Shown: piece by piece, positions 1 to 64,000 of the stretch | How the letters are laid out: every line of letters begins with the position of its first letter | Numbering within the stretch: position 1 is the stretch's first letter | Assembly (NCBI RefSeq): GCF_041886205.1 | Contig: NZ_CP169029.1 | Strand: one strand, 5' to 3' | DNA: 64,000 nucleotides | DNA from: Escherichia coli | Lineage (GTDB): Bacteria > Pseudomonadota > Gammaproteobacteria > Enterobacterales > Enterobacteriaceae | The notes under the pieces: generated by a model | What the model was told of the DNA's origin: nothing | The model's database searches: none | Seen by the model: the letters and a program-made list of their open reading frames with translations, nothing else | Translations under genes and position numbers: made by a program

Positions 1-2043
1 CATACAACCGATGCTGCAGGCTCAGCTCGTGCCGCCAGCACGTCAGCCGGACAGGCTGCATCATCTGCTCAGTCAGCATCTTCCAGCGCAGGAACGGCAT
101 CAACAAAGGCCAGTGAAGCATCGAAAAGTGCTGCTGCTGCAGAGTCCTCAAAAAGCGCGGCGGCCACCAGTGCCGCTGCGGCGAAAACGTCAGAAACGAA
201 TGCGGCAGCGTCACAACAATCAGCAGCCACTTCTGCATCCGCCGCGACCACGAAGGCGTCAGAAGCTGCCACCTCAGCCCGGGATGCGGCGGCCTCAAAA
301 GAGGCGGCAAAATCATCAGAAACGAGCGCAGCCTCGAGCGCCAGTAGTGCAGCCTCCTCGGCAACAGCGGCAGGAAATTCCGCGAAGGCGGCAAAAACGT
401 CCGAGACGAACGCTAAGTCTTCTGAGACGGCAGCAGCACAGAGTGCCTCCGCAGCAGCAGACTCAAAAACAGCGGCTGCCTCATCTGCCAGCGCCGCGTC
501 AACAAATGCCGGGCAGGCCTCAGCCAGTGCCACCGCCGCCGGAAAATCGGCAGAAAGTGCTGCATCGTCCGCTTCAACAGCCACAACGAAGGCTGGCGAA
601 GCCGCTGTACAGGCCAGCGCAGCAGCGAGGTCTGCTTCCGCAGCGAAGACATCCGAGACGAACGCGAAAGCGTCGGAAACCAGCGCAGAATCCTCAAAAA
701 CGGCTGCCGCATCGTCCGCCAGTTCGGCGGCGTCATCGGCATCATCGGCGTCTGCTTCAAAAGATGAGGCGACCAGACAGGCGTCAGCAGCAAAGGGCAG
801 CGCCACGACGGCATCCACGAAGGCGACAGAGGCAGCTGGCAGTGCGACGGCGGCAGCTCAGAGCAAAAGTACGGCGGAATCCGCGGCAACGCGCGCCGAG
901 ACAGCGGCAAAACGGGCAGAGGATATTGCATCCGCCGTGGTGCTTGAGGATGCGAGCACGACGAAAAAGGGGATAACCATGCCACAGGCGAGTTCTGTTG
1001 TTTCAATTACGTTGATTGGTGGTGCGGGATTTAACGTGGGGTCACCTCAACAGGCAGGTATATCTGAACTTGTTTTGCGTGCAGGTAATGGTAATCCGAA
1101 GGGGATTACTGGTGCTTTATGGCAGCGCACATCGACAGGGTTTACAAATTTTGCCTGGGTCAATACATCTGGTGATACTTACGATATTTACGTTGCAATC
1201 GGAAATTATGCGACTGGTGTAAATATTCAATGGGATTATACCAGTAATGCCAGCGTGACGATTCATACGTCACCAGCATATTCTGCTAATAAGCCGGAAG
1301 GGTTAACGGACGGTACAGTTTATTCACTCTATACGCCATCAGAGCAGTTTTATCCGCCTGGCGCACCAATCCCGTGGCCATCAGATACCGTTCCGTCTGG
1401 CTATGCCCTGATGCAGGGGCAGACTTTTGACAAATCTGCATACCCGAAACTTGCAGCCGCTTATCCGTCAGGCGTGATCCCTGATATGCGTGGCTGGACG
1501 ATTAAGGGCAAACCCGCCAGTGGTCGTGCCGTATTGTCTCAGGAACAGGACGGCATTAAATCGCACACCCACAGCGCCAGCGCATCCAGTACGGATTTGG
1601 GGACGAAAAACACATCGTCGTTTGATTACGGAACCAAATCCACGAATAACACCGGGGCGCATACCCATAGTATTAGCGGGACTGCAAATAGTGCCGGTGC
1701 GCACCAACACAAGAGTTCCGGTGCATTTGGTGGCACGAACACGAGCATTTTCCCTAATGGTTATACCGCGATTTCAAATCTAAGCGCGGGGATTATGAGC
1801 ACAACAAGCGGTAGTGGCCAGACTCGTAATGCAGGGAAGACATCATCAGATGGTGCTCATACCCACTCGCTGTCCGGCACTGCTGCAAGCGCAGGCGCAC
1901 ATGCACATACTGTCGGTATTGGTGCTCATACGCACTCCGTTGCGATTGGTTCACATGGACACACCATCACCGTTAACGCTGCTGGTAACGCGGAAAACAC
2001 CGTCAAAAACATCGCATTTAACTATATTGTGAGGCTTGCATAA
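1..2043 (+). CDS. stfQ: Side tail fibre protein, 5'-partial (continues upstream of window)
   Basis: Frame 1 is open from base 1 to the TAA at 2041-2043; Ala/Ser/Thr-rich repeats (AKTSETNA-like) then His-rich HTHS/AHxH C-terminal motifs typical of lambdoid Stf; the ORF track 937..2043 is the C-terminal part of this frame. Confidence 0.85.
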
Positions 2044-2618
2044 TGGCATTCAGAATGAGTGAACAACCACAGACCATAAAAATTTATAATCTGCTGGCCG
2101 GAACTAATGAATTTATTGGTGAAGGTGACGCATATATTCCGCCTCATACAGGTCTGCCAGCAAACAGTACCGATATTGCACCGCCAGATATTCCGGCAGG
2201 CTTCGTGGCTGTTTTCAACAGTGATGAGGCATCGTGGCATCTCGTTGAAGATCATCGGGGAAAAACCGTCTATGACGTGGCTTCCGGCGACGCGTTATTT
2301 ATTTCTGAACTCGGTCCGTTACCGGAAAATGTTACCTGGTTATCGCCGGAAGGGGAGTTTCAGAAGTGGAACGGCACAGCCTGGGTGAAGGATACGGAAG
2401 CAGAAAAACTGTTCCGGATCCGGGAGGCGGAAGAAACAAAAAACAACCTGATGCAGGTAGCCAGTGAGCATATTGCGCCGCTTCAGGATGCTGCAGATCT
2501 GGAAATTGCAACGGAGGAAGAAATCTCGTTGCTGGAAGCATGGAAAAAGTATCGGGTATTGCTGAACCGTGTTGATACGTCAACTGCACAGGATATTGAA
2601 TGGCCAGCACTGCCGTAG
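2043..2618 (+). CDS. tfaQ: Tail fibre assembly protein (191 aa)
   Basis: ATG overlaps the stf stop (TAATG); protein [16 protein letters not shown]... matches the Tfa family. Confidence 0.9.
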
Positions 2619-2715
2619 GGTAAAACATATAAATTCTATAATTAGATGTATCTTTCCATTTACGGCAAGGAAGGGGGCTTGGAACACGTAAAGCATCTCA
2701 CACCGAGATTATTTT

Positions 2716-3306
2716 TTATATGTCAGGTGTCTGAAGTTTTGCTTTGGCTCTTAAAATGGTTTGCCGCGAGGTTTTGAATTCCCGGGCAATGGCACTTATA
2801 CTTACACCTGACTTAATTCGTTCGAATACCACCTGTTTCTGTTCTTCATTTAACACAGGTGGTCGACCAAAACGTTTCCCTGCGCCGCGGGCTCTTACTA
2901 TCCCGGAATGAGTGCGTTCAAGTAAAAGGTCTCGTTCAAATTCAGCGACTGCTGAAATTACTTGCATCATCATTTTTCCTGTTGGACTGGTCAGGTCAAT
3001 GCCACCCAATGCTAAGCAATGCACTCTGATACCTGTTTCGGTCAGTTGTTCCACTGTTTTCCTGATATCCATTGCATTACAACCAAGGCGATCCAGTTTT
3101 GTCACAATCAATTGATCACCACATTTCAGGCGAGCAAGCAACCGGTTAAAACCAGGACGCTCACTGGTTGCTGCTGAGCCGCTAATGTGTTCTTCGATTA
3201 TTTGCTGAGGTTTGATTTTAAAACCTGCACTTTCGATTTCCCGGCGTTGATTTTCGGTGGTCTGATCCAGCGTTGATATCCGACAGTAAGCAAAAATTCG
3301 AGACAT
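2716..3306 (-). CDS. pinQ: Serine recombinase / DNA invertase (Pin/Hin/Gin family, 196 aa)
   Basis: N-terminal resolvase fold [15 protein letters not shown] with catalytic Ser context, C-terminal HTH; convergent with stf-tfa. Confidence 0.9.
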
Positions 3307-3623
3307 AGTGAGACTCTATTCGAAATTGGTGTTCATATCATAATGCATCTCAGAAAATAATTATGATTATTTTTGTGCATATTTGTATGTACACGTTCGA
3401 AAATAAACGAATGCGTATGCAACCCCGTAATTTTTGGTGAGACCCAAAATCGATTTTGTGAAAAATGGCTTTAACTTGGTTTGTTTTTCGAGTTCCGGGC
3501 GGGCTCAAGGAAGAAGAATAGTGTTGCGTGTTATTTTAACCAGATTTCAAGTTGTTTGGACGTGGAAAAGTGGAGCAAAATGTTGTTAAAGTGGAAAAAT
3601 GATAAAAAAGTAAGTTTATTATA

Positions 3624-3857
3624 TTACATTTTACCATTTAAATTTTGGTTGTCTTTAAGAACTGATATCGCTGTTTGTAATAATTCTTTGTTATCCAGCC
3701 ATGATTTTTTCTTTATGTTTCCTTCAATGTAATCAAGCAATGTTCTGGTATTAATAGGTCTTCCCTGTTTTGCTACTTCCACTACAGCATCCCCTAGGAT
3801 AATTCTTACTTCAGGAAGCTGCGCAGGGAACCACTTAAGGGTGTCTTTTGATTTCAT
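3624..3857 (-). CDS. ydfK: Small prophage protein YdfK/YnaE family (77 aa)
   Basis: ORF track 3624..3890; start placed at the internal ATG 3855-3857, which has an AAGGAA Shine-Dalgarno 8 nt upstream. Confidence 0.75.
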   Translation of the reverse strand: MKSKDTLKWFPAQLPEVRIILGDAVVEVAKQGRPINTRTLLDYIEGNIKKKSWLDNKELLQTAISVLKDNQNLNGKM

Positions 3858-4642
3858 GAAGATATTCCTTAAAATATTATTGATTTTCATTGCGATATTG
3901 TATGTCTGATTCAGGATATGTTGACTTATACATCGGTTTTGTCTGGGTTATTGGATATGCCAATCCCTAATTTTATTAGGGCATGACTAAAAATGCTGAA
4001 TATGATAAGGAGAGAAGTGATTATCAGTATGCTGTTCATATAGCCTCGAATTAGTAATGTGTTATATATGATATAGTTGACAATTTTTATCTTGGGTGTT
4101 TTTAAAGTTCGTAGATAAACATTGTCGTTTCAGGTATACAGGAATGCTAGCAGGTGGCAGCAAAAATCAGGCGGTTTATGGCGCAAGCTGAAGCGGCAAC
4201 TGCAAACTATCTTATGCAGAGACTCTACACGGATTGGGTTTAAAAGTATACATAGATAACAGTTTTTATCTGAAAAAGAAAAATATCAAGGTGATATAGC
4301 CTATATGCCTTTGATGCGGAGGAATGACTGTGATGGGAGTGATGTATCTGAATAGTTGAAAAAACGCAGACACGCCTTATGCAAGAACGTGCTGCGGTTG
4401 GCTGGTAAATTTTTCGATAGTGTGAGTATTGAATGATTTCCAGCCGTTCTTGATTTTACGCATAAATCCATGAAAAAACTACTTATCTGTTGGGGAGTTT
4501 TTTTGGGGCATATATGGGACAGAAATAGGCCCCAGATAGACACTGAGATCGAACTTAGGATGCTTTTTAAAAAATGCAACTATCTGAAAAAACCTAGAAA
4601 ACGCCAAGGAAACCACAGGATGGGAAAAAACACCTGTGAATT

Positions 4643-5926
4643 ATGGATTTCCAGTTATATTCGCTCGGCGCAGCGTTAGTGTTTCATGAAATATTTTTTC
4701 CTGAATCATCAACGGCAATGGCGTTAATTCTGGCAATGGGAACCTACGGTGCAGGTTATGTGGCGCGTATTGTCGGAGCATTTATTTTCGGCAAAATGGG
4801 CGACAGAATAGGGCGTAAAAAAGTGCTCTTTATTACCATCACCATGATGGGGATCTGTACTACCTTAATTGGTGTGCTGCCGACCTATGCACAAATTGGT
4901 GTTTTTGCACCCATCTTGCTGGTGACGCTGCGTATTATTCAGGGGTTGGGTGCAGGTGCGGAAATTTCCGGTGCCGGTACGATGCTGGCGGAATATGCGC
5001 CAAAAGGTAAGCGCGGAATTATCTCCTCATTTGTGGCTATGGGAACTAACTGCGGAACCTTGAGCGCAACGGCAATCTGGGCCTTTATGTTCTTCATTCT
5101 CAGTAAAGAGGAACTGCTGGCGTGGGGATGGCGTATACCGTTCCTGGCGAGCGTTGTCGTGATGGTCTTTGCTATCTCGTTACGTATGAATCTGAAAGAA
5201 AGCCCGGTCTTTGAGAAGGTTAATGACAGCAACCAACCGACAGCAAAACCTGCACCTGCTGGTAGCATGTTCCAGAGCAAATCCTTCTGGCTGGCAACAG
5301 GGCTGCGTTTTGGTCAGGCGGGTAACTCCGGGTTAATTCAGACTTTCCTTGCAGGCTATTTAGTGCAGACGTTATTGTTTAACAAAGCAATTCCAACAGA
5401 TGCATTGATGATTAGTTCGATTCTCGGCTTTATGACCATTCCGTTCCTTGGTTGGTTATCCGATAAAATTGGTCGCCGGATCCCGTATATTATTATGAAT
5501 ACCTCCGCGATTGTGCTGGCATGGCCAATGCTTTCTATCATCGTAGATAAAAGCTATGCCCCGAGCACCATTATGGTTGCACTGATTGTGATTCATAACT
5601 GTGCGGTGCTGGGATTATTTGCTCTGGAAAACATTACCATGGCAGAAATGTTCGGCTGTAAAAACCGCTTTACCCGGATGGCTATTTCTAAAGAAATTGG
5701 TGGTCTTATCGCTTCCGGTTTTGGTCCTATCCTGGCGGGTATTTTCTGCACCATGACGGAATCCTGGTATCCGATCGCCATTATGATCATGGCATATTCA
5801 GTGATTGGTTTAATCTCTGCGCTGAAAATGCCAGAGGTGAAAGACCGTGATTTAAGTGCGCTGGAAGACGCTGCGGAAGATCAACCGCGTGTTGTAAGAG
5901 CTGCGCAACCTTCCAGAAGTCTGTAA
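4643..5926 (+). CDS. ydfJ: MFS (MHS-family) transporter, apparently N-terminally truncated at the prophage junction
   Basis: 427-aa ORF with MFS signatures (GKMGDRIGRKK loop) but lacking the usual N-terminal segment; begins right after the prophage/host boundary. Confidence 0.8.
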   Translation: MDFQLYSLGAALVFHEIFFPESSTAMALILAMGTYGAGYVARIVGAFIFGKMGDRIGRKKVLFITITMMGICTTLIGVLPTYAQIGVFAPILLVTLRIIQGLGAGAEISGAGTMLAEYAPKGKRGIISSFVAMGTNCGTLSATAIWAFMFFILSKEELLAWGWRIPFLASVVVMVFAISLRMNLKESPVFEKVNDSNQPTAKPAPAGSMFQSKSFWLATGLRFGQAGNSGLIQTFLAGYLVQTLLFNKAIPTDALMISSILGFMTIPFLGWLSDKIGRRIPYIIMNTSAIVLAWPMLSIIVDKSYAPSTIMVALIVIHNCAVLGLFALENITMAEMFGCKNRFTRMAISKEIGGLIASGFGPILAGIFCTMTESWYPIAIMIMAYSVIGLISALKMPEVKDRDLSALEDAAEDQPRVVRAAQPSRSL

Positions 5927-6013
5927 ACCCTCAATCCCTTCTCTTACCGGAGAGGGGATTTTTATTCATATAACAAAACATGTAGCTTGCATATTTAAAT
6001 TTAAGGAATTGTT

Positions 6014-7474
6014 ATGGGAAATAATTTGTTATCAGCAAAAGCGACGCTCCCTGTTTATGATCGTAATAACCTAGCTCCAAGAATTGTTCATTTAGGCTTT
6101 GGTGCATTTCACCGTGCGCATCAGGGTGTGTATGCCGATATTCTTGCTACGGAACATTTCAGTGACTGGGGATATTATGAGGTCAACTTAATCGGCGGCG
6201 AACAGCAAATTGCCGATTTACAACAGCAAGATAATCTTTATACCGTTGCGGAAATGTCGGCCGATGTGTGGACGGCTCGCGTTGTTGGCGTCGTTAAAAA
6301 AGCCTTGCACGTACAGATAGATGGCTTAGAAACCGTGTTGGCAGCGATGTGTGAACCGCAAATCGCGATTGTCTCTCTGACAATCACCGAAAAAGGGTAT
6401 TTCCACTCTCCGGCGACCGGACAGTTAATGCTCGATCACCCGATGGTAGCTGCCGACGTGCAAAATCCCCACCAGCCGAAAACAGCAACAGGGGTGATTG
6501 TTGAGGCGCTGGCTCGCCGTAAAGCGGCAGGACTTCCCGCATTTACCGTCATGTCATGTGACAACATGCCAGAAAACGGTCATGTTATGCGTGACGTTGT
6601 CACTTCCTACGCACAAGCCGTTGATGTAAAACTGGCACAATGGATCGAAGATAACGTGACTTTCCCATCAACAATGGTGGACCGTATTGTGCCCGCAGTG
6701 ACAGAGGATACGCTGGCGAAAATCGAACAACTTACCGGTGTGCGCGATCCTGCGGGCGTTGCCTGTGAACCTTTCCGCCAGTGGGTAATAGAAGATAACT
6801 TTGTTGCCGGACGTCCGGAATGGGAAAAAGCGGGAGCCGAACTGGTTAGCGATGTGCTGCCTTATGAAGAGATGAAGTTGCGCATGCTCAACGGCAGTCA
6901 TTCATTCCTGGCGTATCTGGGGTATCTTGCAGGATATCAGCACATTAATGACTGTATGGAAGATGAACATTATCGTTATGCGGCGTATGGCTTGATGTTG
7001 CAGGAACAAGCGCCGACGTTGAAAGTGCAGGGCGTTGATTTGCAAGATTACGCTAACCGATTAATTGCACGCTATAGCAACCCGGCGTTACGTCATCGAA
7101 CCTGGCAGATTGCGATGGATGGTAGCCAGAAATTGCCACAGCGGATGTTGGATTCTGTTCGCTGGCATCTGGCGCATGACAGCAAGTTCGATCTGCTGGC
7201 GCTGGGCGTCGCGGGTTGGATGCGTTATGTCAGTGGTGTTGATGAACAGGGAAATCCGATAGAAATCAGTGACCCACTGTTACCTGTTATTCAGAAGGCT
7301 GTACAAAGTAGTGCCGAAGGGAAAGCGCGCGTCCAGTCATTGCTGGCGATTAAGGCGATCTTTGGTGATGATTTGCCAGACAATAGTTTGTTTACTGCAA
7401 GAGTGACGGAAACGTACTTGTCTTTATTAGCGCATGGCGCGAAAGCGACCGTGGCAAAATATTCCGTGAAGTAA
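6014..7474 (+). CDS. ydfI: Mannitol/mannonate dehydrogenase-family oxidoreductase (486 aa)
   Basis: [10 protein letters not shown] dinucleotide-binding N-terminus, long-chain mannitol dehydrogenase family; RBS present. Confidence 0.9.
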
Positions 7475-7477
7475 AAA

Positions 7478-7498
7478 AGCAATGCCGCCATCGGCGGC
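7478..7498. terminator. Hairpin (AATGCCGCC-atc-GGCGGCATT) between convergent ydfI and ydfZ; T-run on the minus strand
   Basis: Perfect 9-bp stem read directly; followed by a T-tract on the ydfZ strand. Confidence 0.5.
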
Positions 7499-7508
7499 AT
7501 TCACACGC

Positions 7509-7712
7509 TTAGTTCATGCCGAGACGAATCAGGTCCAGTGGTGCCAGTTTCTCTTCACAACCTTCAACAACTACGGTTTTTCCGCGGCGGATTTGCTCAG
7601 CGGTCAGACCTTCAGTATCAATCGACAGGATCTTGCCAGTGTGACCGGTGCCGCTAACCATAACACGGCTGCCAGTGGTGATTGCGTTACGGTTACGATC
7701 GTAGGTCGTCAT
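7509..7712 (-). CDS. ydfZ: Small conserved protein YdfZ (67 aa)
   Basis: [39 protein letters not shown]...; conserved position. Confidence 0.85.
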
Positions 7713-7888
7713 AGGTGTTTTCTCCTTTCTGATTTACAGTCGAAGCCCACGTAACGGGCGCAATATAAATACTCCTGTCGAGTGAAATATTTTTTGTTTT
7801 TGATCAAGCTCACATCTTTTTTGATGCATGCATGAGCCATAAGGCGGGGGAAAAGACTCTCACCCCGGATGGGATGAGAGGAAATGAA

Positions 7889-8575
7889 TTACTCTTCGCT
7901 AAACCAGTCGCTGTTTTCCTGGCGGATCTGGCGCACGGATTCGCTGATTTCCTGCAAATGTTGCGTCATTGCACGTTCTACCGCATCGCCATCACGTTTT
8001 TGCAGGGCAGAGAAAATATCAAGATGCTGGCGTAACAGCATTTCTGGTGGAGAAACGTGGTCGAAACTCATATAGCGCACGCGATCAACGGTCGCTTTCA
8101 GGTTCTCAATGGTATCCCACGCCAGTTGACAGTCGGCAATCTGCGTCAGGAGTTGATGGAAGTTGTCATCAAGTTCAAAAAAATCATCCAGTTGCTTGCG
8201 CTCAATGGCAATGCGTTGCTGGTGAAGATTTTGTTCCAGTTGATAGCACTGGCTTTCGGTAATCATGCTCGCCGCCCGACGCGCCACCGCGCACTCAATG
8301 GCCTGACGGATAAAACTGCCGTTGCGCACCTGGGCCATGGAAATTTTGTTGACGTAGCTGCCACGTTGCGGACGAATTTGAATCAGGCCGTTTTCCGCCA
8401 GTTTAATAAAGGCTTCACGAACCGGCTGGCGTGACACATTGAAACGAACAGAAACTTCTTTTTCCGACAACGGTGTGCCTGGAGCAATCAGGCAATGGAC
8501 AATGTCGCGACGAAGAATACGATAAATCTGCTGATTGACAGGCTGTGTGGGATTAAGTTGCGTTTCGACGGTCAT
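7889..8575 (-). CDS. ydfH: GntR/FadR-family transcriptional regulator (228 aa)
   Basis: N-terminal winged HTH ([40 protein letters not shown]) plus FCD domain. Confidence 0.9.
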
Positions 8576-8663
8576 TCGTTCTTGCTTGTGAGTGAGTTAA
8601 CTGCATGAGTCTACCACTTTTTTGTGACAAGCAATAACCCGGCAGTTACGCCGGGTATAAAAA

Positions 8664-9410
8664 TTACTGACGGTGGATATTCAGTCCGGCATAGCTTTGG
8701 GTAACCGGCATCATTTCCAGGGTATTGATATTGACGTGAGCAGGCAGCGTTGACACCCACCAGACGGCTTCGCTGACATCTTCTGGCGTCAATGCAACGG
8801 TATTTTGATAGGTTTTTTCTGCTTTACCGTCATCGCCTTTAAAGCGGACATTGGAAAACTCGGTACCACCCACCAGACCCGGTTCGATGTCGGTGACGCG
8901 CACCGCCGTACCATGCAGATCCGTACGCAGATTCAGGCTAAACTGACGAACAAACGCTTTCGTCGCACCGTAAACGTTACCACCGGCATACGGCCAGCTA
9001 CCTGCCGTTGAGCCAATGTTAATAATATGACCATGATTACGTTCAACCATACCCGGTAAGACGGCGCGCGTCATATATACCAAGCCTTTGTTGTTGGTAT
9101 CAATCATCGTTTCCCAGTCTTCAACGCTGGCTTTATGCGCAGGCTCCATGCCCAACGCTAGGCCGGCATTATTTACCAGGATATCAATATTGCACCACTC
9201 GGCAGGAAGCGATGCCAGCATCTCTTCAATAGCGGCGCGGTTGCGAACGTCCAGTTGGGCGATATACAGATTATCTCCCAGTTCGTCTTTTAACTCCTGC
9301 AACCGTTCCTGGCGACGGCCAGTGGCGATAACTTTATGCCCTTGTTGAATAAAACGACGAGTAATGCATTCACCAAAACCTGCCGTTGCTCCAGTTACTA
9401 AAACGATCAT
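8664..9410 (-). CDS. ydfG: NADP-dependent short-chain dehydrogenase (3-hydroxy acid dehydrogenase, 248 aa)
   Basis: TGATAGFG Rossmann motif, SDR fold; start taken at MIVLVTG. Confidence 0.9.
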   Translation of the reverse strand: MIVLVTGATAGFGECITRRFIQQGHKVIATGRRQERLQELKDELGDNLYIAQLDVRNRAAIEEMLASLPAEWCNIDILVNNAGLALGMEPAHKASVEDWETMIDTNNKGLVYMTRAVLPGMVERNHGHIINIGSTAGSWPYAGGNVYGATKAFVRQFSLNLRTDLHGTAVRVTDIEPGLVGGTEFSNVRFKGDDGKAEKTYQNTVALTPEDVSEAVWWVSTLPAHVNINTLEMMPVTQSYAGLNIHRQ

Positions 9411-9546
9411 CTCACTGTTCCTCAACGCTTTTGTGTGTCAATAACATAGCACGGGATGCTTAAGAGCGGGTAATACTGGATTGCAAGATTGCACTCCGTT
9501 ATCAGTAAGCCTACGCTATGGAACACCTCGCGTTCAGGAGAAGAAA

Positions 9547-11592
9547 ATGACAACAATGAATCCTTTCCTTGTGCAAAGCACACTGCCGTATCTGGCTCCC
9601 CATTTTGATCAAATTGCCAATCATCACTATCGCCCGGCATTCGATGAGGGAATGCAGCAAAAGCGGGCAGAAATTGCTGCCATCGCGCTTAACCCGCAAA
9701 TGCCTGATTTCAACAATACTATTCTGGCACTGGAACAAAGCGGAGAATTACTTACCCGCGTTACCAGCGTCTTTTTTGCGATGACTGCGGCGCATACCAA
9801 TGATGAATTACAGCGTCTTGACGAGCAGTTTTCCGCTGAACTGGCGGAACTGGCTAATGATATCTATCTGAACGGTGAATTATTCGCGCGGGTAGATGCT
9901 GTCTGGCAGCGCCGTGAATCCCTGGGGCTTGATAGTGAATCCATCCGCCTGGTGGAGGTGATTCATCAACGTTTTGTCCTTGCCGGAGCCAAACTTGCGC
10001 AAGCTGATAAAGCAAAATTAAAAGTACTGAATACAGAAGCTGCGACCCTGACCAGCCAGTTTAACCAGCGATTACTGGCAGCAAATAAATCCGGCGGTCT
10101 GGTTGTGAACGATATCGCGCAGCTGGCAGGAATGAGTGAGCAAGAGATTGCGCTGGCGGCAGAGGCGGCTCGCGAGAAAGGTCTGGATAACAAATGGCTG
10201 ATTCCGCTGCTGAATACCACCCAACAACCGGCGCTTGCCGAAATGCGCGATCGTGCGACGCGTGAAAAACTGTTTATTGCGGGCTGGACGCGAGCGGAAA
10301 AAAATGATGCCAATGATACCCGCGCTATCATTCAACGTCTGGTGGAGATCCGTGCACAACAGGCAACACTACTTGGTTTTCCTCATTATGCCGCATGGAA
10401 AATCGCCGATCAGATGGCAAAAACACCCGAAGCAGCACTCAACTTTATGCGGGAAATTGTTCCAGCGGCGCGTCAACGTGCGAGCGATGAATTAGCCTCC
10501 ATACAGGCGGTTATCGATAAGCAGCAGGGCGGGTTTAGCGCGCAGCCGTGGGACTGGGCATTTTATGCCGAACAGGTCCGGCGGGAGAAATTTGATCTTG
10601 ATGAGGCGCAGCTCAAGCCATATTTTGAATTAAACACGGTGTTGAATGAAGGTGTATTCTGGACCGCGAATCAGCTCTTCGGTATTAAGTTTGTCGAACG
10701 TTTTGATATTCCTGTCTACCATCCTGACGTTCGAGTGTGGGAAATTTTTGATCATAATGGCGTGGGACTGGCGTTATTTTACGGTGATTTCTTCGCCCGT
10801 GATTCAAAAAGCGGCGGTGCATGGATGGGCAATTTTGTTGAGCAATCAACACTTAATGAAACGCGTCCGGTAATTTATAACGTCTGCAATTATCAGAAAC
10901 CCGCTGCCGGTGAGCCTGCGTTGTTACTCTGGGATGATGTCATAACCTTATTCCATGAATTTGGTCATACGCTGCACGGCCTCTTTGCCCGCCAGCGTTA
11001 TGCCACGCTTTCCGGCACCAACACGCCGCGTGATTTTGTCGAATTTCCGTCGCAAATCAACGAACACTGGGCAACGCATCCGCAGGTATTCGCTCGCTAC
11101 GCCCGGCATTATCAGAGCGGGGCAGCAATGCCTGACGAACTGCAACAGAAAATGCGTAATGCCAGCCTGTTCAACAAAGGGTATGAGATGAGCGAACTGC
11201 TTAGCGCCGCACTTCTCGATATGCGCTGGCATTGCCTGGAAGAAAACGAAGCAATGCAGGATGTCGATGATTTTGAATTGCGGGCGCTGGTGGCGGAAAA
11301 TATGGATCTTCCTGCTATACCGCCACGCTATCGCAGCAGTTATTTCGCCCATATTTTTGGTGGCGGATATGCCGCAGGTTATTACGCTTATCTGTGGACA
11401 CAAATGTTGGCCGATGATGGTTATCAGTGGTTTGTTGAGCAGGGCGGATTAACGCGTGAAAATGGGCTGCGTTTTCGCGAGGCGATCCTTTCCAGAGGTA
11501 ACAGCGAAGATCTGGAACGCCTGTATCGACAATGGCGCGGTAAGGCTCCTCAGATTATGCCGATGCTGCAACATCGTGGCTTGAACATATAA
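9547..11592 (+). CDS. dcp: Dipeptidyl carboxypeptidase II (M3 metallopeptidase, 681 aa)
   Basis: HEFGH zinc-binding motif present; AGGAGA RBS before the ATG at 9547; the longer ORF-track start at 9481 is rejected. Confidence 0.95.
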   Translation: MTTMNPFLVQSTLPYLAPHFDQIANHHYRPAFDEGMQQKRAEIAAIALNPQMPDFNNTILALEQSGELLTRVTSVFFAMTAAHTNDELQRLDEQFSAELAELANDIYLNGELFARVDAVWQRRESLGLDSESIRLVEVIHQRFVLAGAKLAQADKAKLKVLNTEAATLTSQFNQRLLAANKSGGLVVNDIAQLAGMSEQEIALAAEAAREKGLDNKWLIPLLNTTQQPALAEMRDRATREKLFIAGWTRAEKNDANDTRAIIQRLVEIRAQQATLLGFPHYAAWKIADQMAKTPEAALNFMREIVPAARQRASDELASIQAVIDKQQGGFSAQPWDWAFYAEQVRREKFDLDEAQLKPYFELNTVLNEGVFWTANQLFGIKFVERFDIPVYHPDVRVWEIFDHNGVGLALFYGDFFARDSKSGGAWMGNFVEQSTLNETRPVIYNVCNYQKPAAGEPALLLWDDVITLFHEFGHTLHGLFARQRYATLSGTNTPRDFVEFPSQINEHWATHPQVFARYARHYQSGAAMPDELQQKMRNASLFNKGYEMSELLSAALLDMRWHCLEENEAMQDVDDFELRALVAENMDLPAIPPRYRSSYFAHIFGGGYAAGYYAYLWTQMLADDGYQWFVEQGGLTRENGLRFREAILSRGNSEDLERLYRQWRGKAPQIMPMLQHRGLNI

Positions 11593-11636
11593 ACACCACC
11601 AATGGCTGTCCTGGAGATATCGCCAGGCCAGCCTGG

Positions 11637-12155
11637 TTATAGCAGTAATTGCAGCAGCTGGGCGAGGGCAAACCTCACCGCTAAAGCTAATACCGTTTCG
11701 CAGTCGCCAGCAAAATGCATAACCGCAGTATAGGTCTGGCCTTTAATATGCCACGCGAACCAGACGGTACCCGCTGGCGTACCATCTTCACCGCCCTCCG
11801 GTCCGCCGTAGCCGGTAATGGCAATACTGACATCAGCATCCGCACGCTCTATGGCACCGGTTGCCATTTCTGCTGCCACTTTCTCACTCACCGCAGAATA
11901 TCGTTCAAGAGATTGCTGGCTTACGCTGAGGATTTTCATCTTTGCCTGATCGGTGAAAGTAACAAAGCCTGCACCGTAAAATTTGGGTGTATCTTCAGCT
12001 GCACACAGGGCGCTAGCCAACTTACCGCCGGTGCATGATTCGGCGGTAGTTAAGCGTAATTGATCCGCGATTAGTCTTTGACTCAACGCGGATGTCAGGT
12101 TTTCAATAGTGTCGGTATCTGCAAGTTGTACAATTTTATCGCTATTAATGTTCAC
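11637..12155 (-). CDS. ydeJ: CinA-like competence/damage-inducible domain protein (172 aa)
   Basis: ORF with CinA C-terminal domain character; conserved position next to dcp. Confidence 0.85.
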   Translation of the reverse strand: MNINSDKIVQLADTDTIENLTSALSQRLIADQLRLTTAESCTGGKLASALCAAEDTPKFYGAGFVTFTDQAKMKILSVSQQSLERYSAVSEKVAAEMATGAIERADADVSIAITGYGGPEGGEDGTPAGTVWFAWHIKGQTYTAVMHFAGDCETVLALAVRFALAQLLQLLL

Positions 12156-12430
12156 TGTTTTTTGTCCACGCTTTTATATGTAAAGGTGATTTGCTTTTTC
12201 TGTATGCTCGTCCAATATAATAATTTTCAAACATATAAATCCGATTATTCTGAAAATATATTTAAGACTATTTGATCTTCTTAACTTTAGTGAGTTAAAT
12301 TCTCTGAATATTTGACAGCTAGTTGCCTGATTTTAAATGCCTTATAACAATTGGCAGTATTCTTATTTGGCAATTATAAAAATAGCAACCAGACTTAATA
12401 AGTCAAACCAAACGCAATTAAGGAGTCAGT

Positions 12431-12823
12431 ATGAAATTTCAGGCCATTGTATTAGCAAGTTTTCTTGTCATGCCTTATGCGTTGGCAGATGACCAGGGCG
12501 GTTTAAAACAGGATGCAGCGCCACCGCCGCCTCATGCAATAGAAGATGGCTATCGCGGAACCGATGATGCAAAAAAAATGACCGTTGATTTCGCAAATAC
12601 CATGCACGATGGCGCTTCGGTTTCACTACGCGGTAATTTGATTTCTCACAAAGGAGAGGACCGTTACGTTTTTCGCGATAAGAGCGGTGAAATTAATGTC
12701 GTTATTCCTGCGGCCGTCTTTGATGGACGAGAAGTTCAGCCGGACCAGATGATCAACATTAGCGGCAGTCTGGATAAGAAAAGCGCGCCGGCCGTCGTTC
12801 GGGTCACTCATTTGCAGAAATAA
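12431..12823 (+). CDS. ydeI: YgiW/BOF-family periplasmic stress protein (130 aa)
   Basis: Signal peptide [19 protein letters not shown] then OB-fold family sequence; good RBS (AAGGAG). Confidence 0.85.
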
Positions 12824-13077
12824 AAATAAATTAGCCTGATGGCCTGAACTACTGGGCCATTAGGGTATTGGGTTATGCTATTTGTCATCCTTTTATTTAC
12901 GATAATGCAGAGGTAATTTACAGAATTAAACACTTTTTTATCCGCTGATTTTGTTTTAAATCACAATGTTATCTCAGAGATGACTCATAACTTCGGATTT
13001 CTATGAAAATATTGACGTAATTTTGCTTTTCTCTCGTTAGAATAGCGCGCACAAGGAACTGTGAAAAAGGAGTGGCA

Positions 13078-13968
13078 ATGATCAAGAAGACAACGGAAAT
13101 TGATGCCATCTTGTTAAATCTCAATAAGGCTATCGATGCCCACTACCAGTGGCTGGTGAGTATGTTTCACAGCGTGGTCGCGAGAGATGCCAGTAAGCCA
13201 GAAATAACGGATAACCATTCTTATGGACTGTGCCAGTTTGGTCGGTGGATTGATCATCTGGGGCCACTCGATAACGATGAATTACCTTACGTTCGGCTAA
13301 TGGATTCTGCCCATCAACATATGCATAACTGTGGTCGGGAATTAATGCTGGCTATTGTTGAAAATCACTGGCAGGACGCGCATTTCGACGCCTTTCAGGA
13401 GGGGTTGCTTTCTTTTACTGCGGCATTAACCGATTACAAAATTTATTTGCTGACGATCCGTAGCAATATGGATGTTTTGACGGGATTGCCGGGGCGTCGG
13501 GTTCTTGATGAATCCTTTGATCATCAGTTACGCAACGCTGAGCCTCTGAATCTTTATTTAATGTTGTTGGATATTGACCGATTTAAATTGGTTAATGATA
13601 CCTACGGGCATTTAATCGGCGATGTAGTATTACGCACCCTGGCAACTTACTTAGCCAGTTGGACGCGTGATTACGAAACGGTTTATCGCTACGGGGGCGA
13701 AGAATTTATCATTATTGTCAAAGCGGCTAATGATGAAGAAGCATGTCGTGCAGGTGTCAGAATTTGCCAGTTAGTCGATAACCATGCCATCACGCATTCT
13801 GAAGGGCATATCAACATTACCGTGACAGCAGGTGTCAGTCGCGCATTTCCTGAAGAGCCTCTGGATGTGGTCATTGGAAGAGCAGACCGGGCAATGTATG
13901 AGGGTAAGCAAACCGGAAGAAATCGCTGCATGTTTATTGATGAACAAAATGTGATTAACCGAGTTTAA
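13078..13968 (+). CDS. dgcZ: Zinc-sensory diguanylate cyclase (CZB + GGDEF, 296 aa)
   Basis: C-terminal GGDEF domain with RYGGEEF active site; start at MIKKTTEID. Confidence 0.9.
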   Translation: MIKKTTEIDAILLNLNKAIDAHYQWLVSMFHSVVARDASKPEITDNHSYGLCQFGRWIDHLGPLDNDELPYVRLMDSAHQHMHNCGRELMLAIVENHWQDAHFDAFQEGLLSFTAALTDYKIYLLTIRSNMDVLTGLPGRRVLDESFDHQLRNAEPLNLYLMLLDIDRFKLVNDTYGHLIGDVVLRTLATYLASWTRDYETVYRYGGEEFIIIVKAANDEEACRAGVRICQLVDNHAITHSEGHINITVTAGVSRAFPEEPLDVVIGRADRAMYEGKQTGRNRCMFIDEQNVINRV

Positions 13969-14085
13969 GCTCCGTTTAACATTCATTGAGAAAACTGATG
14001 CTACTGTGTCAACGATCCGTTATCAGTGCAGGAAAATGCCTGTTAGCGTAAAAGCAAAACACAAATCTATCCATGCAAGCATTCA

Positions 14086-14111
14086 CCGCCGGTTTACTGG
14101 CGGTTTTTTTT
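14086..14111 (+). terminator. Rho-independent terminator downstream of dgcZ (CCGCCGG-ttta-CTGGCGG + T8)
   Basis: Stem-loop followed by eight T read directly. Confidence 0.55.
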
Positions 14112-14118
14112 CGCCGTC

Positions 14119-14159
14119 ATAAAAATCAGGCCCCTTGTACACAACTGTAACAAGGGGCC
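14119..14159 (-). terminator. Rho-independent terminator for mgtS (GGCCCCTTGT...ACAAGGGGCC, U-run on minus strand)
   Basis: 10-bp perfect stem then TGATTTTTAT on the minus strand. Confidence 0.55.
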
Positions 14160-14186
14160 GGTTAGGTGAGGGATTATCTCCGTTCA

Positions 14187-14282
14187 TTAGTCATCCCATT
14201 TGTGGCTGAAATACGCGGCCAGAAAACCAGAAAATAAAATTATTCCCAGTACGGCCATAAAAACATTCATATTACCCAGCAT
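14187..14282 (-). CDS. mgtS: Small membrane protein MgtS/YneM (31 aa: MLGNMNVFMAVLGIILFSGFLAAYFSHKWDD)
   Basis: Hand-translated; below the ORF-track length cutoff; GGAGG Shine-Dalgarno 6 nt upstream of the ATG; single predicted transmembrane helix; matches the known E. coli small protein. Confidence 0.8.
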   Translation of the reverse strand: MLGNMNVFMAVLGIILFSGFLAAYFSHKWDD

Positions 14283-14408
14283 TATTTGCCTCCGTTTATG
14301 GTGTGGTGTGTTTCCTCGCTTACCTTAATTTTCATCTCAATGAGAAAGATATTAGCAGAGGTAACCTAAACGAAGGCTGAATTAAATTTTTATTGTGTTC
14401 GACTTAAA

Positions 14409-15596
14409 TCAACAAAGCGCGGGCTGCCCCCACGGTTTTGCACGAATCCCTTTTAACATCAGCACCCACGCAGCAATGATCACCAACGCTAAGATGATAA
14501 ACAGCGAGGAAGGCGGCAGGCTGGTTAGCACTACGCCACTCACTAATGGGTTAATTGCAGCACCAAGCCAGCCTAAAGACTGGGCGGAAAAATAGCTGGC
14601 TTTCATTCCTGGCGGCGCAATATGGTCAATCAACATATACTCGCCCGGCGCATAAATGATTTCACCGACAGTAAATACCGCAGCTGACATACCCCACAAT
14701 AGCAGGCTGTTGCCGGAAAAAATAAAACCAACCAGACCGATGACGAAACAGAGGGTGCCTGCTGTCATCAGCGCGCGGATGTTAACCGGGTTAAGGCGGC
14801 GGCCCACGGAATATTGCAACGTAACTACCATGGCAGCATTAACCGGAAGAACAACCGCGACCACCTTTTCGGCAAAATCCCCATCAGCAATCACCATCAC
14901 ATATTGTGAAATGCATGAAGCAAATGCGCCGCTAACAAAGGAAGCCAGAAAACCAGAGCAGGTAAACCACAACAGTGCTTTATCTTGTAATAAAACTTTC
15001 GGCGACCAGACACTGCCTGTTTCCGTGGCGATGATTTTCTCGCTGCGCTTTACCCAAATTTGAATGAAAAGCATGGGAAACGCGGAACAGATAGCTGCCA
15101 GCCAAAAGGGCAGATTGATGCTCTGCATCACCAACAGCGTGCCGAGCGGCGGACCGATGGTCCAGCCAATGTTTAGCATGGTGTAGTTGATTGAGAAGAT
15201 TTTCGTTTTGCTGGTGGACGAAAGATTGTCGGCAAACCAGGCTTTCAACACGGTAGCAAAAACGGAATAGGCGCAGTTAATAAGGGCAAAAAAGAGCACC
15301 ACCAGCGTCACGTTATTCACTAAAGGAATGGCAATAAAACCGCTGGCGAAGGCGGTAATTGCCAGTAACATATAGCGTTTCTTGTCGAACTTATCCGCCA
15401 GGATACCAAAACCGAGGCTAAAAACGACGCCAATAGTGAGCGCAATTGTCATCGCATAACCGATTAGATCGACACTCAGGCTGTACTGGCGACTCAAGTA
15501 AATGGTCATAAATGGCAGCGTAGCGCCGCGTCCGATGGTTAATAACAACGACGAGGCAAGAAGGGCGCTGGTAGAGCGTCGTAGGGATAAGTTCAT
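14409..15596 (-). CDS. ydeE: MFS transporter (395 aa)
   Basis: 12-TM MFS-type ORF; conserved position. Confidence 0.9.
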   Translation of the reverse strand: MNLSLRRSTSALLASSLLLTIGRGATLPFMTIYLSRQYSLSVDLIGYAMTIALTIGVVFSLGFGILADKFDKKRYMLLAITAFASGFIAIPLVNNVTLVVLFFALINCAYSVFATVLKAWFADNLSSTSKTKIFSINYTMLNIGWTIGPPLGTLLVMQSINLPFWLAAICSAFPMLFIQIWVKRSEKIIATETGSVWSPKVLLQDKALLWFTCSGFLASFVSGAFASCISQYVMVIADGDFAEKVVAVVLPVNAAMVVTLQYSVGRRLNPVNIRALMTAGTLCFVIGLVGFIFSGNSLLLWGMSAAVFTVGEIIYAPGEYMLIDHIAPPGMKASYFSAQSLGWLGAAINPLVSGVVLTSLPPSSLFIILALVIIAAWVLMLKGIRAKPWGQPALC

Positions 15597-15790
15597 TTGT
15601 CTGTCCGGCAGTGCGTTTCGTTATGTTTTGTTTTAGAGATGTAAAGAAATAGCATGGCAAAAATCCGAAGTATAGCGACTTATTTGCGCATTAATGCCGT
15701 CGTAACCGGCGACTAACGAATCAACTGTTAAAGAAAAGTAAATTCAGCTAAGTTGATTGCTTACAAAAGATGAAATTCAGAGGCGGTAGA

Positions 15791-16690
15791 ATGTCGCGAA
15801 AAGATGGGGTGTTGGCGCTACTGGTAGTGGTCGTATGGGGGCTAAATTTTGTGGTCATCAAAGTGGGGCTTCATAACATGCCACCGCTGATGCTGGCCGG
15901 TTTGCGCTTTATGCTGGTCGCTTTTCCGGCTATCTTTTTTGTCGCACGACCGAAAGTACCACTGAATTTGCTGCTGGGGTATGGATTAACCATCAGTTTT
16001 GCGCAGTTTGCCTTTCTGTTCTGCGCCATTAATTTTGGTATGCCTGCTGGACTGGCTTCGCTGGTGTTACAGGCACAGGCGTTTTTTACTATCGTGCTTG
16101 GCGCGTTTACTTTCGGGGAGCGCCTGCATGGCAAACAATTGGCGGGGATCGCCTTAGCGATTTTTAGCGTACTGGTGTTAATCGAAGATAGTCTGAACGG
16201 TCAGCATGTGGCGATGCTCGGCTTTATGTTGACCCTGGCGGCAGCATTTAGTTGGGCGTGTGGCAACATCTTCAATAAAAAGATCATGTCGCACTCAACG
16301 CGTCCGGCGGTGATGTCGCTGGTAATCTGGAGCGCATTAATCCCAATCATTCCCTTCTTTGTTGCCTCGCTGATTCTCGATGGTTCCGCAACCATGATTC
16401 ACAGTCTGGTTACTATCGATATGACCACCATTTTGTCTCTGATGTATCTGGCGTTTGTGGCGACAATTGTTGGTTATGGGATCTGGGGAACACTACTTGG
16501 ACGCTATGAAACCTGGCGGGTTGCACCGTTATCGTTACTGGTGCCCGTAGTCGGACTGGCAAGTGCGGCACTATTGTTGGATGAACGCTTAACGGGTCTA
16601 CAATTTTTCGGTGCGGTGCTCATTATGACCGGGCTGTATATCAATGTATTTGGCTTGCGGTGGCGTAAAGCGGTAAAGGTGGGAAGTTAA
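15791..16690 (+). CDS. eamA: Cysteine/O-acetylserine exporter, EamA/DMT family (299 aa)
   Basis: Start at ATG 15791 (MSRKDGVLALLVV); duplicated EamA domains. Confidence 0.9.
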   Translation: MSRKDGVLALLVVVVWGLNFVVIKVGLHNMPPLMLAGLRFMLVAFPAIFFVARPKVPLNLLLGYGLTISFAQFAFLFCAINFGMPAGLASLVLQAQAFFTIVLGAFTFGERLHGKQLAGIALAIFSVLVLIEDSLNGQHVAMLGFMLTLAAAFSWACGNIFNKKIMSHSTRPAVMSLVIWSALIPIIPFFVASLILDGSATMIHSLVTIDMTTILSLMYLAFVATIVGYGIWGTLLGRYETWRVAPLSLLVPVVGLASAALLLDERLTGLQFFGAVLIMTGLYINVFGLRWRKAVKVGS

Positions 16691-16720
16691 TAAGCCCCGA
16701 GATGTCGGGGCCAGAACAAA

Positions 16721-16939
16721 CTACATAGCGTGTTGATTATAATAGGGCACGCCGAGCGCATCCGACTTATCACTGCCAGTACCCATGTGATTTAAATCAA
16801 ACGGTGGTTGTTCCTGCGATGGGGGAACAACCACGACATTGGCACAAGAAGTAACAACTGGCTGCGTGGTTTGTTCCGCAACGCCCTGCGCGGAAAAGAG
16901 AATAAGCGCAGCTGCTATTGCGGATAAAAGTGGTTTCAT
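16721..16939 (-). CDS. marB: MarB periplasmic protein (72 aa)
   Basis: Signal peptide MKPLLSAIAAALILFSAQGVA; last gene of marRAB. Confidence 0.9.
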   Translation of the reverse strand: MKPLLSAIAAALILFSAQGVAEQTTQPVVTSCANVVVVPPSQEQPPFDLNHMGTGSDKSDALGVPYYNQHAM

Positions 16940-16970
16940 GATTGCCTCAGTGACGTTGTCACGTTATCAA

Positions 16971-17354
16971 CTAGCTGTTGTAATGATTTAATGGATGTAA
17001 AAAGCGCGATTCGCCCTGCATATTGGTCATCCGGTATTTATGCGGCGGAACATCAAAGTAATTTTTGAAGGTTCGGGTCAGAGTTTGTTGCGACTCGAAG
17101 CCATATCGTTCTGCCAGATAGAGTATCGGCTCGTTACTTTCCTTCAGCTTTTGCGCGATTTCCGTCATCTTACGGCTGCGGATGTATTGGCCTAATGAAT
17201 GACCGGTTTCTTTTTTAAACATCCGTTGCAGGTGCCATTTGGAGTAACCCGAACGCTCTGACACTTTCTCCAGTGACAGTGGCGATTCCAGGTTGTCCTC
17301 GATCCAGTCCAAAATGCTATGAATGGTAATAGCGTCAGTATTGCGTCTGGACAT
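16971..17354 (-). CDS. marA: MarA AraC/XylS-family activator (127 aa)
   Basis: [51 protein letters not shown]... reads as MarA; ORF-track upstream extension rejected. Confidence 0.95.
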
Positions 17355-17373
17355 CGTCATACCTCTTTTTTGT

Positions 17374-17808
17374 TTACGGCAGGACTTTCTTAAGCAAATG
17401 CTCAAGTGTTGCCACTTCGTCCGCCGTCAGGTTTTTTGTTAATTCTTGATGCAGGTCCTGGCCAACTAATTGATGGCATTGTTCGCATATTGCCGCGCCG
17501 CTGGTGGTAAGTTTTACCAGTACGCCGCGCTTATCATTCGGGTTCGGCAACCGTTCAACCCAGCCTTTACAGACCAGGCGATCCAGCATACGGGTCAGTG
17601 CTCCCAGGTCGACCGACAACACTTTTTTCAGTTCAACCGGAGTAATACACGCCGCGCAGCGGATAGAGCAGAGCACCTTAAACTGTGCCGCAGTAATATC
17701 CAGCGGAGACAGATACTCGTTAAGCAGACGATCTTTCTTCTGATTAACCATATGGATTAAGCGACCCAATGGAATAATTTCATTGAACAGATCGCTGGTA
17801 CTTTTCAC
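17374..17808 (-). CDS. marR: MarR repressor (144 aa, GTG start)
   Basis: [49 protein letters not shown]...; start codon CAC on plus = GTG. Confidence 0.95.
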
Positions 17809-17925
17809 ATTAGTTGCCCTGGCAAGTAATTAGTTGCAGGGGATAATATTGCCCAGGCAAGTATAAGTCAAATGAATGAATGACCGATGCCACGTTTTGC
17901 TAAATCGGTTCAAGTTTTGGTCAAT
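17809..17925 (-). promoter_or_regulatory. marO: marRAB promoter with MarR operator sites (TACTTGCCTGGGCAA / TACTTGCCAGGGCAA) and marbox (GATTTAGCAAAACGTGGCATCGGTCA)
   Basis: Reverse complement of 17809-17925 reads TTGACTTATACTTGCCTGGGCAATATTATCCCCTGCAACTAATTACTTGCCAGGGCAAC and, upstream, the marbox sequence. Confidence 0.85.
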
Positions 17926-18027
17926 GCGATGCAAGGCAATGATACTAATCTGTATGGGAACGGAAAATATAATCTTTGCGTTATTATAACTGATAAGTTA
18001 TATTCAAGTATAAACAGGGGGGAAGCT

Positions 18028-18348
18028 ATGTATGAGCTACTATTTCACCCCGAAGCGGAAAGCGAAATTTATGACCTCGAACCTATTATGCAAGCAAAGG
18101 TACTTAAGGGACTAGAAAAGCTGGAAGCGAAAGGGCCGGAACTCCGCTATCCAGATACAGGCATTATCCAGGATGGTTTGTTTGAGTTGCGCGTAGGAAG
18201 AAAAGACATTTCAAGAACATTTTTTGCTTACGCTAAAGGTCGAAAGATCTATATTTTAAGAACGTTTATTAAGAAGACCCCTAAGACTCCGAAGGCCGAA
18301 ATTGCTCTGGCGACGTCAAGATGGGAGGAACTGAAAGATGGCTGTTAA
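18028..18348 (+). CDS. Type II toxin, RelE/ParE superfamily (Gp49/HigB-like, 106 aa)
   Basis: ATG at 18028 preceded by AGGGGGGAAG Shine-Dalgarno; about 106 aa basic protein (MYELLFHPEAESEIYDLEP...RTFIKKTPKTPKAEIALA...); 11-nt overlap with the downstream HTH gene. Confidence 0.8.
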   Translation: MYELLFHPEAESEIYDLEPIMQAKVLKGLEKLEAKGPELRYPDTGIIQDGLFELRVGRKDISRTFFAYAKGRKIYILRTFIKKTPKTPKAEIALATSRWEELKDGC

Positions 18349-18622
18349 AGGTATCAAGTTTTCTGAAGTCAAAGCAAAAGCACTTGCCAATCCTGACGTT
18401 AAAAAGGCTTACGATGAAGCCACGCAGGAAGAAGAACTCCGTGCAGTCCTCATTGAAATGAAGAAGAGAGCCGGATTAACCAGCACCGAGATTGCAGCTC
18501 GCATGGGAGTTAGCCAACCAGCTGTCAGCCGTCTTGAGAGGAATGTATCAAGTGCCAGCCTTACAACGTTACAACGTTATGCTGCAGCTTGTGGTATGCA
18601 CATTAAGTTGTCTCTTCAATAA
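18338..18622 (+). CDS. XRE-family HTH antitoxin (HigA-like, 94 aa)
   Basis: HTH LTSTEIAARMGVSQPAVSRLERN; translationally coupled to the upstream toxin. Confidence 0.8.
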   Translation: MAVKGIKFSEVKAKALANPDVKKAYDEATQEEELRAVLIEMKKRAGLTSTEIAARMGVSQPAVSRLERNVSSASLTTLQRYAAACGMHIKLSLQ

Positions 18623-18742
18623 AATCGACACACTCGGATAGCTACCAGCCACAGGTCTGGAGTCGACTCTCAGCGAACCCAGACCTTTTCATTTCGAACA
18701 ACACAATTGCCTTAATTGAGGCATACAGGATAACAACCACCA

Positions 18743-19408
18743 ATGTTAGATTTGTTTAAAGCAATTGGCCTGGGGCTGGTGGTGTTGCTGCCGTTAGCTA
18801 ACCCATTAACAACTGTCGCGCTATTTCTTGGTCTGGCAGGCAACATGAACAGTGCTGAACGTAATCGTCAGTCGTTGATGGCCTCGGTGTACGTATTTGC
18901 CATCATGATGGTGGCGTATTACGCCGGGCAACTGGTGATGGATACATTTGGCATTTCGATTCCCGGTCTGCGAATTGCAGGCGGCTTAATCGTCGCGTTT
19001 ATCGGTTTTCGGATGCTCTTTCCGCAACAGAAAGCGATTGATTCACCGGAGGCGAAAAGCAAGTCGGAAGAGCTGGAAGATGAACCCAGTGCCAATATTG
19101 CTTTTGTACCACTGGCAATGCCAAGTACCGCCGGTCCGGGAACCATTGCGATGATTATTAGCTCGGCGTCCACAGTGCGTCAGAGTTCAACCTTCGCTGA
19201 TTGGGTACTGATGGTTGCGCCGCCGCTGATCTTTTTCCTGGTGGCGGTTATTTTGTGGGGAAGTCTACGCAGCTCTGGCGCAATTATGCGGCTGGTGGGC
19301 AAGGGTGGCATTGAAGCGATCTCCCGCCTGATGGGGTTCCTGCTGGTATGTATGGGTGTGCAGTTTATTATTAACGGCATCCTGGAAATCATTAAAACGT
19401 ACCATTAA
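18743..19408 (+). CDS. marC: MarC/UPF0056 inner membrane protein (221 aa)
   Basis: [33 protein letters not shown]...; multi-TM. Confidence 0.9.
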
Positions 19409-19429
19409 AAAAGGCCCGAATGGGCCTTT
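19407..19429. terminator. Bidirectional hairpin terminator between marC and sotB (AAAGGCCC-gaat-GGGCCTTT)
   Basis: Perfect 8-bp GC-rich stem flanked by A/T runs on both strands. Confidence 0.6.
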
Positions 19430-19432
19430 CAA

Positions 19433-20623
19433 CTATTGCGTCTGTTCTTCGAGTGTCACTGGCCAGCGGCGAAATATAATGATTGACCATATTAACGCGG
19501 CAAAAGCAGGCACCGCGCCCACATAACCAATCATCGACATTGACCAGTGCAAACTCACCTGATTACCTACCAACGCACCCGCCCCGATTCCAATATTAAA
19601 TATCCCGGAGAATAGCGCCATCGCGACGTCGGTTGCATCTGGTGCCAGCGCCAGCACTTTAACCTGCATACCAAGCCCGATGATCATCATGGCGATCCCC
19701 CAGAAAATACTCAGCACCCCGAGGTGTATTTCACTGTTCGCCGCAGGTAGCAGCAGTGCCAGGCACACCAGCAACAGCGCAATCGCCGTACTTACCAACG
19801 CAGACGCATACTGATTACCCAGTTTACCGAAAATTACGCTGCCAATAATGCCCGCACCACCGAGTAATAACAGTAATGCCGTGGCAAAGTTGGCGCTGAA
19901 TCCCGCAATGTTTTGCACAAAAGGCTCGATATAGCTGTATGCCGTGTAATGGGCGGTGACAACCACCACAGTTAACAAATAAATGCTCATCAATGCCGGG
20001 CGGCGGAACAATAGCGGGAGGCTTTTCAATGAACCGGAATGCTCACTGGGCAGTAAGGGAAGTAACTTAATCAGGCACAAAAGGGTGATAAGCGCCCCTA
20101 TACCAATCGCGAAGAAGGTCATTCGCCAACCGAAATACTGCCCCACAATGCGCCCGAGAGGTAAACCTAAGACCATCGCCAGTGCTGTACCGGTGGCAAT
20201 TAAACTCAAGGCCTGTGCCCGCTTCCCGGCCGGAGCCATACGGATCGCCAGAGACGCCGTAATCGACCAGAAAATCGCATGTGCAAAAGCCACACCAATG
20301 CGACTGATCACCAGAACGGTAAAGCTCCACGATAAAAACGACAGTACGTGGCTGGCAATAAACACCACAAACAGGCAGATCAGTAATTTGCGCCGTTCAA
20401 CCTGACTGGTCATTAACATAAAAGGCAATGACATTAGCGCTACTACCCATGCGTAAATGGTCAACATAATGCCGACCTGAGCGGTTTGCATGTGAAAACT
20501 TTGCGCAATGTCAGAGAGCAGGCCAACAGGGACAAATTCGGTGGTGTTGAAGATGAAGGCGGCGACTGCCAGCGTAACGACCCGTAGCCACGCCACTTTG
20601 CGGGAAACAGTGTTTGTTGTCAT
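19433..20623 (-). CDS. sotB: MFS sugar efflux transporter (396 aa)
   Basis: 12-[44 protein letters not shown]... Confidence 0.9.
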
Positions 20624-20772
20624 AACAGATTATCGGGTGAGTTGCGAAAAAGTGATGAAATGATCTTAAAACGGTTAATGATGTGAATACAATGCATTTG
20701 TGATCTGGATCGCGTTTTCCGTTTCTCTGATGCTGATTCTGTTCCGCGTCAGAGAGTCGGTAACATCACGGT

Positions 20773-21888
20773 TTAATGACGTTCAGGGAGGTCTGGCGTT
20801 TTGGCGGTTGCGGGTATAGTTGGTCTGACAGGGGAGCGAGGCCTGTTTTTCACCAGGTCTTCGTGAGTAACTTTTGGCGGTGTTTCATTTTTTACAAACA
20901 GTTTGAGGGTCCTGCGCGCCATATGTTTGATAATTTTATCATCACTTAATGATGCTGGCATCAACACGTCATTCAAATCACTTTCATTGGGATTCATAAA
21001 TTGGTGATAGTGCAATAACATATTGGCGAAAAATAAAAACAAGTTCTGAAAATGAGGAGATTCTTGTTCTGCTAAAAGGGATAAAAAGCAGATGCAGACT
21101 TCGGGTAGTACATGTTTGTTAGAACCTAATGAATCCATCAGGCTTTGCAACAAATCCTCTTTTAATTCGCTGTCCGTTATGTCGAGAATGGCGGTGATCA
21201 AGTTAGGATCTTTATTGACGAACCATCTGTGAACCTCAGAGTCATTCCATAATCGGGGGAGTATGACAAAATTACCGCGAGAGATAAAATTCAGGACAAG
21301 CAAATCAAACTGGCGTAAGTAATCTGCAGCGGTATGGTGATCCGGAGGCAGGGGTTCAATATGTGGTGTATGCGCTCTTTTGATGGGAACACCAGGGTTG
21401 ATCATTGGAAATTGTTCAATAAAATCATTCAGAAACAGAAAGAGTACACGCTCGACGCCGGTCTGAAATACGCGCCCCATAGTGACAGGCTTTGGGTTGG
21501 GAGCGCAAAAAATATTAATTTCTCCATCATGGCGAAAATTATCTAAATAAATAGGGCTTAAATTTATTACTACCTGAAATTCAATATTTTCTTTGTGTCT
21601 TCCATTCCTGGCGGGATAAGTGAGTTTAAACTGAACCTTTTCATTGTATAGCGTGTCGTTACCCCGAAAAGAAGTCCTCTGAATATATGATAAGTTGTCA
21701 AGGTTATTAAATATCTTTTTTGTGACTGAGTTGATGTTTAAAGACGTGCGCCACTCTTCATCACATATTATTGTACTAAGTGCATCAATAAAATCCTTTA
21801 AAGCTTCTTTTACCTGAGGTGCAATATTACGTACGGGAAAATCATCAGGAAGAGATATGTAATTGCTGATGCTTACTGGCGTAACCAT
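20773..21888 (-). CDS. yneK: Conserved hypothetical protein (371 aa)
   Basis: Long ORF with lower GC than neighbours; no recognisable domain. Confidence 0.8.
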   Translation of the reverse strand: MVTPVSISNYISLPDDFPVRNIAPQVKEALKDFIDALSTIICDEEWRTSLNINSVTKKIFNNLDNLSYIQRTSFRGNDTLYNEKVQFKLTYPARNGRHKENIEFQVVINLSPIYLDNFRHDGEINIFCAPNPKPVTMGRVFQTGVERVLFLFLNDFIEQFPMINPGVPIKRAHTPHIEPLPPDHHTAADYLRQFDLLVLNFISRGNFVILPRLWNDSEVHRWFVNKDPNLITAILDITDSELKEDLLQSLMDSLGSNKHVLPEVCICFLSLLAEQESPHFQNLFLFFANMLLHYHQFMNPNESDLNDVLMPASLSDDKIIKHMARRTLKLFVKNETPPKVTHEDLVKNRPRSPVRPTIPATAKTPDLPERH

Positions 21889-21965
21889 ATTTGCCCCATA
21901 TAGTCATAAGTCATCGGAACATCACTATATAGAGCATATTAGCCGCAAGAACTATCAAAAATAGC

Positions 21966-22847
21966 TCATTGATAACCCTGTTTTGCCGAGTCAGGCACAT
22001 CCAGCAGTTGAATAAATGCCTCAAGCGGACGCGTTTTCGCACCACGACGCCAGACCAGCCAGGTTGTTAACCAACGCCATTGCTCAGCTAACGGCCACGC
22101 TTCAACCTGGTGATGCCCCGGCATACTTTCCAGCATAGAGCGTGGAATAAGCGCAATGCCTGCTCCTGCGACCACACAGGCCAACATTCCGTGATAAGAC
22201 TCCATCTCATGGATAGTTCCCGGAGCGGCACCGTCAGCATGAAACCAGCTCTCGAAGTGGCGACGATACGAACAATTGGCGCGGAAGGCATAAATGTTAC
22301 TGCCGTTAACCTGACTGGCGCGGATTACTGGCGCATGACCTTGTGGCGTGACGATCATCAGCTCCTCGCGGTATACCGGTATCCCGTCAATGGCAGTATG
22401 GTTAATGGGCCCATCAATAAATGCCGCATTCAGTTTTCCCTCCAGCACCCCTTCCAGCATAGTGCCGGAAGGGCCGGTGGAAAGTGAAAACTGAATTTTG
22501 GGATAACGACGGTTGAATTCCGCCAGCGTGGCCGGAATGCGCACTGCTGCGGTGCTTTCCAGCGAACCAAGAGAAAATAAACCTTGCGGCTCATCGCCAG
22601 CGACAACGCTCCGCGCTTCATCCACTAACGCGAGAATTTGTTGGCTATAGCGTAAAAAGTTATGCCCGGCAGGAGAGAGACGTAAACGCTGATTCTCGCG
22701 AATAAACAGATCAACCCCCAGTTCTGTTTCCAGCTGGCGCAGACGGGTAGTGAGATTCGACGGCACGCGATGCACTTTTGCTGCAGCCTGGGTTATGCTG
22801 CCAGCTTCGGCAACCGCGTTGAACATCTCCAGTTGGGTCAGATCCAT
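21966..22847 (-). CDS. yneJ: LysR-family transcriptional regulator (293 aa)
   Basis: N-terminal [43 protein letters not shown]; divergent from sad. Confidence 0.9.
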
Positions 22848-22947
22848 AGCATTCTCGATTCGTGAATAAGTGGCTTAATATTATTCATTTTAAAGCAAGA
22901 GTAAATCTGCGTATCTTCATACCATGACTCATAAAGGAGATACCCCG

Positions 22948-24336
22948 ATGACCATTACTCCGGCAACTCATGCAATTTCGATAAATCCTGCCACGGGTGA
23001 ACAACTTTCTGTGCTGCCGTGGACTGGCGCTGACGATATCGAAAACGCACTTCAGCTGGCGGCAGCAGGCTTTCGCGACTGGCGCGAGACAAATATAGAT
23101 TATCGTGCTGAAAAACTGCGTGATATCGGTAAGGCTCTGCGCGCTCGTAGCGAAGAAATGGCGCAAATGATCACCCGCGAAATGGGCAAACCAATCAACC
23201 AGGCGCGCGCTGAAGTGGCGAAATCGGCGAATTTGTGTGACTGGTATGCAGAACATGGTCCGGCAATGCTGAAGGCGGAACCTACGCTGGTGGAAAATCA
23301 GCAGGCGGTTATTGAGTATCGACCGTTGGGGACGATTCTGGCGATTATGCCGTGGAATTTTCCGTTATGGCAGGTGATGCGTGGCGCTGTTCCCATCATT
23401 CTTGCAGGTAACGGCTACTTACTTAAACATGCGCCGAATGTGATGGGCTGTGCACAGCTCATTGCCCAGGTGTTTAAAGATGCGGGTATCCCACAAGGCG
23501 TATATGGCTGGCTGAATGCCGACAACGACGGTGTCAGTCAGATGATTAAAGACTCGCGCATTGCTGCTGTCACGGTGACCGGAAGTGTTCGTGCGGGAGC
23601 GGCTATTGGCGCACAGGCTGGAGCGGCACTGAAAAAATGCGTACTGGAACTGGGCGGTTCGGATCCGTTTATTGTGCTTAACGATGCCGATCTGGAACTG
23701 GCGGTGAAAGCGGCGGTAGCCGGACGTTATCAGAATACCGGACAGGTATGTGCAGCGGCAAAACGCTTTATTATCGAAGAGGGAATTGCTTCGGCATTTA
23801 CCGAACGTTTTGTGGCAGCTGCGGCAGCCTTGAAAATGGGCGATCCCCGTGACGAAGAGAACGCTCTCGGACCAATGGCTCGTTTTGATTTACGTGATGA
23901 GCTGCATCATCAGGTGGAGAAAACCCTGGCGCAGGGTGCGCGTTTGTTACTGGGCGGGGAAAAGATGGCTGGGGCAGGTAACTACTATCCGCCAACGGTT
24001 CTGGCGAATGTTACCCCAGAAATGACCGCGTTTCGGGAAGAAATGTTTGGCCCCGTTGCGGCAATCACCATTGCGAAAGATGCAGAACATGCACTGGAAC
24101 TGGCTAATGATAGTGAGTTCGGCCTTTCAGCGACCATTTTTACCACTGACGAAACACAGGCCAGACAGATGGCGGCACGTCTGGAATGCGGTGGGGTGTT
24201 TATCAATGGTTATTGTGCCAGCGACGCGCGAGTGGCCTTTGGTGGCGTGAAAAAGAGTGGCTTTGGTCGTGAGCTTTCCCATTTCGGCTTACACGAATTC
24301 TGTAATATCCAGACGGTGTGGAAAGACCGGATCTGA
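22948..24336 (+). CDS. sad: NAD-dependent succinate-semialdehyde dehydrogenase (462 aa)
   Basis: Aldehyde dehydrogenase family (catalytic Cys in GQVCAAAKR, Glu in ELGG); start at [10 protein letters not shown]. Confidence 0.9.
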
Positions 24337-24399
24337 CGCGACATATTCAGCTCTGATATACTCGCAGGTCTTTTCAGACCTGCGGTCCAGGAGTAGAAA

Positions 24400-25326
24400 G
24401 TGGCAGTCGCCATGGATAATGCAATTTTAGAAAACATCTTGCGGCAAGTGCGGCCGCTCATTGGTCAGGGTAAAGTCGCGGATTATATTCCGGCGCTGGC
24501 TACAGTAGACGGTTCCCGATTGGGGATTGCTATCTGTACCGTTGACGGACAGCTTTTTCAGGCCGGAGACGCGCAAGAACGTTTTTCCATTCAGTCTATT
24601 TCCAAAGTGCTGAGTCTCGTTGTCGCCATGCGTCATTACTCCGAAGAGGAAATCTGGCAACGCGTCGGCAAAGATCCGTCTGGATCACCGTTCAATTCCT
24701 TAGTGCAACTGGAAATGGAGCAGGGTATACCGCGTAATCCGTTCATTAATGCCGGTGCGCTGGTGGTCTGCGATATGTTGCAAGGGCGATTAAGCGCACC
24801 ACGGCAACGTATGCTGGAAGTCGTGCGCGGCTTAAGCGGTGTGTCTGATATTTCCTACGATACGGTGGTAGCGCGTTCCGAATTTGAACATTCCGCGCGA
24901 AATGCGGCTATCGCCTGGCTGATGAAGTCGTTTGGCAATTTCCATCATGACGTGACAACCGTTCTGCAAAACTACTTTCATTACTGCGCTCTGAAAATGA
25001 GCTGTGTAGAGCTGGCCCGGACGTTTGTCTTTCTGGCTAATCAGGGGAAAGCTATTCATATTGATGAACCAGTGGTGACGCCAATGCAGGCGCGGCAAAT
25101 TAACGCGCTGATGGCGACCAGTGGTATGTACCAGAACGCGGGGGAGTTTGCCTGGCGGGTGGGGCTACCGGCGAAATCTGGCGTTGGTGGCGGTATTGTG
25201 GCGATTGTTCCGCATGAAATGGCCATCGCTGTCTGGAGTCCGGAACTGGATGATGCAGGTAACTCGCTTGCGGGTATTGCCGTCCTTGAACAATTGACGA
25301 AACAGTTAGGGCGTTCGGTTTATTAA
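24400..25326 (+). CDS. glsB: Glutaminase 2 (308 aa)
   Basis: Serine-dependent glutaminase family sequence; conserved position. Confidence 0.9.
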
Positions 25327-25685
25327 TGCAGTCTCTCGATCCACTCTTCGCGCGTTTATCCCGTTCAAAATTTCGCTCTCGCTTTCGTCTGGGCATGAAA
25401 GAGCGTCAGTATTGCCTGGAGAAAGGCGCGCCAGTCATCGAACAACATGCGGCGGATTTTGTCGCTAAACGTCTTGCTCCGGCATTACCGGCTAATGACG
25501 GTAAGCAAACCCCCATGCGCGGGCATCCGGTGTTTATCGCTCAGCACGCCACCGCGACCTGCTGTCGCGGTTGTCTGGCTAAGTGGCATAACATTCCGCA
25601 GGGTGTTTCGTTAAGCGAAGAACAACAACGTTATATCGTGGCGGTAATCTATCACTGGCTGGTTGTACAGATGAATCAGCCATGA
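25326..25685 (+). CDS. yneG: Conserved hypothetical protein (119 aa), translationally coupled to glsB (TAATG)
   Basis: ATG overlaps the glsB stop. Confidence 0.85.
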   Translation: MQSLDPLFARLSRSKFRSRFRLGMKERQYCLEKGAPVIEQHAADFVAKRLAPALPANDGKQTPMRGHPVFIAQHATATCCRGCLAKWHNIPQGVSLSEEQQRYIVAVIYHWLVVQMNQP

Positions 25686-25853
25686 GAATTGCGGAAAACG
25701 ACAAAATAGCATTCCCAAGGTACCTTTATTTGCCGCCGCTGTCAGCGAACATGCTATCCTTTATGAGAATTTACTTATTACGTTGAGATAATTGCCACCC
25801 GCAATTGTATGGACAGATAATTAATACATGTACACCCCATTTCAACTTTCCGT

Positions 25854-27242
25854 TTGTTCCAGGAAGGTCATCTGCTACGTAATAGCATCGCTATTTTTGC
25901 GCTAACCACGCTGTTCTATTTTATTGGTGCAGAGTTACGGCTGGTTCACGAACTTTCTCTTTTCTGGCCGCTGAATGGCGTAATGGCGGGGGTGTTTGCC
26001 CGCTATGTCTGGCTTAATCGACTGCATTACTATGCGATCAGTTATGTGGCGATGCTGGTTTATGATGCCATAACCACCGAATGGGGACTGGTTTCACTGG
26101 TTATCAATTTCTCCAATATGATGTTTATTGTTACCGTCGCCTTACTGGTCGTGCGGGATAAGCGTCTGGGGAAAAATAAGTATGAGCCAGTAAGTGCCTT
26201 ACGGCTATTTAATTACTGTCTCATTGCCGCATTATTATGCGCTATTGTCGGGGCGATTGGTTCGGTCAGTATTGATAGTCTGGATTTCTGGCCTTTGCTT
26301 GCGGACTGGTTCAGTGAGCAATTCTCAACGGGCGTGTTGATCGTGCCTTGTATGCTGACGTTGGCTATTCCTGGAGTGCTGCCGCGCTTTAAAGCAGAAC
26401 AGATGATGCCCGCCATCGCGCTTATTGTGTCGGTTATTGCCTCGGTAGTCATTGGCGGAGCGGGGAGTCTGGCGTTTCCGCTGCCTGCATTAATCTGGTG
26501 TGCAGTGCGCTATACGCCGCAGGTAACATGTCTGTTGACCTTTGTCACCGGTGCGGTGGAAATCGTACTGATAGCAAATTCGGTGATTGATGTCTCGGTC
26601 GGTTCGCCGTTCTCCATTCCGGAAATGTTCTCCGCACGTCTCGGTATTGCCACGATGGCGATATGCCCAATTATGGTTTCTTTTAGCGTGGCAGCGATCA
26701 ATTCGCTAATGAAGCAAGTTGCGCTGCGAGCCGACTTTGATTTTCTGACTCAGGTTTACTCACGGTCCGGTCTTTATGAGGCGCTGAAAAGTCCATCGCT
26801 GAAACAGACACAACATCTGACTGTCATGCTGCTTGATATCGACTATTTCAAAAGTATTAACGATAACTATGGACATGAATGTGGCGATAAAGTGTTAAGC
26901 GTGTTTGCAAGGCATATTCAGAAGATTGTCGGTGATAAGGGGCTGGTGGCACGAATGGGCGGCGAAGAATTTGCTGTTGCAGTGCCGTCGGTGAATCCTG
27001 TCGATGGTCTGCTAATGGCGGAAAAAATCCGTAAAGGCGTTGAACTGCAACCATTCACCTGGCAACAAAAAACGCTTTATCTCACGGTAAGTATTGGCGT
27101 CGGTAGTGGTTGCGCATCGTACCGAACGCTGACCGATGACTTTAATAAATTGATGGTCGAAGCCGATACGTGTCTGTATCGCTCGAAGAAAGATGGGCGC
27201 AACCGTACCAGCACTATGCGTTACGGTGAGGAAGTTGTCTGA
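25854..27242 (+). CDS. dgcF: Membrane-anchored diguanylate cyclase (MASE-like + GGDEF); start uncertain
   Basis: C-terminal GGDEF with RMGGEEF; the ORF-track start at 25854 is a TTG and the true start is probably an internal ATG. Confidence 0.8.
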   Translation: MFQEGHLLRNSIAIFALTTLFYFIGAELRLVHELSLFWPLNGVMAGVFARYVWLNRLHYYAISYVAMLVYDAITTEWGLVSLVINFSNMMFIVTVALLVVRDKRLGKNKYEPVSALRLFNYCLIAALLCAIVGAIGSVSIDSLDFWPLLADWFSEQFSTGVLIVPCMLTLAIPGVLPRFKAEQMMPAIALIVSVIASVVIGGAGSLAFPLPALIWCAVRYTPQVTCLLTFVTGAVEIVLIANSVIDVSVGSPFSIPEMFSARLGIATMAICPIMVSFSVAAINSLMKQVALRADFDFLTQVYSRSGLYEALKSPSLKQTQHLTVMLLDIDYFKSINDNYGHECGDKVLSVFARHIQKIVGDKGLVARMGGEEFAVAVPSVNPVDGLLMAEKIRKGVELQPFTWQQKTLYLTVSIGVGSGCASYRTLTDDFNKLMVEADTCLYRSKKDGRNRTSTMRYGEEVV

Positions 27243-27468
27243 TATCTTTATTCATTCCGCGCGATTTGAATGCAATGTGTTCTACCACTTTATGATCCAG
27301 GAAAAGGCGTATTTCCTCGATTAAACCATGATCCGCGCCACACTTTTCTCATAAAACTGCTCATTAATCATCAGGAGTTGATCAAAACAGGGGTTCAGCG
27401 TATTAAAGTTTGCTAACCTGTCGTACCAATTCAAACAGGTTGTATGACTAATCAGAAGGGAACCCATT

Positions 27469-28920
27469 GTGAAAACACTAAATCGTCGCGATTTTCCCGG
27501 TGCACAGTATCCAGAACGTATCATTCAGTTTGGTGAAGGTAACTTCCTGCGCGCCTTTGTTGACTGGCAAATCGATCTCCTGAATGAGCACACCGATCTG
27601 AATTCTGGCGTGGTCGTTGTTCGTCCGATTGAAACTTCATTCCCGCCGTCACTGAGCACGCAGGATGGTCTGTATACCACCATTATCCGTGGCCTGAATG
27701 AGAAGGGGGAAGCGGTCAGCGACGCGCGTCTGATTCGCTCGGTTAATCGTGAAATCAGCGTCTACAGTGAATACGATGAATTCCTGAAACTGGCTCACAA
27801 CCCGGAAATGCGCTTTGTTTTCTCTAACACCACCGAAGCGGGTATCAGCTACCATGCGGGCGATAAATTCGATGACGCGCCAGCGGTAAGCTATCCGGCA
27901 AAACTGACCCGTCTGCTGTTCGAACGCTTTAGCCATTTCAACGGTGCGCTGGATAAAGGTTGGATCATCATCCCGTGTGAGTTGATCGACTACAATGGCG
28001 ACGCGTTGCGTGAACTGGTGCTGCGCTATGCGCAAGAGTGGGCACTGCCAGAAGCATTTATTCAATGGCTGGATCAGGCTAACAGCTTCTGTTCTACACT
28101 GGTGGACCGTATCGTTACCGGCTATCCGCGTGATGAAGTGGCTAAACTGGAAGAAGAACTGGGTTATCACGATGGTTTCCTCGACACCGCTGAACACTTT
28201 TACCTGTTTGTGATTCAGGGGCCGAAATCCTTAGCGACTGAACTGCGTCTGGACAAATATCCGCTCAACGTGCTGATTGTTGACGATATTAAACCGTACA
28301 AAGAACGCAAAGTGGCAATCCTCAACGGTGCGCACACCGCGCTGGTGCCGGTGGCGTTCCAGGCAGGGTTGGATACCGTAGGTGAAGCGATGAACGATGC
28401 TGAAATTTGCGCATTCGTTGAAAAAGCCATCTACGAAGAAATTATTCCGGTTCTGGATTTGCCTCGCGATGAACTGGAGTCTTTCGCCAGTGCAGTCACC
28501 GGGCGTTTCCGTAACCCGTACATCAAGCATCAGCTGCTGTCTATCGCGCTCAACGGTATGACCAAGTTCCGCACCCGCATCCTGCCGCAGCTGCTGGCAG
28601 GGCAGAAGGCAAAAGGCACGCTTCCGGCGCGCCTTACTTTCGCATTAGCGGCATTGATTGCCTTCTATCGCGGTGAGCGTAACGGAGAAACATATCCGGT
28701 ACAGGACGATGCACACTGGCTGGAACGTTATCAGCAACTCTGGAACCAGCATCGTGACCGTGTCATCGGCACCCAGGAACTGGTAGCGATTGTTTTGGCA
28801 GAAAAAGACCACTGGGAGCAGGACCTGACGCAAGTGCCTGGTCTGGTCGAGCAGGTTGCTAATGACCTGGATGCGATTCTTGAAAAAGGGATGCGCGAAG
28901 CTGTACGTCCGTTGTGCTAA
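27469..28920 (+). CDS. uxaB: Altronate oxidoreductase (tagaturonate reductase, 483 aa)
   Basis: Mannitol dehydrogenase-family fold; [30 protein letters not shown]. Confidence 0.95.
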
Positions 28921-28937
28921 TAACACCGTTACTTCTG

Positions 28938-28965
28938 AACCCGGTTTCGACCGGGTTTCTTCTTT
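28938..28965 (+). terminator. Rho-independent terminator after uxaB (AACCCGG-tttcga-CCGGGTT + T-rich)
   Basis: Stem-loop plus TCTTCTTT read directly. Confidence 0.5.
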
Positions 28966-29126
28966 CACCATATTAGTTACAACATCCTATGTGCCTTTAT
29001 CATTAACAGGTGCCACATGCAGCGCCTGTTAATGTTGTAAGCTTATAGGTAATTTGTAAGTAGCGTCTTGAGAATGTGATCGTAATCACGTTTAATAGGG
29101 CGACTTTTCCACGCCTGAAGATAACC

Positions 29127-30041
29127 ATGATTGTTCGTCCACAACAACACTGGCTGCGCCGTATTTTTGTCTGGCACGGCTCAGTATTATCCAAGATATC
29201 CTCGCGCTTACTACTCAATTTTCTCTTTTCTATCGCTGTTATTTTCATGCTGCCCTGGTACACGCATCTGGGCATCAAATTCACCCTCGCACCGTTCAGC
29301 ATTCTCGGTGTTGCCATCGCCATTTTTCTTGGTTTTCGTAATAATGCCGGTTACGCCCGTTACGTTGAAGCGCGAAAACTTTGGGGGCAGTTGATGATTG
29401 CCTCACGGTCGTTACTACGTGAGGTAAAAACGACATTGCCGGATTCGGCAAGTGTAAGGGAGTTTGCCAGGCTGCAAATCGCCTTCGCTCACTGTTTACG
29501 CATGACATTACGCAAACAGCCACAGGCGGAAGTGCTGGCACATTATCTCAAGACTGAAGATCTTCAGCGTGTACTGGCTTCGAACTCTCCAGCTAACCGT
29601 ATCTTGTTAATAATGGGGGAGTGGTTGGCGGTTCAGCGCCGCAATGGGCAGCTTTCAGATATCCTGTTTATTAGCCTCAACGATCGGCTTAACGATATTT
29701 CAGCGGTTCTGGCAGGCTGTGAGCGCATTGCCTACACGCCAATTCCCTTTGCCTACACCCTGATTTTGCATCGTACCGTTTATCTGTTTTGTATCATGCT
29801 GCCGTTCGCGCTAGTCGTGGACCTGCATTACATGACGCCTTTTATCTCTGTGCTGATTTCCTATACTTTTATTTCGCTGGATTGTCTGGCGGAAGAACTG
29901 GAAGATCCGTTCGGTACTGAAAACAATGATTTACCGCTGGATGCCATCTGCAACGCTATTGAAATTGACCTGTTACAGATGAACGATGAAGCCGAAATTC
30001 CAGCAAAAATTCTTCCCGATCGTCATTACCAGCTGACGTGA
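29127..30041 (+). CDS. yneE: Bestrophin-family membrane protein (304 aa)
   Basis: Multi-TM ORF; start at internal ATG 29127 (MIVRPQQHW) rather than the ORF-track 29076. Confidence 0.85.
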   Translation: MIVRPQQHWLRRIFVWHGSVLSKISSRLLLNFLFSIAVIFMLPWYTHLGIKFTLAPFSILGVAIAIFLGFRNNAGYARYVEARKLWGQLMIASRSLLREVKTTLPDSASVREFARLQIAFAHCLRMTLRKQPQAEVLAHYLKTEDLQRVLASNSPANRILLIMGEWLAVQRRNGQLSDILFISLNDRLNDISAVLAGCERIAYTPIPFAYTLILHRTVYLFCIMLPFALVVDLHYMTPFISVLISYTFISLDCLAEELEDPFGTENNDLPLDAICNAIEIDLLQMNDEAEIPAKILPDRHYQLT

Positions 30042-30044
30042 TAA

Positions 30045-30803
30045 TTACTCCGTACGGCGGGCAACAATAAAAAGACGCGGAAATGCCAGCAGTATCTGTC
30101 CGTTCTCTTGCAGTGGATACTGCTCTTCCAGCATCTGATGGTAGCGCGTAAGAAAAAGCTGCTGTTCGCTCTCGGTCAGATCCTGTAACCACGGACGTAA
30201 TCCAGTGGCGGTCACCCAATCGATAATCGCCTGGTGCGACGGCATCTGGTGATAGTAGGTGGTTCGCCAGATATCGACCTCACATCCGGCTTCGCTCAAA
30301 ATATCGTAGTAAGCATGAACGCCAGCCAACGGCTCACGCCCGCGATCCGGGTAGTTTTGTTCCCAGGCAACTTCGCGCATGAGCACATGGGTCGGCTCCA
30401 GCCAGTTATCTGGCATCTGTACTGCCAGCACGCCCTGCGGATTAAGTAAAGAAACCAAGTGAGGAAACAATTCGTAGTGGTCGGGCAGCCATTGCAGTGA
30501 GGCATTAGCAAAAATCAGATCGAGTGCCTGTTCCGGTTGCCAGTTGCGGATGTCTGCTTCCACGAACTGGCAGTCTGGCAAAGCACTGCGCGCTTCAGCA
30601 ATCATCGCCGGAGACGAGTCGATGCCTGTTATCCTGGCCGCAGGCCAACGTTGATGCAGCAGGGCGGTGCTGTTACCTGGGCCACAGCCAAGATCGGCAA
30701 CGTATTTGATATTCTCCAGCGGCACTCTGGCAAGCAGCTCCACCGCCGGACGCGATCGTTCAGCGGCAAAGTGCAGATATAAAGAGGGGTTCCAGTCAGA
30801 CAT
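30045..30803 (-). CDS. tam: trans-Aconitate 2-methyltransferase (252 aa)
   Basis: SAM-dependent methyltransferase motif [10 protein letters not shown]. Confidence 0.9.
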
Positions 30804-32606
30804 TTATTTACTCCCGTCAGCGCGTTACCCCAATTGTAGATAAAACTGTTGACATCCTCCACGCCCTGAATGACGAGGATCCTGCTACGTTCAGGCTGTC
30901 GCCTGAATCATTTCGGTGGGTTCCTGCTTCAACGGGCGGCCTGACTGCACCATCCCTCCACAGGCAAGAACGGCGTGCCCCGCCGCTAAAATGTTACGAG
31001 CGCCATTTACATCGGCGTTCGCTGTATATCCACATACCTGGCATCTGAATTTACTTTGTGACAGGCGGTTCTCTTTCGCTGTATGACCACAGTACGCGCA
31101 ACGCTGGCTTGTATACGCTGGCGGAACAGCAAGCACCTGACCGCCACGCCAGAGCTGCTTGTACTCAAGCTGGCGGCGCATTTCATACCAGCCCTGATCC
31201 AGTATCGAACGGTTTAAACCTGATTTTGCCCGGACATTGCGCCCCGGCTGGCTGACCGTACCCGCTGCTGACTTTGACATGTTGCTGACCTTCAAATCCT
31301 CAATGACTATCATTGCGTGGTTTTTGCTGACGGTCGTTGTGACTTTGTGAAGGTAGTCCCTGCGGATATTTGCGATACGGGAATGCAGTCGCTGTATTTT
31401 GCGTTTCTGCTTCTGCCAGTTGTTGCTGAATTTGACCTTGCGGCTTAACTGTCGCTGAAGTCTCGCCAGCTTCTTCTGGTTTTTCTGAAAACTGTTTACA
31501 GGCTCAAAGACTGTACCATCTGACAGCGTGGCGAGTTTAGCCACGCCAGCATCCAGCCCGATCATTGATGCTGAAGGGTGAACCGGAGTTGATACTTCAC
31601 TTTCTGTCTGAATACTGATGTGCCACTTACCGCAGGACTGGCTGACCGTGACATTTTTCACAACACCCGTGACCTGACGGCTATTCCGGTAGCGCATCCA
31701 GCCCAGTTTCGGCAGAAAAATACGGCTGTTTTCCTGATCGAGCTTAACGCCCTGCGGGTAGCGGAATGCATCATTCTGTCCCCGCTTTTTGAATCGGGGA
31801 AAAGCAGCCCGCTTCTGGAAGAAGTTTTTGTAAGCCCGCTCAAGGTCTTTCAGTGACTGTTGCAATGGCTGTGACGGGGCATCTTTAAGCCATTGCGTTT
31901 CAGTGGCATTTTTCCACTCAACCAGCCAGGAAGCCATTTTCCCGTAAGGGATGTATTTATTACCGGCCTCATGATTCTCATTCTGACGTGCCAGAGCACG
32001 ATTGAAAACGAAACGACATGCGCCTGCGAAGCGCCTCATTTCACGCTCCTGTTGACCACCGGGTCTTAACTGGAATTTAAATGCCTGTAGTCGTTTCACA
32101 GGTCAAATTATATTTTGGTCTGTGAAAAAAGAAACCGATATCCGGCGTGGAAGGCATTGTGTTTTCCTGAAGCATGTTCACATGGTCTTTGTCACCAAAT
32201 ACCGACGCCAGATTTTTGACCATGACGCGACAGAAAAACTACGCACTTACTTTTCAAATGTATGTGCTGATTTTGAAGCTGAACTGGTTGAAATGGATGG
32301 CGAACCAGATCACGTCCATTTGTTAATTAACTATCCTCCCAAACTGGCGATATCCAGTCTGATAAACAGCCTCAAAAGCGTATCGGGTAGGTTACTGCGA
32401 CGAGATCGACCAGATATTGCAGTCAGGTATTACTACAAAGGCGTTTTGTGGAGTCCTGGCTATTTTGCCAGTAGCTGCGGAGGTGCGCCAATATCCGTCA
32501 TCCGCCAATACATTGAACAACAGCAAACACCTGGTCAGGTGGAAAACCGCGCCTTATATCCCCGCCCTGAAGGACGGGGTTTTACGGCGCACCGGATAAA
32601 TTCGCC
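30804..32606. mobile_element. IS200/IS605-family insertion sequence with divergent tnpB and tnpA between tam and lsrG; ends approximate
   Basis: Y1 HuH transposase gene and TnpB gene back to back (starts 22 bp apart), occupying the whole 1.8-kb interval between tam and lsrG; imperfect hairpins at both ends. Confidence 0.8.
30891..32099 (-). CDS. tnpB: TnpB (IS605 OrfB), RuvC-like RNA-guided nuclease, 402 aa, apparently intact
   Basis: RuvC-I (IGLDAGV), RuvC-II ([13 protein letters not shown]), zinc finger (CAYCGH...[18 protein letters not shown]) all present, no internal stops. Confidence 0.9.
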
Positions 32607-32688
32607 TCACGGCATCAACCCATTGAACAGACGTTTTTTACGCGGCCCGGTCATTAAAGATTCCAGTTTCGCGACACAGGTTTTGTAG
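32122..32688 (+). CDS. tnpA: TnpA, IS200-type Y1 (HuH) transposase; C-terminal extent uncertain (ORF runs to 188 aa and overlaps the lsrG 3' end)
   Basis: HuH motif (HVHLLINY) and tyrosine-containing C-terminal region (YIEQQ); typical family members are about 140-155 aa. Confidence 0.8.
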
Positions 32689-32894
32689 TGGGGCGTGGTT
32701 TTATGGAACGCCACTGCGTCTTCATCTTTATAGGCTTCGTAGATATAAAAGCGCGAATTCACTTCCGGGTCCTGTAAGACATCGAAGCGCAAATTGCCTT
32801 CTTCCTGTACAGAGCCCAGGTGGTTCTGGCGAAAAACTTCGATAAACTCGTCAACCTTGTCTTCATGAACGTTAATTTCAACCAGTGTGACGTG
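32607..32894 (-). CDS. lsrG: (4S)-4-hydroxy-5-phosphonooxypentane-2,3-dione isomerase (96 aa)
   Basis: ABM-domain ORF starting [10 protein letters not shown]; last gene of the lsr operon. Confidence 0.9.
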
Positions 32895-32919
32895 CATGTT
32901 TCTTCTCCTTAATCCGCAG

Positions 32920-33795
32920 TTACTGTTTTTCACTCAGATAGAGTTCATATGCCCGATCAGCCGTTTCGTTATGGTGTACCACCGCCTGTACGGCTTTCAT
33001 CATCGCCACCGGATGGTCAGACTGGAAAATATTACGCCCCATATCCACACCAGAAGCGCCCTGATCGATAGCCTGCCAGCACATTTCCAGCGCCTCGCGC
33101 TCCGGTAATTTTTTACCGCCAGCAATAACAATGGGTACCGGACATCCGGCAACAATCCGTTCAAAACCTTTATCGACATAATAGGTTTTGATAATTTGCG
33201 CCCCCATTTCAGCGGCGATTCGAGTCGCGAGCGAGAAATAACGCTGATCGCGCACCATATCTTTGCCCACGCCTGTCACGGCCATGGTCGGCATTCCCAC
33301 TTTCATTCCGGCATCAACCAGCTGAATAATATTTTTGATCGACTGATGTTCATATTCGCTGCCGATATAAACCTGCGCCGCCACCGCGCAACTGTTCAGG
33401 CGCACGGCGTCATCCATCGATAACGCCACGGCTTCATTACTTAATTCCGCCAGAATAGAGTTCGCACCTGACGCCCGCAGTACCACCGGCCTATTGGTCG
33501 CAGGGGGAACTACGCTGCGCAAAATGCCGCGCGTACACATTAATACATCGGCATGTTCAAACAGCGGGGCGATATTTATATCAATGCGTTCAAGTCCGGT
33601 AGTCGGTCCCTGAAAATAACCATGGTCAAAAGCCAGCATCACGGTTTTACCCGTTTTCGGATTAAATATCCGCGATAAGCGTGACTGCATTCCCCAATCC
33701 AGCGCACCGCAACCTTTCAGGGTAAAAGGGATATTTTTTTGCGGTTGATCGGTACGAAAATCTTTACCATCTTTAATATCGTCTAAATCTGCCAT
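32920..33795 (-). CDS. lsrF: 3-hydroxy-5-phosphonooxypentane-2,4-dione thiolase, DeoC/aldolase family (291 aa)
   Basis: Class I aldolase-like sequence in conserved lsr position. Confidence 0.9.
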
Positions 33796-33821
33796 AACTT
33801 ACTCCGGTTAAGTAATGCACA

Positions 33822-34844
33822 TCAGAAATCGTATTTGCCGATATTCTCTTTGTTGAATATCACGCGCTCCGGTAACAGTACGATGCCATTACCATCCGCT
33901 TCGTAGTCATAGCCCTGAACGCTGTTTGGCGAGACTTCAACCTGACCTACGCCCTTGATATCCAGCTTGTCGCCCGTTTTCATTGATCCTTTTTTCAATA
34001 ATGCATCCGCGACATACACTGAAATTTTGCCTTGCTGAACCACATCCCACAGGCCAAATTCTTTCACCGTGCCGCGCTCTACATACGGGCGCATCACATT
34101 TGGCGTACTGAATCCGACAATCGCAACTTTGTCATTTTTCAGGTTTTCTGCGGCTTGTGCGGCAGCGGGCAGGGCGTTGGCATCAGGGGCGATAATGGCG
34201 TCGAGATCGCTATACGCTTTTAATATTCCTTCTGCGGTTTGTAACGATTTAGTGGCATCGTTATAGCCAAACTGCGTAGTGACAATTTCCCAGCCAGGAT
34301 GCTCTTTGGCGATTTTCGCTTTCGCTTCTTTCACCCACTGGTTTTGGTCCGTAACGGTGGGGCTTGAGTAGAAAAACGCGACTTTGGCTTTGTCTTTATT
34401 CACCTGACGCGCCGCCATATCCACCAACATACCTCCCAACTGGGCGGGCGTTCCCTGATTAATGTAGTAAGAGCGGCACTCCGGTTTAGTATCAGAGTCC
34501 CAGGTCAGCACTCTCACACCACGTTGCATGGCGCGTTTCAGTGCCGGACACAAGCCATCAGGCGAAACCGCAGAAACGATAATGGCGTTATAACCCTGAT
34601 TGACGAAGTTATTAATCAACTGTACCTGACCAGAAACACTGGGTTCTGTCGGCCCGTCGTAGGTCACATCAACGCCCAGCTCTTTACCCGCTTGTTGTGC
34701 GCCGTTGCCACCACTGGTAAAAAATCCCACGCCAACCAGTTTGGGAATAAATGCAATACGCTCTGCGGCCTGCACATTCATAGAGATTGCGGCAATGCCA
34801 AGAGCGCTAAGTAAGGCGATTTTCTTAAAGCGATGAAGTGTCAT
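33822..34844 (-). CDS. lsrB: AI-2 periplasmic binding protein (340 aa)
   Basis: Signal peptide plus sugar-binding periplasmic protein fold. Confidence 0.9.
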
Positions 34845-34855
34845 GAAGATATCCT

Positions 34856-35848
34856 TTATGGCAATGGGTTATTGGCCCGACGCGCCAGCCACTCTTTAAT
34901 TTGCTGGCGATGCAGGCTAACGGAACGACCTACGACAACGACGATAAGTAGCGCACCGGAAAGGGCGCTGGACACCTGATTTGGCACTCCTGCCATTTGC
35001 AAACCTTGTTGCAAATATCCCACTAATAAAACCGCAATGGCGGTGCCGATAATGGAACCGGAACCACCATAAATATTGGCACCGCCAAGCACCACGGCGG
35101 TGATGGCGGGCATCAGAAACGACGCACCGAGATCGGAACGTGCTGAACCAAAATACGATACCAGCAGCACAGCGGCGACCGCAGACGCCAGCCCCGTCAT
35201 GGCATAGAGCGCACATAAGGTGCGGTTAACTGGAATCGCGCTATAAAGCGCCACGCGCGGGCTTTGCCCAATCAAAAACACATTACGTCCGGCATGGGTT
35301 TTATGCAGCCAGAGCCAGAAAACGAGGAGACATATCAGGAAGATAATCAGCGGAACGGGGAGCCCCAGCACATCCAGGTTAGCGAAATCTGTAAACGCCA
35401 TCGGGAATCCACCAATATCTTCGTACCCCGTCGCTCCGGCCATCCCGGAAAGCAGCAGGGCACTTCCGGCAAACAGATACAGCGTGCCAAGCGTAATCAC
35501 CAGCGGGTTAACTTTGGTATAGATAATTAATCCGGCGTTGATCAGCCCGCACAATACGCCGAGCAGTAAGGTCAGGAGTATCGCCAGCGGCATCGGCACA
35601 CCACTTTGAAACAGTACGCCCAATGCAATGGCGCAGAGGCCGATGGTCGAACCAAACGAAATATCGATCCCGCCACTGACAATCACCATCGTCAGCGGTA
35701 GGGCGACAATGCCAATGCAGATAAAGTCACTGGTGCTGAACAGCAACATATTGAGATCTAACATCCGCGGGTTAATTGCACCAAATGCGACAATCTCAAT
35801 AACGAGCAGTGCGGCAAGAGCCAGTTCCCAACCGTAGCGAATACGCAT
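34856..35848 (-). CDS. lsrD: AI-2 ABC transporter permease (330 aa)
   Basis: ABC-2 ribose-type permease ORF. Confidence 0.9.
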
Positions 35849-36876
35849 TATGCGGCCTCCCGTTTTTTACCTGACGAAGCGGGTTTAACGGATGGCGGTG
35901 GCGTCATAAAGCGGGCATATTTTTGCCGCCGCAGATTACGTTCCAGCGCACAACGCAGGCGTCCATCAAACACCAGCACCGCTAGCAGCACGAGGCCCGC
36001 GATAAAATCGTTCCACCATGCCGGAATGCGCAACAGCACCAGTACGCTATCGATCTGCGTCAGGAACCATGCGCCGAGTACCGCACCGATGATCGCACCG
36101 GAACCGCCGAGCAAACTAATGCCGCCCAGCACGCAGGCTGCAATTGCTTTCATCTCCAGCCCGGTACCGGTCTGGTTGGGGATAAAACCAATCTGCGAAG
36201 CAAACACAATCCCCGCCAGTGCCGCCATGCAGCCGTTCAACGAAAATGCCACAATGCGAATGGCTTCCGTACGAACGCCCAGTTGACGAGCTCCCTGTAA
36301 ATTATCGCCCGTGGCATAAAAACTGCGTCCAAACGCCGTCTTTGCCAGCAGCCAGGCCATAAATGCCACCAGAATTATCGTTAACTAACCAATTGCTGAA
36401 ACGCCAAGCAGCAGCGGGGCGGAGAGCTGTTTCAGTTCGGCGGGTAACCCCTCAATCCATTTACCGCCAGTCCACAGCAACATGATGCCTCTGTACAACC
36501 CTAACGAGCCAAGGGTGGCAACAATGGCAGGGATCTTTAGCCACGCGACCAGGACACCGTTGAAAAATCCCGCGAGCAAACCAAGCAGTAAAGTCGCGAC
36601 ACAGGCAACAGGTAGTGAATATCCTGCGTTCAGTAACATCCCCAACAGCACCGCGCACATTCCGGTAATCGAACCCACTGAAACATCAATATTGCGCGTA
36701 AGCATTACCAGCGTCGCGCCCATTGCCAGCAGGATCAGGATTTGCGCGCTGCTATAAACCATGGTCAGCGTTTGCACACTTAAATACTGGCGGTCGAGAA
36801 AACCGGGTAATACAAACAGCAGCACCACCGCCAGCAGTGCCGTGATTTCACGGTTGTTCTGAATAAACTTCAGCAT
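35848..36876 (-). pseudogene. lsrC: lsrC AI-2 ABC permease interrupted by an in-frame TAG stop (minus-strand codon at 36385-36387)
   Basis: Single reading frame carries the N-terminal 163 codons, then TAG, then continues in the same frame (...[17 protein letters not shown]...); the ORF track splits it into 36385..36876 and 35848..36369. Confidence 0.85.
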
Positions 36877-38395
36877 GACGCCTCCTGACGCTGACTATCG
36901 CCGAAGGCAACGCGCATAATAGTCTCGACATTAATATCGCGCCCGGTCAGTGCAGAGTGGGTAATTTCGCCCTGATGCATCACATACACACGATCTGCCA
37001 TCAGTTCGATCTCTTCCAGATCAGAGGAGATAAGCAGCACTGCCACATTCTGTGCGGCGATGCTGCGCAACAGCTGGTAGATATCATTACGGGCTGAGAC
37101 ATCCACGCCGCGCGTCGGCTCATCGACAATCAATGCTTGCGGCGAAGCTTCCAGGCATTTGGCAATGAGGATTTTTTGCTGGTTGCCACCGGATAATGTC
37201 CGTGCAGCTTGTTCCGGTTGGTTAAATTTAATATTCAGCGCCCGACGATATCGTTCCAGGGTGGCATTATCTTTCGCGGTTTTCGCCCAGAATCCACGAA
37301 GGTTATGAGTAAGGGCGCAGACGTTCCACGCCAGTGAAGCATCGAGATTCAGTCCGGATGACTGGCGATCTTCCGGCAGATAAACCAGACCGCGCAGTAA
37401 ACGTTCTCCGGTGGATAATCTATTGATCTCTTTACCATTCAGCATAATGCTTCCGCCACGCAAACTACGCAGACCATAGAGCGTCTCGGCCAGTTCTGTG
37501 CGTCCGGCTCCCACCAGCCCAGCCAGGCCCAGAATTTCTCCGGCATTGAGCGTCAGGCTGACATTCCTGAAACCTTCGCCAGTCAGATTTTCCAGTGTCA
37601 GCACCGACGTTCCGGCGGCATGTTGTGGGCGGTTACCAGGTAACTCCAGCCATAATTTTTGGCTGGCAGAGAGCGATTTTTCCCGTACCACTGGCGTGAT
37701 GGCCTGAATAATGTCGTCGGTAGACAGTTCGCTGGTTTTGCCGCTTAAGGCGATGGTTCCGTCGCGCATCACGCTAATTCGATCGGCAATCTGGCGAATT
37801 TCCGGCAGCTTATGCGAGATAAAAACAATACCCACGCCAGTAGCAAGCAGCTCTTGCAAGCGACTAAACAAGCGTTCGGTTTCCGCAGGGGTAAGCGAGG
37901 CGGTAGGTTCAGAATCCGCGAGTCGCGCATCAGCCCGCGGAGGATTTCCACCATTTGGCGATCGGCGACATCCAGCGATCCTGCCAGACTATGCAGATCA
38001 AACTGGCAGCCCAGCGCCGCCAGCAAGTTCTTCATTTTCTGCATGGAGAGCTGTTTTTTTGCCAGCCCAAACAGGATGTTTTCTTTTATCGACAGGCTTG
38101 GAAAAAGCAGCGGTTCCTGGGGAACGAGATAAATACCCAGCTGATGAGCATGAACTGGCGTTAATCTGGCGTAGTTGTTGCCCCCAATCTTCAGCGTACC
38201 GCTATCAGCAGGGGTAATACCGGCAATAATCTTCATTAACGTCGATTTACCGGCACCATTGCCGCCGAGCAGGGCGTGGACCTCCCCCTGATGCAACGTA
38301 AAATCGATGCCTTTCAGGACATTGACCCCTGAATACTGTTTATAAACCGAGCGGGCGCAAAGTAGCGGTAACGCGCGGGTATCACTCGTTTGCAT
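36870..38395 (-). pseudogene. lsrA: lsrA AI-2 ABC transporter ATPase disrupted by a frameshift near 37905-37915
   Basis: N-terminal ORF (37769..38395) has Walker [10 protein letters not shown] and runs ...RDSRIL then out of frame; the C-terminal ORF (36870..37871) continues the ABC ATPase in another frame; Walker B hhhhDE not encoded in frame. Confidence 0.85.
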
Positions 38396-38643
38396 ATTTC
38401 CCCTGTTCAGTTTTGCAGGTGAGTTTTGAACAAATGTATTTCTGCTTTTAATTTGTTCATAACCTTAGGTGGACATTGCACATATTTCCGACGAATAGAT
38501 CACAATTTATGCTATTTTGATTCTCCCGGTTGCGTTTGTTCATACTCGTAGAGTCAAACTGTGGTTGCCATCACAGATATAAATGCGCAAGAACTGAACA
38601 ATTGCATTAAAGATTTAAATATGTTCAAAGTGAAGAATGAATT
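38396..38643. promoter_or_regulatory. Divergent lsrR / lsrACDBFG control region with a perfect inverted repeat TGAACAAAT-N15-ATTTGTTCA (38427-38459)
   Basis: Inverted repeat read directly; position between divergent lsrA and lsrR starts. Confidence 0.6.
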
Positions 38644-39597
38644 ATGACAATCAACGATTCGGTAATTTCAGAACAGGGAATGTGTGAAGAAGAACAGGTC
38701 GCGCGGATCGCGTGGTTTTACTACCACGACGGGCTGACCCAGAGTGAGATCAGCGATCGTCTCGGCCTGACCCGTTTGAAAGTGTCGCGATTACTGGAGA
38801 AAGGGCATCAATCCGGCATTATTCGCGTACAGATTAATTCTCGCTTTGAAGGCTGTCTGGAATATGAAACACAATTACGTCGTCAGTTTTCGCTGCAACA
38901 TGTCCGGGTGATCCCAGGGCTTGCGGATGCTGATGTCGGCGGGCGACTAGGGATAGGCGCGGCGCATATGTTGATGAGTTTACTTCAACCACAACAGATG
39001 CTGGCGATTGGTTTTGGCGAGGCAACCATGAATACGCTGCAACGCTTAAGTGGTTTTATTTCGTCACAGCAAATTCGCCTGGTCACGCTCTCCGGTGGAG
39101 TCGGTTCTTATATGACGGGTATCGGGCAGCTTAACGCGGCGTGCAGTGTGAATATTATTCCGGCTCCGTTGCGGGCATCCTCCGCTGACATTGCCCGTAC
39201 GCTAAAAAATGAAAATTGCGTCAAAGATGTTCTGCTAGCCGCGCAAGCAGCGGATGTGGCGATTGTCGGCATTGGTGCTGTGAGTCAACAGGACGATGCG
39301 ACAATCATTCGCTCCGGTTATATCAGCCAGGGCGAACAGTTAATGATTGGCCGAAAAGGTGCAATTGGCGACATTTTAGGCTACTTTTTTGATGCAAAAG
39401 GTGACGTTGTCACGGATATTAAAATACATAACGAACTGATTGGCTTACCTTTAAGCGCGCTGAAGACCATACCCGTCCGGGTTGGCGTGGCAGGGGGAGA
39501 AAATAAAGCCGAAGCAATTGTCGCTGCAATGAAAGGCGGTTATATCAACGCACTGGTCACCGATCAGGACACAGCAGCGGCGATTTTACGTAGTTAA
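38644..39597 (+). CDS. lsrR: LsrR repressor of the lsr operon (SorC family, 317 aa)
   Basis: N-terminal HTH plus sugar-phosphate binding domain. Confidence 0.9.
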
Positions 39598-39675
39598 ATT
39601 TGCATGACCTTATTACCGGGAATGATGGAGAACGTATAGAGGAACAGACAGAACGCATAAGCCGAGGATAATCTA

Positions 39676-41268
39676 ATGGCTCGACTCTTTACCCCTTCAG
39701 AATCAAAGTATTACCTGATGGCGCTGGATGCAGGTACCGGAAGTATTCGGGCTGTGATATTCGACCTGGAAGGCAATCAAATAGCAGTGGGACAGGCGGA
39801 GTGGCGGCACCTGGCAGTACCGGACGTTCCTGGTTCTATGGAATTTGATCTCAACAAAAACTGGCAACTGGCGTGTGAGTGTATGCGCCAGGCGCTGCAC
39901 AACGCCGGCATAGCCCCGGAGTATATCGCTGCCGTTTCGGCATGTTCGATGCGTGAAGGCATTGTTTTATATAACAATGAAGGAACACCGATCTGGGCCT
40001 GCGCCAATGTGGATGCCAGAGCGGCGCGCGAAGTTAGCGAACTTAAAGAACTGCACAACAATACCTTTGAAAACGAAGTTTATCGCGCGACCGGACAAAC
40101 ACTGGCTTTAAGTGCCATCCCCAGATTACTTTGGCTGGCGCACCATCGTTCCGATATTTACCGTCAGGCATCAACCATCACCATGATCAGCGACTGGCTG
40201 GCCTATATGCTCAGCGGCGAACTTGCGGTGGATCCCTCTAACGCTGGCACCACGGGACTTCTTGATCTAACCATCCGTGACTGGAAACCTGCATTGCTGG
40301 ATATGGCTGGCCTGCGTGCCGATATTCTTTCTCCTGTCAAAGAAACCGGCACATTGCTGGGCGTGGTAAGTTCACAAGCGGCGGAACTCTGCGGTCTGAA
40401 GGTGGGCACTCCGGTGGTCGTTGGAGGAGGCGACGTGCAGCTTGGTTGCCTGGGGTTAGGCATTGTGCGTCCGGCACAAACCGCGGTTCTTGGCGGCACA
40501 TTCTGGCAGCAAGTTGTAAATTTAGCCGCGCCGGTGACAGACCCAGAAATGAACGTGCGCGTTAATCCTCATGTTATTCCTGGCATGGTACAAGCTGAAT
40601 CTATAAGCTTTTTTACCGGACTCACCATGCGCTGGTTCCGCGATGCTTTCTGTGCCGAAGAAAAACTGATTGCCGAACGTTTAGGCATCGACACCTATAC
40701 GCTGCTGGAAGAGATGGCCAGTCGGGTGCCGCCTGGGTCGTGGGGCGTAATGCCGATCTTCTCCGACAGAATGCGCTTTAAAACCTGGTATCACGCTGCG
40801 CCTTCCTTTATTAATTTGTCCATTGACCTGGATAAATGTAACAAAGCGACATTGTTCCGTGCGCTGGAAGAAAATGCGGCGATTGTATCAGCGTGTAATT
40901 TGCAGCAAATTGCTGATTTCTCGAATATTCATCCCACCTCGCTGGTTTTTGCTGGCGGAGGTTCAAAAGGGAAATTATGGAGTCAAATTCTCGCTGATGT
41001 CTCGGGATTACCCGTCAATATTCCGGTAGTCAAAGAAGCCACCGCATTAGGATGTGCCATTGCAGCTGGCGTCGGTGCCGGAATTTTTTCATCAATGGCA
41101 GAAACCGGAGAACGCCTGGTTCGCTGGGAACGGACGCACACACCAGACCCGGAAAAGCATGAACTTTATCAGGATTCACGCGATAAGTGGCAGGCAGTTT
41201 ATCAGGATCAGCTGGGGCTGGTTGATCATGGACTGACGACGTCGTTATGGAAAGCGCCTGGGTTATAG
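39676..41268 (+). CDS. lsrK: Autoinducer-2 kinase (FGGY carbohydrate kinase family, 530 aa)
   Basis: FGGY kinase N-terminal motif [16 protein letters not shown]. Confidence 0.9.
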
Positions 41269-41277
41269 TTTCATTGA

Positions 41278-41312
41278 CAGCCACATCATGATGACCGTGG
41301 CTGTTAGTTTTT
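41278..41312 (+). terminator. Rho-independent terminator after lsrK (CAGCCAC...GTGGCTG + TTAGTTTTT)
   Basis: 7-bp stem, T-rich tail. Confidence 0.55.
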
Positions 41313-41798
41313 GAGTATAGTTATTCTTATTTCCCTTCTTTTAGAACTGGCTTGTTAAATGCCAGCTTGCAGATTCATCCTTCCATCACCAGTAATATAT
41401 TCAAGGTGAAATTGCTATTTTTCTTAAAGCATTAAGCATAACCCTTATTTTATAGCGAATATTCCTAAAGACATTAATGGATGCAAAAGGGGTTTAATAA
41501 ACTTCGATTTTTAGCAATTAGTGCTATTCTTTGTTAAATATGATGATGGTAATTTTCCTATTAAAAGAAACAGTTTTCTTATTAAGCAACAATAACTCAT
41601 AGTTCATTTTTAAATAAAATAAGAACTATGCAATTTTTAATCTATCAATTCGAAAGCATTAGCAAATTAGCCAAATTGACACCTTCCCACCTCCAAATAA
41701 CACTCAATACAGACCTCTGACAATTTAATAAGTTTCATTTTTGATGTCTGGCGACTCATCTCTTTCGTGGCTGTATTGTTTGTATATGGAGCGTTTAT

Positions 41799-44700
41799 AT
41801 GAATAGAATCTATCGCGTGATATGGAATTGCACCCTACAGGTATTTCAGGTCTGCTCGGAATTAACTCGCAGGGTAGGTAAAAAATCGACGGTTAATTTG
41901 CGTAAATCCTCTGGACTGACAACGAAATTCAGTAGATTGACGCTGGGTGTTTTGCTGGCACTAAGCGGTTCAGCGTCTGGTGCGAGTCTGGAAGTTGATA
42001 ATGATCAGATTACCAATATTGATACTGATGTTGCTTATGATGCCTACCTGGTTGGCTGGTATGGCACTGGAGTGCTTAATATTTTGGCTGGCGGTAATGC
42101 CTCCTTAACCACGATTACTACCAGCGTCATTGGTGGTAATGAGAACTCGAAGGGCACCGTTAATGTTTTGGGTGGCACCTGGCGATTGTATGATAGCGGA
42201 AATAATGCAAGGCCTTTAAATGTGGGTCAATCCGGAACGGGGACGCTGAATATTAAACAGAAAGGTCACGTTGATGGAGGATATTTAAGGCTAGGTTCCT
42301 CGACAGGAGGCGTCGGGACGGTCAATGTTGAGGGAGAGGACTCTGTTCTGACGACCGAATTATTCGAAATAGGGAGCTATGGCACAGGCTCATTAAATAT
42401 TACAGATAAGGGTTACGTCACGAGTTCAATAGTCGCCATTTTAGGCTATCAGGCGGGCGGTAATGGCCAGGTTGTCGTGGAAAAGGGCGGCGAGTGGCTA
42501 ATAAAAAATAACGATTCCTCAATTGAATTTCAAATTGGTAATCAAGGAACGGGGGAAGCGACTATTCGCGGGGGTGGGCTGATTACGGCTGAAAACACGA
42601 TTATCGGTGGCAATGCCACCGGTATCGGAACCCTGAATGTGCAGGATCAAGACTCTGTCATCACGGTACGCAGACTCTATAATGGATATTTCGGCAATGG
42701 CACAGTCAATATTTCCAATAATGGACTGATTAATAACAAAGAATATTCATTGGTGGGCGTTCAGGACGGTTCCCACGGTGTCATCAACGTGACCGATAAA
42801 GGGCATTGGAATTTCCTCGGAACAGGCGAAGCTTTCCGCTATATCTATATCGGTGATGCTGGCGACGGTGAACTTAATGTCTCGAGTGAAGGCAAAGTAG
42901 ATTCGGGAATTATCACTGCGGGGATGAAAGAAACAGGCACAGGCAACATTACTGTTAAGGATAAGAACTCCGTTATCACTAATCTCGGAACTAATCTTGG
43001 TTATGACGGCCACGGCGAAATGAATATCAGTAATGAGGGGCTTGTTGTCAGCAACGGAGGAAGTTCACTCGGTTATGGAGAAACCGGCGTCGGGAATGTC
43101 AGCATCACCACGGGGGGGATGTGGGAGGTCAATAAGAATGTCTATACCACCATTGGTGTTGCGGGTGTCGGAAACCTCAATATTAGCGATGGCGGTAAGT
43201 TTGTATCGCAAAATATTACTTTTTTGGGCGATAAAGCAAGCGGTATCGGCACACTGAACCTGATGGATGCGACATCATCGTTCGATACTGTGGGTATCAA
43301 TGTCGGTAATTTTGGTAGCGGTATCGTAAATGTCAGTAATGGTGCCACCCTTAATTCAACGGGCTATGGATTTATCGGAGGAAATGCCTCCGGTAAGGGG
43401 ATAGTTAATATTTCAACGGATAGTCTCTGGAATTTAAAGACATCATCTACTAACGCCCAATTGCTACAGGTCGGTGTATTAGGCACGGGTAAACTGAATA
43501 TTACCACCGGAGGTATAGTTAAAGCGCGTGATACACAGATAGCTCTCAATGACAAAAGTAAGGGCGACGTGAGGGTGGATGGGCAGAACTCTCTGCTTGA
43601 AACATTCAATATGAACGTAGGGACGACTGGCACGGGTACGTTAACCCTGACGAATAACGGCACGCTGAATGTTGAGGGTGGCGAAGTTTACTTAGGTGTT
43701 TTTGAACCTGCTGTAGGAACGCTAAACATTGGTGCTGCTCACGGTGAGGCGGCGGCAGATGCCGGGTTTATCACCAACGCGACGAAAGTAGAGTTTGGTT
43801 CTGGCGAAGGTGTTTTTGTCTTTAATCATACCAATAACAGTGATACCGGCTACCAGGTCGATATGCTGATTACGGGTGACGATAAAGACGGAAAAGTGAT
43901 ACATGATGCAGGCCATACGGTGTTCAATGCAGGGAATACTTATAGCGGTAAAACGCTGGTCAATGACGGCCTCCTGACCATTGCGTCACATACGGCAGAT
44001 GGGGTAACGGGCATGGGTTCGAGTGAAGTAACCATTGCAAGCCCCGGTACGCTCGACATTCTCGCATCAACGAACAGTGCAGGAGATTACACGCTGACCA
44101 ATGCGCTCAAAGGCGATGGCTTGATGCGAGTTCAGCTGTCATCCTCCGACAAGATGTTTGGCTTTACCCATGCAACAGGGGCTGAATTCGCCGGTGTTGC
44201 CCAACTGAAAGACAGTACCTTCACTCTGGAACGCGACAACACCGCTGCGCTTACTCACGCGATGTTGCAGTCTGACATTGAAAATACCACATCGGTAAAC
44301 GTGGGAGAGCAATCCATTGGTGGACTGGCCATGAATGGCGGTACGCTCATTTTCGATACGGATATTCCTGCTGCGACGCTTGCAGAGGGATATATCAGCG
44401 TCGATACGCTGGTTGTCGGCGCGGGTGACTACACCTGGAAAGGCCGTAACTATCAGGTAAACGGGACGGGCGACGTGCTTATCGACGTGCCTAAACCGTG
44501 GAATGATCCCATGGCGAATAACCCTCTGACGACGCTCAATTTGCTGGAACACGATGATAGCCATGTCGGCGTTCAACTGGTGAAGGCGCAAACGGTTATT
44601 GGGTCGGGTGGTTCATTAACGTTACGTGATTTACAGGGCAACGAGGTGGAAGCGGACAAAACGTTACATATTGCGCAAAACGGAACGGTGGTCGCCGAGG

Positions 44701-64000: not shown

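Follow-up and report, generated by a model that had tools for sequence, protein, structure and literature searches.

Among described side tail fibres, that of phage Ur-lambda offers the closest structural account of the protein considered here. A cryo-EM and cryo-ET study published in 2025 recognises in Ur-lambda gpStf a collar domain at residues 1-91, a proximal coiled coil at residues 102-393, a hinge at residues 394-422 and a distal domain; it resolved a trimeric bundle for the proximal ~120 residues, and in its cryo-ET data the side fibres have the form of rigid rods with a hinge (PMC12617516). The long proximal rod is thus an established feature of this type of fibre. The corresponding region of lambda also carries an annotated frame on the opposite strand, orf206b (lambdap90, GenBank J02459), which lies antisense to orf-401. 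The product is still listed as a hypothetical protein in a table of PMC10695390, a genome-wide CRISPRi study placed it among the non-essential hypotheticals, its knock-down causing no plaque defect, and no function for orf206b is on record. An antisense ORF has stood in the lambda record for decades.

The locus examined here occupies the beginning of a stretch of 64,000 nucleotides from Escherichia coli (contig NZ_CP169029.1 of assembly GCF_041886205.1), referred to as the window. Frame 1 of the plus strand is free of stop codons until 2041-2043, and positions 1-2043 (+) hold the 3' part of stf, the side tail fibre gene, namely its last 680 codons (codons 144-823) and the stop. Positions 1-2700 are a 100% match to E. 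coli strain wlxctx60 (NZ_AP045833.1), where the start of stf lies 429 nt upstream of the point corresponding to the first letter of the window, such that position 1 is codon 144 of a full protein of 823 aa. The assignment to stf made in the preliminary description is upheld by this match to an annotated genome and by the Pfam domains PF08400, PF07484 and PF03335. The annotation of wlxctx60 places a truncated J gene and lom upstream of stf, and tfaQ, pinQ, ydfK and an interrupted ydfJ downstream. Within the window, tfaQ, encoding the tail fibre assembly chaperone, follows at 2043-2618 (+; PF02413, E = 4e-43) and pinQ, encoding a serine invertase, at 2716-3306 (-; PF00239 and PF02796), each bearing that name in the annotation of the matching genome. 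The order J-lom-stf-tfa that typifies Stf, with a Caudo_TAP chaperone gene directly 3', is found in the annotation of two loci. These genes mark the right-hand end of a defective lambdoid prophage of the Qin type, located at ydfJ. No inversion sites resembling gix, cix or hix were found near the stf-tfa-pin genes, the four hits in the window being the number expected by chance and all lying far from the genes.

The protein shares the overall plan of lambda Stf, with the same gene family and the same J-lom-stf-tfa gene order. The N-terminal collar domain (PF08400, phage_tail_N) covers residues 1-134 of the full wlxctx60 gene product (E = 3e-71) and is encoded upstream of the window; it is nearly identical to the lambda-type N-domain, for which a PDB chain matches residues 1-94 (E = 7e-51). 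At the other end, positions 1309-2040 (+) encode the receptor-binding tip, a collar domain (PF07484, Collar) with a needle of HxH repeats (PF03335), homologous to the tip of T4 gp37, as is the C-terminal tip of lambda-type Stf. Chain A of the T4 gp37 tip structure (PDB 2xgf) matches the last 244 residues of a full-length Stf allele (E = 9e-83). Between these domains lies the Ala/Ser/Thr-rich stretch that is the main subject here, hereafter the rod, which begins at approximately residue 98-114, upstream of the window, and whose part within the window spans positions 1-948 (+; Stf residues 144-459). The rod DNA is ~84% identical to that of lambda and keeps the same heptad register, the window rod being longer than the lambda rod by 105 aa (15 heptads) in one gap. 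The preliminary description had placed positions 1-930 in the N-terminal region of Stf; they encode residues 144-453, and so belong to the central shaft, which comes after the N-domain of residues 1-134.

The window copy departs from lambda in two further respects, as it resides in a defective prophage with a truncated J gene and has lost the hinge and Phage_fiber_2 region. Alignment to the 987-aa Stf allele of strain LSN03-016011/A reveals an in-frame deletion of 492 nt (164 codons) relative to most relatives, with its junction at 974-977 (+) and with only the dinucleotide TA shared by the deletion ends at the DNA level. Of the three PF03406 (Phage_fiber_2) repeats that Pfam detects in the 987-aa allele, the window allele retains none, since the deletion has taken them out, and the proximal and distal parts of the window Stf are accordingly joined with no Phage_fiber_2 or hinge region between them. 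The window stf is a deletion derivative and not a member of a different family. The 164 codons were lost just after the rod, on top of the decay of the prophage.

The rod owes its low complexity to three residues, as Ala (123), Ser (79) and Thr (37) account for 75% of the 320 codons of positions 1-960 (38, 25 and 12%, respectively). Its periodicity is strict. Self-identity of the protein peaks at each multiple of seven residues up to 56 (z = 7-10; 7.2-9.9) and at no other lag, while self-identity of the DNA, compared with codon-shuffled controls, peaks at each multiple of 21 nt (z = 3.0-5.9); the same DNA test on a control stretch, positions 961-1890, shows no 21-nt periodicity. Repeat families found by seed extension are likewise spaced by multiples of 21 nt. 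The repeat unit is therefore one of seven residues (21 nt) of the form x-Ala-x-x-Ser-Ala-Ser/Thr, with the consensus [A/S/E]-A-[A/S/K]-[T/S]-S-A-[S/T] over ~50 heptads that proceed without a break in phase. In the table of heptads, Ala occupies position 2 in 46 of 47, Ser position 5 in 35 of 47 and Ala position 6 in 32 of 47. A position-specific score finds one unbroken register from residue 114 to residue 456 (343 residues), and composition-matched shuffled rods yield nearly no register calls (mean 0.4 per 360 residues).

The self-comparison of positions 1-930 proposed in the preliminary description thus bears out the presence of repeats, with peaks at multiples of 7 aa and 21 nt, although the eight-residue unit AKTSETNA that it had put forward does not hold. 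This octamer occurs exactly only three times (181-204, 391-414 and 643-666, all +), each instance amounting to one heptad and one residue, along with the variants AKSSETSA (307-330, +) and AKASETSA (664-687, +) read directly from the sequence. The members of this repeat family (D2) share 66-79% of their DNA and are spaced by 126, 84, 252 and 21 nt. At the DNA level the repeat copies are old: the best internal match is 65 nt at 72% identity, and Tandem Repeats Finder applied to positions 1-2100 returned no array, just two trivial hits of 9 nt. The periodicity of the rod is visible only as an autocorrelation or a protein pattern.

Heptad periodicity, conserved putative a and d positions and the scarcity of phase breaks are the features of a coiled coil, and helical secondary structure is predicted as well. 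AlphaFold2, run on residues 92-470 of Stf as a monomer with an alignment of 10 sequences, places 357 of the 379 residues in helix (residues 95-296 and 304-459; mean pLDDT 70). The monomer folds back on itself at residues 297-303, where pLDDT falls to ~40, and this fold-back is treated as a probable artefact of modelling a single chain, a similar artefact having been reported with AlphaFold3 by the Ur-lambda authors (PMC12617516). Periodicity, register and helix prediction together describe the long proximal coiled-coil rod that follows the N-domain in Stf proteins. The Ala/Ser/Thr stretch is very probably the proximal alpha-helical coiled-coil shaft of a lambda-type Stf, with the additional open frames discussed below as by-products of its composition.

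In the proposed arrangement, the heptads would fold into one long α-helix, and three chains would associate into a parallel coiled-coil rod by homology with Ur-lambda Stf, the suggestion of a parallel trimer for the window rod drawing on the cryo-EM, cryo-ET and AlphaFold3 work on that phage. At ~0.15 nm per residue, 343-364 residues would give a rod ~50 nm long, which may serve to set the receptor-binding tip at a distance from the tail. Within each heptad, the a/d core would presumably be made up of the invariant Ala (position 2) and the Ser (position 5). A core of Ala and Ser is unusually small for a coiled coil.

In a contrasting interpretation there is no structured rod at all, and this low-complexity stretch would serve as an intrinsically disordered linker. 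Such an interpretation draws on the 75% content of Ala, Ser and Thr, on the fact that no Pfam family covers the stretch and on one database record that names a homologue as a 'PPE-repeat protein'. It is nonetheless extremely improbable when set against a seven-residue phase that holds strictly over ~50 repeats and has Ala as the second residue in 46 of 47 heptads, a register kept across distant relatives, helix predicted throughout and the rigid appearance of the Ur-lambda side fibres in cryo-ET (PMC12617516).

The coiled-coil shaft is a widely distributed element. Of 5426 complete E. coli genomes, 4070 contain the rod DNA of the window, some with as many as seven copies. When the ranked list of 4208 matching E. 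coli records was sampled at even intervals, nearly all of the sampled matches aligned over 960 of 960 nt as a single ungapped piece at 88-96% identity. The sharing among lambdoid prophages anticipated in the preliminary description is thus confirmed, and extends to T5-like fibres. That description had also envisaged a comparison of repeat number with stf paralogues of the same genome; the 64-kb window holds no second stf detectable by blastn or tblastn, and K-12 StfR together with other records took the place of such paralogues. StfR of the Rac prophage (b1372, 1120 aa) has a rod of the same length and register as that of the window (residues 114-457 and 114-456, respectively) at 93-94% nucleotide identity and with no indels. 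Rac StfR and other Qin-type Stf proteins at ydfJ have the same arrangement of tfa, pin and ydfK/ynaE downstream. The difference between StfR and the window Stf lies in the distal domains (1120 aa compared with 823 aa), the window allele being devoid of PF03406 repeats.

The long or L-shaped tail fibres of T5-like phages (T5 pb1/ltf, and that of phage Cyrano, a homologue of P1 S) contain the same Ala/Ser/Thr heptad rod with its register unbroken, and the relationship is evident even in DNA, at 89.6% identity over 814 nt for the Cyrano tail fibre and 79.5% over 117 nt for T5 ltf. These fibres differ from Stf in bearing an unrelated N-terminal attachment domain and other distal domains (Gp34_trimer, Peptidase_S74 chaperone). 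Some unannotated proteins, 2.5-4.4 thousand residues long, also contain the rod, split into several segments.

Length variation of the rod is limited and quantised. Among the 120 closest database proteins, the first of two anchors was located in 93 and both in 78, and the distances from anchor to anchor (359, 345, 331, 254 and 247 aa) are all congruent modulo 7, the exceptions being two singletons of 330 and 356 aa. In a set of 150 representatives taken at 50% identity, rod length varies from ~50 to ~345 residues while the register relative to the collar domain is kept; among those with a rod in more than one segment, a shift is seen only in P0185. Rare changes of length by whole heptads would leave the distal domains in register with the N-terminal collar domain.

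An alternative, in keeping with the preliminary description of the repeats as hotspots of recombination and length variation, is that such a rod could be a hypervariable, VNTR-like contingency locus in which frequent changes of copy number, by slippage or unequal crossing-over, tune the length of the fibre. The length classes do differ by whole heptads (2, 4, 15 and 16), mismatches are distributed patchily along the rod in a manner that suggests gene-conversion tracts, and the rod contains or adjoins mosaic joints with fibres of Stx-phage, T5-like and P1-S-like types. The DNA itself speaks otherwise, as Tandem Repeats Finder detects no array and the best internal repeat, at 72% over 65 nt, is too diverged for slippage or RecA-dependent misalignment. 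Moreover, the rods of StfR, Turner, Kati and ev099 equal that of the window in length and register at 92-96% identity, and the ungapped 960-nt alignments of nearly all sampled E. coli matches extend this constancy to 88-96% identity. Neither DNA copies capable of misalignment nor a copy number that varies among close relatives, the hallmarks of a tandem-repeat locus, are found here, and the contingency-locus reading is a very unlikely one. A hotspot of length variation fits poorly with K-12 StfR and nearly all sampled genomes having the same rod length at 4-12% nucleotide divergence, and slippage is at odds with the divergence of the DNA copies. Length classes do exist, few in number and heptad-quantised. 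A literature search on where the Stf rod recombines in nature yielded engineering papers alone, none with anything specific on the rod. The rod is a widely shared module, at or within which mosaic joints fall; its length is stable, changed rarely and by whole heptads, and it is not a slippage-prone repeat.

The same composition that builds the coiled-coil shaft also gives rise to long open frames beside that of stf. The preliminary description counted all three forward frames and one reverse frame as open for hundreds of codons; this is true of frames +1 and +2, but frame +3 contains six stops, and the open reverse frames are two (69-818 and 413-1006). These counts were compared with two kinds of shuffle, one preserving codon usage and the other preserving the Stf sequence while permuting synonymous codons. 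Over positions 1-960, frame +2 has no stop (open 1-973; 0.3-1.3 expected) and holds an Arg/Pro/Gln-rich ORF of 321 codons at 11-976 (+). The reverse -2 phase has two stops (0.9-1.7 expected) and holds an Ala/Asp/Val/Phe-rich ORF of 249 codons (262 between stops) at 69-818 (-), in the phase of lambda orf206b. In the reverse frame in phase with the stf codons, where every Ser TCA codon of stf becomes a stop in the reverse complement, the 24 stops seen are the 24 expected. Frame +3 contains stops at 114, 345, 414, 423, 765 and 945, six against an expected ~12, with a longest open run of 113 codons, and the reverse -3 phase contains one stop against an expected 7-8, leaving an antisense ORF of 197 codons at 413-1006 (-) that is not conserved.

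For frames +2 and -2, the stop counts fit both shuffles, and their openness is simply that expected. The second position of stf codons in the rod, which is the first base of the +2 codons, is C in 68% and T in 1.6%, and the first position is G in 50%. The dominance of GCN, TCN and ACN codons leaves almost no possibility of a stop in frame +2 or in the antisense phase with the same wobble position as stf, and the long ORFs of +2 and -2 are attributable to this codon composition of the rod. The stop depletion expected of an overlapping gene is accordingly absent from +2 and -2, and is present nominally in +3 and -3 (p ~0.01 and 0.002, respectively).

The shortfall in +3 and -3 arises from a depletion of NNT|ANN codon junctions, of which five are seen against 14.3 expected, the deficit residing mainly in xCT|A (1 of 29). 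This depletion persists in all homologues, and the same bias, weaker, affects the other ORFs of the window (37 ORFs; ratio 0.72). Allowing for that background leaves an adjusted p of 0.014, before any account is taken of the five frames compared or of the common ancestry of the repeats. The shortfall was considered and rejected as evidence of coding, since background genes share the junction bias. These genes match it only in part, and pure composition is not the whole story for +3 and -3.

Where the window and its homologues differ, the substitutions lie overwhelmingly at the third position of stf codons, the counts at positions 1/2/3 being 5/5/32, 6/9/48 and 12/13/51, with synonymous to non-synonymous ratios in that frame of 29:10, 45:14 and 46:23. 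In a six-frame comparison, the Stf translation (frame +1) is conserved at 94-97%, compared with 81-90% for both +2 and -3, and the stops of the -3 phase lie at different positions among homologues (gene nt 593, 677, 842, 1097 and 1337). The overlapping ORFs behave as composition artefacts, as had been proposed from the sequence at the outset; the shuffle expectations, the substitutions in the stf frame and the unconserved -3 stops all agree with that proposal.

The antisense -2 ORF warrants separate consideration, as it is the counterpart of lambda orf206b. The two lie on the same strand and in the same phase, share their stop (gene nt 498) and have translations that are 66% identical over 204 residues, orf206b being shorter than the window ORF because the lambda rod is shorter. 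It is conceivable that ORF 69-818 is a genuine overlapping gene, kept by selection, for a heptad-periodic, amphipathic protein rich in Ala, Asp, Val and Phe. The frame is open from gene nt 498 to at least 1287 in seven of seven homologues examined, its translation is 93-96% conserved, as much as that of Stf, and the frame has been annotated in lambda and predicted in phage ev099 by gene-finding software. This high conservation is geometric, however: the third position of the antisense codons is the wobble base of the sense codons, and a six-frame comparison cannot discriminate -2 from stf for this reason. Nor is there any depletion of stops, two being present where Stf-preserving synonymous shuffles expect 0.9.

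A more pointed argument for such a gene came from a test of antisense constraint on eight sequences, in which four-fold sense sites lying in antisense two-fold boxes vary at 21%, compared with 45% for the other four-fold sites (raw p = 0.004-0.005). Stratification by the neighbouring codon removes the contrast, with sites before ACN (antisense four-fold) variable at 10%, sites before AAR (two-fold) at 12% and only sites before GCN elevated, at 54%. On these grounds the raw signal was not taken as evidence of purifying selection on the antisense strand, and is read as a probable effect of sequence context. The ORF has no conserved start, and its lambda counterpart, as noted, is without a function on record and without a plaque defect on CRISPRi knock-down. 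A selected overlapping gene thus carries very little probability, and the -2 ORF is best treated as an artefact of rod composition, given that it displays no excess openness, conserved start or reported function. Were such a gene real, its wobble overlap with stf would let it persist unnoticed across the family.

The central findings on this locus are already known and hold little new biology; their use lies in annotation and in the engineering of fibres. Ala/Ser/Thr heptad rods give rise to spurious ORFs of considerable length on either strand, which are at times chosen by gene callers over the true frame. In the record of phage ev099, for example, the place of the 5' part of stf is taken by a pair of 'hypothetical proteins' read from the antisense strand in the -2 and -3 phases. 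For fibre engineering, the relevant feature is a single heptad register that runs from the collar domain to the hinge, and the natural length variants, which differ by whole heptads, suggest that chimeras and changes of length be made in multiples of seven residues.

Relative to the 987-aa allele carried by most of its close relatives, the side tail fibre gene stf in the window bears an in-frame deletion of 492 nt, with its junction at window 974-977 and the lost DNA corresponding to positions 6976-7467 of the comparison record L002. This deletion removes all three Phage_fiber_2 (PF03406) repeats along with the start of the distal domain, and the only sequence common to its two ends is a TA dinucleotide. 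It occurs in just one of the 15 best genome matches, that of E. coli wlxctx60 (L001), and in this genome the prophage is heavily decayed, retaining only a C-terminal fragment of J (L001:4470-4838) and a Rz-like DUF2514 gene broken into pieces (L001:1897-2320). The window stf cannot be a component of a functional tail. Adjoining stf-tfa is pinQ (window 2716-3306), an intact serine invertase gene beside which lies a single Sv-tfa set; no gix/cix/hix-like crossover site was found in window 900-2720 together with pinQ, which appears to be an orphan invertase that has no invertible segment to act on.

Within the Ala/Ser/Thr heptad rod of Stf, codon junctions of the form NNT-ANN are depleted (5 seen in window 1-960 vs 14.3 expected), more strongly than in the window's other genes (ratio 0.72). 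The depletion extends to the homologous rods of L003-L008, with 1 junction against 17.9 expected in Cyrano, and xCT-A is the junction type most strongly affected in the rods. No such depletion exists in the second half of stf (42 vs 44.5 expected). The effect is explained only in part.

Rod segments also occur in seven very large, unannotated proteins of 2496-4436 aa (P0194, P0200, P0216, P0225, P0232, P0241 and P0252), each bearing 4-12 separate segments of approximately 35-215 residues that differ in register and are divided by non-rod stretches; P0232 and P0194 had no Pfam matches.

The translation of the antisense ORF at window 69-818 (minus strand) has a heptad period of its own and is amphipathic, with Ala/Val/Phe/Leu and Asp/Glu/Ser taking turns along it. 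The cause is codon complementarity, through which Ser becomes Asp/Glu, Thr becomes Val and Lys becomes Phe/Leu, and this pattern may explain the good gene-finder scores of the ORF. The public record of phage ev099 (L007; LR597635.1) offers an actual example in which compositional antisense ORFs were picked by a gene caller in place of stf: two minus-strand 'hypothetical proteins' are annotated over the rod (2998-3201 and 3177-3860), while stf codons 1-455 are left without a forward CDS.

Follow-up and report, generated by a model that had tools for sequence, protein, structure and literature searches.

Gene Layout at the Prophage End

The DNA analysed here (the window, a stretch of 64,000 nucleotides from Escherichia coli) matches E. 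coli wlxctx60, whose RefSeq annotation was used for the gene calls, with 100% identity, and it opens within the tail-fibre genes of a prophage: the 3′ portion of stf, which encodes the side tail fibre (1–2043, plus strand; Pfam Collar and Phage_fiber) and the start of which lies about 430 bp before the window, is followed by tfaQ (2043–2618, plus strand), annotated in RefSeq as a tail fibre assembly protein of 191 aa (Pfam Caudo_TAP, E = 3.6e-43). On the minus strand lie pinQ (2716–3306), which encodes a small serine recombinase of 196 aa with the Pfam Resolvase N-terminal domain and HTH_7, then ydfK (3624–3857), encoding the cold-shock protein YdfK, and ynfT (3926–4039), annotated in RefSeq as a small protein of the YnaM/YnfT family (NCBIfam NF041477, E = 1.2e-17). 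These coordinates confirm what the initial annotation had described, that pinQ converges on a single stf-tfa pair across a spacer of 97 bp (2619–2715), and the spacer is of equal length in phage mEp460_ev081 (22739–22835) and in the P0009 lineage. Scanning 2400–4800 for terminators and promoters gave nothing above the shuffled expectation, and over the pinQ–ydfJ interval Rfam returned only a weak CssrB match, below threshold.

This arrangement belongs to the phages themselves, in which pinQ sits in a pin-ydfK-ynfT block carried between the side-tail-fibre module and attP. The complete genomes of mEp460_ev081, 2H10 and Kati have stf-tfa and pin facing each other as in the window, phages Tritos and HannyBb keep the convergent order but have another fibre module, and a protein identical to PinQ is encoded in complete phage genomes in the same convergent layout; five phage loci, together with K-12 Qin, are all colinear with the window and show no inversion.

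Prophage Integration and the Split ydfJ

As had been supposed, the region is the end of a prophage, where AT-rich DNA (GC 0.32–0.39 across about 3300–4650) leads to an att core abutting ydfJ. The window is colinear with mEp460_ev081 from 1847 to 4651, ending exactly at attP, so that the last phage arm (3858–4651) runs into attR, and the core itself, TTATGGATTTC, occupies 4641–4651 and marks the junction with the host. The overlap with attP extends up to 15 bp (4637–4651), homology to prophage-free genomes starts at 4637, and both prophage ends meet as a 15-bp overlap at 24757–24771 of mEp460_ev081, which is its attP. The other copy of the core is found at about 7380 of locus L001, adjoining int (7426–8706).

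The gene on the host side, ydfJ′ (4643–5926, plus strand), comprises codons 29–455 of a transporter of the MFS (MHS family) and does lack its N-terminus: the ORF opens at the native internal Met29 and encodes 427 aa, against the 455 aa of ydfJ in NC101. Alignment with this full-length orthologue identifies the absent 5′ portion as the first 28 codons, which are preserved as a stub 17 kb away at attL, between rspB and the intact int. NC101 thus supplies the empty site, since the host flanks of the prophage join precisely in its uninterrupted ydfJ, and of 5426 complete genomes, 2009 have the target intact. The 5′ end of ydfJ is therefore missing because of prophage integration, and of the two causes that had been proposed, integration or deletion, the former holds (an att core at both ends, the 28 codons beside int) and the latter does not. 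In other words, a tyrosine integrase inserted the prophage at about codons 26–31 of ydfJ, leaving a 28-codon stub at attL and a 427-codon part at attR; the att cores, the empty target and the match to attP are all present.

The element is a defective lambdoid prophage of the Qin type, of about 17.3 kb, that retains int and xis. It shares with Qin of K-12 the integration site, the att core and the gene order (stfQ-tfaQ-pinQ-ydfK-ynfT); the MG1655 locus is 98.8% identical to 1346–4800 of the window, and the K-12 allele of pinQ, 99% identical, differs in 2 of 196 residues. The prophage differs from Qin in its intact int and xis (in K-12, IS2 interrupts intQ, which is a pseudogene), its longer stf, other internal deletions and its length, about 17.3 against 20.5 kb. 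K-12 is annotated with the same split, ydfJ and ynfP around “cryptic prophage Qin,” so that the prophage end and the divided ydfJ are textbook knowledge (ynfP/ydfJ), to which nothing new is added here.

Search for an Invertible Segment

The initial annotation had described pinQ as an invertase that looks orphaned, a view that would make it a Gin/Pin-type enzyme whose segment, an alternative stf C-terminus with its tfa, had been deleted together with the crossover sites during prophage decay. Such a loss would agree with the position of pinQ, which immediately follows stf-tfa much as gin, cin and pinE adjoin their segments, and with the heavy internal deletion of the prophage; against it, the complete phage genomes show the same layout and no alternative set.

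No trace of a segment was recovered. When the 64 kb were searched by tblastn with TfaQ and the C-terminal 368 aa of Stf, only stf and tfaQ themselves were found, the next matches having E of at least 1, so that the window holds no second tfa or stf C-terminus, as had been stated. Neither stf-tfa nor pinQ is flanked by inverted repeats above chance, and generic searches for inverted and direct repeats around stf-tfa-pinQ gave only chance-level pairs, with 70–80% match. For the crossover sites, a Din-type matrix was made by combining the e14 pix sites with gix/hix half-sites; the real pix sites score 28.6 and 31.6 bits with it and the maxima of shuffled sequences 7.1 ± 2.3, and in the window and the whole prophage the best score is 9.3 bits, with no half-site pair, which agrees with the earlier failure to see gix/hix-like sites and means that no remnant of pix, gix or hix survives there. 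A simple scan for AAACCNNGGTTT gave just two matches, each with 2 mismatches. These results support the conclusion that neither a Din-type crossover site nor a cis invertible segment exists here. A homologue in Erwinia phage LS-2018a (61% identity) was also followed as a lead to an invertible segment, and was abandoned, there being no informative repeats or layout nearby.

PinQ Among the Serine Recombinases

PinQ carries the Resolvase and HTH_7 domains, with Y7, R9 and S11 invariant in the alignment, and is by these features a small serine recombinase. Its identity to PinE is 39% and to P1 Cin 36%, against the roughly 60–70% that members of the Din family share, and with an identity of just 36–39% to them PinQ is not a member of the Gin/Cin/Pin/Hin family. 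With the Din systems (Gin/G of Mu, Cin/C of P1, PinE/P of e14, Hin/H of Salmonella) it has in common the superfamily, the size, the tail-fibre neighbourhood and a 26-bp site; it differs from them in that low identity, in having neither inverted crossover sites nor alternative fibre genes, and in accessory subsites arranged as in resolvases. The name “Pin” is based on a weak similarity, of about 38% identity.

In the protein comparisons, the nearest relatives of PinQ are resolvases of plasmids and of Tn3-family transposons. It is 83% identical to one plasmid homologue, 78–86% identical to proteins encoded in 1671 plasmid records, and 57% identical to a Rhizobium TnpR which, in the one case examined, lies divergent from a Tn3-family tnpA. 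At the DNA level, a resolvase cassette (2677–3386, minus strand), comprising the gene with 39 bp beyond its stop codon and 80 bp ahead of its ATG, has 82% homology to the E. coli plasmid p2RM9088. Like PinQ, TnpR of the TnpR/res modules and the plasmid multimer-resolution resolvases (57–83% identity) are small serine recombinases with a C-terminal HTH. A phage-borne protein, P0008, which has Arg at position 76, was considered as an ancestral intact phage module and set aside, as it is a mosaic with a plasmid-type patch and its site I has decayed too.

The distance from Cin and PinE, together with the plasmid and transposon resolvases as closest relatives, which have a res-like site upstream, stands against a deleted segment, which we now regard as very improbable; given that intact phages share the layout and that PinQ falls in a resolvase clade with a res-like region upstream of its own gene, the term orphaned invertase is not upheld.

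The Active Site of PinQ

Measured against the key residues of Tn3 resolvase (Y6, R8, S10, D36, R68 and R71), the set in PinQ is incomplete. Codon 76 is TGT (3079–3081, minus strand), so that the motif KLDRLGC ends in a Cys where the relatives, with CGT or CGA, have the Arg that corresponds to R71 of Tn3/gamma-delta resolvase; D36 is replaced by Glu throughout the PinQ clade, and the other key residues are present. Cys76 is found in just 5 of 120 cluster representatives, namely those of the PinQ/PinR clusters and of the cluster of P0009. In Tn3 resolvase, the changes R71A and R71K abolish recombination and slow cleavage about 1000-fold (PMC2794168), and PinQ is probably a poor catalyst. The ORF is nevertheless intact in thousands of genomes, and the dN/dS between the two Cys76 lineages is 0.35, which implies that pinQ evolves under relaxed selection but not neutrally.

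A Res-Like Region Upstream of pinQ

The genes of the homologues are each preceded by a predicted res-like region of three subsites at fixed offsets, overlapping the promoter: (i) subsite I, of 26 bp, at −115/−99 from the ATG; (ii) subsite II, of 32 bp, at −75/−53; (iii) and subsite III, at −35/−22, which is the one that overlaps the promoter. Three dyad subsites with fixed spacing and an overlapping promoter are also what is found in the TnpR/res modules of the Tn3 family. The half-site, TGTMCGAAA, recurs at fixed offsets in eight Arg76 homologues from gamma- and alpha-proteobacteria, and resembles the half-sites of Tn3 and gamma-delta; site I, with 12 + 2 + 12 = 26 bp, is shorter than that of Tn3, which has 28 bp.

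Upstream of pinQ the same region persists as relics on the minus strand. Site I, the presumed crossover site (3394–3419), scores 8.3 bits, its left half −0.2, against 22–31 bits in the Arg76 homologues, and its centre has changed from CGRYCG to CGTTTA; a first alignment had suggested a 21-bp insertion here, a gap that vanished with more sequences, site I being degenerate and not interrupted. Site II (3348–3379) keeps its 12-bp spacer and scores 11.9 bits, against 27.5 in two independent Arg76 loci, and site III (3317–3337) has a half-site of 5.9 bits and abuts a −10-like TATGAT at 3337–3342. As the site I sequences of the eight homologues served to train the half-site matrix, its independent tests are the positions of sites II and III and the IMG/VR loci. 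Of the independent IMG/VR loci, 24 have Arg; in 12 of these a dyad at −115 to −119 exceeds 20 bits, and in a further 7 one at −114 to −147 reaches 12–16 bits, and all 11 loci of the PinQ type score at most 10.6 bits. In the phage-borne lineage, then, the predicted site I is no longer distinguishable from chance, and sites II and III are weakened with their spacing kept. The sequences indicate that the cognate site of the PinQ clade would be this res-like region upstream of its own gene, and not paired sites around a fibre segment. Compared with a TnpR/res module, pinQ has a degenerate crossover subsite, Cys in place of R71 and no transposase or plasmid context; its multi-subsite res exists as relics only, and there is no second res in direct repeat.

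A second, partner dyad was found neither in the window nor in the prophage nor in the intact phage mEp460_ev081. This bears on another reading, in which PinQ would invert or delete a cis segment within Qin through sites of a kind that escapes recognition. Divergent serine recombinases can indeed have sites that are difficult to see, although nothing positive speaks for such a segment: there is no repeat, inverted or direct, above chance around pinQ or stf-tfa, the six compared loci are all colinear, and Kirigo et al. (PMC12529663) report no Qin or rac inversions in database genomes. We hold this reading to be highly unlikely.

Inversion of the e14 P Segment in trans

The same gene has been presented as a defence gene by Kirigo et al. 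(NAR 2025; PMC12529663), who report that overproduced PinQ raises inversion of the e14 P segment from about 30% to 88%, that deletion of pinQ lowers it, and that inversion of this 1797-bp segment yields a chimeric StfE2 that blocks adsorption of phage T2. PinQ would then be a fully active invertase acting in trans on Din-type segments of other prophages. The 88% inversion with plasmid-borne pinQ, the inverted P segment of the survivors, the loss of the effect in strains without stfP, stfE or e14, and the T2 escape mutations in gp38 (all PMC12529663) favour it, and the effects of overproduction and deletion argue that PinQ is catalytically active despite Cys76. Against this stand two features of the same study: the pinE single mutant, in which pinQ and pinR remain on the chromosome, is fixed in a single orientation, and the inversion table does not contain plasmid-borne PinQ in a pinE mutant (PMC12529663). 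The half-site matrix of the PinQ family gives the four pix half-sites −6.8 to −0.3 bits, against 10–15.6 for cognate sites, and the catalytic R71 position is occupied by Cys. In wlxctx60, moreover, icd is directly followed by iraM, so that at the icd locus, the one place examined, there is no e14, and the reported target of PinQ is missing from its usual place. We consider a fully active trans invertase possible but rather doubtful. Neither Cys76 nor a resolvase-type site preference appears in the discussion of Kirigo et al., in the part of the article at hand (PMC12529663).

A further reading, to be entertained tentatively and less likely to be right than wrong, is that PinQ and PinR are catalytically crippled resolvase relics kept by lambdoid phages as DNA-binding proteins, and that the effect of overproduction on P inversion depends on PinE: it would arise through mixed tetramers with PinE, through site occupancy or through selection, and not through catalysis by PinQ. 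The decay itself may have been selected, as working res/resolvase copies, if present in several prophages of one chromosome, would cause deletion or inversion of the DNA that separates them.

Origin and Role of pinQ

In summary, the explanation that we think probable is that the prophage end seen here is attR of a Qin-type element integrated in ydfJ, and that pinQ is a resolvase gene carried by the phage, its recognition site decayed and its active site altered, and not an invertase that lost its segment. The phage integrated by its tyrosine integrase into ydfJ, with the stub left at attL and the 3′ part at attR; PinQ, according to this explanation, would be without a cis substrate, because as a resolvase it would never have had an invertible segment. 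Most plausibly, by analogy with TnpR, PinQ would bind the leftover predicted subsites over its own promoter and so repress itself, and any recombination by PinQ would take place in trans at other sites, as reported for the e14 P segment of K-12. As a counterpoint, site I shares its geometry (12 + 2 + 12 = 26 bp) with the crossover sites of invertases, and the best PDB matches of PinQ are Gin, with 105 bits, and gamma-delta/Tn3 resolvase, with about 82 bits; this geometry and the higher score against Gin leave room for an invertase-like activity of PinQ.

The reclassification of PinQ and PinR into a resolvase clade is possibly useful, as it creates a testable tension with the work of Kirigo et al. 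and bears directly on their 2025 claim of PinQ as the first recombinase-activated phage-defence enzyme (PMC12529663). More generally, it would counsel caution, in that a small serine recombinase beside tail-fibre genes is not always a host-range invertase.

Gene layout and the junction with ydfJ

Positions 1-6000 of the window are 100% identical to wlxctx60 (NZ_AP045833.1), at least 80% of this interval is present in 735 genomes, and the ORF list and the RefSeq annotation of wlxctx60 concord on the layout: the side tail fibre gene stf ends at 2043 and is followed by tfaQ (2043-2618), pinQ (2716-3306, on the strand opposite to tfaQ), ydfK (3624-3857), ynfT (3926-4039) and ydfJ (from 4643, flagged "missing N-terminus" in RefSeq), past which lie ydfI, ydfZ, rspR, ydfG and dcp in that order. 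What lies here is the right-hand end of a prophage of Qin type, in reversed orientation with respect to MG1655, where the same genes fall within the feature "cryptic prophage Qin". All the elements observed in the initial annotation are confirmed: convergent tfaQ and pinQ are separated by exactly 97 bp, the second stf/tfa set said to be lacking is indeed not found (tblastn of TfaQ and of the C-terminal 368 aa of Stf over all 64 kb returned self matches only), the prophage end is AT-rich, with GC down to 0.32-0.39 over about 3300-4650, and ydfJ is a 427-codon ORF that begins at native Met29, as against 455 aa in NC101, where the gene directly follows rspB.

The proposal that ydfJ was clipped by integration or deletion stands in its first part and fails in its second. 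In prophage-free genomes homology to the window starts at 4637, and in a three-way alignment host DNA continues through ...GAATTTATGGATTTC at the far prophage end, between rspB and the intact integrase gene, while the window side reads GAATTATGGATTTC and CAGTTATAT to the left and right of the junction; the att core TTATGGATTTC (window 4641-4651) is common to both ends. Both ends also align to phage mEp460_ev081, with a 15-bp overlap at its attP, so that the AT-rich stretch is the phage arm beside attP; this phage is colinear with window 1847-4651 at 98.7%. The gene has thus been split by integration, without any deletion, its 5' part lying beyond the far end of the prophage. Of 5426 complete E. 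coli genomes, 2009 match a probe spanning the site without a break; most others break at the same point, the site being one used very frequently for lambdoid integration. The prophage end and the split gene are correct, but already known annotation, the 5' stub being annotated in K-12 as ynfP.

Some further observations belong to this region. The attachment site (window 4637-4651; about 4008-4020 in locus L002) is occupied or disrupted in some 62% of complete E. coli genomes. The Qin-like prophage of wlxctx60 (7426-24651 of its locus L001) measures about 17.3 kb, with int and xis intact, a truncated exonuclease gene, and neither head genes nor most tail genes, a deletion pattern unlike that of K-12 Qin. 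The Rfam family IS009 (RF02111) matches 2400-2584 (+), within the 3' part of tfaQ, with 199 bits against a gathering score of 117, the 5' end being clipped by the searched range. Further on, at window 18027-18621 (L001 38027-38621), the mar regulatory interval holds, according to RefSeq, genes for a toxin of the RelE/ParE family and for an HTH antitoxin; they separate marR from marC, an insertion not known from K-12.

The pin block in phages and on plasmids

That no gix/hix-like crossover sites exist here was borne out with a Din half-site matrix built from the two real pix sites of e14 in MG1655, CTCTCGAAAACCTTGGTTTGGGAGAA and TTCTCCCAAACCAACGTTTATGAAAA, and from gix/hix half-sites: the pix sites score 31.6 and 28.6 bits, whereas the best site in the window and the whole prophage reaches 9.3 (shuffled maxima 7.1 +/- 2.3), and repeat searches gave chance-level inverted pairs alone. 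To the initial annotation the invertase had looked orphaned, a reading that does not survive comparison with the phages themselves. PinQ is encoded, at 99% identity or more, in 11 phage records; mEp460_ev081, 2H10 and Kati share the gene order J, lom, stf, tfa, opposite-strand pin, ydfK and the att/int region, the tfa-pin spacer of mEp460_ev081 is also 97 bp, and none of the six loci compared departs from colinearity with the window. One stf-tfa pair facing pin is thus how these phages are normally built and does not result from decay of the prophage. A phage-borne lineage 85% identical to PinQ (P0009) is likewise convergent with tfa across 97 bp.

Tritos and HannyBb carry the same pin block with another fibre module, and they align with the window from 2507 on, so the terminal 112 bp of tfaQ (2507-2618) travel with the pin block, there as a non-coding relic, and mark a recombination boundary.

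PinQ, a protein with Resolvase and HTH_7 domains, shares 36-39% identity with Cin and PinE. At 78-86% identity there is a very large group of proteins annotated only as "recombinase family protein"; tblastn with one member, P0014, found 1671 plasmid records, and DNA homology of plasmid p2RM9088 covers window 2677-3386. The plasmid copies examined are solitary and away from tail fibres, and a Rhizobium plasmid homologue 57% identical to PinQ is transcribed divergently from a transposase gene of the Tn3 family and flanked on the other side by merA, which is the classical tnpA-res-tnpR arrangement. Elsewhere a plasmid homologue adjoins a TrlF-family AAA-like ATPase gene in Klebsiella michiganensis (L017, 2203-3567) and another adjoins ccdAB in Providencia (L013, 782-1307), contexts more in keeping with plasmid maintenance or defence islands than with tail fibres.

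A res-like region and its state in pinQ

About 120 bp 5' of the start codon are conserved from E. coli plasmids through an Erwinia phage, and in eight gamma- and alpha-proteobacterial homologues the half-site consensus TGTMCGAAA, which presumably resembles the Tn3/gamma-delta half-sites, recurs at fixed offsets from the ATG: as an inverted pair at -115 and -99 (site I, 26 bp, central CGRYCG), as a second inverted pair at -75 and -53 (site II, 32 bp), and at -35 and -22, beside the -10 box (site III). The PinQ-family matrix was trained on site I alone, and the positions of sites II and III are therefore independent support. Of 24 independent IMG/VR loci encoding Arg76, 12 carry a dyad that exceeds 20 bits, placed at -115 to -119, and in 7 others the score is 12-16 bits, at -114 to -147. 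The architecture upstream of the relatives is, from its sequence, that of a predicted resolvase res site.

In pinQ the site I dyad scores 8.3 bits (left half -0.2, central hexamer CGTTTA), against 22-31 in relatives and shuffled maxima of 7.1 +/- 3.0, while site II (11.9 bits) and a site III half-site (5.9) both retain their spacing. Site I of P0009 is decayed in the same way, all 11 PinQ-type IMG/VR loci remain at or below 10.6 bits, and a matrix scan of the window, the prophage and mEp460_ev081 gave no further dyad of this family. The protein has also changed: the motif KLDRLGR of Gin, PinE and all relatives reads KLDRLGC in PinQ, by a single CGT to TGT transition (window 3079-3081), and Cys is confined at this position to 5 of 120 cluster representatives, those of the PinQ/PinR clusters and of P0009. 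Position 76 corresponds to R71 of Tn3/gamma-delta resolvase. Mutants of this residue, as of five others, no longer recombine, and their cleavage is slower by a factor of about 1000 or more (PMC2794168); the remaining key catalytic residues are present. A dN/dS of 0.35 between two Cys76 lineages, and of 0.15-0.19 between phage and plasmid types, suggests that constraint on pin is relaxed yet continuing.

At the prfC site, the pin gene carried by a phage (L021, 4700-5600; protein P0008) is a mosaic, of plasmid type from about -65 to some two-thirds of the coding region, Arg76 included, and with PinQ-type flanks, decayed site I included, which suggests that plasmid and prophage copies have exchanged sequence by gene conversion.

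What was noticed is real, though ordinary: in place of an orphaned invertase, pinQ is a resolvase-type cassette of Qin/Rac-like phages, a kind of gene that requires no invertible segment in cis. The alternative of a decayed Din system is very unlikely in view of the phage layout and the kinship with resolvases. The phage lineage has lost the crossover subsite of pinQ and one catalytic arginine. Our best guess is that PinQ mainly binds its own promoter region, and any recombination by it would be in trans.

Reported inversion in trans

Kirigo et al. (NAR 2025, PMC12529663) report inversion of the e14 P segment (1797 bp) at about 30%, rising to 88% with plasmid-borne PinQ; the inversion yields StfE2, which blocks T2 adsorption. 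The same paper states that databases gave no inversions within Qin or rac, and describes a pinE single mutant locked in one orientation despite chromosomal pinQ and pinR; its inversion table has no entry for a pinE mutant with the pinQ plasmid. The four pix half-sites score -6.8 to -0.3 bits on the PinQ-family matrix. At the icd locus of wlxctx60 (L020, 1-1700, or NZ_AP045833.1 1743400-1745100) e14 is absent and iraM comes directly after icd, so the published target is missing from its usual locus. The locked mutant, the inversion table, the pix half-site scores, Cys76 and the lack of e14 at icd call for caution; the present analysis does not refute the claim itself, but the sequence offers concrete grounds to re-examine inversion by PinQ in trans, namely its possible dependence on PinE and the effect of Cys76.

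Follow-up and report, generated by a model that had tools for sequence, protein, structure and literature searches.

The window that we analysed is a 64,000-nucleotide stretch of Escherichia coli DNA, and the interval of interest within it, positions 13969-14408, separates the 3’ end of dgcZ on the plus strand (stop codon TAA at 13966-13968) from that of ydeE on the minus strand (stop codon at 14411-14409). RefSeq annotates dgcZ, mgtT, mgtS and ydeE at this locus, and a 551-nt query around it found a match in 5416 of 5426 complete E. coli genomes. The window is not K-12 itself; it runs in the opposite orientation to K-12 MG1655, to which it is 98.8% identical over 6 kb; between 13900 and 14450 the two sequences differ by five SNPs, one of them at nucleotide 4 of MgrR, and by no indels, so that coordinates can be mapped exactly from one to the other.

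We are close to certain that the dgcZ-ydeE gap is the known low-magnesium locus of PhoQ/PhoP, composed of two convergent units, mgrR on the plus strand and mgtS-mgtT on the minus strand, and nothing that we found speaks against this identification. The genes mgrR, mgtS and mgtT are all previously annotated in E. coli K-12, and naming the locus yields nothing new, because its biology is textbook PhoQ/PhoP; the sole new detail is that the mgtT reading frame passes through the mgtS terminator. The locus also makes a clean positive control, in that a first-pass annotation made by reading the sequence alone detected an actual small-protein gene and came within 4 nt of the position of an actual sRNA.

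The MgrR small RNA and its promoter

Searching both strands with the Rfam covariance models, we obtained a single match, to RF01407 (STnc560, the Salmonella name of MgrR), over the full length of the model on the plus strand, at 281.9 bits against a gathering threshold of 55 (E = 1.3e-65). This model is 214 nt long and covers 13980-14193, far wider than MgrR itself; it extends past the sRNA on both sides, into the -10 region and into the mgtS terminator and the beginning of mgtT. The K-12 annotation delimits the sRNA: mgrR (b4698; NC_000913.3 1622817-1622914, minus strand), between dgcZ and mgtS, maps to 14014-14111 on the plus strand of the window, a length of 98 nt. The first-pass annotation had noted that MgrR is reported from the dgcZ-ydeE gap but had left its position and strand uncertain; the Rfam match and the K-12 mapping put it on the plus strand, and the plus-strand transcript of roughly 100 nt that had been proposed at 14010-14111 is MgrR, with a discrepancy of 4 nt.

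In a published structure-probing study, MgrR is 98 nt long and folds into stable stem-loops at both ends around an unstructured, A-rich centre; the study also describes protection of G41, the pairing region U55-A68 and a U8 tail. Its numbering fits a +1 at 14014, which places the G at 14054, the U at 14068, the A at 14081 and the T8 at 14104-14111. The corresponding elements in the window are a 5’ hairpin (14018-14048), an A-rich single-stranded stretch (about 14049-14065), the target-pairing region U55-A68 (14068-14081), a terminator stem-loop (14085-14104; ACCGCCGG-TTTA-CTGGCGGT, then T8) and the U8 tail (14104-14111). The minimum free energy fold of the RNA (-25.9 kcal/mol, z = -2.9) contains the same two hairpins as the probing study. 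Published Term-seq data place the MgrR 3’ end at 14104, the first U of the tail, against an annotated end of 14111. MgrR is known from the literature to be Hfq-dependent and to repress eptB, ygdQ and pitA. Compared with the known MgrR (b4698/STnc560), the RNA in the window is equal in position, strand, length, 5’ hairpin, A-rich stretch, nucleotides 55-68, terminator and U8, and the single SNP at nucleotide 4 leaves no substantive difference.

Further MgrR loci were collected by scanning one genome per species with the 19-nt pairing region, which returned 84 stretches, all from Enterobacteriaceae apart from a few chance hits; 77 loci were gathered with the exact 19-nt MgrR seed, the conservation of which is therefore by construction. 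Enterobacter and related genera also have MgrR, but with no mgtS next to it. Covariation figures were taken from a subset of 20 Escherichia, Citrobacter and Salmonella sequences in place of the 77-sequence MAFFT alignment, on which RNAalifold gave the terminator alone because the 5’ hairpin was misaligned between clades. In this subset, 93.7% of the cells in the MgrR helices were paired, as against 28-48% with slid partners. The terminator was 100% paired, and 5 of the 11 pairs of the 5’ hairpin changed on both sides, with six such pairs in the RNA as a whole.

Upstream of mgrR, three hexamers follow one another at an 11-nt period, AGTTTA at 13962, CGTTTA at 13973 and CATTGA at 13984. The latter two form the PhoP box of mgrR at 13973-13989 on the plus strand (CGTTTAacattCATTGA, in which acatt separates the half-sites), to which PhoP would be expected to bind. 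The box ends exactly 12 nt 5’ of the hexamer of an extended -10 element, TGcTACTGT (13999-14007; TG at 13999-14000, TACTGT at 14002-14007), and the annotated +1 at 14014 lies 7 nt past this hexamer. When the upstream DNA was aligned on the conserved MgrR 5’ end GATCC and then tested for the pattern, the layout [CT]GTTTA-N5-[CT][AG]TT[GTA]A, exactly 12 nt and TAnnnT was shared by 76 of the 77 distinct sequences upstream of MgrR in Enterobacteriaceae. The 12-nt spacer ended in TGn in 72 of these 76, and positions T1, A2 and T6 of the -10 element were invariant. The comparison yields an exact promoter grammar for mgrR that is strongly conserved, namely a PhoP box, then a gap of exactly 12 nt, then TGnTAnnnT. 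The first hexamer, AGTTTA (13962-13967, plus strand), lies one 11-nt period 5’ of the conserved box, extends over the final codon of dgcZ and its stop, and is a possible third PhoP half-site, weakly conserved across genera.

The first-pass annotation had seen in this region only a weak GTTTA-like half-site, a description that the conserved box contradicts. A consensus scan for PhoP boxes with up to two mismatches fared no better: it returned the register 13962-13978 and a spurious site within the MgrR terminator (14091-14107) and missed 13973-13989, which was resolved by the cross-species alignment only. The scan chose the neighbouring register because both PhoP boxes of the locus are imperfect (CGTTTA/CATTGA for mgrR; AATTCA/CGTTTA for mgtS, described below), and a sigma-70 scan found neither promoter because both are without a -35 element.

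The terminator that ends MgrR bears on what the plus-strand RNA is. The first-pass annotation had placed a terminator 118-143 nt after the dgcZ stop codon and assigned it to dgcZ; the position stands (with its T8, the element at 14085-14111 lies 117-143 nt after the stop), but the terminator is MgrR’s own. It probably ends dgcZ transcripts too, because there is no other terminator between the dgcZ stop codon at 13968 and 14085, and dgcZ transcripts probably traverse mgrR. One could accordingly take the plus-strand RNA for a mere dgcZ 3’UTR that ends at the dgcZ terminator, with no independent sRNA, a reading that is hardly credible given that the spacing between the PhoP-box/extended -10 promoter and the conserved 5’ end is constant in nearly every sequence compared, and given a published mgrR-lacZ fusion that extends to +10 only and is PhoP-dependent.

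The mgtS gene and its upstream region

On the minus strand, mgtS (yneM, b4599) occupies 14282-14187 and encodes a small inner-membrane protein of 31 codons, MLGNMNVFMAVLGIILFSGFLAAYFSHKWDD, preceded by a GGAGG Shine-Dalgarno sequence (14293-14289) 6 nt before the ATG. Both the reading frame with its ribosome binding site and the identity with MgtS/YneM, as given in the first-pass annotation, were borne out: the protein matches NCBIfam NF033842 over residues 1-31 of 31 (80.6 bits, cutoff 35), mgtS is RefSeq-annotated here and in essentially all E. coli genomes, and the protein is identical to that of K-12. PF22865 matches MgtS homologues. The reading frame is kept wherever an mgtS-like sequence exists, and in 38 distinct coding sequences from other species the pN/pS ratio was 0.21 in the mgtS frame and 1.03 and 1.73 in the two other frames. 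Variability by codon position was 114/52/297. The MgtS family is restricted to Enterobacteriaceae, with 22 matches in 1.84 billion cluster representatives; the 17 of these that were examined are mostly fragments or fusions, with three divergent full-length forms only. According to citations in other papers, MgtS raises intracellular magnesium through MgtA and PitA.

The first-pass annotation did not include two features of the minus strand, namely mgtT, which overlaps the mgtS stop codon and holds the mgtS terminator, and CDS58.

We assign to mgtS a PhoP box at 14383-14367 on the minus strand (AATTCAgccttCGTTTA; AATTCA and CGTTTA, separated by gcctt), comparable to that of mgrR and likewise a site at which PhoP would bind. 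It lies 12 nt before the hexamer of an extended -10 element, TGcTAATAT (14357-14349), and the start site is predicted at about 14342-14341; a published yneM fusion is described merely as reaching +91. Reporter fusions of both mgrR and yneM are PhoP-dependent in published work. A regular expression for the layout ([AG/T][AG]TT[CA]A-N5-[TC/G]GTTTA, 12 nt, TAnnnT) returned 24 of 41 distinct mgtS upstream sequences. The box in the window was parsed by eye, the expression having taken a different first match, and this parse is identical to that of E. albertii.

Between this promoter and mgtS lies CDS58 (14335-14282, minus strand), a 17-codon reading frame, MKIKVSEETHHTINGGK, with an identical sequence in the supplement of a transposon-reporter study (PIRT-seq), in which it was detected only faintly. 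Its TAA overlaps the mgtS ATG, forming a second TAATG at the locus, and its own ATG is missing in E. albertii and E. whittamii. Inside CDS58 there is a conserved element of the mgtS 5’UTR, UUAAGGUAAGcGAGG (14328-14314), which 26 of 44 distinct regions upstream of mgtS retain. The element is complementary to the 3’ end of 16S rRNA (CCUCCUUA) together with the first bases of the precursor tail (CCUUAA), the 16S tail having been checked against genomes. The calculated duplex energy is -19.8 kcal/mol, a value reached by 2 of 1000 shuffles; for the mature end by itself it is -9.5 kcal/mol. This complementarity agrees with a 2025 TRIC-seq preprint, in which the 16S 3’ extension contacts the mgtS 5’UTR. 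A pairing of the conserved mgtS 3’ segment with the 5’UTR element was also considered and was rejected: it comprises at most 5-6 bp and is absent in Citrobacter.

The mgtS terminator and the mgtT reading frame

Downstream of mgtS, and overlapping it, lies mgtT (b4775; 14187-14083, minus strand), a gene of 34 codons, MNGDNPSPNRPLVTVVYKGPDFYDGEKKPPVNRR, whose ATG shares its A with the mgtS stop codon (TAATG). MgtT was found by initiation-site ribosome profiling and as a tagged protein (Weaver et al. 2019). The literature describes the mgtS-mgtT operon as PhoQ-dependent and induced in low magnesium, and MgtT as not membrane-bound; no phenotype has been reported on deletion or overexpression of mgtT. 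In the PIRT-seq transposon-reporter mapping, mgtT was seen through an insertion 17 nt into the reading frame, that is, in codon 6 only. A search of NCBIfam with MgtT gave no matching model.

The gene extends across two terminators. The intrinsic terminator of mgtS, which the first-pass annotation had rightly credited to this gene, lies at 14161-14119 on the minus strand and corresponds to mgtT codons 9-23. It consists of a hairpin at 14161-14127 with the core GGCCCCTTGT/ACAAGGGGCC, followed by A-TTTTT-AT (14126-14119; U-tract 14125-14121). A terminator scan missed this hairpin, the stem of which contains a mismatch. In the supplementary Term-seq table of Adams et al. 2021, a 3’ end appears at MG1655 1622804(+), equivalent to 14124 in the window, and is classed solely as antisense to mgrR. 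This position is the second U of the tract; in mgtT it is the first base of codon 22, 39 nt short of the stop codon. The main mapped 3’ end thus falls within the coding region, and full-length MgtT can therefore come from read-through RNA only. Further on, mgtT codons 26-34 are the complement of the MgrR terminator, and the last 29 nt of the gene (14083-14111) are antisense to it. Read-through mgtS-mgtT transcripts are thus antisense to MgrR. An RNase III-dependent site is reported at 1622816 (14112 in the window), and there is earlier evidence for an RNase III-dependent antisense RNA here.

The terminator hairpin and its T-tract were kept, with compensatory changes in the stem (for example GGCTTCTTAC/GTAAGAAGCC and GGCCTCTTGC/GCAAGAGGCC), in at least 29 of 36 distinct sequences, a lower bound because the hairpin finder mis-called about 7 of the 36 loci, which have loops of more than 10 nt. 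The 34-codon form of mgtT, by comparison, was found only in E. coli, including a divergent lineage, and in E. albertii. In related genera MgtT is not conserved as a protein of similar length: the reading frame ranges from 7 to 83 codons. Some versions stop 1 nt short of the hairpin, with 7-8 codons, others stop within it, with 14-15 codons, and the remainder run to 24-83 codons and carry unrelated tails. Even within E. coli, the C-terminus tracks the length of the MgrR U-tract, a U9 giving E26K and a U7 giving a frameshift and a protein of 30 residues.

What recurs across genera in mgtT is the first 8 codons and the hairpin-encoded residues only. The former make up a mini-ORF, MN(G/T/D)D(N/S)PxP, at 14187-14164 on the minus strand. 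Its ATG overlaps the mgtS stop codon in all 32 distinct non-Kluyvera sequences in which mgtS adjoins MgrR, from Escherichia, Citrobacter, Salmonella, Kosakonia, Phytobacter, Pluralibacter, Yokenella and other genera. The module of mini-ORF and hairpin also follows mgtS in a Pluralibacter genome in which mgtS lies 4 kb from MgrR, and the mini-ORF module was present after mgtS in two more loci that were found through the protein. In Kluyvera the overlapping ATG and the hairpin are both missing, and the mgtS stop codon abuts the MgrR terminator; at the locus of the most divergent MgtS (65% identity), a GTG occupies the equivalent position and an unrelated peptide follows. Over mgtT codons 2-8 the pN/pS ratio was 0.48 in the mgtT frame and 1.08 and 1.01 in the two others, a difference that is suggestive only, because it comes from 7 codons in related sequences.

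Combined with published work on the two genes, these observations allow a model of the locus to be drawn. In low magnesium, PhoQ/PhoP becomes active, and PhoP, on both boxes, would recruit polymerase to the two convergent promoters. On the plus strand, the promoter with the box in place of a -35 element drives the 98-nt Hfq-dependent MgrR, which ends at its own terminator and together with Hfq represses its targets by pairing through nucleotides 55-68. On the minus strand, the second PhoP-box promoter drives the mgtS-mgtT mRNA, with MgtS made from a message that mostly ends at about 14124. As the TAATG overlap and the published initiation signal suggest, ribosomes that terminate on mgtS could restart on the overlapping ATG. 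On the terminated E. coli RNA, such ribosomes would meet the hairpin and then a 3’ end without a stop codon, whereas on read-through RNA they would make MgtT.

Possible roles of the conserved mini-ORF

We consider it doubtful that the full 34 residues of MgtT form an independently functional protein whose overlap with two terminators is incidental. The initiation profiling signal, the tagged protein, the PhoQ-dependent induction in low magnesium and the retention of a 105-nt reading frame in E. coli, its divergent lineage and E. albertii all argue for it, but outside Escherichia the length varies from 7 to 83 codons and the C-termini are unrelated. Moreover, codons 9-34 coincide with the mgtS terminator hairpin, its U-tract and the antisense of MgrR’s terminator, RNA features whose constraints explain the conservation of these codons. 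The position of the main RNA 3’ end in codon 22, the lack of a reported phenotype or an NCBIfam match, and PIRT-seq support that is limited to the codon 6 insertion also weigh against such a protein. A rather unlikely reading is that the stretch of about 27 nt between the mgtS stop codon and the hairpin is conserved at the RNA level, as a binding site for protein or RNA in the 3’UTR, and that the overlapping ATG is a by-product. In its favour, nucleotide identity in the stretch is high at all three codon positions, and the conserved portion of the Rfam model includes it; an in-frame excess of synonymous changes, on the other hand, is not expected under a purely RNA-level constraint, and inspection of the mgtS 5’UTR revealed no pairing partner for it.

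The start codon that overlaps the mgtS stop at every non-Kluyvera locus bar the one divergent lineage with GTG points in another direction, namely that a translationally coupled mini-ORF, MNxDNPxP, places ribosomes on the 5’ arm of the mgtS terminator and thereby tunes termination, 3’-end stability or read-through into antisense-mgrR RNA, with non-stop translation in E. coli. A ribosome on the short reading frame would overlap the terminator arm, as attenuation demands. The in-frame constraint on codons 2-8, the stop codon 1 nt before the hairpin in several genera (inside or beyond it elsewhere), the joint loss of mini-ORF and hairpin in Kluyvera and the presence of the module where mgtS is distant from MgrR are all consistent with this proposal, as are the RNA 3’ end inside mgtT and the antisense RNA reported to depend on RNase III. 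Against it, the coding signal is weak, with positions 3 and 7 varying freely, a ribosome that reinitiates after mgtS would usually trail far behind the polymerase, and the mgtT deletion has no reported phenotype. Folding the region with RNAfold species by species gave no recurring alternative pairing. We regard the coupled mini-ORF as improbable on present evidence, and the probability that these three readings leave goes to a mini-ORF with no function.

The conserved mini-ORF is nevertheless the sole part of the locus that could lead to something new, and its comparison across genera suggests a testable link between the convergent mgrR and mgtS. If ribosomes on the mini-ORF do act on the terminator, they could govern how frequently transcription or translation continues into the antisense of mgrR. 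MgtS synthesis would then be coupled to MgrR abundance by way of RNase III, and the terminated mgtS transcripts of E. coli would be non-stop messages. Apart from any such role, the fact that MgtT spans a pair of terminators, with conservation limited to codons 1-8, bears on the weight to be given to small ORFs that are identified by initiation profiling.

Compared with the MgtT of Weaver et al. 2019, the reading frame and its overlap with mgtS are identical; what is added here is the mapped mgtS terminator inside the reading frame, the limitation of cross-genus conservation to the first 8 codons, and a C-terminus that follows the MgrR U-tract. The two promoters have the architecture of PhoP-activated promoters such as those of mgtA, phoP and mgrB, that is, a (T/G)GTTTA-like direct repeat with an 11-nt period, 12 nt before the -10 element and with no -35 element, but unlike consensus PhoP promoters they both carry imperfect boxes.

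Control of magnesium genes by leader peptides is exemplified by mgtL for mgtA and by mgtP for mgtCBR. On the reading in which it acts on the terminator, the mini-ORF would resemble mgtL and mgtP as a very short, proline-containing reading frame placed directly before a hairpin at a PhoP-regulated magnesium gene; unlike either of them, it lies at the 3’ end, after a coding gene.

Linkage of mgrR and mgtS among relatives

Several genera (Enterobacter, Lelliottia, Leclercia and Silvania) carry MgrR together with its PhoP promoter but lack mgtS within the fetched DNA (homologous loci L005, L009, L011, L012, L015, L024, L027, L030, L034, L066 and L069, among others), indicating that linkage between mgrR and mgtS is not obligate. 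In Enterobacteriaceae bacterium RIT691 (L014), MgrR is present in two copies on the same strand, separated by 1.6 kb (L014:1402-1511 and L014:2996-3105), where the copy adjoining mgtS lacks a PhoP-box promoter while the other copy has one.

A metagenome-assembled genome labelled Caldithrix sp. (L008) holds a contig that matches E. coli exactly across mgrR-mgtT-mgtS, and is almost certainly a case of contamination of the metagenome bin. A record labelled DH5alpha (L001; NZ_CP026085.1) matches the window with 100% identity across 551 nt, a stretch in which MG1655 differs from the window by 5 SNPs, an unexpected pattern for a K-12 derivative.

Terminators and the MgrR 3' end

In seven Kluyvera loci (L010, L031, L048, L055, L074, L075 and L078), the mgtS stop codon and the complement of the MgrR terminator are 0-3 nt apart, and there is neither a separate mgtS hairpin nor an ATG overlapping the mgtS stop. 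The MgrR terminator may end transcripts in both directions in these loci, although on the mgtS side its tail, TATAAA, makes a poor U-tract.

The Term-seq table puts the dominant MgrR 3' end at window position 14104 (+; MG1655 1622824), on the U that opens the U8 tract; the annotated end, 14111 (+), lies 7 nt further on. This gap could reflect trimming, homopolymer mapping or a genuinely short tail. On the opposite strand, a terminator-like hairpin, CGTGGGGGCAGCCCGCG followed by CTTTGTTGAT (14418-14434, -), overlaps the last codons and stop of ydeE directly upstream of the mgtS PhoP box.

A candidate PhoP promoter at a fimbrial operon

The only zero-mismatch match to the PhoP-box consensus within the 64-kb window is TGTTTAgtcgcTGTTTA, which lies within 60318-60351 (+), in an unannotated gap 5' of a fimA-type fimbrial operon. 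The second element, TGCATAAT, starts 9 nt 3' of TGTTTAgtcgcTGTTTA and includes a -10-like hexamer, CATAAT, starting 11 nt past the box. This site may serve as a fimbrial promoter under PhoP regulation.

The mgtS 5'UTR and CDS58

The 17-codon PIRT-seq ORF CDS58 (MKIKVSEETHHTINGGK; 14282-14335, -) begins with an ATG only about 7 nt from the predicted start site of the mgtS transcript; other Escherichia species do not conserve this ATG. The stop of CDS58 overlaps the mgtS ATG in a TAATG junction, such that CDS58, mgtS and mgtT are joined by two such junctions in succession.

The mgtS 5'UTR also contains an element, UUAAGGUAAGcGAGG (14314-14328, -), complementary to the 16S rRNA 3' end and the start of the precursor tail, with a duplex energy of -19.8 kcal/mol. 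Among 44 distinct mgtS upstream regions the element is kept in 26, with none in Salmonella or Kluyvera. This complementarity is in line with a 2025 TRIC-seq preprint, to which it lends support.

Follow-up and report, generated by a model that had tools for sequence, protein, structure and literature searches.

The window analysed here is a stretch of Escherichia coli DNA 64,000 nucleotides long that contains the mar locus. The genes marB (16721-16939), marA (16971-17354) and marR (17374-17808, with its start at 17808) lie on the minus strand, and an intact marC gene (18743-19408) lies on the plus strand. The start codons of marR and marC are 934 bp apart, versus 211 bp in the common allele of strain EC11, and a K-12 strain matched this common allele along the whole length of the query. 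The spacing of about 200 bp that a preliminary description of this DNA had given for K-12 was thus correct. The enlarged interval carries two genes on the plus strand, 5' of marC. The first (18028-18348) encodes a toxin of 106 amino acids of the Gp49/Tad type (HigB-like), belonging to the RelE/ParE superfamily, and the second (18338-18622) an antitoxin of 94 amino acids with an Xre-type helix-turn-helix (HTH), the two genes overlapping by 11 nucleotides. A two-gene operon between marR and marC had been reported in the preliminary description, and all the sequence features described there were found in place.

The limits of the additional DNA were defined by pairwise alignment of the window with the allele of strain EC11, which lacks the toxin-antitoxin (TA) genes. 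The accessory segment spans 787 bp (17938-18724) and takes the place of 63 bp of the K-12-type marR-marC intergenic region. Its left junction falls after position 17937, where the shared sequence ends in GATGCAAGGC, and its right junction at 18725, where the shared sequence resumes with ACAGGATAACAACCACCAATG. In the common allele the alignment places between these two junctions 63 bp that are unrelated to the segment and show no similarity to its ends. Since 787 bp stand in the place of 63 bp, the event is a replacement rather than a clean insertion, so that the insertion proposed earlier holds in that extra DNA absent from K-12 is present, and fails in that this DNA was not simply added. The alignment with the TA-less allele showed no target-site duplication at the junctions, and a search for inverted repeats found no terminal ones at the segment ends. 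The segment contains the two genes only, with no transposase, integrase or other mobility gene, gave no match to phage DNA, and does not qualify as the insertion of a mobile element (insertion sequence, transposon, integron cassette or prophage). The 5-bp sequence AGGCA occurs at both ends (17934-17938 and 18719-18723) and was considered as a target duplication; this was rejected, since in the empty allele the junctions are separated by 63 bp of unrelated sequence. The module had also been called AT-rich, and its GC content is indeed lower than that of the window (43.3% vs 49.0%), but the contrast is modest, as 10.7% of the windows of equal size are as low or lower.

A program-made list of open reading frames extends the toxin frame back to an ATG at 17887. 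The homologues of the toxin are all about 106 amino acids long and begin with MYEL or MFEL, which places the start at 18028 instead. This ATG is preceded by ACAGGGGGGAAGCT, in agreement with the strong ribosome binding site noted before; the Shine-Dalgarno-like AGGGGGG read from the sequence occupies 18016-18022 on the plus strand, 5 nucleotides upstream of the ATG. The GGGG core of this element is invariant in a cross-species alignment, and its run of G comprises six residues in the window vs five in strains REL606 and ECONIH4.

The toxin matched the Pfam family Gp49 (PF05973; DUF891/COG4679) with an E value of 1.5e-22 over model positions 2-89 of 90, so that the HMM search bore out its assignment, and the same domain was present in all 120 toxin homologues listed. 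Scanning Pfam with E values up to 10 gave nothing besides Gp49 and no match to the classical HigB family, and the NCBIfam scan of the toxin gave no match to a specific model. The protein is identical to WP_000273128.1 of REL606 and ECONIH4, which RefSeq labels 'type II toxin-antitoxin system RelE/ParE family toxin'. A profile built from 46 toxin homologues matched HigB of Streptococcus pneumoniae (6AF3, E value 1.7e-4) and, weakly, HigB1 of Mycobacterium tuberculosis. The AF2 model of the toxin (pLDDT 87) has a predicted C-terminal helix at residues 89-105, and Foldseek aligned it with S. pneumoniae HigB (6AF3/6AF4) at a TM score of 0.81 and with M. tuberculosis HigB1 (7AWK) at 0.80. RelE, Vibrio cholerae HigB2, YoeB and ParE were structural matches with lower scores, and among classical HigB structures the TM score reached only about 0.59 for 5IFG and 5JAA and about 0.6 for HigB of E. 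coli and Shigella. The model thus displays a predicted RelE/ParE-superfamily fold with the long C-terminal helix that is typical of Gp49-like toxins. The lack of a Pfam HigB match and the TM score of about 0.6 together place the toxin outside the classical Proteus/K-12 HigB family.

Sequence identity of the toxin to its closest solved relatives is 18-24%. For the HigB toxin of the M. tuberculosis TAC system (HigB-TAC), residues E66, R68, F93, K95 and K99 have been proposed as catalytic, and substitution of N73 strongly reduced toxicity (PMC9098466). In a profile alignment of low identity, E53, R55, F80, K82 and K86 of the toxin align with these five proposed catalytic residues. R55 and K82 show no variation among the 46 homologues, and E53 and F80 almost none. 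The likewise invariant R63 is probably the counterpart of HigB-TAC R77, the sequence alignment being shifted there by 1-3 residues, and no clear counterpart of N73 was seen in this offset, low-identity alignment.

In the antitoxin, an N-terminal region of about 35 amino acids precedes a C-terminal HTH_3 domain (Pfam, residues 40-89, E value 1.1e-11). The earlier reading as an Xre-HTH antitoxin gene with an 11-nucleotide overlap was therefore right. Sequence matches in the PDB were M. tuberculosis HigA3 (4e-7) and HigA2 and S. pneumoniae HigA, the last being the partner chain of the best structural match of the toxin. The protein is identical to WP_000268704.1, annotated in RefSeq as 'helix-turn-helix domain-containing protein', and NCBIfam gave weak matches to generic HTH models only. 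The toxin gene comes first and the Xre-HTH antitoxin gene second, as in most of the related loci; in most of 26 such loci from other species the antitoxin gene lies directly 3' of the toxin gene, and the overlapping gene pair recurs. Given the Gp49 and HTH_3 matches and this recurrence in other species, the two frames are not chance open reading frames. Domain matches and homologous loci thus agree with the toxin-first pair of a Gp49/HigB-like toxin and an Xre-HTH antitoxin that had been proposed from the sequence.

Upstream of the toxin gene two abutting 18-bp palindromes form a candidate operator (17968-18002, plus strand, inverted repeat I1), the first being TATAAT-N6-GTTATT (17968-17985) and the second TATAAC-N6-GTTATA (17985-18002). 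Across 12 upstream regions from 8 genera the half-sites are invariant or nearly so and the spacer of the second palindrome varies freely; the half-sites are also untouched by the differences that separate the window from the REL606 allele. A TA promoter is predicted on the plus strand at 17976-18004, as read from the sequence, with the -35 element TTGCGT (17976-17981), a 17-nucleotide spacer and the -10 element TATATT (17999-18004), and an equivalent TTGAGT-17-TATATT or TATAAT is kept in the cross-species alignment of the promoter region. The consensus promoter scan did not call this promoter, because its -35 element matches the consensus at only 3 of 6 bases. Both palindromes overlap the predicted -35 and -10 elements, and such palindromes over a conserved promoter suggest the layout expected for autorepression by an HTH antitoxin dimer; we infer that the antitoxin binds this candidate operator.

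The hairpin described earlier after the antitoxin gene is present on the plus strand at 18653-18686 (inverted repeat I3). It is terminator-like, with an 8-bp outer stem formed by GGUCUGGA and CCCAGACC and followed by UUUUCAUUU, the whole element reaching to 18695. Its folding energy is -16.9 kcal/mol (z = -3.0) and the U-tract on its 3' side is short; a consensus terminator scan did not call it. The 3' part of the segment including the hairpin (18625-18724) showed no homology in plasmids or in any foreign relative, and Rfam gave no match between 17700 and 18900 at a permissive threshold. A translational switch formed by 12 nucleotides of complementarity between the 3' end of the segment (18704-18715) and early marC codons (18756-18767) was also considered. 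It was dropped: the minimum-energy fold does not contain the pairing, the region is no more stably folded than shuffled sequences (z -0.75), and by a rough estimate about 0.1 such 12-nucleotide pairs are expected by chance.

The spread of the cassette was determined across 5426 complete E. coli genomes. The 787-bp segment occurs in 372 of them (about 7%), in one copy each, always on the chromosome and always between marR and marC. These carriers include REL606, derivatives of BL21 and T7 Express, in which RefSeq annotates the genes. The 63-bp allele was found in 5035 of the 5426 genomes, including K-12, O157:H7 strains, E24377A, UTI89 and NC101. The absence from K-12 that had been proposed is therefore real, K-12 having the 63-bp allele and about 93% of the complete E. 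coli genomes lacking the cassette, which is neither rare nor strain-specific and is annotated by RefSeq in hundreds of genomes. Among toxin matches in one representative genome per bacterial species, no other Escherichia species was found, so the 63-bp allele is likely ancestral and the cassette acquired. The opposite polarity, in which the TA-bearing allele would be ancestral and the 63-bp allele a deletion, was rejected because the 63-bp allele predominates in the 5426 genomes, no other Escherichia species appeared among these matches and the 63 bp do not resemble the ends of the 787-bp segment.

Between the window and REL606, 3 of the 606 positions of the TA coding sequence differ, and these differences are synonymous since both proteins are identical. 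When the two allele groups of E. coli are compared over the whole segment, 12 positions differ, again with identical toxin and antitoxin. In the flanks, marC has 12 differences from REL606 in 666 positions and marR has 7 in 435; the 221-amino-acid product of marC is identical to REL606 MarC, so that its 12 nucleotide differences are all synonymous. It follows that the cassette is intact and has diverged somewhat less than the DNA on either side. That flanking DNA is mosaic among strains with and without the cassette, and the same marO haplotype occurs with it (the window and ECONIH4) and without it (HS and ATCC 8739). The shared haplotype and the mosaics, though small in number, would fit spread or loss of the cassette through homologous recombination of the flanks.

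Outside E. coli, DNA homology is limited to about 17964 to about 18624, starting in every foreign relative precisely at the first palindrome and stopping at the antitoxin stop codon. Chromosomal relatives with 77-80% nucleotide identity occur in Pectobacterium, Dickeya, Citrobacter, Winslowiella, Prodigiosinella and Serratia. Of the mobile relatives found, the closest was a pair of a RelE/ParE-family toxin and an HTH protein (WP_000273115.1 / WP_000974937.1) on IncX1 plasmids from Salmonella Kentucky and from E. fergusonii. It resembles the cassette across promoter, toxin and antitoxin (76.7% nucleotide identity, 85% and 88% amino acid identity) and has identical operator palindromes, and it differs in being plasmid-borne with other flanks; its divergence is too great for a direct donor. 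No mar genes were found beside the foreign relatives, whether plasmid or chromosomal. The existence of plasmid and foreign chromosomal relatives argues for horizontal acquisition.

The toxin is 42% identical to gp49 of phage N15 (E value 4e-31) and the antitoxin 45% identical to N15 gp48 (E value 1e-27), both over the full length. N15 gp49 gave its name to the Pfam Gp49 family, and PMC2701414 and PMC5906591 cite gp49/gp48 as a validated Tad-Ata system, with reference to Dziewit et al. 2007. The Tad-Ata examples given in the two papers are N15 gp49/gp48, tad-ata from pAMI2, a plasmid found in Paracoccus aminophilus, and SXT, and PMC5906591 states that the toxin gene comes first in all studied Gp49-domain TA modules. 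The cassette shares with Tad-Ata a Gp49/DUF891 (COG4679) toxin, an Xre-HTH antitoxin, the toxin-first order and two genes of about 100 codons each. It differs in its location, the Tad-Ata examples residing on a plasmid, a prophage or an integrative and conjugative element whereas the cassette is chromosomal and lies between core genes, and in its gene overlap of 11 nucleotides vs 1 nucleotide in N15.

Among systems of solved structure, S. pneumoniae HigBA (6AF3/6AF4) and M. tuberculosis HigB1/TAC (7AWK, 7NBU) have a RelE-type fold with a long C-terminal helix, and reach a TM score of about 0.8 to the toxin model. The ELR and F-x-K-x3-K-T-P-K motifs of the toxin align with proposed catalytic residues of the solved HigB toxins, and the antitoxin is similar to HigA of S. 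pneumoniae and to HigA2 and HigA3 of M. tuberculosis. The identity of 18-24% nevertheless sets these Gp49-like HigB proteins apart from the toxin, and the M. tuberculosis TAC system is tripartite whereas the cassette has no gene for a SecB-like chaperone. Classical HigBA modules (Proteus vulgaris Rts1, K-12 higBA and V. cholerae higBA2) are likewise toxin-first and combine a RelE-superfamily toxin with an Xre-HTH antitoxin, and by analogy ribosome-dependent mRNA cleavage and operator autoregulation would be expected of the cassette. Their HigB proteins belong to another toxin subfamily, however, as the cassette toxin is only Gp49 by Pfam and its TM score to them about 0.59-0.6, and the cassette is not a sequence-level paralogue of K-12 higBA.

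The cassette is very probably a horizontally acquired type II TA system of the Tad-Ata/Gp49 branch of HigBA, forming an accessory marR-marC allele in about 7% of the complete E. coli genomes. Reasoning from the homologues, the operon would be transcribed from its own sigma-70 promoter, and the 11-nucleotide overlap would probably couple the translation of toxin and antitoxin. A dimer of the C-terminal Xre-HTH domain of the antitoxin would bind the two TATAAC-N6-GTTATA palindromes over the -35 and -10 elements and repress the operon, and the N-terminal region of the antitoxin would wrap around the toxin and neutralise it. Upon loss or degradation of the antitoxin, free toxin would enter the ribosomal A site and cleave mRNA, resulting in translation arrest. 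Acquisition would have replaced 63 bp of the marC leader, without touching the marRAB promoter, the marbox, the sites of MarR or the region of the Fis site. The cassette is a real but ordinary, uncharacterised member of the Tad-Ata/Gp49 family, which has been on record since 2007; we found no paper on this particular locus.

The control elements of marRAB lie outside the replaced segment. The promoter scan placed the marRAB promoter on the minus strand, with the -10 element at 17843-17848 and the -35 element at 17866-17871, and what we take to be the Fis-site region adjoins the marbox within 17843-17927. Two MarR-type palindromes (TTGCC-N-GGCAA) lie to the left of the junction, as in the TA-less alleles, and the control stretch 17843-17927 departs from these alleles only by a 1-bp deletion after 17880. 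The marbox core CCACGTTTTGCTAAA (17890-17904) is the MarA site listed for marC<>marR in PMC5684230. The left junction lies 33 bp past this core, which confirms the closeness to the marbox pointed out earlier; relative to the inferred marRAB start it is about 100 bp upstream.

Such closeness raises the question of whether the cassette is wired into the mar response, a marO promoter induced by salicylate or antibiotics transcribing the toxin and antitoxin genes and, if the hairpin leaks, marC as well, so that the toxin would be tied to drug stress. A consensus-like promoter (CTGGCA-17-GATAAT, 17819-17847) lies on the plus strand upstream of the cassette, in both alleles. In a scan of the window and of the TA-less allele it was the only consensus-like plus-strand promoter of the shared control region, and it overlaps the region of the MarR sites. 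It is a candidate for the MarR-repressed marC promoter, given that MarR binding in the marC-marRAB spacer represses transcription in both directions (PMC5934670). We found no paper mapping the marC promoter. In the interval from the hairpin to marC, neither a consensus scan nor reading of the sequence revealed a convincing promoter; the short U-tract may let polymerase pass, and the intact marC, with 12 synonymous and no nonsynonymous differences, is probably still expressed. Should 17819-17847 be the marC promoter, the cassette would form part of the marC leader, could be transcribed under MarR control, and would leave marC reliant on read-through of the hairpin. The geometry thus allows coupling, but any such coupling is probably not strong. 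The cassette possesses a conserved predicted promoter of its own with a candidate operator, and read-through would yield toxin and antitoxin together; in type II TA systems more transcription alone need not free active toxin. Its relatives, moreover, reside in unrelated contexts in other species, which makes the mar location look incidental. We therefore consider it unlikely that the cassette belongs to the mar response in this way, and slightly less likely still that it sits within the marC transcription unit such that derepression of MarR by salicylate or antibiotics co-induces a HigB-like mRNA interferase and leaves marC dependent on read-through. The hipBA genes lie at 47424-49030, about 29 kb away, and had been joined with the cassette in the preliminary description as two tolerance-linked TA loci around mar. 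This distance from marR is presumably about that on the K-12 map, so that the proximity looks coincidental and the pairing of the two loci is not retained.

Two further readings concern the function of the pair rather than its control. It might act mainly in abortive infection, as an anti-phage module and not as an addiction or stress module, since prophages and plasmids commonly carry members of the family (N15, phiKO2 and Stx phages among them) and PHROG families match both proteins. PADLOC returned a weak partial match to NsnC (E value 4.8e-6, 50 residues) together with HTH_VI, but these partial NsnC and generic HTH matches do not amount to a defined defence system and no PADLOC model covers the pair as one; the cassette, besides, stands alone between core genes, outside any defence island, so that a mainly anti-phage role appears quite improbable. 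Alternatively, as chromosomal TA modules often decay, the cassette might be domesticated, with a catalytically inactive toxin and an HTH protein that serves merely as a local transcription factor. Some Gp49-type toxins do lack toxicity, M. tuberculosis HigB2 and HigB3 being of this type yet not toxic when expressed (PMC9098466). Here, however, most of the proposed catalytic positions are kept and conserved, both frames are full length, with products identical in sequence between the diverged alleles that were compared, and the architecture of operator and overlap is conserved across genera. We regard decay as very unlikely, and retain the reading of the cassette as an acquired TA system of the Tad-Ata/Gp49 branch.

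The finding bears on strains in common use, as E. coli B derivatives (BL21, REL606 and the long-term evolution lines) have a mar control region that differs from that of K-12 by an additional RelE-superfamily TA pair and a changed marC leader. Reporter constructs or regulatory models for marO and marC derived from K-12 may therefore not transfer to carriers of the cassette. If its transcription were controlled by MarR, the cassette would be a natural example of a TA module under an antibiotic-stress regulon, and if it were part of the marC unit, carriers would gain a mar-linked route to translation arrest or drug tolerance that is absent in K-12. Otherwise, it would be one more intergenic, horizontally acquired TA cassette of a long-known family.

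The toxin-antitoxin coding sequence has diverged less than marC or marR between the window and REL606, a strain that also carries the cassette (the 787-bp segment between marR and marC holding both genes), with 3 of 606 positions differing in the toxin-antitoxin coding sequence, 12 of 666 in marC and 7 of 435 in marR. This lower divergence, together with cassette flanks that are mosaics among the strains compared, suggests that recombination has taken place in the region (16721-19408).

A second polymorphic stretch lies to the left of marB (window 15770-16690) and was also seen at the loci of other genomes designated L002, L005 and L032. There, eamA adjoins marB in the window, ECONIH4, REL606 and ATCC 8739, and a 6-phospho-beta-glucosidase gene is found in EC11, HS and UPEC957C, the last of which additionally has a carbohydrate porin gene. 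In this one strain (locus L005, 4204-4291) a deletion takes out the 5' part of marC and some of the intergenic region, and its marC is annotated as a pseudogene. Neither the 63-bp allele, which lacks the cassette, nor the 787-bp allele is intact in about 19 of the 5426 complete E. coli genomes surveyed.

A 441-bp low-coverage contig of an Alkalicoccobacillus porphyridii assembly (NZ_VLXZ01000054.1, locus L016) shows 99.3% identity to the E. coli cassette, and probably represents contamination from a cassette-bearing E. coli. The PLSDB record NZ_CP134663.1 (H71), which bears the cassette at 98.2% identity, is a 4.9-Mb E. coli sequence, evidently chromosomal and misplaced in the plasmid collection; it therefore provides no evidence for a plasmid-borne E. 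coli allele. Elsewhere in the window, a gene of the ECSE_1600 autotransporter family (41799-47219, 1806 aa) lies directly upstream of hipBA (47424-49030).

Two single-nucleotide differences fall within control sequences. The G run in the ribosome-binding site of the toxin gene (18017-18022) counts 6 G in the window versus 5 in REL606 and ECONIH4, and every genome match among the matches listed spans 784 bp of the 785-bp query; the extra G reflects either a sequencing error or a change in homopolymer length specific to this strain. In region 17872-17889, which separates the -35 hexamer of marRAB from the marbox, one T is missing after position 17880 (GAATGAA-TGACC in the window versus GAATGAATTGACC), leaving a spacer of 18 bp from the -35 hexamer to the marbox core, compared with 19 bp without the deletion; REL606 has the longer spacer. 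The exact 86-bp allele with the deletion occurs in 156 of the 5426 genomes, among them cassette carriers (ECONIH4) as well as strains lacking the cassette (HS, ATCC 8739). The shorter spacer could affect activation by MarA, SoxS or Rob.

Follow-up and report, generated by a model that had tools for sequence, protein, structure and literature searches.

What occupies the short interval between tam and lsrG in this Escherichia coli genome, and do the two genes that it carries still make up a working transposon, a working RNA-guided nuclease, or both? The window, i.e. the whole stretch of DNA analysed here (64,000 nucleotides of contig NZ_CP169029.1), holds tam at 30045-30803 and lsrG at 32607-32933, both on the minus strand. 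Between them an earlier note, made from the letters alone, had recognised a back-to-back pair of genes, a 402-aa tnpB on the minus strand and a tnpA of the Y1 HuH kind on the plus strand, and had placed the pair in the IS200/IS605 family. Both open reading frames are found there, and Pfam and NCBIfam matches for TnpA and TnpB bear out the family. The feature is very probably an ordinary full-length copy of IS609, an IS200/IS605-family element of the IS608 type, inserted in the 56-bp spacer between lsrG and tam. The insertion separates tam from the lsr operon.

Identity and distribution of the element

Over the whole element the window copy has 97-98% nucleotide identity to the K-12 insQ/tnpA locus and to RefSeq-labelled IS609 copies. 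The name is thus reached through the K-12 insQ locus and a RefSeq-labelled copy (one related copy carries the label ‘IS200/IS605-like element IS609 family transposase’), the comparison being with these rather than with the ISfinder entry. The K-12 copy, made up of insQ (ydcM) and a tnpA pseudogene, lies beside ydcO. A bear-faeces isolate from Japan, E. coli wlxctx60, is 100% identical to the window, and there the two genes already bear the names ‘RNA-guided endonuclease InsQ/TnpB family protein’ and ‘IS200/IS605 family transposase’.

The features that define the family are a TnpA of the Y1 HUH type, here with the caveat that the native tnpA stop codon has been lost, the absence of terminal inverted repeats together with subterminal imperfect hairpins at both ends, and insertion 3' of a specific tetra- or pentanucleotide with no target-site duplication. 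All family-defining features that can be checked in silico are present, and judged by its sequence the copy is a member of IS609. The element is therefore already known, as IS609 is catalogued, occurs in K-12 and has a tnpB that RefSeq already labels an RNA-guided endonuclease. The earlier note had missed this identity with a catalogued, annotated element (IS609, insQ of K-12), along with the stop-loss of tnpA and the weakened right-end (RE) hairpin. Beyond annotation the importance of the locus is small; what is gained is the exact ends of the element (30849-32595), its TTAT target and a predicted guide for the window copy. A literature search found no direct characterisation of IS609 transposition or of an IS609 omegaRNA, while purified IS609 TnpB has been tested for trans-cleavage (PMC12781874).

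Distribution was assessed by megablast of positions 30700-32750 against 5426 complete E. coli genomes, nearly all of which contain matches. Places with at least 80% query cover occur in 4307 of the 5426, about four genomes in five, at a median of 3 places per genome, with 575 such places on plasmids.

Ends, target motif and empty site

The ends were mapped by comparing the window copy with six others, located at ydcO, a TetR-family gene, yfeD, yedK, yajI and yeaQ. The sequence common to the seven E. coli copies runs from TTGACATCC (30849) to ...CACCGGATAA (32599). The last four of these positions (32596..32599) read TTAT on the minus strand, ATAA on the plus; since TTAT is also present in the empty site, it is target DNA, native to the locus, immediately 5' of the left end (LE), and the predicted TAM of TnpB. 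Taken together, the seven shared copies and the empty site give an element of 1747 bp on the minus strand at 30849..32595. Its top (active) strand is the minus strand of the window, the one that codes for tnpB, and on it LE starts CCGGTGCGCC at 32595 and RE finishes ...GGAGGATGTCAA at 30849. A further 23 relatives in other genera finish at the same GGATGTCAA. At all seven E. coli copies the flanking motif is TTAT; at the relatives it is TTAT or TTAC. On the strand that codes for tnpB, lsrG and tam, the element comes directly after TTAT, to its 3' side. It had been proposed that the gene pair fills the interval 30804-32606; tnpB and tnpA do lie there, but 56 bp of it are native DNA, namely 30804-30848 (45 bp of tam leader) and 32596-32606 (11 bp on the lsrG side).

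The unoccupied state of the locus is preserved in strain N-01, in which tam and lsrG are contiguous and the minus-strand spacer reads GGCGAATTTAT|CAGTTTTATC (in a longer reading, GGCGAATTTAT|CAGTTTTATCTACA). The window element is inserted exactly at the bar of this junction, with no target duplication, as had been anticipated for the family, and the empty site (L001) joins both flanks precisely. A reconstruction of the empty site matches contiguously in 5187 of the 5426 genomes and at 100% identity in an O157:H7 strain, so the interval is, as claimed earlier, an insertion that is not shared by all E. coli. The junction of tam with RE, which marks the occupied site, is found in 31 of the 5426. 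Because the site is empty in so many genomes, it is unlikely that the occupied state is ancestral to E. coli. One locus (L043) was suspected of sharing the tam-lsrG site on account of a tblastn match extending to residue 185, and was rejected, its flank being unrelated.

The TnpB nuclease

The tnpB gene, of insQ type, extends over 30891..32099 on the minus strand, opens with GTG and encodes 402 amino acids. Its product has full-length matches to the Pfam models HTH_OrfB_IS605, OrfB_IS605 and Cas12f1-like_TNB and scores 384.5 bits against NCBIfam guided_TnpB (cut-off 100). Among solved structures its best natural match is ISDra2 TnpB, aligned over residues 3-376 against 3-372 (E 6.5e-57). In this alignment D183, E267 and D363 fall on the ISDra2 catalytic triad D191/E278/D361, and the three residues are invariant in 20 of 20 translated copies and relatives. 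Both CxxC pairs of the zinc finger (C334-x2-C337...C353-x2-C356) are kept. The view that the RuvC residues and the zinc finger are conserved thus holds, with no inactivating substitution in the triad. Tyr336 was considered as a zinc-finger defect and rejected: the K-12 copy has the same residue, and the position is between two of the ligands, C334 and C337. No TnpB residue is private to the window copy, and the 402-codon frame is uninterrupted in all nine E. coli copies examined. By its triad and zinc finger, tnpB is an intact gene for an RNA-guided endonuclease of the OMEGA type, and TAM- and guide-dependent cleavage by its product is predicted.

The start of tnpB is shared with a palindromic region of 34 bp (32094..32127, inverted repeat I2), which contains both divergent GTG starts, 22 nt apart. 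In both genes GTG is the start codon in most E. coli copies, ATG in relatives. A TATAAT is found 7 nt before the start of tnpB and is kept in 14 of 14 close relatives; it is visible by alignment only, a generic sigma-70 promoter scan of the 22-nt tnpA-tnpB spacer having returned no promoter.

The predicted omegaRNA and its guide

The omegaRNA scaffold is predicted on the minus strand at about 30849..30994, comprising the last ~100 nt of tnpB and a 42-nt non-coding tail that reaches RE. The predicted guide, CAGTTTTATCTACAATTGGG (16-20 nt; 30829..30848, minus strand), is the native 5' leader of tam directly downstream of RE. From 63 related loci gathered, the 170 nt that precede the end of RE were aligned for 24 elements of many genera; all 24 end in GGAGGATGTCAA and diverge afterwards. 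A six-helix structure was built from the RNAalifold consensus and one hairpin across the tnpB stop codon, which was added by hand and tested by pair counts, RNAalifold without this addition having missed it in the 24-sequence alignment. Across the 24 sequences, 92.8% of cells are paired in this structure, as opposed to 41-51% when partners are slid. Compensatory changes affect 18 pairs, against 4-9 with slid partners, and none of 500 shuffles reaches 18. The helices with compensatory changes include 2, 4 and 5, within or across the coding end of tnpB. Since these helices lie away from the TnpA-bound hairpin, an RNA is favoured over a DNA hairpin alone. The covariation of helix 6, on the other hand, could just as well come from the DNA hairpin required by TnpA.

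Known RNA motifs fall at the same place with sub-threshold scores. The HgcC and RAGATH-18 motifs are linked to the 3' ends of IS605-type orfB genes. A covariance-model search, which the earlier note had put forward as a route to the omegaRNA, returns both at the expected place and on the minus strand, with scores that remain below the gathering thresholds: HgcC (RF00062) at 30836-30958 with 23.6 bits (threshold 50) and RAGATH-18 (RF03064) at 30921-30964 with 28.1 bits (threshold 44.9). At gathering thresholds Rfam has no match inside the element, and the scores do not establish membership of either family. Single-sequence RNA folds of the tnpB 3' region are indistinguishable from shuffles (z -0.78 to -1.6), so the structure rests on comparative evidence only.

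The sub-threshold matches and the unremarkable single-sequence folds would fit a tnpB that only looks intact and is decayed or inactive, its 3' structure serving the TnpA hairpin and coding constraint in place of a guide RNA. This is very improbable given the full-length alignment to ISDra2 TnpB, the retention of the catalytic residues in every one of the translated sequences, purifying selection on tnpB (see below) and the position of the compensatory changes, far from the hairpin bound by TnpA. The last ~145 nt up to RE are thus better read as carrying a covariation-supported structure that is consistent with an omegaRNA, and this structure could seed an RNA family for the IS609 group.

The sequence that precedes the guide differs between the two states of the locus. 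In the empty-site allele, which other strains carry at 100% identity, TTAT stands before the guide sequence. The window has TCAA there, the terminus of RE, and the occupied allele is therefore without the predicted TAM.

tnpA and its lost stop codon

The tnpA reading frame (32122..32688, plus strand) is divergent from tnpB, starts with GTG and has 188 codons for amino acids, of which the first 138 (32122-32535) form the Y1/HUH core. TnpA matches Pfam Y1_Tnp over the whole model (2-121 of 121, E 1.5e-40) and scores 143 bits against NF033573 (cut-off 55). Its HUH motif is H64-V-H66, Y130 aligns with Y127 of IS608, and HUH and tyrosine also align with TnpA of ISDra2; the catalytic core is hence complete in the window copy. 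In relatives the protein has 138 amino acids, ends ...YIEQQQTP(G/S) and is followed by TAG. At this position (32536-32538) the window copy has CAG, as have all eight E. coli copies and one other Escherichia copy. With the stop lost and no further one within LE, the frame continues into flanking DNA, so that the tail of the window tnpA is encoded by LE up to 32595 and then by the flank up to 32688, antisense to the 3' end of lsrG.

The same change accounts for two features of the databases, the spread of TnpA lengths (160-254 aa) and the RefSeq pseudogene flag, worded ‘missing C-terminus’, in 10 of 10 annotated copies checked. Annotation pipelines thus call tnpA a pseudogene owing to a lineage-wide stop-loss, not to truncation. 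Genuine disruption is found as well, with a nonsense mutation or frameshift in three of nine E. coli copies. The K-12 tnpA has an internal stop, whereas the window copy is free of such lesions.

Subterminal hairpins

Imperfect hairpins had been reported at both ends, a description that is sound for LE and only partly so for RE. The LE hairpin (32560..32579, minus strand) reads CCCCGTCC-TTCA-GGGCGGGG on the top strand with AAAA just before it, the whole end being TTAT|CCGGTGCGCCGTAAAA-CCCCGTCC-TTCA-GGGCGGGG. On the plus strand it reads CCCCGCCC-TGAA-GGACGGGG and is strong, with a DNA fold of -11.6 kcal/mol (z -2.2). The RE hairpin (30859..30878, minus strand; CCTCGTCA-TTCA-GGGCGTGG on the top strand) is followed by AGGATGTCAA|, with TCAA terminal, and is degraded in the window copy, where T.T and A.G mismatches interrupt it and one nucleotide is missing immediately before it. 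Its DNA fold has -2.9 kcal/mol, no better than shuffles (z 0.08), against -7.7 kcal/mol (z -2.6) in the K-12 copy. The two hairpin sequences form a direct, not an inverted, repeat (30858-30878 and 32559-32579, 86% identical, family D3).

The RE hairpin is at the same time the last stem of the predicted omegaRNA, next to the guide, so that the two mismatches fall in that stem too, with the deletion beside it. As RNA it still forms, more weakly than in the K-12 copy (-11.6 against -17.8).

Some of the related loci have no tnpA; the LE regions of 14 loci in other genera were compared by BLAST anchoring. The four bases on the 5' side of the LE hairpin change together with the target, AAAA going with TTAT at 7 loci and AAAG with TTAC at 5, i.e. 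concordance at 12 of 14 loci with 2 exceptions. By analogy, this covariation fits the IS608 model of cleavage-site recognition.

Mobility and selection

The alterations of tnpA and RE raise the alternative that, as a transposon, the copy is a relic that can no longer move, and that selection still acts only on tnpB and the omegaRNA, which would be a selfish retention module or would be of use to the host. TnpA would then be crippled by its GTG start, by the stop-loss with its 50-aa, partly host-encoded tail and by the weak RE hairpin. The stop-loss is common to all eight E. coli copies examined, and as DNA the window RE hairpin is not more stable than its shuffles. Over nine E. coli copies tnpA has a pN/pS of 0.78, against 0.24 in tnpB, and the disrupted frames of tnpA (3/9) have no counterpart in tnpB (0/9). 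Moreover, the K-12 copy of IS609 never transposed in mutation-accumulation lines (PMC5009759), and between loci the copies have diverged at 25-46 sites (1.4-2.6%), which makes most insertions look old and not recent.

Several of these points are open to another reading. The contrast in selection is only a hint and falls short of significance over nine copies (N:S at segregating sites 18:8 for tnpA and 35:37 for tnpB, Fisher p 0.107), while across genera both genes are constrained (pN/pS 0.165 and 0.086). Copies with the stop-loss occupy at least 7 chromosomal sites and the 575 plasmid places, all at different loci, so the element has moved after the stop-loss or despite it. The two RE substitutions recur in the yfeD and yeaQ copies, which puts the weakened RE variant at three different loci and reveals no obvious block to movement, and the catalytic core of the window TnpA is complete. 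The relic is a serious possibility, though somewhat less likely than not.

A further proposal, considerably less plausible, is that IS609 of E. coli as a whole is shifting from a transposon to a self-maintained TnpB/omegaRNA module. It draws on the stop-loss, shared by all copies examined, that fuses TnpA to the flank, on start codons that are mostly GTG and on a near-neutral tnpA next to a constrained tnpB. On this proposal, transcription of the omegaRNA and tnpB in the window would read straight into tam. Should the contrast between a constrained tnpB and a drifting tnpA hold, E. coli would be a handy natural system for the role of TnpB once its transposase fades.

A second allele at the tam-lsrG site

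In two of the 31 carriers, L074 and the internally deleted L073, IS609 occupies exactly the same junction in a diverged form: RE is canonical, 34 differences separate the element from the window copy, and the flanks belong to another haplotype. Such an allele could point to a preferred or guided site, at which two diverged alleles would have arisen by independent insertions or by TnpB-assisted homing. Yet a divergence of 2% is also expected of one old insertion carried in two E. coli lineages, whose flanks are about as diverged; the RE variant could have been exchanged by gene conversion among IS copies, and a site occupied in so few of the genomes surveyed is hardly a favoured one. Preference or guidance is improbable, and the L073/L074 allele could go back to a single old insertion or to two independent insertions.

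Proposed mechanism

In the IS608/ISDra2 family the Y1/HUH TnpA releases the top strand as a circle of single-stranded DNA and joins it to the 3' side of the target motif. In the IS608 model TnpA locates the cleavage sites by pairing with the tetranucleotide 5' of each hairpin. By analogy, TnpA of IS609 would excise the top strand of the element as a single-stranded circle, would find its cleavage sites through the tetranucleotides 5' of the two hairpins and would paste the circle 3' of TTAT. The 3' region of tnpB would be transcribed as an omegaRNA, the 3' end of which reads into the flank and supplies the guide (CAGTTTTATCTACAAT...). TnpB with this RNA would cut the empty allele, where TTAT and a match to the guide occur together, and would spare the occupied allele, where TCAA stands in place of TTAT. 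For other TnpBs, cutting of the empty site is said to promote retention of the element, and cutting of the empty tam-lsrG allele may likewise favour retention of IS609 after precise excision. Whether the window copy is still mobile is uncertain, given the GTG start of tnpA, its lost stop and the weakened RE hairpin.

Comparison with known systems

Among known systems the closest is IS609 itself, of which the K-12 copy has the same ends, TTAT target, divergent gene order, 402-aa TnpB and tnpA stop-loss. The window copy differs from it in its site, which is another and a rarer one (31 of 5426 genomes), in a tnpA without the internal stop and in an RE hairpin with two substitutions and the adjacent 1-nt deletion.

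For transposition the element may be likened to IS608 of Helicobacter pylori, and for TnpB and omegaRNA to ISDra2 of Deinococcus radiodurans. With IS608 it shares a Y1/HUH TnpA in which the catalytic Tyr is aligned, a TTAY target 5' of LE, an RE ending in TCAA, subterminal hairpins in direct orientation and, on the 5' side of the LE hairpin, four bases that covary with the target. The differences are that tnpA and tnpB are co-oriented and overlapping in IS608 and divergent in the window element, as in IS605, that the target is TTAC there and TTAT here, and that the similarity between the two TnpA proteins is distant (E 5.7e-19). TnpB of ISDra2 (8BF8, 8EXA, 8H1J) aligns over its full length and has the same D/E/D triad and zinc finger; in both systems the RNA scaffold overlaps the 3' end of tnpB, stops at RE and has its guide in the flank, in IS609 as predicted from covariation only. 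The TAM of ISDra2 is TTGAT, that predicted here TTAT. Among RNA motifs, the RAGATH-18 hairpin, with its score below the gathering threshold, coincides with helices 3 and 4 of the supported structure.

Insertion Site and Alleles

Within the 64,000-nt window, the IS609 copy (30849–32595) is inserted 7 nt past the stop codon of lsrG and 45 nt before the start of tam (native segments 32600–32606 and 30804–30848, respectively), on the same strand as both genes, and separates them by 1.75 kb. Transcription of tnpB (30891–32099, minus strand) and of the predicted omegaRNA at its 3′ end is directed into tam, a gene which we take to be co-transcribed with lsrACDBFG in K-12. Elsewhere in the window, two Rfam matches above the gathering threshold, both on the plus strand and unrelated to IS609, correspond to the Hfq-binding RNA STnc560 (13980–14193, 281.9 bits) and to IS009 (2386–2584, 220.9 bits).

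A second IS609 allele is present at exactly the same tam–lsrG TTAT in strains 2017-02-2CC (L073) and RMDEC465 (L074). Its right end (RE) is canonical, it diverges by ca. 2% from the copy in the window, and the flanks belong to another haplotype. The copy of 2017-02-2CC has undergone internal deletion, leaving 726 bp, while that of RMDEC465 carries a frameshift in tnpA. The two alleles may represent one old insertion or two independent insertions at this TTAT.

Integrity of tnpA, tnpB and the Right End

Nine copies of IS609 from E. coli (the window copy, L002, L004–L008, L072 and L074) were compared for selection. In this sample tnpB is intact throughout (9/9), with a pN/pS of 0.24, while tnpA is disrupted in three of the nine and gives a pN/pS of 0.78; the contrast between the two genes does not reach significance across these nine copies (Fisher p 0.107).

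Codon 139 of tnpA (32536–32538) reads CAG in the window copy and is the stop codon TAG in 11 relatives, the stop-loss being common to all E. coli IS609 copies examined (8/8). As a result, TnpA is extended by 22 residues encoded in the left end (LE), followed by a tail that differs at each insertion site; in the window copy this flank-encoded tail comprises 28 aa and is antisense to lsrG. The stop-loss and extended tail account for the RefSeq labelling of tnpA as a pseudogene “missing C-terminus”.

Within 30859–30884, the RE hairpin of the window copy carries two stem mismatches, with a 1-base deletion just upstream. As DNA, this sequence no longer folds best into the canonical hairpin (−2.9 vs. 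−7.7 kcal/mol for the K-12 copy). These substitutions are also found in the copies at yfeD (EDL933) and yeaQ, and the deletion recurs in L072, a carrier with the same insertion site.

Related Elements in Other Genera

In Citrobacter amalonaticus (L010, 1417–2752), a derivative of about 1.3 kb has no tnpA, and its tnpB start region directly adjoins the initial ~60 nt of LE. The tnpB of this derivative (402 aa) is intact and its RE is normal. In Candidatus Erwinia dacicola (L013), an entire 1752-bp contig consists of one element plus the target motif, with TTAT at its start and ...GGATGTCAA at its end, suggesting that the element is repeated in high copy number and interrupts the assembly.

Divergent Starts and Left-End Target Recognition

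The start codons of tnpA and tnpB are separated by 22 nt within a 34-bp palindrome (32094–32127), and both are GTG in most E. coli copies vs. ATG in relatives. In 14/14 close relatives (loci L009–L052, around position 1480–1503), the tnpB start is preceded by a TATAAT at a distance of exactly 7 nt, a conserved spacing suggesting that tnpB mRNA would be leaderless and transcribed from overlapping divergent promoters. At the LE ends of loci L009–L052, base 4 of the target (TTAT/TTAC) covaries with base 4 of the tetranucleotide (AAAA/AAAG) that precedes the LE hairpin on its 5′ side at 12 of 14 loci, a pattern that fits cleavage-site recognition of the IS608 type.

Follow-up and report, generated by a model that had tools for sequence, protein, structure and literature searches.

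IS608 of Helicobacter pylori inserts 3' of TTAC, its right end finishes with TCAA, and its tnpA and tnpB genes are co-directional. In ISDra2 of Deinococcus radiodurans, the tnpA and tnpB genes overlap and also run in the same direction. The TnpB protein of ISDra2 is bound to a ~150-nt RNA derived from the 3' end of tnpB and the right end of the element, the last ~16 nt of which come from the flanking DNA, and the complex cuts the donor joint, in which the target motif is followed directly by the flank (PMC8612924). In E. coli K-12, RNA-seq revealed transcripts overlapping the 3' ends of tnpB genes, and Gomes-Filho et al. linked HgcC and a hairpin with a UUCA loop to transcripts of this kind (PMC4615843). 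The K-12 chromosome also carries a copy of IS609, composed of insQ (tnpB) and a tnpA pseudogene, beside ydcO. Here we describe a complete IS609 inserted in the lsrG-tam spacer of E. coli, and we consider it probable that the 3' end of its tnpB gene and its right end encode an omegaRNA whose guide is taken from the tam leader.

The DNA analysed here is a stretch of 64,000 nucleotides, hereafter called the window. On its minus strand, lsrF, lsrG (32607-32933), tnpB (30891-32099) and tam (30045-30803) follow one another in this order. tam is intact and codes for a trans-aconitate 2-methyltransferase of 252 aa with Pfam methyltransferase domains. When used as a 3-kb query, the region 30000-33000 was 100% identical to strain wlxctx60, in which the RefSeq annotation supports the identities of tnpB and tam. 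The tnpB stop codon (TGA, 30891-30893) and the tam ATG (30801-30803) are exactly 87 bp apart (30804-30890, minus strand), as given in the original prediction; this spacing is a fact of the sequence and not a statistical claim. The interval is composite: 42 of its 87 bp (30849-30890) are the non-coding right end of IS609, and the other 45 bp (30804-30848) are the native tam 5' leader, which is the same as in insertion-free genomes.

Identity to the K-12 insQ copy and boundary comparisons defined a complete IS609 of 1747 bp (IS200/IS605 family) at positions 30849-32595 on the minus strand, with the order left end, tnpA (antisense), tnpB and right end. The two copies share 98.2% nucleotide identity over the whole element, and RefSeq labels related copies 'IS200/IS605-like element IS609 family transposase'. 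In a strain with an empty site, the lsrG-tam spacer is 56 bp long and its junction reads ...TGAGGCGAATTTAT|CAGTTTTATCTACA... on the minus strand. In the window, the left junction reads ...GAATTTAT|CCGGTGCGCC... and the right junction ...GGAGGATGTCAA|CAGTTTTATC... on the same strand. The empty-site comparison alone left one boundary base ambiguous, and this base was settled using 30 related elements from other species. All of them keep GGAGGATGTCAA, which ends with GTCAA, and differ from the next base on; the flanks of their left ends are TTAT or TTAC. Because the relatives diverge right after GGAGGATGTCAA and have such left flanks, the element was placed at 30849-32595, 3' of TTAT. This tetranucleotide (32596-32599, minus strand) is found directly 5' of the left end (32560-32595, minus strand), which was delimited by flank comparison, and is both the target site and the predicted TAM.

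Both ends of IS609 carry subterminal hairpins rather than terminal inverted repeats, as is typical of the IS200/IS605 family. The left-end hairpin (32560-32579, minus strand) is formed by CCCCGTCC-TTCA-GGGCGGGG and contains 8 pairs, and the right-end hairpin (30858-30879, minus strand) has a UUCA loop and 9 pairs, 2 of which are mispaired. Also in keeping with this family, insertion occurred 3' of a fixed tetranucleotide that was neither duplicated nor lost, and the element is nearly identical to a named IS609 copy, the K-12 insQ element. The K-12 copy shares with the window copy its terminal sequences (CCGGTGCGCC... and ...GGAGGATGTCAA), a TTAT preceding the left end and the divergent gene order, but differs from it by its insertion site (lsrG|tam in the window) and by 32 substitutions or indels, among which are a 1-nt deletion and two changes that disrupt pairs of the right-end hairpin. 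The TTAC target and TCAA end of IS608 resemble the TTAT/TTAC target and GTCAA end of the window IS609, whereas the hosts differ and the co-directional genes of IS608 contrast with the divergent pair found here.

To examine the insertion, we excised the element in silico by joining the 60 nt on each side of its boundaries, and searched the product against 5426 complete E. coli genomes. Genomes such as that of O157:H7 PV15-279 match the excised junction with 100% identity; therefore, the insertion was clean and no host base was lost or duplicated. The insertion point is located 11 bp past the stop codon of lsrG, which is intact, and 45 bp before the tam ATG. An uninterrupted lsrG-tam site was found in 5188 of the 5426 genomes, and IS609 occupies exactly this site in 31 of them. 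Across the right junction, 29 of these 31 carriers share at least 99.3% identity and the remaining two share 95.4%. One of the latter two, strain RMDEC465, has a hairpin of the K-12 type and another allele of the tam leader (TACACT). IS609 copies at the same site differ from the window copy at 15 and 36 of 1747 positions, indicating that the insertion is old, was repeated or has recombined.

The IS609 of RMDEC465 (532-2278 in that sequence, corresponding to 30849-32595 in the window) is a second sequence type at the same TTAT site, with 36 differences, and could stem either from a separate insertion event or from recombination after an old one. We also considered the IS609 adjacent to yfeD, for which a BLAST match ran 12 nt past the right end and hinted at a shared flank and, with it, a guide-related link between the two sites. 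On inspection, GCTGATTCATCTATG versus CAGTTTTATCTACAA proved to be a chance gapped extension, and the shared flank was rejected.

The tnpB gene (insQ; 30891-32099, minus strand) is intact and encodes a protein of 402 aa with the Pfam domains OrfB_IS605, Cas12f1-like_TNB and HTH_OrfB_IS605. Comparison with ISDra2 TnpB (8BF8/8EXA) gave an E-value of 6.5e-57, and residues D191, E278 and D361 of ISDra2 align to D, E and D in the window protein. Both CxxC pairs of the zinc ribbon are also present (CAYC and CQVC), hence the protein has the RuvC D-E-D triad together with the zinc-ribbon cysteines expected in a TnpB-omegaRNA (OMEGA) system, an RNA-guided nuclease. None of the five IS609 copies compared has a disrupted tnpB ORF, and amino-acid changes among them amount to ~27-54% of nucleotide changes, fewer than under neutral drift.

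The tnpA ORF (32122-32688, plus strand) is divergent from tnpB and was annotated by PGAP as a pseudogene (32107-32532). It encodes the Y1 (HUH) transposase of the IS200/IS605 family with a complete Y1_Tnp domain (2-121 of 121, E=1.2e-40), including the HVH motif and the tyrosine of YIEQQ, with the caveat that its stop codon is lost and that it bears the pseudogene flag. A stop codon after ...EQQQTPG is present in relatives from Serratia, Morganella and Yersinia, and all four E. coli/Escherichia copies with an ORF extending this far lack it. As a result of this loss, the ORF continues across the left-end hairpin and on into the flanking DNA. In the window, ~50 aa are added and the ORF overlaps the 3' end of lsrG by 82 nt in antisense. 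In the K-12 copy, tnpA has an internal stop before the ...EQQQTPG point, whereas the Y1 domain of the window tnpA is complete. Given the pseudogene flag and the lost stop, excision may have become rare or have ceased, and with it any role of the guide in the biology of the element.

The original prediction placed the right end and an omegaRNA scaffold at and just beyond the 3' end of tnpB, and both the element boundary and a conserved RNA fold bear this out. From 22 elements with ~50-95% TnpB identity, we aligned the 150 nt that precede the right-end boundary. RNAalifold returned 42 pairs in 8 helices, the right-end hairpin being helix 8, with compensatory changes in 17 of the 42 pairs. Standard pairs are formed in 95.0% of the cells, compared to 40-49% when the partners were slid, and none of 500 shuffles reached the observed values. 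Reading the alignment in antisense lowered the pairing from 95% to 77.5%, because 19% of the cells are G-U, thereby showing that the structure belongs to the tnpB-sense strand. The predicted omegaRNA scaffold is thus ~150 nt long (30849-30998, minus strand, its 5' end being approximate) and comprises the last ~105 nt of tnpB and the 42-nt non-coding right end, finishing exactly at the element boundary. A conserved structured RNA that overlaps the 3' end of tnpB and stops at the right-end boundary is a further feature of OMEGA systems, and this predicted RNA is the counterpart of the ~150-nt RNA of ISDra2, which likewise covers the tnpB 3' end and the right end up to the boundary. Folding of a single 170-nt sequence was no better than shuffles (z = -0.73) and was uninformative; support for the structure comes from covariation.

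A covariance model built from the 22-element alignment gave a single match in the 64-kb window, at 30849-30998 (minus strand) with 163.7 bits, compared to 171.7 bits for the K-12 copy. It also recovered relatives outside its building set, always ending at the right-end boundary, and a search of the whole window for a second right end or omegaRNA found none. Relatives from Photorhabdus and Klebsiella form a subgroup with a longer, different right-end hairpin (..CCCCCTCTTGAGTCACGAAGTGCGAAAGTGGGGG..), yet keep the terminal GGAGGATGTCAA, and the model still matches them at 92-110 bits. Of the 42 pairs, 40 are preserved in the window copy, and both failures (T-T and A-G) lie in the right-end hairpin. 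The same hairpin variant (30858-30882) is present in the widespread yfeD-adjacent IS609 of O157:H7 (2230-2278 in that sequence), which argues for a subtype and not for private decay. The 1-nt deletion (CAGG-ATCC) was seen in the window copy and in one other inspected lsrG|tam carrier of the type with at least 99.3% identity, and is absent from the RMDEC465, K-12 and yfeD copies.

Like the HgcC RNAs and sotRNAs found at tnpB 3' ends, the window RNA has a hairpin with a UUCA loop near its 3' end. The Rfam HgcC model (RF00062) gave a full-length but weak match at 30836-30958 (minus strand; 23.6 bits, E=0.017), below its gathering score of 50, so the window RNA is not a member of this family by the Rfam criterion. 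RAGATH-18 (RF03064) matched at 30921-30964 with 28.1 bits, below its gathering threshold of 44.9.

The boundary comparisons also agree with the original prediction that the DNA directly outside the element, the source of any guide, is the tam 5' leader. Based on the position of the boundary and on the ISDra2 precedent, the predicted guide is the 16-nt CAGUUUUAUCUACAAU (30848-30833, minus strand), or 20 nt with an end at 30829. This guide is part of the native tam leader and has the same sense as tam; the final six bases of its 16-nt form are the TACAAT hexamer. The TACACT allele seen in RMDEC465 would give one distal mismatch to it. The guide and its length, like expression of the RNA and cleavage by TnpB, are what would be expected by analogy with ISDra2, in which the target motif 5' of the left end acts as the TAM. 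The same role is expected in the window IS609, with TTAT/TTAC as the predicted TAM instead of the TTGAT of ISDra2; the divergent tnpA and tnpB genes are another difference from that element.

The following sequence of events is proposed. IS609 probably landed 3' of TTAT in the 56-bp lsrG-tam spacer by the usual single-strand mechanism of its family. Transcription past the boundary would append the guide CAGUUUUAUCUACAAU(UGGG), which stems from the tam leader and has the orientation of tam. The sequence 5' of the guide-matching DNA is TCAA in the occupied chromosome and TTAT in the empty site. According to the established TnpB model, the TnpB-omegaRNA complex would thus be expected to spare the occupied chromosome, where TCAA stands 5' of the target, and to cleave TTAT|CAGTTTTATCTACAAT, a sequence present only in strains with an empty site or once the element has been excised. 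Such a cut would favor re-acquisition of IS609 by recombination.

TACAAT (30833-30838, minus strand), preceded by TC and located 29 nt before the ATG, is a candidate sigmaS/sigma70 -10 hexamer, and GGGAG (30811-30815, minus strand) reads as the likely Shine-Dalgarno sequence of tam. The 160 nt in front of the tam ATG in the empty configuration contain no -10-like site other than TCTACAAT. The hexamer belongs to the leader kept after insertion, and the end of the element is located 10 bp upstream of it, in line with the original prediction. tam is strongly RpoS-dependent in EDL933 (PMC2907692), its start site was mapped in vitro with E-sigmaS, and sigmaS promoters were found to depend mainly on the -10 element (both PMC3141248). 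TACAAT may therefore be the sigmaS -10 of tam, as judged from its sequence and position. The -10 hexamer, the Shine-Dalgarno sequence and the ORF are unchanged by the insertion, and the DNA upstream of about -22 of the candidate sigmaS promoter is swapped for transposon DNA.

tam is listed in the lsrACDBFG-tam operon (PMC8085971), and IS609 puts 1.75 kb between tam and lsrG, which would uncouple tam from co-transcription with the lsr operon. Consensus scans of the gap found no sigma70-type promoter and no intrinsic terminator between the tnpB stop codon and tam. As no terminator was detected, tnpB/omegaRNA transcripts may read into tam. A tam start within the gap had also been set against an RNA spanning the tnpB 3' end, as if one would exclude the other; in fact, the two are compatible.

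Two sequences in the window place the locus on the chromosome. An exact GGATGTTGTAACTAA, which we take to be the core of a Tus-binding Ter site (TerC), is located at 28973-28987 (minus strand) between uxaB and yneE, ~1.9 kb from the right end of IS609. An exact 28-bp match at 49107-49134 (plus strand) is presumably E. coli dif, the XerCD recombination site. These positions suggest that the insertion lies between TerC and dif, in the terminus region. GC skew around the locus was too noisy to assign the active strand to the lagging-strand template.

Several other explanations of the locus were considered. It is rather unlikely that the window IS609 is a decaying fossil that no longer excises and whose guide has no role, leaving a fixed 1.75-kb spacer between lsrG and tam as its sole effect. 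Such decay would account for the PGAP flag and lost stop of tnpA, for the 1-nt deletion and for the two mispairs in a right-end hairpin that TnpA must recognise, and the 15 differences in 1747 positions between same-site copies in two strains point to an old, stably inherited insertion. However, tnpB and its catalytic triad are intact in all five copies, with amino-acid changes below neutral drift, the Y1_Tnp domain is complete, and IS609 is found at many different sites across E. coli genomes. Furthermore, the hairpin variant is shared with the yfeD copy, as befits a subtype rather than private decay, and the covariance score is only 8 bits under that of the K-12 copy.

Unlikely, too, is a rewiring of tam by which read-through from tnpB/omegaRNA, or a hybrid promoter (TGGAGG of the right end, a 17-nt spacer and the native TACAAT), would account for most transcription of the gene, independently of the lsr operon and of the native sigmaS promoter. 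No terminator-like site intervenes from the tnpB stop codon to tam, the two genes are co-directional and 87 bp apart, and the -35 position now reads TGGAGG (3 matches of 6, compared to 2 of 6 in the empty site). Yet the hybrid promoter matches the consensus at only 8 of 12 positions and was not called by the scan, and sigmaS promoters, according to PMC3141248, lean mainly on the -10, here unchanged. We regard as quite improbable the bolder proposal that the tam leader doubles as the omegaRNA guide in such a way that TnpB processing could set tam expression, every tnpB/omegaRNA transcript past 30849 being a potential 5' end of tam mRNA, and, separately, that the insertion spreads as a homing allele. 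Such spread could occur because an intact TTAT-flanked counterpart of the guide exists in ~5200 sequenced E. coli genomes, and the two sequence types at one site would fit either homing or repeated hits on a hotspot near TerC/dif. Finally, the version first proposed for this locus, in which the native tam upstream region was replaced or displaced by the transposon and the omegaRNA runs antisense to the DNA upstream of tam, is hardly credible. The transposon end does adjoin the tam upstream region, but no host base is missing, as the identity of the excised junction to insertion-free genomes shows, and the 45 bp of native leader in the 87-bp gap include the only -10-like hexamer. Nor was a separate promoter region displaced: the part moved 1.75 kb away is the 3' end of lsrG, since tam lay 56 bp past lsrG in the operon named after both. 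Moreover, the minus strand carries tam as well as tnpB and the conserved RNA structure, and the predicted omegaRNA would be sense to, co-directional with and continuous with the tam leader.

A literature search found no paper on this lsrG|tam insertion of IS609. The element, its family, the RNA and the mechanism are already known, and nothing at this locus challenges current understanding; the locus is one polymorphic insertion with a precise anatomy. It provides a corrected annotation, with the exact ends of IS609, its target (TTAT/TTAC), the predicted guide and an omegaRNA model of the IS609 clade that is backed by covariation. It also reveals a natural polymorphism, present in 31 of 5426 genomes, that would uncouple tam from the lsr operon and that brings transposon DNA to 10 bp upstream of the candidate sigmaS -10. 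Strains carrying the insertion and strains with the empty site form a ready-made pair for asking how far a sigmaS promoter needs its upstream region, and whether a native E. coli TnpB makes a guide RNA and polices its donor site.

Follow-up and report, generated by a model that had tools for sequence, protein, structure and literature searches.

Introduction

Insertion sequences of the IS200/IS605 family are defined by subterminal hairpins at both ends in place of terminal inverted repeats and by insertion next to a target that is not duplicated. Their transposase, TnpA, has a Y1_Tnp domain with an HUH motif and a catalytic tyrosine, and the product of an accessory gene, tnpB, carries OrfB_IS605 and zinc-ribbon/TNB domains. 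An autonomous copy has a tnpA gene with a normal start and stop and a product of 138 or 143 aa. In IS608, tnpA and tnpB run in the same direction and the right end finishes with TCAA, as does that of the IS609 copy described below; the terminal helix of IS608 TnpA, which bears the tyrosine, must move during catalysis. IS609 itself is annotated in Escherichia coli K-12 MG1655 as a 1,748-bp stretch ('insertion sequence:IS609') with a pseudogene, yncK (tnpA), and insQ (tnpB), and in the O157:H7 copy of IS609 tnpA is annotated as intact, with a product of 143 aa (WP_000604943.1).

We analyzed an IS609 copy in a stretch of E. coli DNA of 64,000 nt (contig NZ_CP169029.1 of assembly GCF_041886205.1), referred to here as the window. 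A first-pass annotation of this DNA had noted that the transposase frame stays open beyond the usual end of such proteins, through the hairpin at the end of the element and into lsrG. It had proposed that either the stop codon of the transposase was lost, possibly leaving a non-functional extension, or the element ends further right than assumed.

Results

Boundaries and target of the IS609 copy

The element and its immediate surroundings are as follows.

30849..32595, minus strand: IS609 copy, IS200/IS605 family, 1,747 bp, delimited from seven loci that carry the element and from the empty site in K-12; the left end of the element is at the right in the window
32596..32599, minus strand: TTAT target abutting the left end, without duplication; found at 7/7 loci, and once in the K-12 empty site
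32607..32897, minus strand: lsrG, intact, 96 aa, ending in TGA (32607-32609), with the last 27 codons antisense to the tnpA run-on

The window copy is 98.2% identical to the annotated K-12 element, with which it shares both ends, and 97.2-98.4% identical to sampled E. coli copies at other loci. Seven insertion loci were compared (tam-lsrG, ytfB-TetR, ydcL-ydcO, yfeD-gltX, yedK-ybcM, yeaQ-DUF1869 and yidH-glucosidase). On the tnpA side, similarity among the copies always stops at ...GCGCACCGG (window 32595); the next bases are ATAA, read as TTAT in the orientation of the element. On the tnpB side the element starts with TTGACATCC (window 30849), and thus ends ...GATGTCAA. The empty site of K-12 reads ...TTTAT|CAATTTTATC... 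and the window ...TTTAT|IS|CAGTTTTATC..., that is, a clean insertion with no duplication and one flank SNP. A small rearrangement at the empty site, considered at one stage, was dropped, as the re-registered alignment gave only the clean insertion and this SNP. Insertion 3' of TTAT without duplication, together with high identity to a named element, places the copy in the IS200/IS605 family.

The left end of IS609 at 32595 is separated from the lsrG stop codon by 11 bp, and the TTAT target is 6 bp beyond that codon. lsrG is the 291-nt gene that is annotated in K-12 and in a genome 100% identical to the window over 2.2 kb. lsrG and tam, which flank the element here (window 30801-32609), are 56 bp apart in K-12, and the insertion adds 1.75 kb between them. 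tnpB has the same orientation as the lsr operon and lies 45 nt upstream of the tam start.

Hairpins at the element ends

No terminal inverted repeats are present, and subterminal hairpins are found at both ends, the right-end one being weakened in the window copy.

32560..32579, no strand assigned: left-end subterminal hairpin CCCCGCCC-TGAA-GGACGGGG, which folds well as DNA and as RNA
30849..30890, minus strand: right end of IS609, finishing ...GATGTCAA, with its subterminal hairpin weakened in the window copy
32528..32541, no strand assigned: small palindrome CACCTGGTCAGGTG, with the mutated first base of the stop codon in its loop

In other IS609 copies, the right-end hairpin is CCACGTCC-TTCA-GGGCGTGG, the mirror of the left-end hairpin. 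The window copy has two changes in the stem, also present in the gltX and yeaQ copies, and a 1-nt deletion private to copies at the lsrG locus. The weakened hairpin may impair recognition of the element in cis or the scaffold of the TnpB guide RNA.

The small palindrome at 32528-32541, in the left end, is predicted to form a separate 5-bp hairpin in single-stranded DNA. The left-end hairpin was considered as an intrinsic terminator, which the pattern scan did not support (only 4 T). A search against Rfam gave sub-threshold matches only, at the 3' end of tnpB (window 30836-30964, minus strand: HgcC, 23.6 bits, E 0.01; RAGATH-18, 28.1 bits, E 0.016); they span the end of that gene as well as the right end of the element, the expected place of the TnpB guide (omega) RNA.

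The tnpA reading frame and its catalytic body

In the list of open reading frames of the window, tnpA is a plus-strand frame of 188 aa that starts with GTG at 32122 and ends with a TAG at 32688. It passes through the left-end hairpin (32560-32579) and enters lsrG, as the first-pass annotation had seen. The overlap with lsrG given there, 27 codons, also holds (32607-32688, 82 nt). The run-on that it had put at about 40 codons does exist, but comprises 50 (residues 139-188).

32122..32535, plus strand: canonical body of tnpA, counting 138 codons from the GTG; HUH motif (H64, H66) and Tyr130 present
32107..32109, plus strand: ATT at the position of the annotated IS609 tnpA ATG start, from alignment with the O157 copy; also found in the yedK and ytfB copies

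The body is that of a Y1 transposase: Pfam Y1_Tnp matches residues 14-134 (E 1.2e-40), and H64-V65-H66 and Y130 are invariant across the alignment of TnpA proteins. The ATT at 32107 need not abolish initiation. A start may be retained, because in the alignment the 138-aa homologues have their Met1 at the position of the GTG at 32122. Four residues (M22K, L26M, V86I and G91S in GTG numbering) set the window TnpA apart from nearly every other sampled copy, M22K being also found in one database cluster. An AlphaFold model built on an alignment of 28 sequences had low confidence throughout (mean pLDDT 42.6), too poor for judging the tail.

The ancestral stop codon was lost by one substitution

The codon at which the canonical body would end differs between copies.

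32536..32538, plus strand: CAG in place of the ancestral TAG stop codon (T to C), from comparison with the O157 IS609 and a Salmonella relative

At the codon aligned with 32536-32538, the O157:H7 copy has TAG and the window copy CAG. A relative from Salmonella (85% protein identity) has TAG at the corresponding codon; because it does, TAG is the ancestral state and CAG the derived one. The TnpA homologues of Salmonella, Proteus, Photorhabdus, Klebsiella, Yersinia, Xenorhabdus and Arsenophonus all share the C-terminal ending ...QQQTP[G/S/D] and are 138 aa long, or 143/146 aa where an upstream start is called, so that in these other genera the stop falls after residue 138. The solved Y1 transposases (Sulfolobus, 2F4F and 2EC2; IS608, 2A6M; ISDra2, 2XM3) align with residues 6-140 of the window TnpA and end there, their ends matching its residues 135-140. 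We conclude that a single T-to-C substitution at 32536-32538 is the cause of the open frame, and the first of the two proposals of the first-pass annotation is confirmed, both by the homologues and by the other copies of the element, among which the O157 copy keeps TAG and copies at several loci have CAG.

We found no evidence contradicting the loss of the stop codon: the outgroups do have the stop, and no copies at other loci match the window past 32595. A run of 50 sense codons after the lost stop is not statistically unusual (estimated as (61/64)^49, about 0.1). Annotation pipelines already flag the stop-less frame as a pseudogene. Literature searches on IS609 with tnpA or TnpB, and on yncK, gave no discussion of this stop loss, the yncK search being swamped by unrelated matches.

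Composition of the C-terminal tail

The 50 extra residues have two sources, 20 coming from the left end of the element and 30 from flanking DNA.

32539..32595, plus strand: element-coded part of the tail, in the left end of IS609; with the CAG at 32536-32538 it gives residues 139-158, 20 residues
32596..32688, plus strand: flank-coded part of the tail, 30 codons and the TAG stop at 32686-32688; locus-specific

Residue 159 is derived from the TTAT target and residues 160-188 from the DNA beyond it. Close relatives from E. coli in the protein database vary between 152 and 254 aa in total; they have the element-coded part of the tail in common and then diverge by insertion site. Homologues of the same length with a conserved tail, which would have refuted the reading of the first-pass annotation, were not what we found, since only 20-21 element-coded residues are common before the sequence becomes locus-specific and lengths vary. 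The tail is attached to the terminal helix, which carries the catalytic Tyr130 8 residues before it. It is a by-product and not a domain, and probably non-functional baggage. In practice, gene callers will report many "long transposases" (152-254 aa) that owe their tails to nothing but flanking DNA.

Constraint on tnpA and tnpB

tnpB lies directly upstream of tnpA in divergent orientation.

30891..32099, minus strand: tnpB (InsQ/TnpB RNA-guided endonuclease), intact, 402 aa, with HTH_OrfB_IS605, OrfB_IS605 and Cas12f1-like TNB domains (Pfam)

The mean pairwise pN/pS among 13 sampled copies is 0.76 for tnpA and 0.23 for tnpB, figures that come from few substitutions in recombining sequences and that support relaxed constraint on tnpA without proving it. 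Compared with its nearest haplotypes, the window tnpA has 5-6 nonsynonymous changes and 0 synonymous ones. Of the fully sampled loci, all but one have a full-length tnpB, the exception having a truncated right end, and at the sampled loci the tnpA adjoining an intact tnpB carries the stop loss, internal stops or frameshifts. These patterns suggest that tnpA is under relaxed constraint and drifting towards inactivity and that tnpB is kept by selection.

As to the non-functional extension that the first-pass annotation thought possible, loss of function of the extended TnpA is plausible because constraint is relaxed and the gene is annotated as a pseudogene; the loss itself is a prediction. Against it stand the intact HUH motif and catalytic tyrosine in a frame that is otherwise open, and the fact that CAG is the commoner allele, present at many loci.

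All testable defining features of the IS200/IS605 family are present in the window copy, including TnpA with Y1_Tnp, HUH and the catalytic tyrosine and an accessory TnpB with its OrfB_IS605 and TNB domains. The features of an autonomous copy are absent, tnpA having ATT at 32107 and CAG at 32536 in place of the normal start and stop of a gene for a 138/143-aa product.

The CAG allele across E. coli

The exact 48-mer is found with CAG in 4,010 E. coli records and with TAG in 1,256; 3,059 of 4,315 records contain no copy with the exact TAG 48-mer. Most E. coli genomes that bear IS609 are thus without a copy in which tnpA has its ancestral stop, whereas their tnpB remains intact and under constraint. 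PGAP labels CAG copies as pseudogenes ('missing C-terminus') at the lsrG, gltX, ydcL, yedK and ytfB loci, and a copy 100% identical to the window tnpA is given the same label.

The insertion next to lsrG is rare: its junction, detected with a junction-specific 96-mer, is present in 34 of 5,426 complete E. coli genomes, with TAG in none of the 34. Strains wlxctx60 and ET201 carry this insertion. In all, the 5,426 genomes contain roughly 8,600 IS609 tnpA 3' ends. An earlier count of 519 genomes with the insertion, obtained with a 2.2-kb query, was set aside as misleading, given that a full IS copy elsewhere in a genome nearly reaches 80% coverage. Strain 6EVA has another haplotype at the lsrG locus, in which tnpA is frameshifted and has internal stops.

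Both alleles occur at the same loci, namely gltX within O157:H7, yedK and ytfB. At gltX in O157:H7, PV15-279 has CAG and TR01 has TAG, though the TR01 copy contains N bases and assembly quality may contribute to this difference. The copies at ytfB, gltX, yedK, ydcL, yeaQ and yidH are mosaics of shared haplotype blocks in which linked differences match copies at other loci. The mosaic pattern indicates frequent gene conversion between IS609 copies. Recurrent point mutation appears less likely as the source of both alleles at one locus, since each allele is accompanied by such linked blocks. Given this pattern, the presence of CAG at many loci is by itself not proof that CAG elements have transposed.

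K-12 yncK (positions 2719-3150 of the K-12 stretch, L006) has CAG and in addition an internal stop (…VSGR-stop-LRRD…). This internal stop recurs in the other copies at the ydcL locus (UMNF18 and EC16) and, in strain 504211, in the copy at yedK.

Discussion

A single-base loss of the stop codon, in an insertion sequence already described, accounts for the odd 188-codon frame, which in itself matters little: the long frame is ordinary transposase decay. The locus is an IS609 copy with a stop-loss tnpA, very probably a decaying transposase gene whose tail is run-on into the 3' end of lsrG. IS609, with its divergent tnpA and tnpB, inserted once, without target duplication, 3' of TTAT between lsrG and tam. 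The ancestral TAG of tnpA was lost by the single T-to-C change that gave CAG at 32536-32538. The loss of the stop, the ends and target of the element, the two-part origin of the tail and the frequency of the allele in the population are direct observations. Translation, if any, would cross 20 codons of the left end, including the subterminal hairpin, and would then run through the TTAT target and 29 flank codons, 27 of them antisense to lsrG, to a chance TAG at 32686. The tnpA of this lineage presumably drifts as a pseudogene, to which the window copy would have added ATT and several private amino-acid changes, and tnpB is probably retained by selection. The CAG allele, finally, may have spread to many loci at least partly via gene conversion between copies. 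A fully dead CAG allele at many loci would in any case need gene conversion or mobilisation in trans.

The extended TnpA could instead still be an active transposase that tolerates its tail, CAG-allele copies being autonomous. We consider this unlikely. Such activity would explain the presence of the allele at many loci (4,010 records and at least five loci, lsrG, ydcL, gltX, yedK and ytfB), and the catalytic motifs are intact. However, Tyr130 is only 8 residues from the natural C terminus, and the terminal helix on which it sits, mobile during catalysis in IS608 TnpA, carries the tail. The pN/pS of tnpA (0.76) and the further lesions, internal stops and frameshifts, of many CAG copies also argue against activity, and the mosaic haplotypes point to gene conversion, which can spread an allele without transposition.

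A similarly small chance is left for the idea that the stop loss serves as an off-switch, with tnpA mRNA ending at the left-end hairpin and the TTTT that follows (32560-32583) before any stop codon, and its product being degraded after tmRNA tagging. A stable hairpin with UUUUA behind it does lie between the old stop, 22 nt away, and the next stop in frame, but the site, with only four T, fails the criteria of the terminator-like scan. Silencing of this kind would be a speculative consequence of the stop loss and no substitute for it as an explanation.

Somewhat less probable still is a reading in which CAG, in place of the textbook TAG, is the prevailing state of IS609 tnpA in E. coli and perhaps a working state, not a decaying one. 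TnpA would then either have a C terminus templated by the left end and the local flank, or be subject to built-in non-stop-mRNA silencing at the left-end hairpin, with TnpB retained.

It is improbable, to a further degree, that the convergent overlap of tnpA and lsrG affects expression of the lsr operon through transcriptional or antisense interference, a consequence also raised in the first-pass annotation. The reading frames do overlap in antisense over 82 nt, but an overlap of frames says nothing about transcripts. In a pattern scan, the roughly 500 nt upstream of tnpA contained no promoter-like sites, and the count of such sites equals that expected by chance. The 1.75 kb placed between lsrG and tam would be the larger effect, and it is independent of the stop loss.

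The other proposal of the first-pass annotation, an element end further right that would make the longer frame the true full-length gene, can be dismissed, for only the open frame itself speaks for it, whereas the copies at six other loci cease to resemble the window beyond 32595 and TTAT, the K-12 empty site joins exactly at the 30849/32595 ends, the annotated IS609 of K-12 shares these ends, and the DNA beyond them is the 3' end of lsrG, also present in IS-free genomes.

Comparison with known systems

With the stop-loss explanation in place, the closest relatives of the window element are the IS609 copies of K-12 (yncK, insQ) and O157:H7, which have the same ends, divergent tnpA and tnpB and a TTAT-adjacent left end, at about 98% nucleotide identity. 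The K-12 copy has CAG at the stop position, as in the window, and, unlike the window copy, an extra internal stop. The O157 copy at the ytfB locus keeps both ATG and TAG and is intact at 143 aa, whereas the window copy has ATT and CAG, the M22K, L26M, V86I and G91S changes and a weakened right-end hairpin.

More distantly, the TnpA proteins of IS608 (Helicobacter pylori) and ISDra2 (Deinococcus) are homologous over residues 6-140 of the window protein (E 6e-19 and 8e-16, respectively). The window IS609 resembles these elements in the HUH motif and C-terminal tyrosine, in the subterminal hairpins and in insertion 3' of a tetranucleotide without duplication. It differs in its target, which is TTAT as against TTAC or TTGAT, and in the 50-aa non-homologous tail, which IS608 and ISDra2 TnpA do not have. 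Its tnpA and tnpB are divergent, as in IS605, and not codirectional as in IS608.

The window IS609 is also like those IS200/IS605 elements that retain TnpB beside a transposase pseudogene: at every sampled locus tnpA is damaged or relaxed, and tnpB is both intact and under constraint. In contrast to those pseudogenes, the window tnpA is undeleted, and the principal damage to it is one stop-loss substitution, after which a long frame stays open. An intact tnpB beside a decaying tnpA is in line with the general view that TnpB outlives its transposase.

Follow-up and report, generated by a model that had tools for sequence, protein, structure and literature searches.

The window, a stretch of 64,000 nucleotides from the Escherichia coli contig NZ_CP169029.1, contains the lsr locus of this species, and positions 32607–41268 span it exactly from the lsrG stop codon to the lsrK stop codon. 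The minus strand carries lsrG (32607–32897; phospho-AI-2 isomerase, intact, 96 aa; NF007791, 192 bits, cutoff 135), lsrF (32920–33795; thiolase acting on the phospho-AI-2 breakdown product, intact, 291 aa; NF006081, 560 bits, cutoff 297), lsrB (33822–34844; periplasmic AI-2 binding protein, intact, 340 aa; NF011937, 700 bits, cutoff 384), and lsrD (34856–35848; second permease, full-length frame, 330 aa; NF011612, 594 bits, cutoff 500). These are followed on the same strand by two pseudogenes, lsrC (35848–36876), for a permease, and lsrA (36870–38395), for the ATP-binding subunit of the AI-2 ABC importer; their repaired proteins score 666.7 bits against NF011961 (cutoff 388) and 951.8 bits against NF011967 (cutoff 586), respectively. 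On the plus strand lie lsrR (38644–39597), encoding the repressor released by phospho-AI-2 (intact, 317 aa; NF011947, 619 bits, cutoff 486), and lsrK (39676–41268), encoding the AI-2 kinase in a full-length frame (530 aa; NF008187, 994 bits, cutoff 528). As claimed by the sequence-only reading of this DNA, lsrR, lsrK, lsrB, lsrD, lsrF, and lsrG are full-length: they have normal lengths and zero internal stops, and all score above the NCBIfam equivalog cutoffs. The LsrB protein is the same as that of relatives with a working operon. The word "intact" applies to the reading frames of these six genes only, as LsrD carries G144D and LsrK carries P385L.

The divergent lsrA/lsrR control region (38396–38643) is 248 bp long. 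Direct reading reveals two LsrR-box-like inverted repeats, at 38427–38459 and 38595–38627, and a CRP-like site, TGTGG-N6-TCACA, at 38560–38575. The published p-lsrR box, extending from −237 to −197 relative to the lsrA start codon (PMC5137460), falls on the second repeat. The window therefore retains the divergent lsrRK/lsrACDBFG arrangement with its LsrR-box-like repeats and CRP-like site. The gene order, the control region of 248 bp, the two inverted repeats, and the CRP-like site are all shared with the canonical Lsr system of E. coli K-12 and Salmonella, and eight products match NCBIfam equivalog models. In contrast to the canonical system, the window has a frameshifted ATPase, a truncated permease, and a second permease altered at an invariant residue. 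A derived A-to-C change at 38526 (−131 from the lsrA ATG) was considered as a candidate regulatory lesion. Neither of the LsrR-box repeats and neither of the CRP-like sites includes it, and no effect could be ascribed to it.

At the 3′ end of the operon, where an IS element had been proposed, we found IS609 of the IS200/IS605 family (~30847–32600). It occupies the short tam–lsrG spacer, ends 6 bp beyond the lsrG stop, and interrupts no lsr gene. The assignment is based on a Y1 transposase gene, tnpA (32107–32532, plus strand; TnpA NF033573, 144 bits, profile positions 2–126 of 126), a tnpB gene (30891–32099, minus strand; TnpB NF040570, 384 bits), and identity of the whole element to known copies: over ~1.75 kb, its DNA is ~97–98% identical to other E. 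coli copies that carry the annotation IS609 or insQ. RefSeq annotates the tnpA of the window as lacking its C-terminus. The same insertion is present in ET201, in which lsrA is intact; IS609 is therefore older than the lsrA deletion described below and unrelated to the lesions. As a cause of decay the element was rejected, since the operon beside it in ET201 is intact and no lsr coding sequence overlaps it.

Aligned with the intact lsrA of ET201 and 720632, the window lsrA measures 1526 nt instead of 1536, and the 10 bases TGATCCTCGA (gene strand) are absent. The junction corresponds to window positions 37909–37912; the 3-bp TGA repeat flanking the missing segment precludes a more exact placement. 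In the first nucleotide-binding domain, the Walker B motif (I161-L-I-L-D-E166) has lost codons I163, L164, and D165, and the frame is shifted. The resulting product comprises 162 native and 46 aberrant residues (208 aa), with the aberrant ORF ending at 37769. RefSeq flags the same allele as "frameshifted" in wlxctx60 and 6EVA. Judged from its sequence, the gene is lsrA by descent and has lost the open LsrA frame. Set against established knowledge of ABC transporters, the Walker A and Walker B motifs of the transporter's sole consensus ATP site come from the first LsrA domain; in the second, Walker A is degenerate (GAGRT) and the switch histidine is missing. Since the sole consensus site depends on the damaged first domain, the importer could not be energised, and AI-2 import is predicted to be lost in the window lineage. 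Rescue of LsrA by two half-proteins was considered and rejected: the Walker B codons are physically gone, and residues 163 to at least ~178 are encoded in neither downstream ORF.

The lesion of lsrC is of a different kind. Codon 164 is TAG at 36385–36387, with T at 36386 on the plus strand, where relatives have TGG (Trp); this nonsense change cuts the product to 163 of 342 residues, so that no open frame for the LsrC permease (NF011961) remains in the window. Hence both inactivating lesions claimed for the transporter, in lsrA and in lsrC, were located base by base. Comparison with wlxctx60 revealed a further change, LsrD G144D (SNP at 35418), within the conserved motif GATGYEGIGGFP. This change is derived, linked to the lsrC stop, and present in the window subclade, and the residue is Gly in all 22 of the other LsrD sequences aligned. 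The importer has probably been damaged a third time by G144D.

A survey of lsrA and lsrC integrity, suggested by the sequence-only reading, drew on exact-sequence look-ups. The lsrA deletion junction occurs in 2 of 5426 complete E. coli genomes, and the lsrC stop allele occurs in none of the 3995 complete RefSeq genomes matching the segment; these carriers are too few for statistics. In wider public data, the exact 208-aa LsrA product was found on 165 contigs and in 198 sample blocks, and the exact 163-aa LsrC fragment on 15–17 contigs from independent runs. Among the latter is E. coli N1, which matches the window with 100% identity across 10.3 kb.

The distribution of the lesions reveals their order. 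All lsrC-stop loci that cover lsrA (L007, L008, L009, and L018) carry the lsrA deletion too. Most lsrA-deletion genomes, in turn, have intact lsrC: codon 164 is TGG in 11 loci sampled from the deletion clade, a small set chosen for differing gene neighborhoods, and the lsrC stop marks a minority subclade of ~17 of the ~198 sample blocks. The closest relative with intact lsrA is ET201, which has IS609 and the flanking haplotype in common with the window. The window differs from the nearest complete genome at about one position per 3 kb, and by this measure the deletion clade is very young. Other sublineages carry other lesions. In L017/ERR1157030, lsrB has a +1 T frameshift outside any homopolymer, and 6EVA has a −1 frameshift in lsrB together with an lsrK–hipA deletion that truncates lsrK and removes most of it. 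The −1 frameshift of 6EVA falls within a run of three G and may be an artifact of assembly. Later lesions are thus nested within the clade of the first lesion and differ between its sublineages. As read from these haplotypes, the order of events is IS609 insertion, the 10-bp lsrA deletion, LsrK P385L, and then the lsrC stop with LsrD G144D and the promoter-region SNP. The deletion traces to one origin on this haplotype, and a large clade descends from it. The two hits had been taken as independent evidence about selection. This view does not hold, as they are nested and lsrC was already useless when its stop arose.

Collectively, these observations make it very probable that the Lsr AI-2 ABC importer has undergone lineage-specific, stepwise pseudogenization, in which a founding knockout was followed by neutral decay. 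In the first step, which the sequence comparison supports directly, a deletion of 10 bp between 3-bp TGA repeats disabled LsrA in the ancestor of a widely sampled natural E. coli clade. In the second, with lsrA dead, lsrC, lsrD, and lsrB were left without a function to preserve, and sublineages gained different lesions: lsrC W164* and LsrD G144D in the window and N1, the lsrB +1 frameshift elsewhere, and the lsrB −1 frameshift plus lsrK truncation in 6EVA. The pattern of this step is observed, and its neutrality is our interpretation. Early termination within lsrA probably also lowers the expression of lsrCDBFG via polarity. Extracellular AI-2 should be cleared slowly, though still cleared: in K-12, slow AI-2 removal persists when the transporter is knocked out but not when lsrK is. 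By analogy with these mutants, Lsr-dependent AI-2 removal in the window lineage is predicted to be slow, and LsrK may still phosphorylate residual AI-2, and LsrR may still sense it. For the earlier proposal of relaxed or negative selection on AI-2 uptake, relaxation stands, since the importer is genetically dead and the second hit fits. Negative selection does not: once the first hit is present, a second is expected under neutrality and provides no argument for selection against uptake.

Intact frames beside a dead importer could also reflect purifying selection on lsrR and lsrK, with lsrF and lsrG perhaps included, either for the regulation of other genes or for the processing of AI-2 arriving via another route. 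Besides 6EVA, 15 of 15 sampled deletion-clade loci have full-length lsrR, lsrF, and lsrG, and lsrK is full-length in the sampled non-6EVA loci that reach it. LsrK, moreover, acts without the pump, as K-12 transporter mutants remove AI-2 slowly and lsrK mutants do not (PMC3595036). However, intact frames carry no meaning in so young a clade; at this age, they are the default expectation for lsrR, lsrK, lsrF, and lsrG. Changes have also accumulated in these genes. LsrK P385L (SNP at 40829) is derived and common to part of the deletion clade, and of 20 orthologs, 17 have Pro at this position and the other 3 have Ala; other missense changes within the clade are LsrK K11N, LsrK G95S at an invariant Gly, LsrR T158R, and LsrG S48L. 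The ratio of non-silent to silent changes within the clade is ~6:3 in lsrR/K/F/G and ~9:3 in the transporter genes, so the former is not below that of the dead transporter; both ratios are near the expectation for unselected mutation, although the counts are too small to be decisive and come from the deletion clade alone. Together with the loss of most of lsrK in 6EVA, these points render selective retention unlikely. The suggestion that LsrR and LsrK are kept for other roles accordingly loses its footing, given the young clade, the missense changes in both proteins, and the truncated kinase gene of 6EVA.

We consider it similarly improbable that abolition of AI-2 import was positively selected, for instance through social cheating or by avoiding the cost of Lsr expression. 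Support comes from the wide occurrence of the deletion allele, on ~165–198 contigs or blocks spanning several hosts and countries, and from the literature, in which balancing or social selection on lsr has been argued (PMC3595036) and an lsr-negative strain surpassed its lsr-complemented derivative in fitness (PMC12263705). In addition, 4173 of 5426 complete E. coli genomes cover at least 80% of the locus, and about a quarter lack most of it. Nevertheless, the abundance of the clade may stem from anything else in its genome, and the deletion arose once within this haplotype and is found in only the two complete genomes noted above. Later hits in the same pump add no phenotype after the first knockout, and the second hit is therefore uninformative on selection. 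The mutation pattern shows no excess either: the 8.7-kb lsr locus holds 3 of the 11 window-derived changes in 47 kb, against 2.0 expected. Clustering of these three (35418, 36386, and 38526) was also considered, and by a rough scan-statistic estimate made by hand, three changes within 3.1 kb are unremarkable; a comparable SNP trio lies elsewhere in the window at 3837–6283. So few mutations fit neutral decay and positive selection for loss alike, and the two cannot be separated on this basis. A more far-reaching version, in which loss of import was advantageous in a globally spread commensal lineage and LsrK, LsrR, LsrF, and LsrG form an AI-2 sensor independent of uptake and supplied through a second route of entry, appears quite improbable. 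If true, it would mean that a signal scavenger was rewired into a passive listener rather than simply decaying.

An origin of either or both lesions in sequencing, in assembly, or in laboratory mutation has next to no probability, even though the lsrC stop is absent from the complete genomes matching its segment, because the exact truncated products recur in numerous assemblies and read sets obtained independently from different sources (which refutes sequencing error for both lesions), one lsrC-stop carrier has an extra private SNP, and a 10-bp deletion is unlike a homopolymer error. Laboratory adaptation, which the sequence-only reading had left as an option, is excluded by the carriers themselves, which are fecal isolates from humans and wildlife, plus metagenome-derived assemblies; their sources include human feces (Singapore), a wild bear (Japan), and many independent sequencing runs.

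Natural pseudogenization of lsr has been described previously by Brito, Rocha, Xavier and Gordo (Genome Biol Evol 2013; PMC3595036), who reported at least eight independent inactivations among 44 genomes, through truncations, small indels, and stop codons, and less efficient AI-2 removal in transporter knockouts. The present case involves the same operon and the same kinds of lesions, a small frameshifting indel and a premature stop. It also shares with those cases a flanking insertion sequence, decay that goes on after inactivation, and a predicted phenotype of less AI-2 internalization with signal production retained. In contrast, the event in the window (lsrA deletion, then lsrC W164* with LsrD G144D) is not among their genomes, which were downloaded in 2011. 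The triggering lesion, which that study calls often impossible to identify, is identifiable here because most clade members carry the lsrA deletion alone. Furthermore, flanking insertion sequences stand here beside intact operons (IS609 in ET201 and IS4 in 720632), whereas in those 44 genomes they stood beside inactivated operons only. Loss of AI-2 uptake in natural E. coli, as predicted for the window, is also known from phylogroup B2 and strain 83972, where lsr is missing altogether (PMC12263705). In B2 strains, however, the locus is gone by large deletion (PMC12263705), while in the window it is physically complete with point-scale lesions, as in early decay.

The lability of lsr in natural E. 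coli is thus published, and the window presents an ordinary, already documented kind of gene decay that leaves the understanding of AI-2 signaling unchanged. It adds one well-resolved inactivation, independent of those catalogued earlier, to a list whose length was already recognized. Its value is that of an early-stage snapshot, in which the order of events is directly readable and sister sublineages took different second steps. A clade of ~200 public samples could serve to measure the rate of operon decay after the first gene loss, and the same clade could test whether lsrR and lsrK fare differently from the transporter genes.

The lsr locus of Escherichia coli occupies 8.66 kb of both strands (32607-41268). 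The lsrACDBFG operon is encoded on the minus strand (38395 to 32607), and lsrR (38644-39597) and lsrK (39676-41268) are divergent from it on the plus strand. All eight Lsr products pass NCBIfam equivalog cutoffs, LsrA and LsrC after in silico repair. Alignment and a frame check confirmed the sequence-only reading that lsrA and lsrC each carry an inactivating lesion, while the six other lsr genes are full length without internal stops. Among 5426 complete E. coli genomes, 5339 match the 8.66-kb lsr query and just 4173 cover at least 80% of it, consistent with the published lack of lsr in many strains. Of the complete genomes, wlxctx60 (Japanese black bear faeces) is nearest, with 16 SNPs and one indel separating it from the window across positions 1-47958; E. 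coli N1 (GCA_000303635.2) is 100% identical across 10,348 bp spanning the lsr locus.

Alignment to the intact lsrA of strains ET201 and 720632 shows that 10 bases, TGATCCTCGA (gene strand), are missing from the window lsrA, with the junction at 37909-37912. The deleted segment begins with TGA, and TGA also directly follows it, giving a 3-bp microhomology. I163, L164, and D165 of LsrA are lost and the frame is shifted; the predicted product has 208 residues, 162 of them native, and ends at 37769. In repaired LsrA, the first nucleotide-binding domain has R-I-L-I-L-D-E-P-T as its Walker B motif. Judged by the general features of ABC ATPases, Walker A (GGNGAGKS) and Walker B are canonical in this domain and its signature motif is degenerate; in the second domain, Walker A is degenerate (GAGRT), the signature is canonical (LSGGNQQK), and the switch histidine is missing. 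Because of this motif make-up, loss of Walker B residues would destroy the single consensus ATP site of LsrA.

Codon 164 of lsrC is TAG in the window and TGG in all relatives, which shortens LsrC to 163 of 342 residues. Moreover, LsrD G144 is situated within the motif GATGYEGIGGFP, and glycine occupies this position in 22 of 22 other aligned LsrD sequences, 75-99% identical to the window protein and drawn from Serratia, Citrobacter, Salmonella, Yersinia, Xenorhabdus, Photorhabdus, Edwardsiella, and others. Three linked derived SNPs define the window/N1 subclade, at 35418 (LsrD G144D), 36386 (LsrC W164*), and 38526 (intergenic). In practice, the importer of this subclade appears to have been struck three times, in LsrA, LsrC, and LsrD. 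The 38526 SNP (A to C, -131 from the lsrA start), linked to the other two, is flanked by two CRP-like sites and falls in neither of the LsrR-box-like inverted repeats of the 248-bp lsrA-lsrR spacer (38427-38459 and 38595-38627). The second repeat coincides with the p-lsrR box published at -237 to -197 relative to the lsrA start (PMC5137460). One CRP-like site, TGTGG-N6-TCACA, was read in the spacer sequence at 38560-38575.

The lesions are nested rather than the two independent hits first proposed. All lsrC-stop loci covering lsrA (L007, L008, L009, and L018 among the sampled relatives) also have the lsrA deletion, and lsrC codon 164 is TGG in eleven sampled loci of the deletion clade. ET201, the closest relative with intact lsrA, already has IS609 between tam and lsrG, and some deletion-clade members, the window among them, share the derived LsrK P385L (SNP at 40829). 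This nesting gives the order IS609 insertion, lsrA deletion, LsrK P385L, and finally the three subclade SNPs. The ATPase gene was broken at its catalytic core, and the later lesions arose within the lsrA-deletion clade.

Sister lineages took other second steps. In strain 6EVA, from human faeces in Singapore, the identical lsrA deletion is accompanied by an lsrB frameshift, which falls in a GGG run and could be an assembly error; in addition, a deletion joins the 5' part of lsrK to hipA in this strain. In the ERR1157030 contig, a +1 T in lsrB, not in a homopolymer, gives an immediate stop after V171. Such divergence between sublineages is the expected pattern once the first knockout had left the remaining pump useless, and it supports relaxed selection on AI-2 uptake. 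Separately, a sister subclade of the deletion lineage (L013, L014, and L020) carries LsrK G95S (codon 95, equivalent to window 39958); Gly95 is invariant in 21 of 21 aligned orthologs, and its replacement may be an early sign of kinase drift as well.

With changes polarised by wlxctx60 and ET201, 11 changes over about 47 kb are derived in the window lineage. The 8.7-kb lsr locus holds 3 of them where 2.0 would be expected, and hence shows no mutation excess. Within the deletion clade, changes in the transporter genes number approximately 9 non-silent (missense, nonsense, or frameshift) and 3 silent, and those in lsrR, lsrK, lsrF, and lsrG approximately 6 and 3, with the 6EVA lsrK truncation included. 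Both ratios are close to unselected mutation and are likewise usual in very recent divergence. Adaptive loss of lsr is a minority possibility: in a 2025 study, an lsr-negative strain out-competed its own lsr-complemented derivative (PMC12263705). As for the suggestion that lsrR and lsrK were selectively kept, the near-neutral ratio leaves it unsupported, and the data offer no ground for claiming or excluding such preservation.

IS609 lies at about 30847-32600 in the tam-lsrG spacer (30804-32606; about 60 bp if empty), is 97-98% identical over ~1.75 kb to E. coli IS609 copies elsewhere, and codes for a 402-aa TnpB and an IS200-type TnpA. It ends 6 bp beyond the lsrG stop codon and interrupts no lsr gene; its presence beside the intact lsrA of ET201 rules out a role in inactivation. 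The tnpA frame has no stop within the element and continues to 32688, antisense into the lsrG 3' end. Similarly, 720632 has IS4 in this spacer (L003 4516-5844) with its lsr coding sequence untouched, and ISs seem to land in this spacer repeatedly. Whereas Brito and colleagues, in their 44 genomes, found ISs only beside inactivated operons (PMC3595036), those of 720632 and ET201 adjoin intact ones, so ISs next to lsr are not limited to inactivated operons.

The exact lsrA junction occurs in just two complete RefSeq genomes, wlxctx60 and 6EVA, and the lsrC stop in none of 3995 matching the lsrC segment; alone, this scarcity would be compatible with sequencing error. Exact-sequence look-ups in a large protein collection reject that explanation, recovering the 208-aa LsrA product in 165 contigs (198 sample blocks) and the 163-aa LsrC fragment in 15-17 contigs, whose carriers include N1, three unrelated read sets, and one metagenome-derived assembly, one carrier having an additional private SNP. 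Both lesions are alleles that natural lineages have inherited, which disposes of laboratory adaptation.

The window has an intact copy of the 1806-aa ECSE_1600-family autotransporter gene adjoining lsrK (41799-47219, plus strand). Its counterpart is broken up into two or three ORFs in the deletion-clade relatives L015, L019, L020, and L021 and is annotated as frameshifted in ET201, reflecting either a second decaying gene or repeat-driven assembly errors. hipBA (47442-49030) is intact. In wlxctx60 (record 2090601-2109159, L005), a TnAs1 transposon and an island bearing a retron Ec78 system (RT, PtuA, PtuB) and two integrases split hipA; in 6EVA (L004 13805-23600), the deletion linking lsrK to the hipA 3' part adjoins a filamentous-phage-like block (Zot-domain protein, secretin, replication protein). 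In this lineage, hipA resembles an insertion hot spot. Between marC and marR, at about 18017-18630 as mapped from wlxctx60 annotation, lie a RelE/ParE-type toxin and a helix-turn-helix partner; compared with wlxctx60 and ET201, the window alone has an additional G, at 18017, which lies 11 bp before the toxin ORF. By wlxctx60 and ET201 annotations, positions 1-6000 open in Qin-like prophage remnants (tail fibre, tfaQ, pinQ, ydfK) adjoining a 5'-truncated ydfJ.

Collectively, the Lsr pump is predicted from sequence to be non-functional, and early lsrA termination may lower downstream transcription or translation through polarity. Cells would remove AI-2 slowly, not at zero rate, by analogy with K-12, in which transporter knockouts remove it less efficiently and an lsrK knockout shows no internalisation (PMC3595036); AI-2 entering by another route could still be handled by LsrK, LsrR, LsrF, and LsrG. 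Brito and colleagues reported at least 8 independent lsr inactivations in 44 genomes, through truncation, premature stops, and small indels, one of them a 7-bp deletion, with fast continued decay thereafter (PMC3595036), and the window event is one further instance of exactly that phenomenon. The decay is an ordinary, already known kind of event; its sole distinction is early capture, so that the triggering lesion and the order of the later hits are visible.

Follow-up and report, generated by a model that had tools for sequence, protein, structure and literature searches.

The window analysed here, a stretch of 64,000 nucleotides (64 kb) from Escherichia coli, is ordinary E. coli chromosome comprising the end of the Qin prophage and the dcp, mar, lsr, hipBA, tcu and ydeQRS regions. 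It is about 99.96-99.97% identical to strain wlxctx60 (bear faeces, Japan) and about 99.97% identical to the commensal isolate 6EVA. A Shigella origin, suspected from the presence of multiple lesions and of the IS element, was ruled out by 100% identity to E. coli N1 over 14.3 kb and by the identity of about 99.97% to wlxctx60 and 6EVA.

Within the lsr locus the gene order is kept: lsrK and lsrR are divergent from lsrA-C-D-B-F-G, which is followed by tam, and the arrangement is collinear with three complete genomes. On the plus strand, the genes of the repressor LsrR (38644-39597) and the AI-2 kinase LsrK (39676-41268) are open. On the minus strand, lsrD, encoding the second permease (34856-35848), lsrB, encoding the periplasmic AI-2 binding protein (33822-34844), and lsrF and lsrG, encoding the phospho-AI-2 processing enzymes (32607-33795), are open as well. 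These six genes are identical to the intact annotated genes of wlxctx60, with the exception of a derived G144D substitution in lsrD (GGT>GAT at codon 144, position 35418), a change that is co-inherited with the lsrC stop described below. The divergent regulatory region between lsrR and lsrA (38396-38643, not assigned to a strand) carries a derived T>G change at 38526 that was found only in the subclade with the lsrC TAG codon. The two remaining genes of the operon, lsrC and lsrA, are both disrupted and should both be marked as pseudogenes in the annotation of the window.

An element of the IS200/IS605 family forms a 1.75-kb insert between lsrG and tam (30891-32688). It encodes an intact TnpB of 402 aa, assigned to the RNA-guided endonuclease family at 384.5 bits, and its TnpA is truncated. 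It was rejected as an lsr lesion, being located downstream of the operon and common to relatives with intact lsrC; short-read assemblies break at this element. On the other side of the locus, lsrK adjoins a gene for an ECSE_1600-family autotransporter of 1806 aa (41799-47219, plus strand), which is intact in the window, frameshifted or split in the close relatives L001, L011 and L015-L017, and deleted in 6EVA, and thus represents a variable locus. hipBA is contiguous in the window (about 47440-49030); in wlxctx60 a TnAs1-type transposon interrupts hipA (L006, 2201-9435), and in 6EVA the gene is truncated beside a filamentous-phage-like insertion (L007, 16206-16766). Further along, a fimbrial cluster at about 60600-62350 of the window is broken up by an IS3 element (ORF 60780-61646, minus strand), which leaves FimA-like and FimD/PapC C-terminal remnants upstream of ydeS and ydeR, and CP52E is annotated likewise. 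At 25824-25826 (plus strand), the window has ATA where wlxctx60 has the annotated ATG start of a gene for a diguanylate cyclase with a sensor domain, and the first in-frame start after it is a TTG at 25854; this may be a lineage-specific loss of the start codon, or the annotated start may be wrong.

Translation of the minus strand from 36876 to 35848 gave a 342-codon lsrC frame, encoding the permease of the AI-2 ABC transporter, that contains exactly one internal stop, at codon 164. This TAG, at 36387-36385, is in frame with both halves of the gene, in agreement with the first-pass annotation, which had reported an in-frame amber stop at 36385-36387 of lsrC. Comparison with 12 complete E. coli genomes whose lsrC is annotated as intact revealed a single mismatch in 1029 bases (99.9% identity), which bears out the further proposal of a point nonsense mutation and not a frameshift. 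The ancestral codon had been supposed to be TGG (Trp), and alignment recovered precisely this codon in the intact lsrC of 19SZHZ713Rt, wlxctx60 and 6EVA, position 36386 on the coding strand being A in the window versus G in these genomes. Lsr permease inactivation at this codon, lsrC W164*, is best described as a genuine lineage-specific nonsense mutation that arose by a single G>A (G:C>A:T) transition, TGG to TAG.

The identity of the gene was assessed with the LsrC equivalog profile NCBIfam NF011961, which has a curated cut-off of 388 bits. LsrC with the tryptophan restored scored 666.7 bits over profile positions 1-343 of 344, well beyond this cut-off, and the gene can therefore be taken as lsrC by descent. 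Neither of its parts reached the threshold: the 163-aa N-terminal fragment scored 303.6 bits (profile positions 1-163) and the C-terminal piece 338.5 bits (profile positions 171-343). The open reading frames reflect the same division, with a 163-aa ORF at 36385-36876 and a lsrC remnant in the same frame downstream at 35848-36369. The N-terminal fragment itself occupies 36388-36876, and its product is an exact match to EKI53599.1 of E. coli N1; the predicted truncation after about 163 residues holds; the C-terminal remnant, codons 165-342 at 35848-36384, would be untranslated or at best re-initiated. Among the 19-residue segments of LsrC, that at residues 155-173 is the most hydrophobic (Kyte-Doolittle mean 2.42), and codon 164 lies mid-way in it. 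The stop is thus predicted to interrupt a transmembrane helix, with the loss of at least four further hydrophobic segments, and a complete LsrC permease is, as judged from the reading frame, not encoded in the window.

Immediately upstream of lsrC, the gene of the transporter ATPase, lsrA (36870-38395, minus strand), was found to be a pseudogene of 1526 bp versus 1536 bp in the intact operon, with ORFs of 208 aa and 333 aa. The difference is a 10-bp deletion with its junction at about 37909-37912, where the reference reads ATTCTGATCCTCGATGAACC and the window ATTCTGAACC; alignment of the whole locus to an intact operon gave CGGATTCTGATCCTCGATGAACC for the reference and CGGATTCTGAACC for the window across the same region. 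A TGA direct repeat borders the deleted stretch. Within RILILDEPT of the intact protein this stretch encodes ILDE, the Walker B motif of the first nucleotide-binding domain, and its loss also causes a frameshift. Concordantly, the 208-aa N-terminal ORF covers only positions 1-164 of the LsrA profile and scored 288.9 bits compared to a cut-off of 586, and the NCBI annotation pipeline PGAP labels the same lsrA allele as frameshifted in wlxctx60 and 6EVA. An LsrA ATPase with two intact nucleotide-binding domains is thus not encoded in the window.

An ABC transporter of the importer type cannot work without its ATPase. As lsrA lacks this Walker B motif and is frameshifted, the importer is predicted to be non-functional whatever the state of lsrC, and the Lsr AI-2 importer would already have been disabled by the lsrA deletion before the lsrC stop appeared. 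This changes the weight given to the lsrC lesion in the first-pass annotation: the stop codon is real, but that annotation took it for the decisive lesion and did not notice the 10-bp frameshift deletion in lsrA, which is older and had put the importer out of action beforehand.

The TAG allele was found in identical form in the GenBank draft genome of E. coli N1 (scaffold JH965337.1), to which the window is 100% identical across 14,348 bases, and in the Logan assemblies of three independent read sets, SRR19521149, SRR28800585 and SRR14867109. Among the loci compared, TAG was seen only in L002-L004, L014 and the window, and TGG was present in wlxctx60, 6EVA, 19SZHZ713Rt, L008-L013 and L015-L017. 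All TAG carriers checked share lsrD G144D (35418) and the T>G change at 38526, both of which are absent from the other carriers of the lsrA deletion. An exact 60-mer centred on the TAG was found in none of 5426 complete RefSeq E. coli genomes, a count for which a carrier with a second SNP inside the 60-mer would be scored 98.3% identical and missed. An exact-protein look-up of the 163-aa LsrC product yielded about 15-17 contigs. The metagenome contig L005 (an ENA scaffold of 568 bases) was dropped as a TAG carrier, as it ends at codon 164 and reads ggttg (TG...) at this point; its truncated product coincides with the 163-aa fragment by chance, which is a caveat for allele counts obtained by exact protein match. 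Altogether, the TAG allele appears to belong to a small subclade of natural E. coli, with E. coli N1 among its members. The N1 product EKI53599.1, the truncated LsrC, is named monosaccharide-transporting ATPase in GenBank, which is wrong, and EKI53597.1, the N-terminal LsrA fragment of the same strain, is named hypothetical protein ECN1_1498, which is misleading for a piece of a pseudogene. A literature search on E. coli N1 or its assembly, or on the lsrC allele, found no relevant paper.

The lsrA deletion has a wider distribution. Of 5426 complete genomes, two carry it (wlxctx60 and 6EVA), each with an intact lsrC (WP_040062989.1), and it is present in all four TAG carriers checked. In a large collection of assemblies, about 165 contigs (198 blocks) are indexed for the 208-aa LsrA fragment, approximately ten times the count of the LsrC fragment (about 165 versus 15-17 contigs). 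Ten places with the lsrA deletion were listed: in eight of them the remaining lsr operon is intact, one has the split lsrC of the window allele, and one, L013 (ERR1157030), has an independently split lsrB (11552-12575) with intact lsrC. In 6EVA (L007), lsrB is frameshifted (22033-23054) by a 1-bp deletion that could be an assembly error, and lsrK is truncated (16767-17201) by a deletion with prophage insertion. The distribution is thus, as far as the compared genomes reveal, strictly nested, the lsrA deletion being older and more widespread and lsrC W164* later and confined to one small subclade. The presence of the lsrA deletion in all TAG carriers together with the many deletion-bearing loci that retain an intact lsrC implies that lsrA was hit first and lsrC second. 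Since the lsrA lesion is the earlier and wider one, the amber codon most probably represents secondary decay of an already inactive operon, a reading to which we assign a probability of roughly 0.88.

A course of events compatible with this order can be proposed. The 10-bp deletion in lsrA would have deprived an ancestor of its Lsr AI-2 importer. After loss of the ATPase, the remaining transporter genes would have been free of selection, and perhaps also less expressed through transcriptional polarity. Ordinary G:C>A:T mutation may then have eroded the lsr genes, giving lsrC W164* and lsrD G144D in this lineage, and the damage to lsrB and lsrK in sister lineages may have come about in the same way. 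The branch of the subclade bears three changes in the lsr region, one nonsense, one missense and one regulatory, and none was synonymous. No local excess of substitutions, which would be a sign of relaxed selection or hypermutation, was found in lsr, where 3 of the 17 differences to wlxctx60 fall in approximately 4.8 kb of 48 kb; the differences elsewhere are similar in density (7 in 16 kb and 10 in 32 kb). Relaxed constraint is therefore suggested, from very few events, by the kinds of change and by the independent lesions in sister lineages, and not by the rate.

The stop in lsrC could also have been favoured by selection instead of drift, either shedding an orphan membrane complex that is costly or harmful once LsrA is lost or completing a non-consuming "cheater" phenotype. 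The independent later lesions within the small lsrA-deletion clade, in lsrC here, in lsrB twice and in lsrK once, are in line with this, and Brito et al. argue that lsr pseudogenization was too fast for neutrality and tie it to social evolution (PMC3595036). However, most deletion carriers have no further lesion (8 of the 10 places listed, and wlxctx60), SNPs are no denser in lsr than in the flanks, and one of the two lsrB lesions is the 1-bp deletion of 6EVA that could be an assembly error. We therefore consider selection for the lsrC stop unlikely. It seems similarly improbable that the membrane and periplasmic Lsr parts orphaned by the loss of LsrA are harmful and that selection, rather than drift, drives the repeated and independent knock-outs of lsrC, lsrB and lsrK in this single young clade; if this were true, the clade would constitute a natural time series of selected operon dismantling.

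Secondary decay is challenged even less by a read-through of the amber codon, by a suppressor tRNA or by natural readthrough, that would yield full-length LsrC and a working importer. As the stop is in frame with both halves, an inserted amino acid would indeed restore the full length of the protein, but the lsrA frameshift and the missing first-domain Walker B would leave full-length LsrC still without its ATPase. An amber suppressor could therefore not restore uptake, and suppression is moot for transporter function. Moreover, no tRNA gene, including suppressors, was found within the 64-kb window, and the base after the stop is U (TAGT). In E. coli, UAG followed by U favours efficient termination. 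lsrK at the same locus normally terminates with TAG, and the relatives of the strain are natural faecal isolates, not suppressor-carrying laboratory strains. Taken together, these observations render a working importer through readthrough very improbable. Pyrrolysine insertion or programmed UAG recoding was rejected, as close relatives encode Trp at codon 164, and E. coli is not known to have such a system.

It is equally hard to credit that both halves of LsrC are made and act as a split functional permease. The second half would have to re-initiate at an in-frame ATG located 22 nt past the stop, from which gene callers predict a 170-aa ORF, and this ATG is preceded by GGTGG-N5, a Shine-Dalgarno-like motif. 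Nevertheless, the break splits a predicted transmembrane helix at its centre, the seven residues from W164 to F170 would be missing, and the lsrA frameshift leaves the importer non-functional in any case. Finally, a sequencing or assembly error in a strain that truly carries TGG has next to no likelihood: a lone base that sets the window apart from every complete RefSeq E. coli genome does have the form of an error, but the same base in the N1 draft and in the assemblies of the three independent read sets rules out an error confined to one assembly, and the TAG always occurs together with the derived SNPs at 38526 and 35418.

Secondary decay of lsrC after loss of lsrA fits into a known pattern. 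Brito et al. (2013, Genome Biol Evol 5:16; PMC3595036) surveyed E. coli and Shigella, 44 genomes in all, and inferred that the lsr operon had been inactivated independently at least eight times. Of the 34 lsr pseudogenes they counted, large truncations made up 76.5%, small indels, with a 7-bp deletion among them, 17.6%, and premature stops caused by point mutation 5.9% (2 of 34) (PMC3595036). The decay described here resembles theirs in that it concerns the same operon, with genes of uptake and reception hit by small indels and premature stops, in that several lesions pile up once the operon is inactive, and in that insertion sequences flank the locus. Unlike their cases, in which the triggering event of inactivation was usually not identifiable (PMC3595036), the lsrA deletion followed by lsrC W164* occurs in a lineage outside their 44 genomes and the order of the hits can be resolved.

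A further parallel is provided by the engineered lsrA, lsrC, lsrD and lsrB knock-outs of K-12 MG1655, in which a component of the transporter is lost and lsrK and lsrR are intact. Those knock-outs are clean single deletions in a laboratory strain, whereas the window combines two natural lesions with a missense change in lsrD. In K-12, lsr transporter knock-outs are less efficient in AI-2 removal (PMC3595036), and the phenotype expected for the lineage studied here is that of such knock-outs: AI-2 would still be made, and would be cleared from the medium inefficiently. The amber codon, an in-frame TAG derived from TGG by one transition, is also of the same kind as the supE/supF-suppressed amber alleles of laboratory E. 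coli. It differs from these in its occurrence in natural isolates, in the lsrA frameshift that bars functional rescue, and in that no suppressor was found in the window, which has no tRNA gene at all.

As a further instance of a known, repeated decay of lsr, lsrC W164* is of low biological significance. What it adds is a readable order of lesions, in which the lsrA deletion preceded hits that struck lsrC, lsrB and lsrK independently on different branches, and the lsrA-deletion clade could serve as a small case study of operon erosion after a first inactivating hit. For the biology of the species, it represents one more natural E. coli lineage that makes AI-2 and is predicted to be unable to import it efficiently, which fits the published view of "conserved signal production but labile signal reception".
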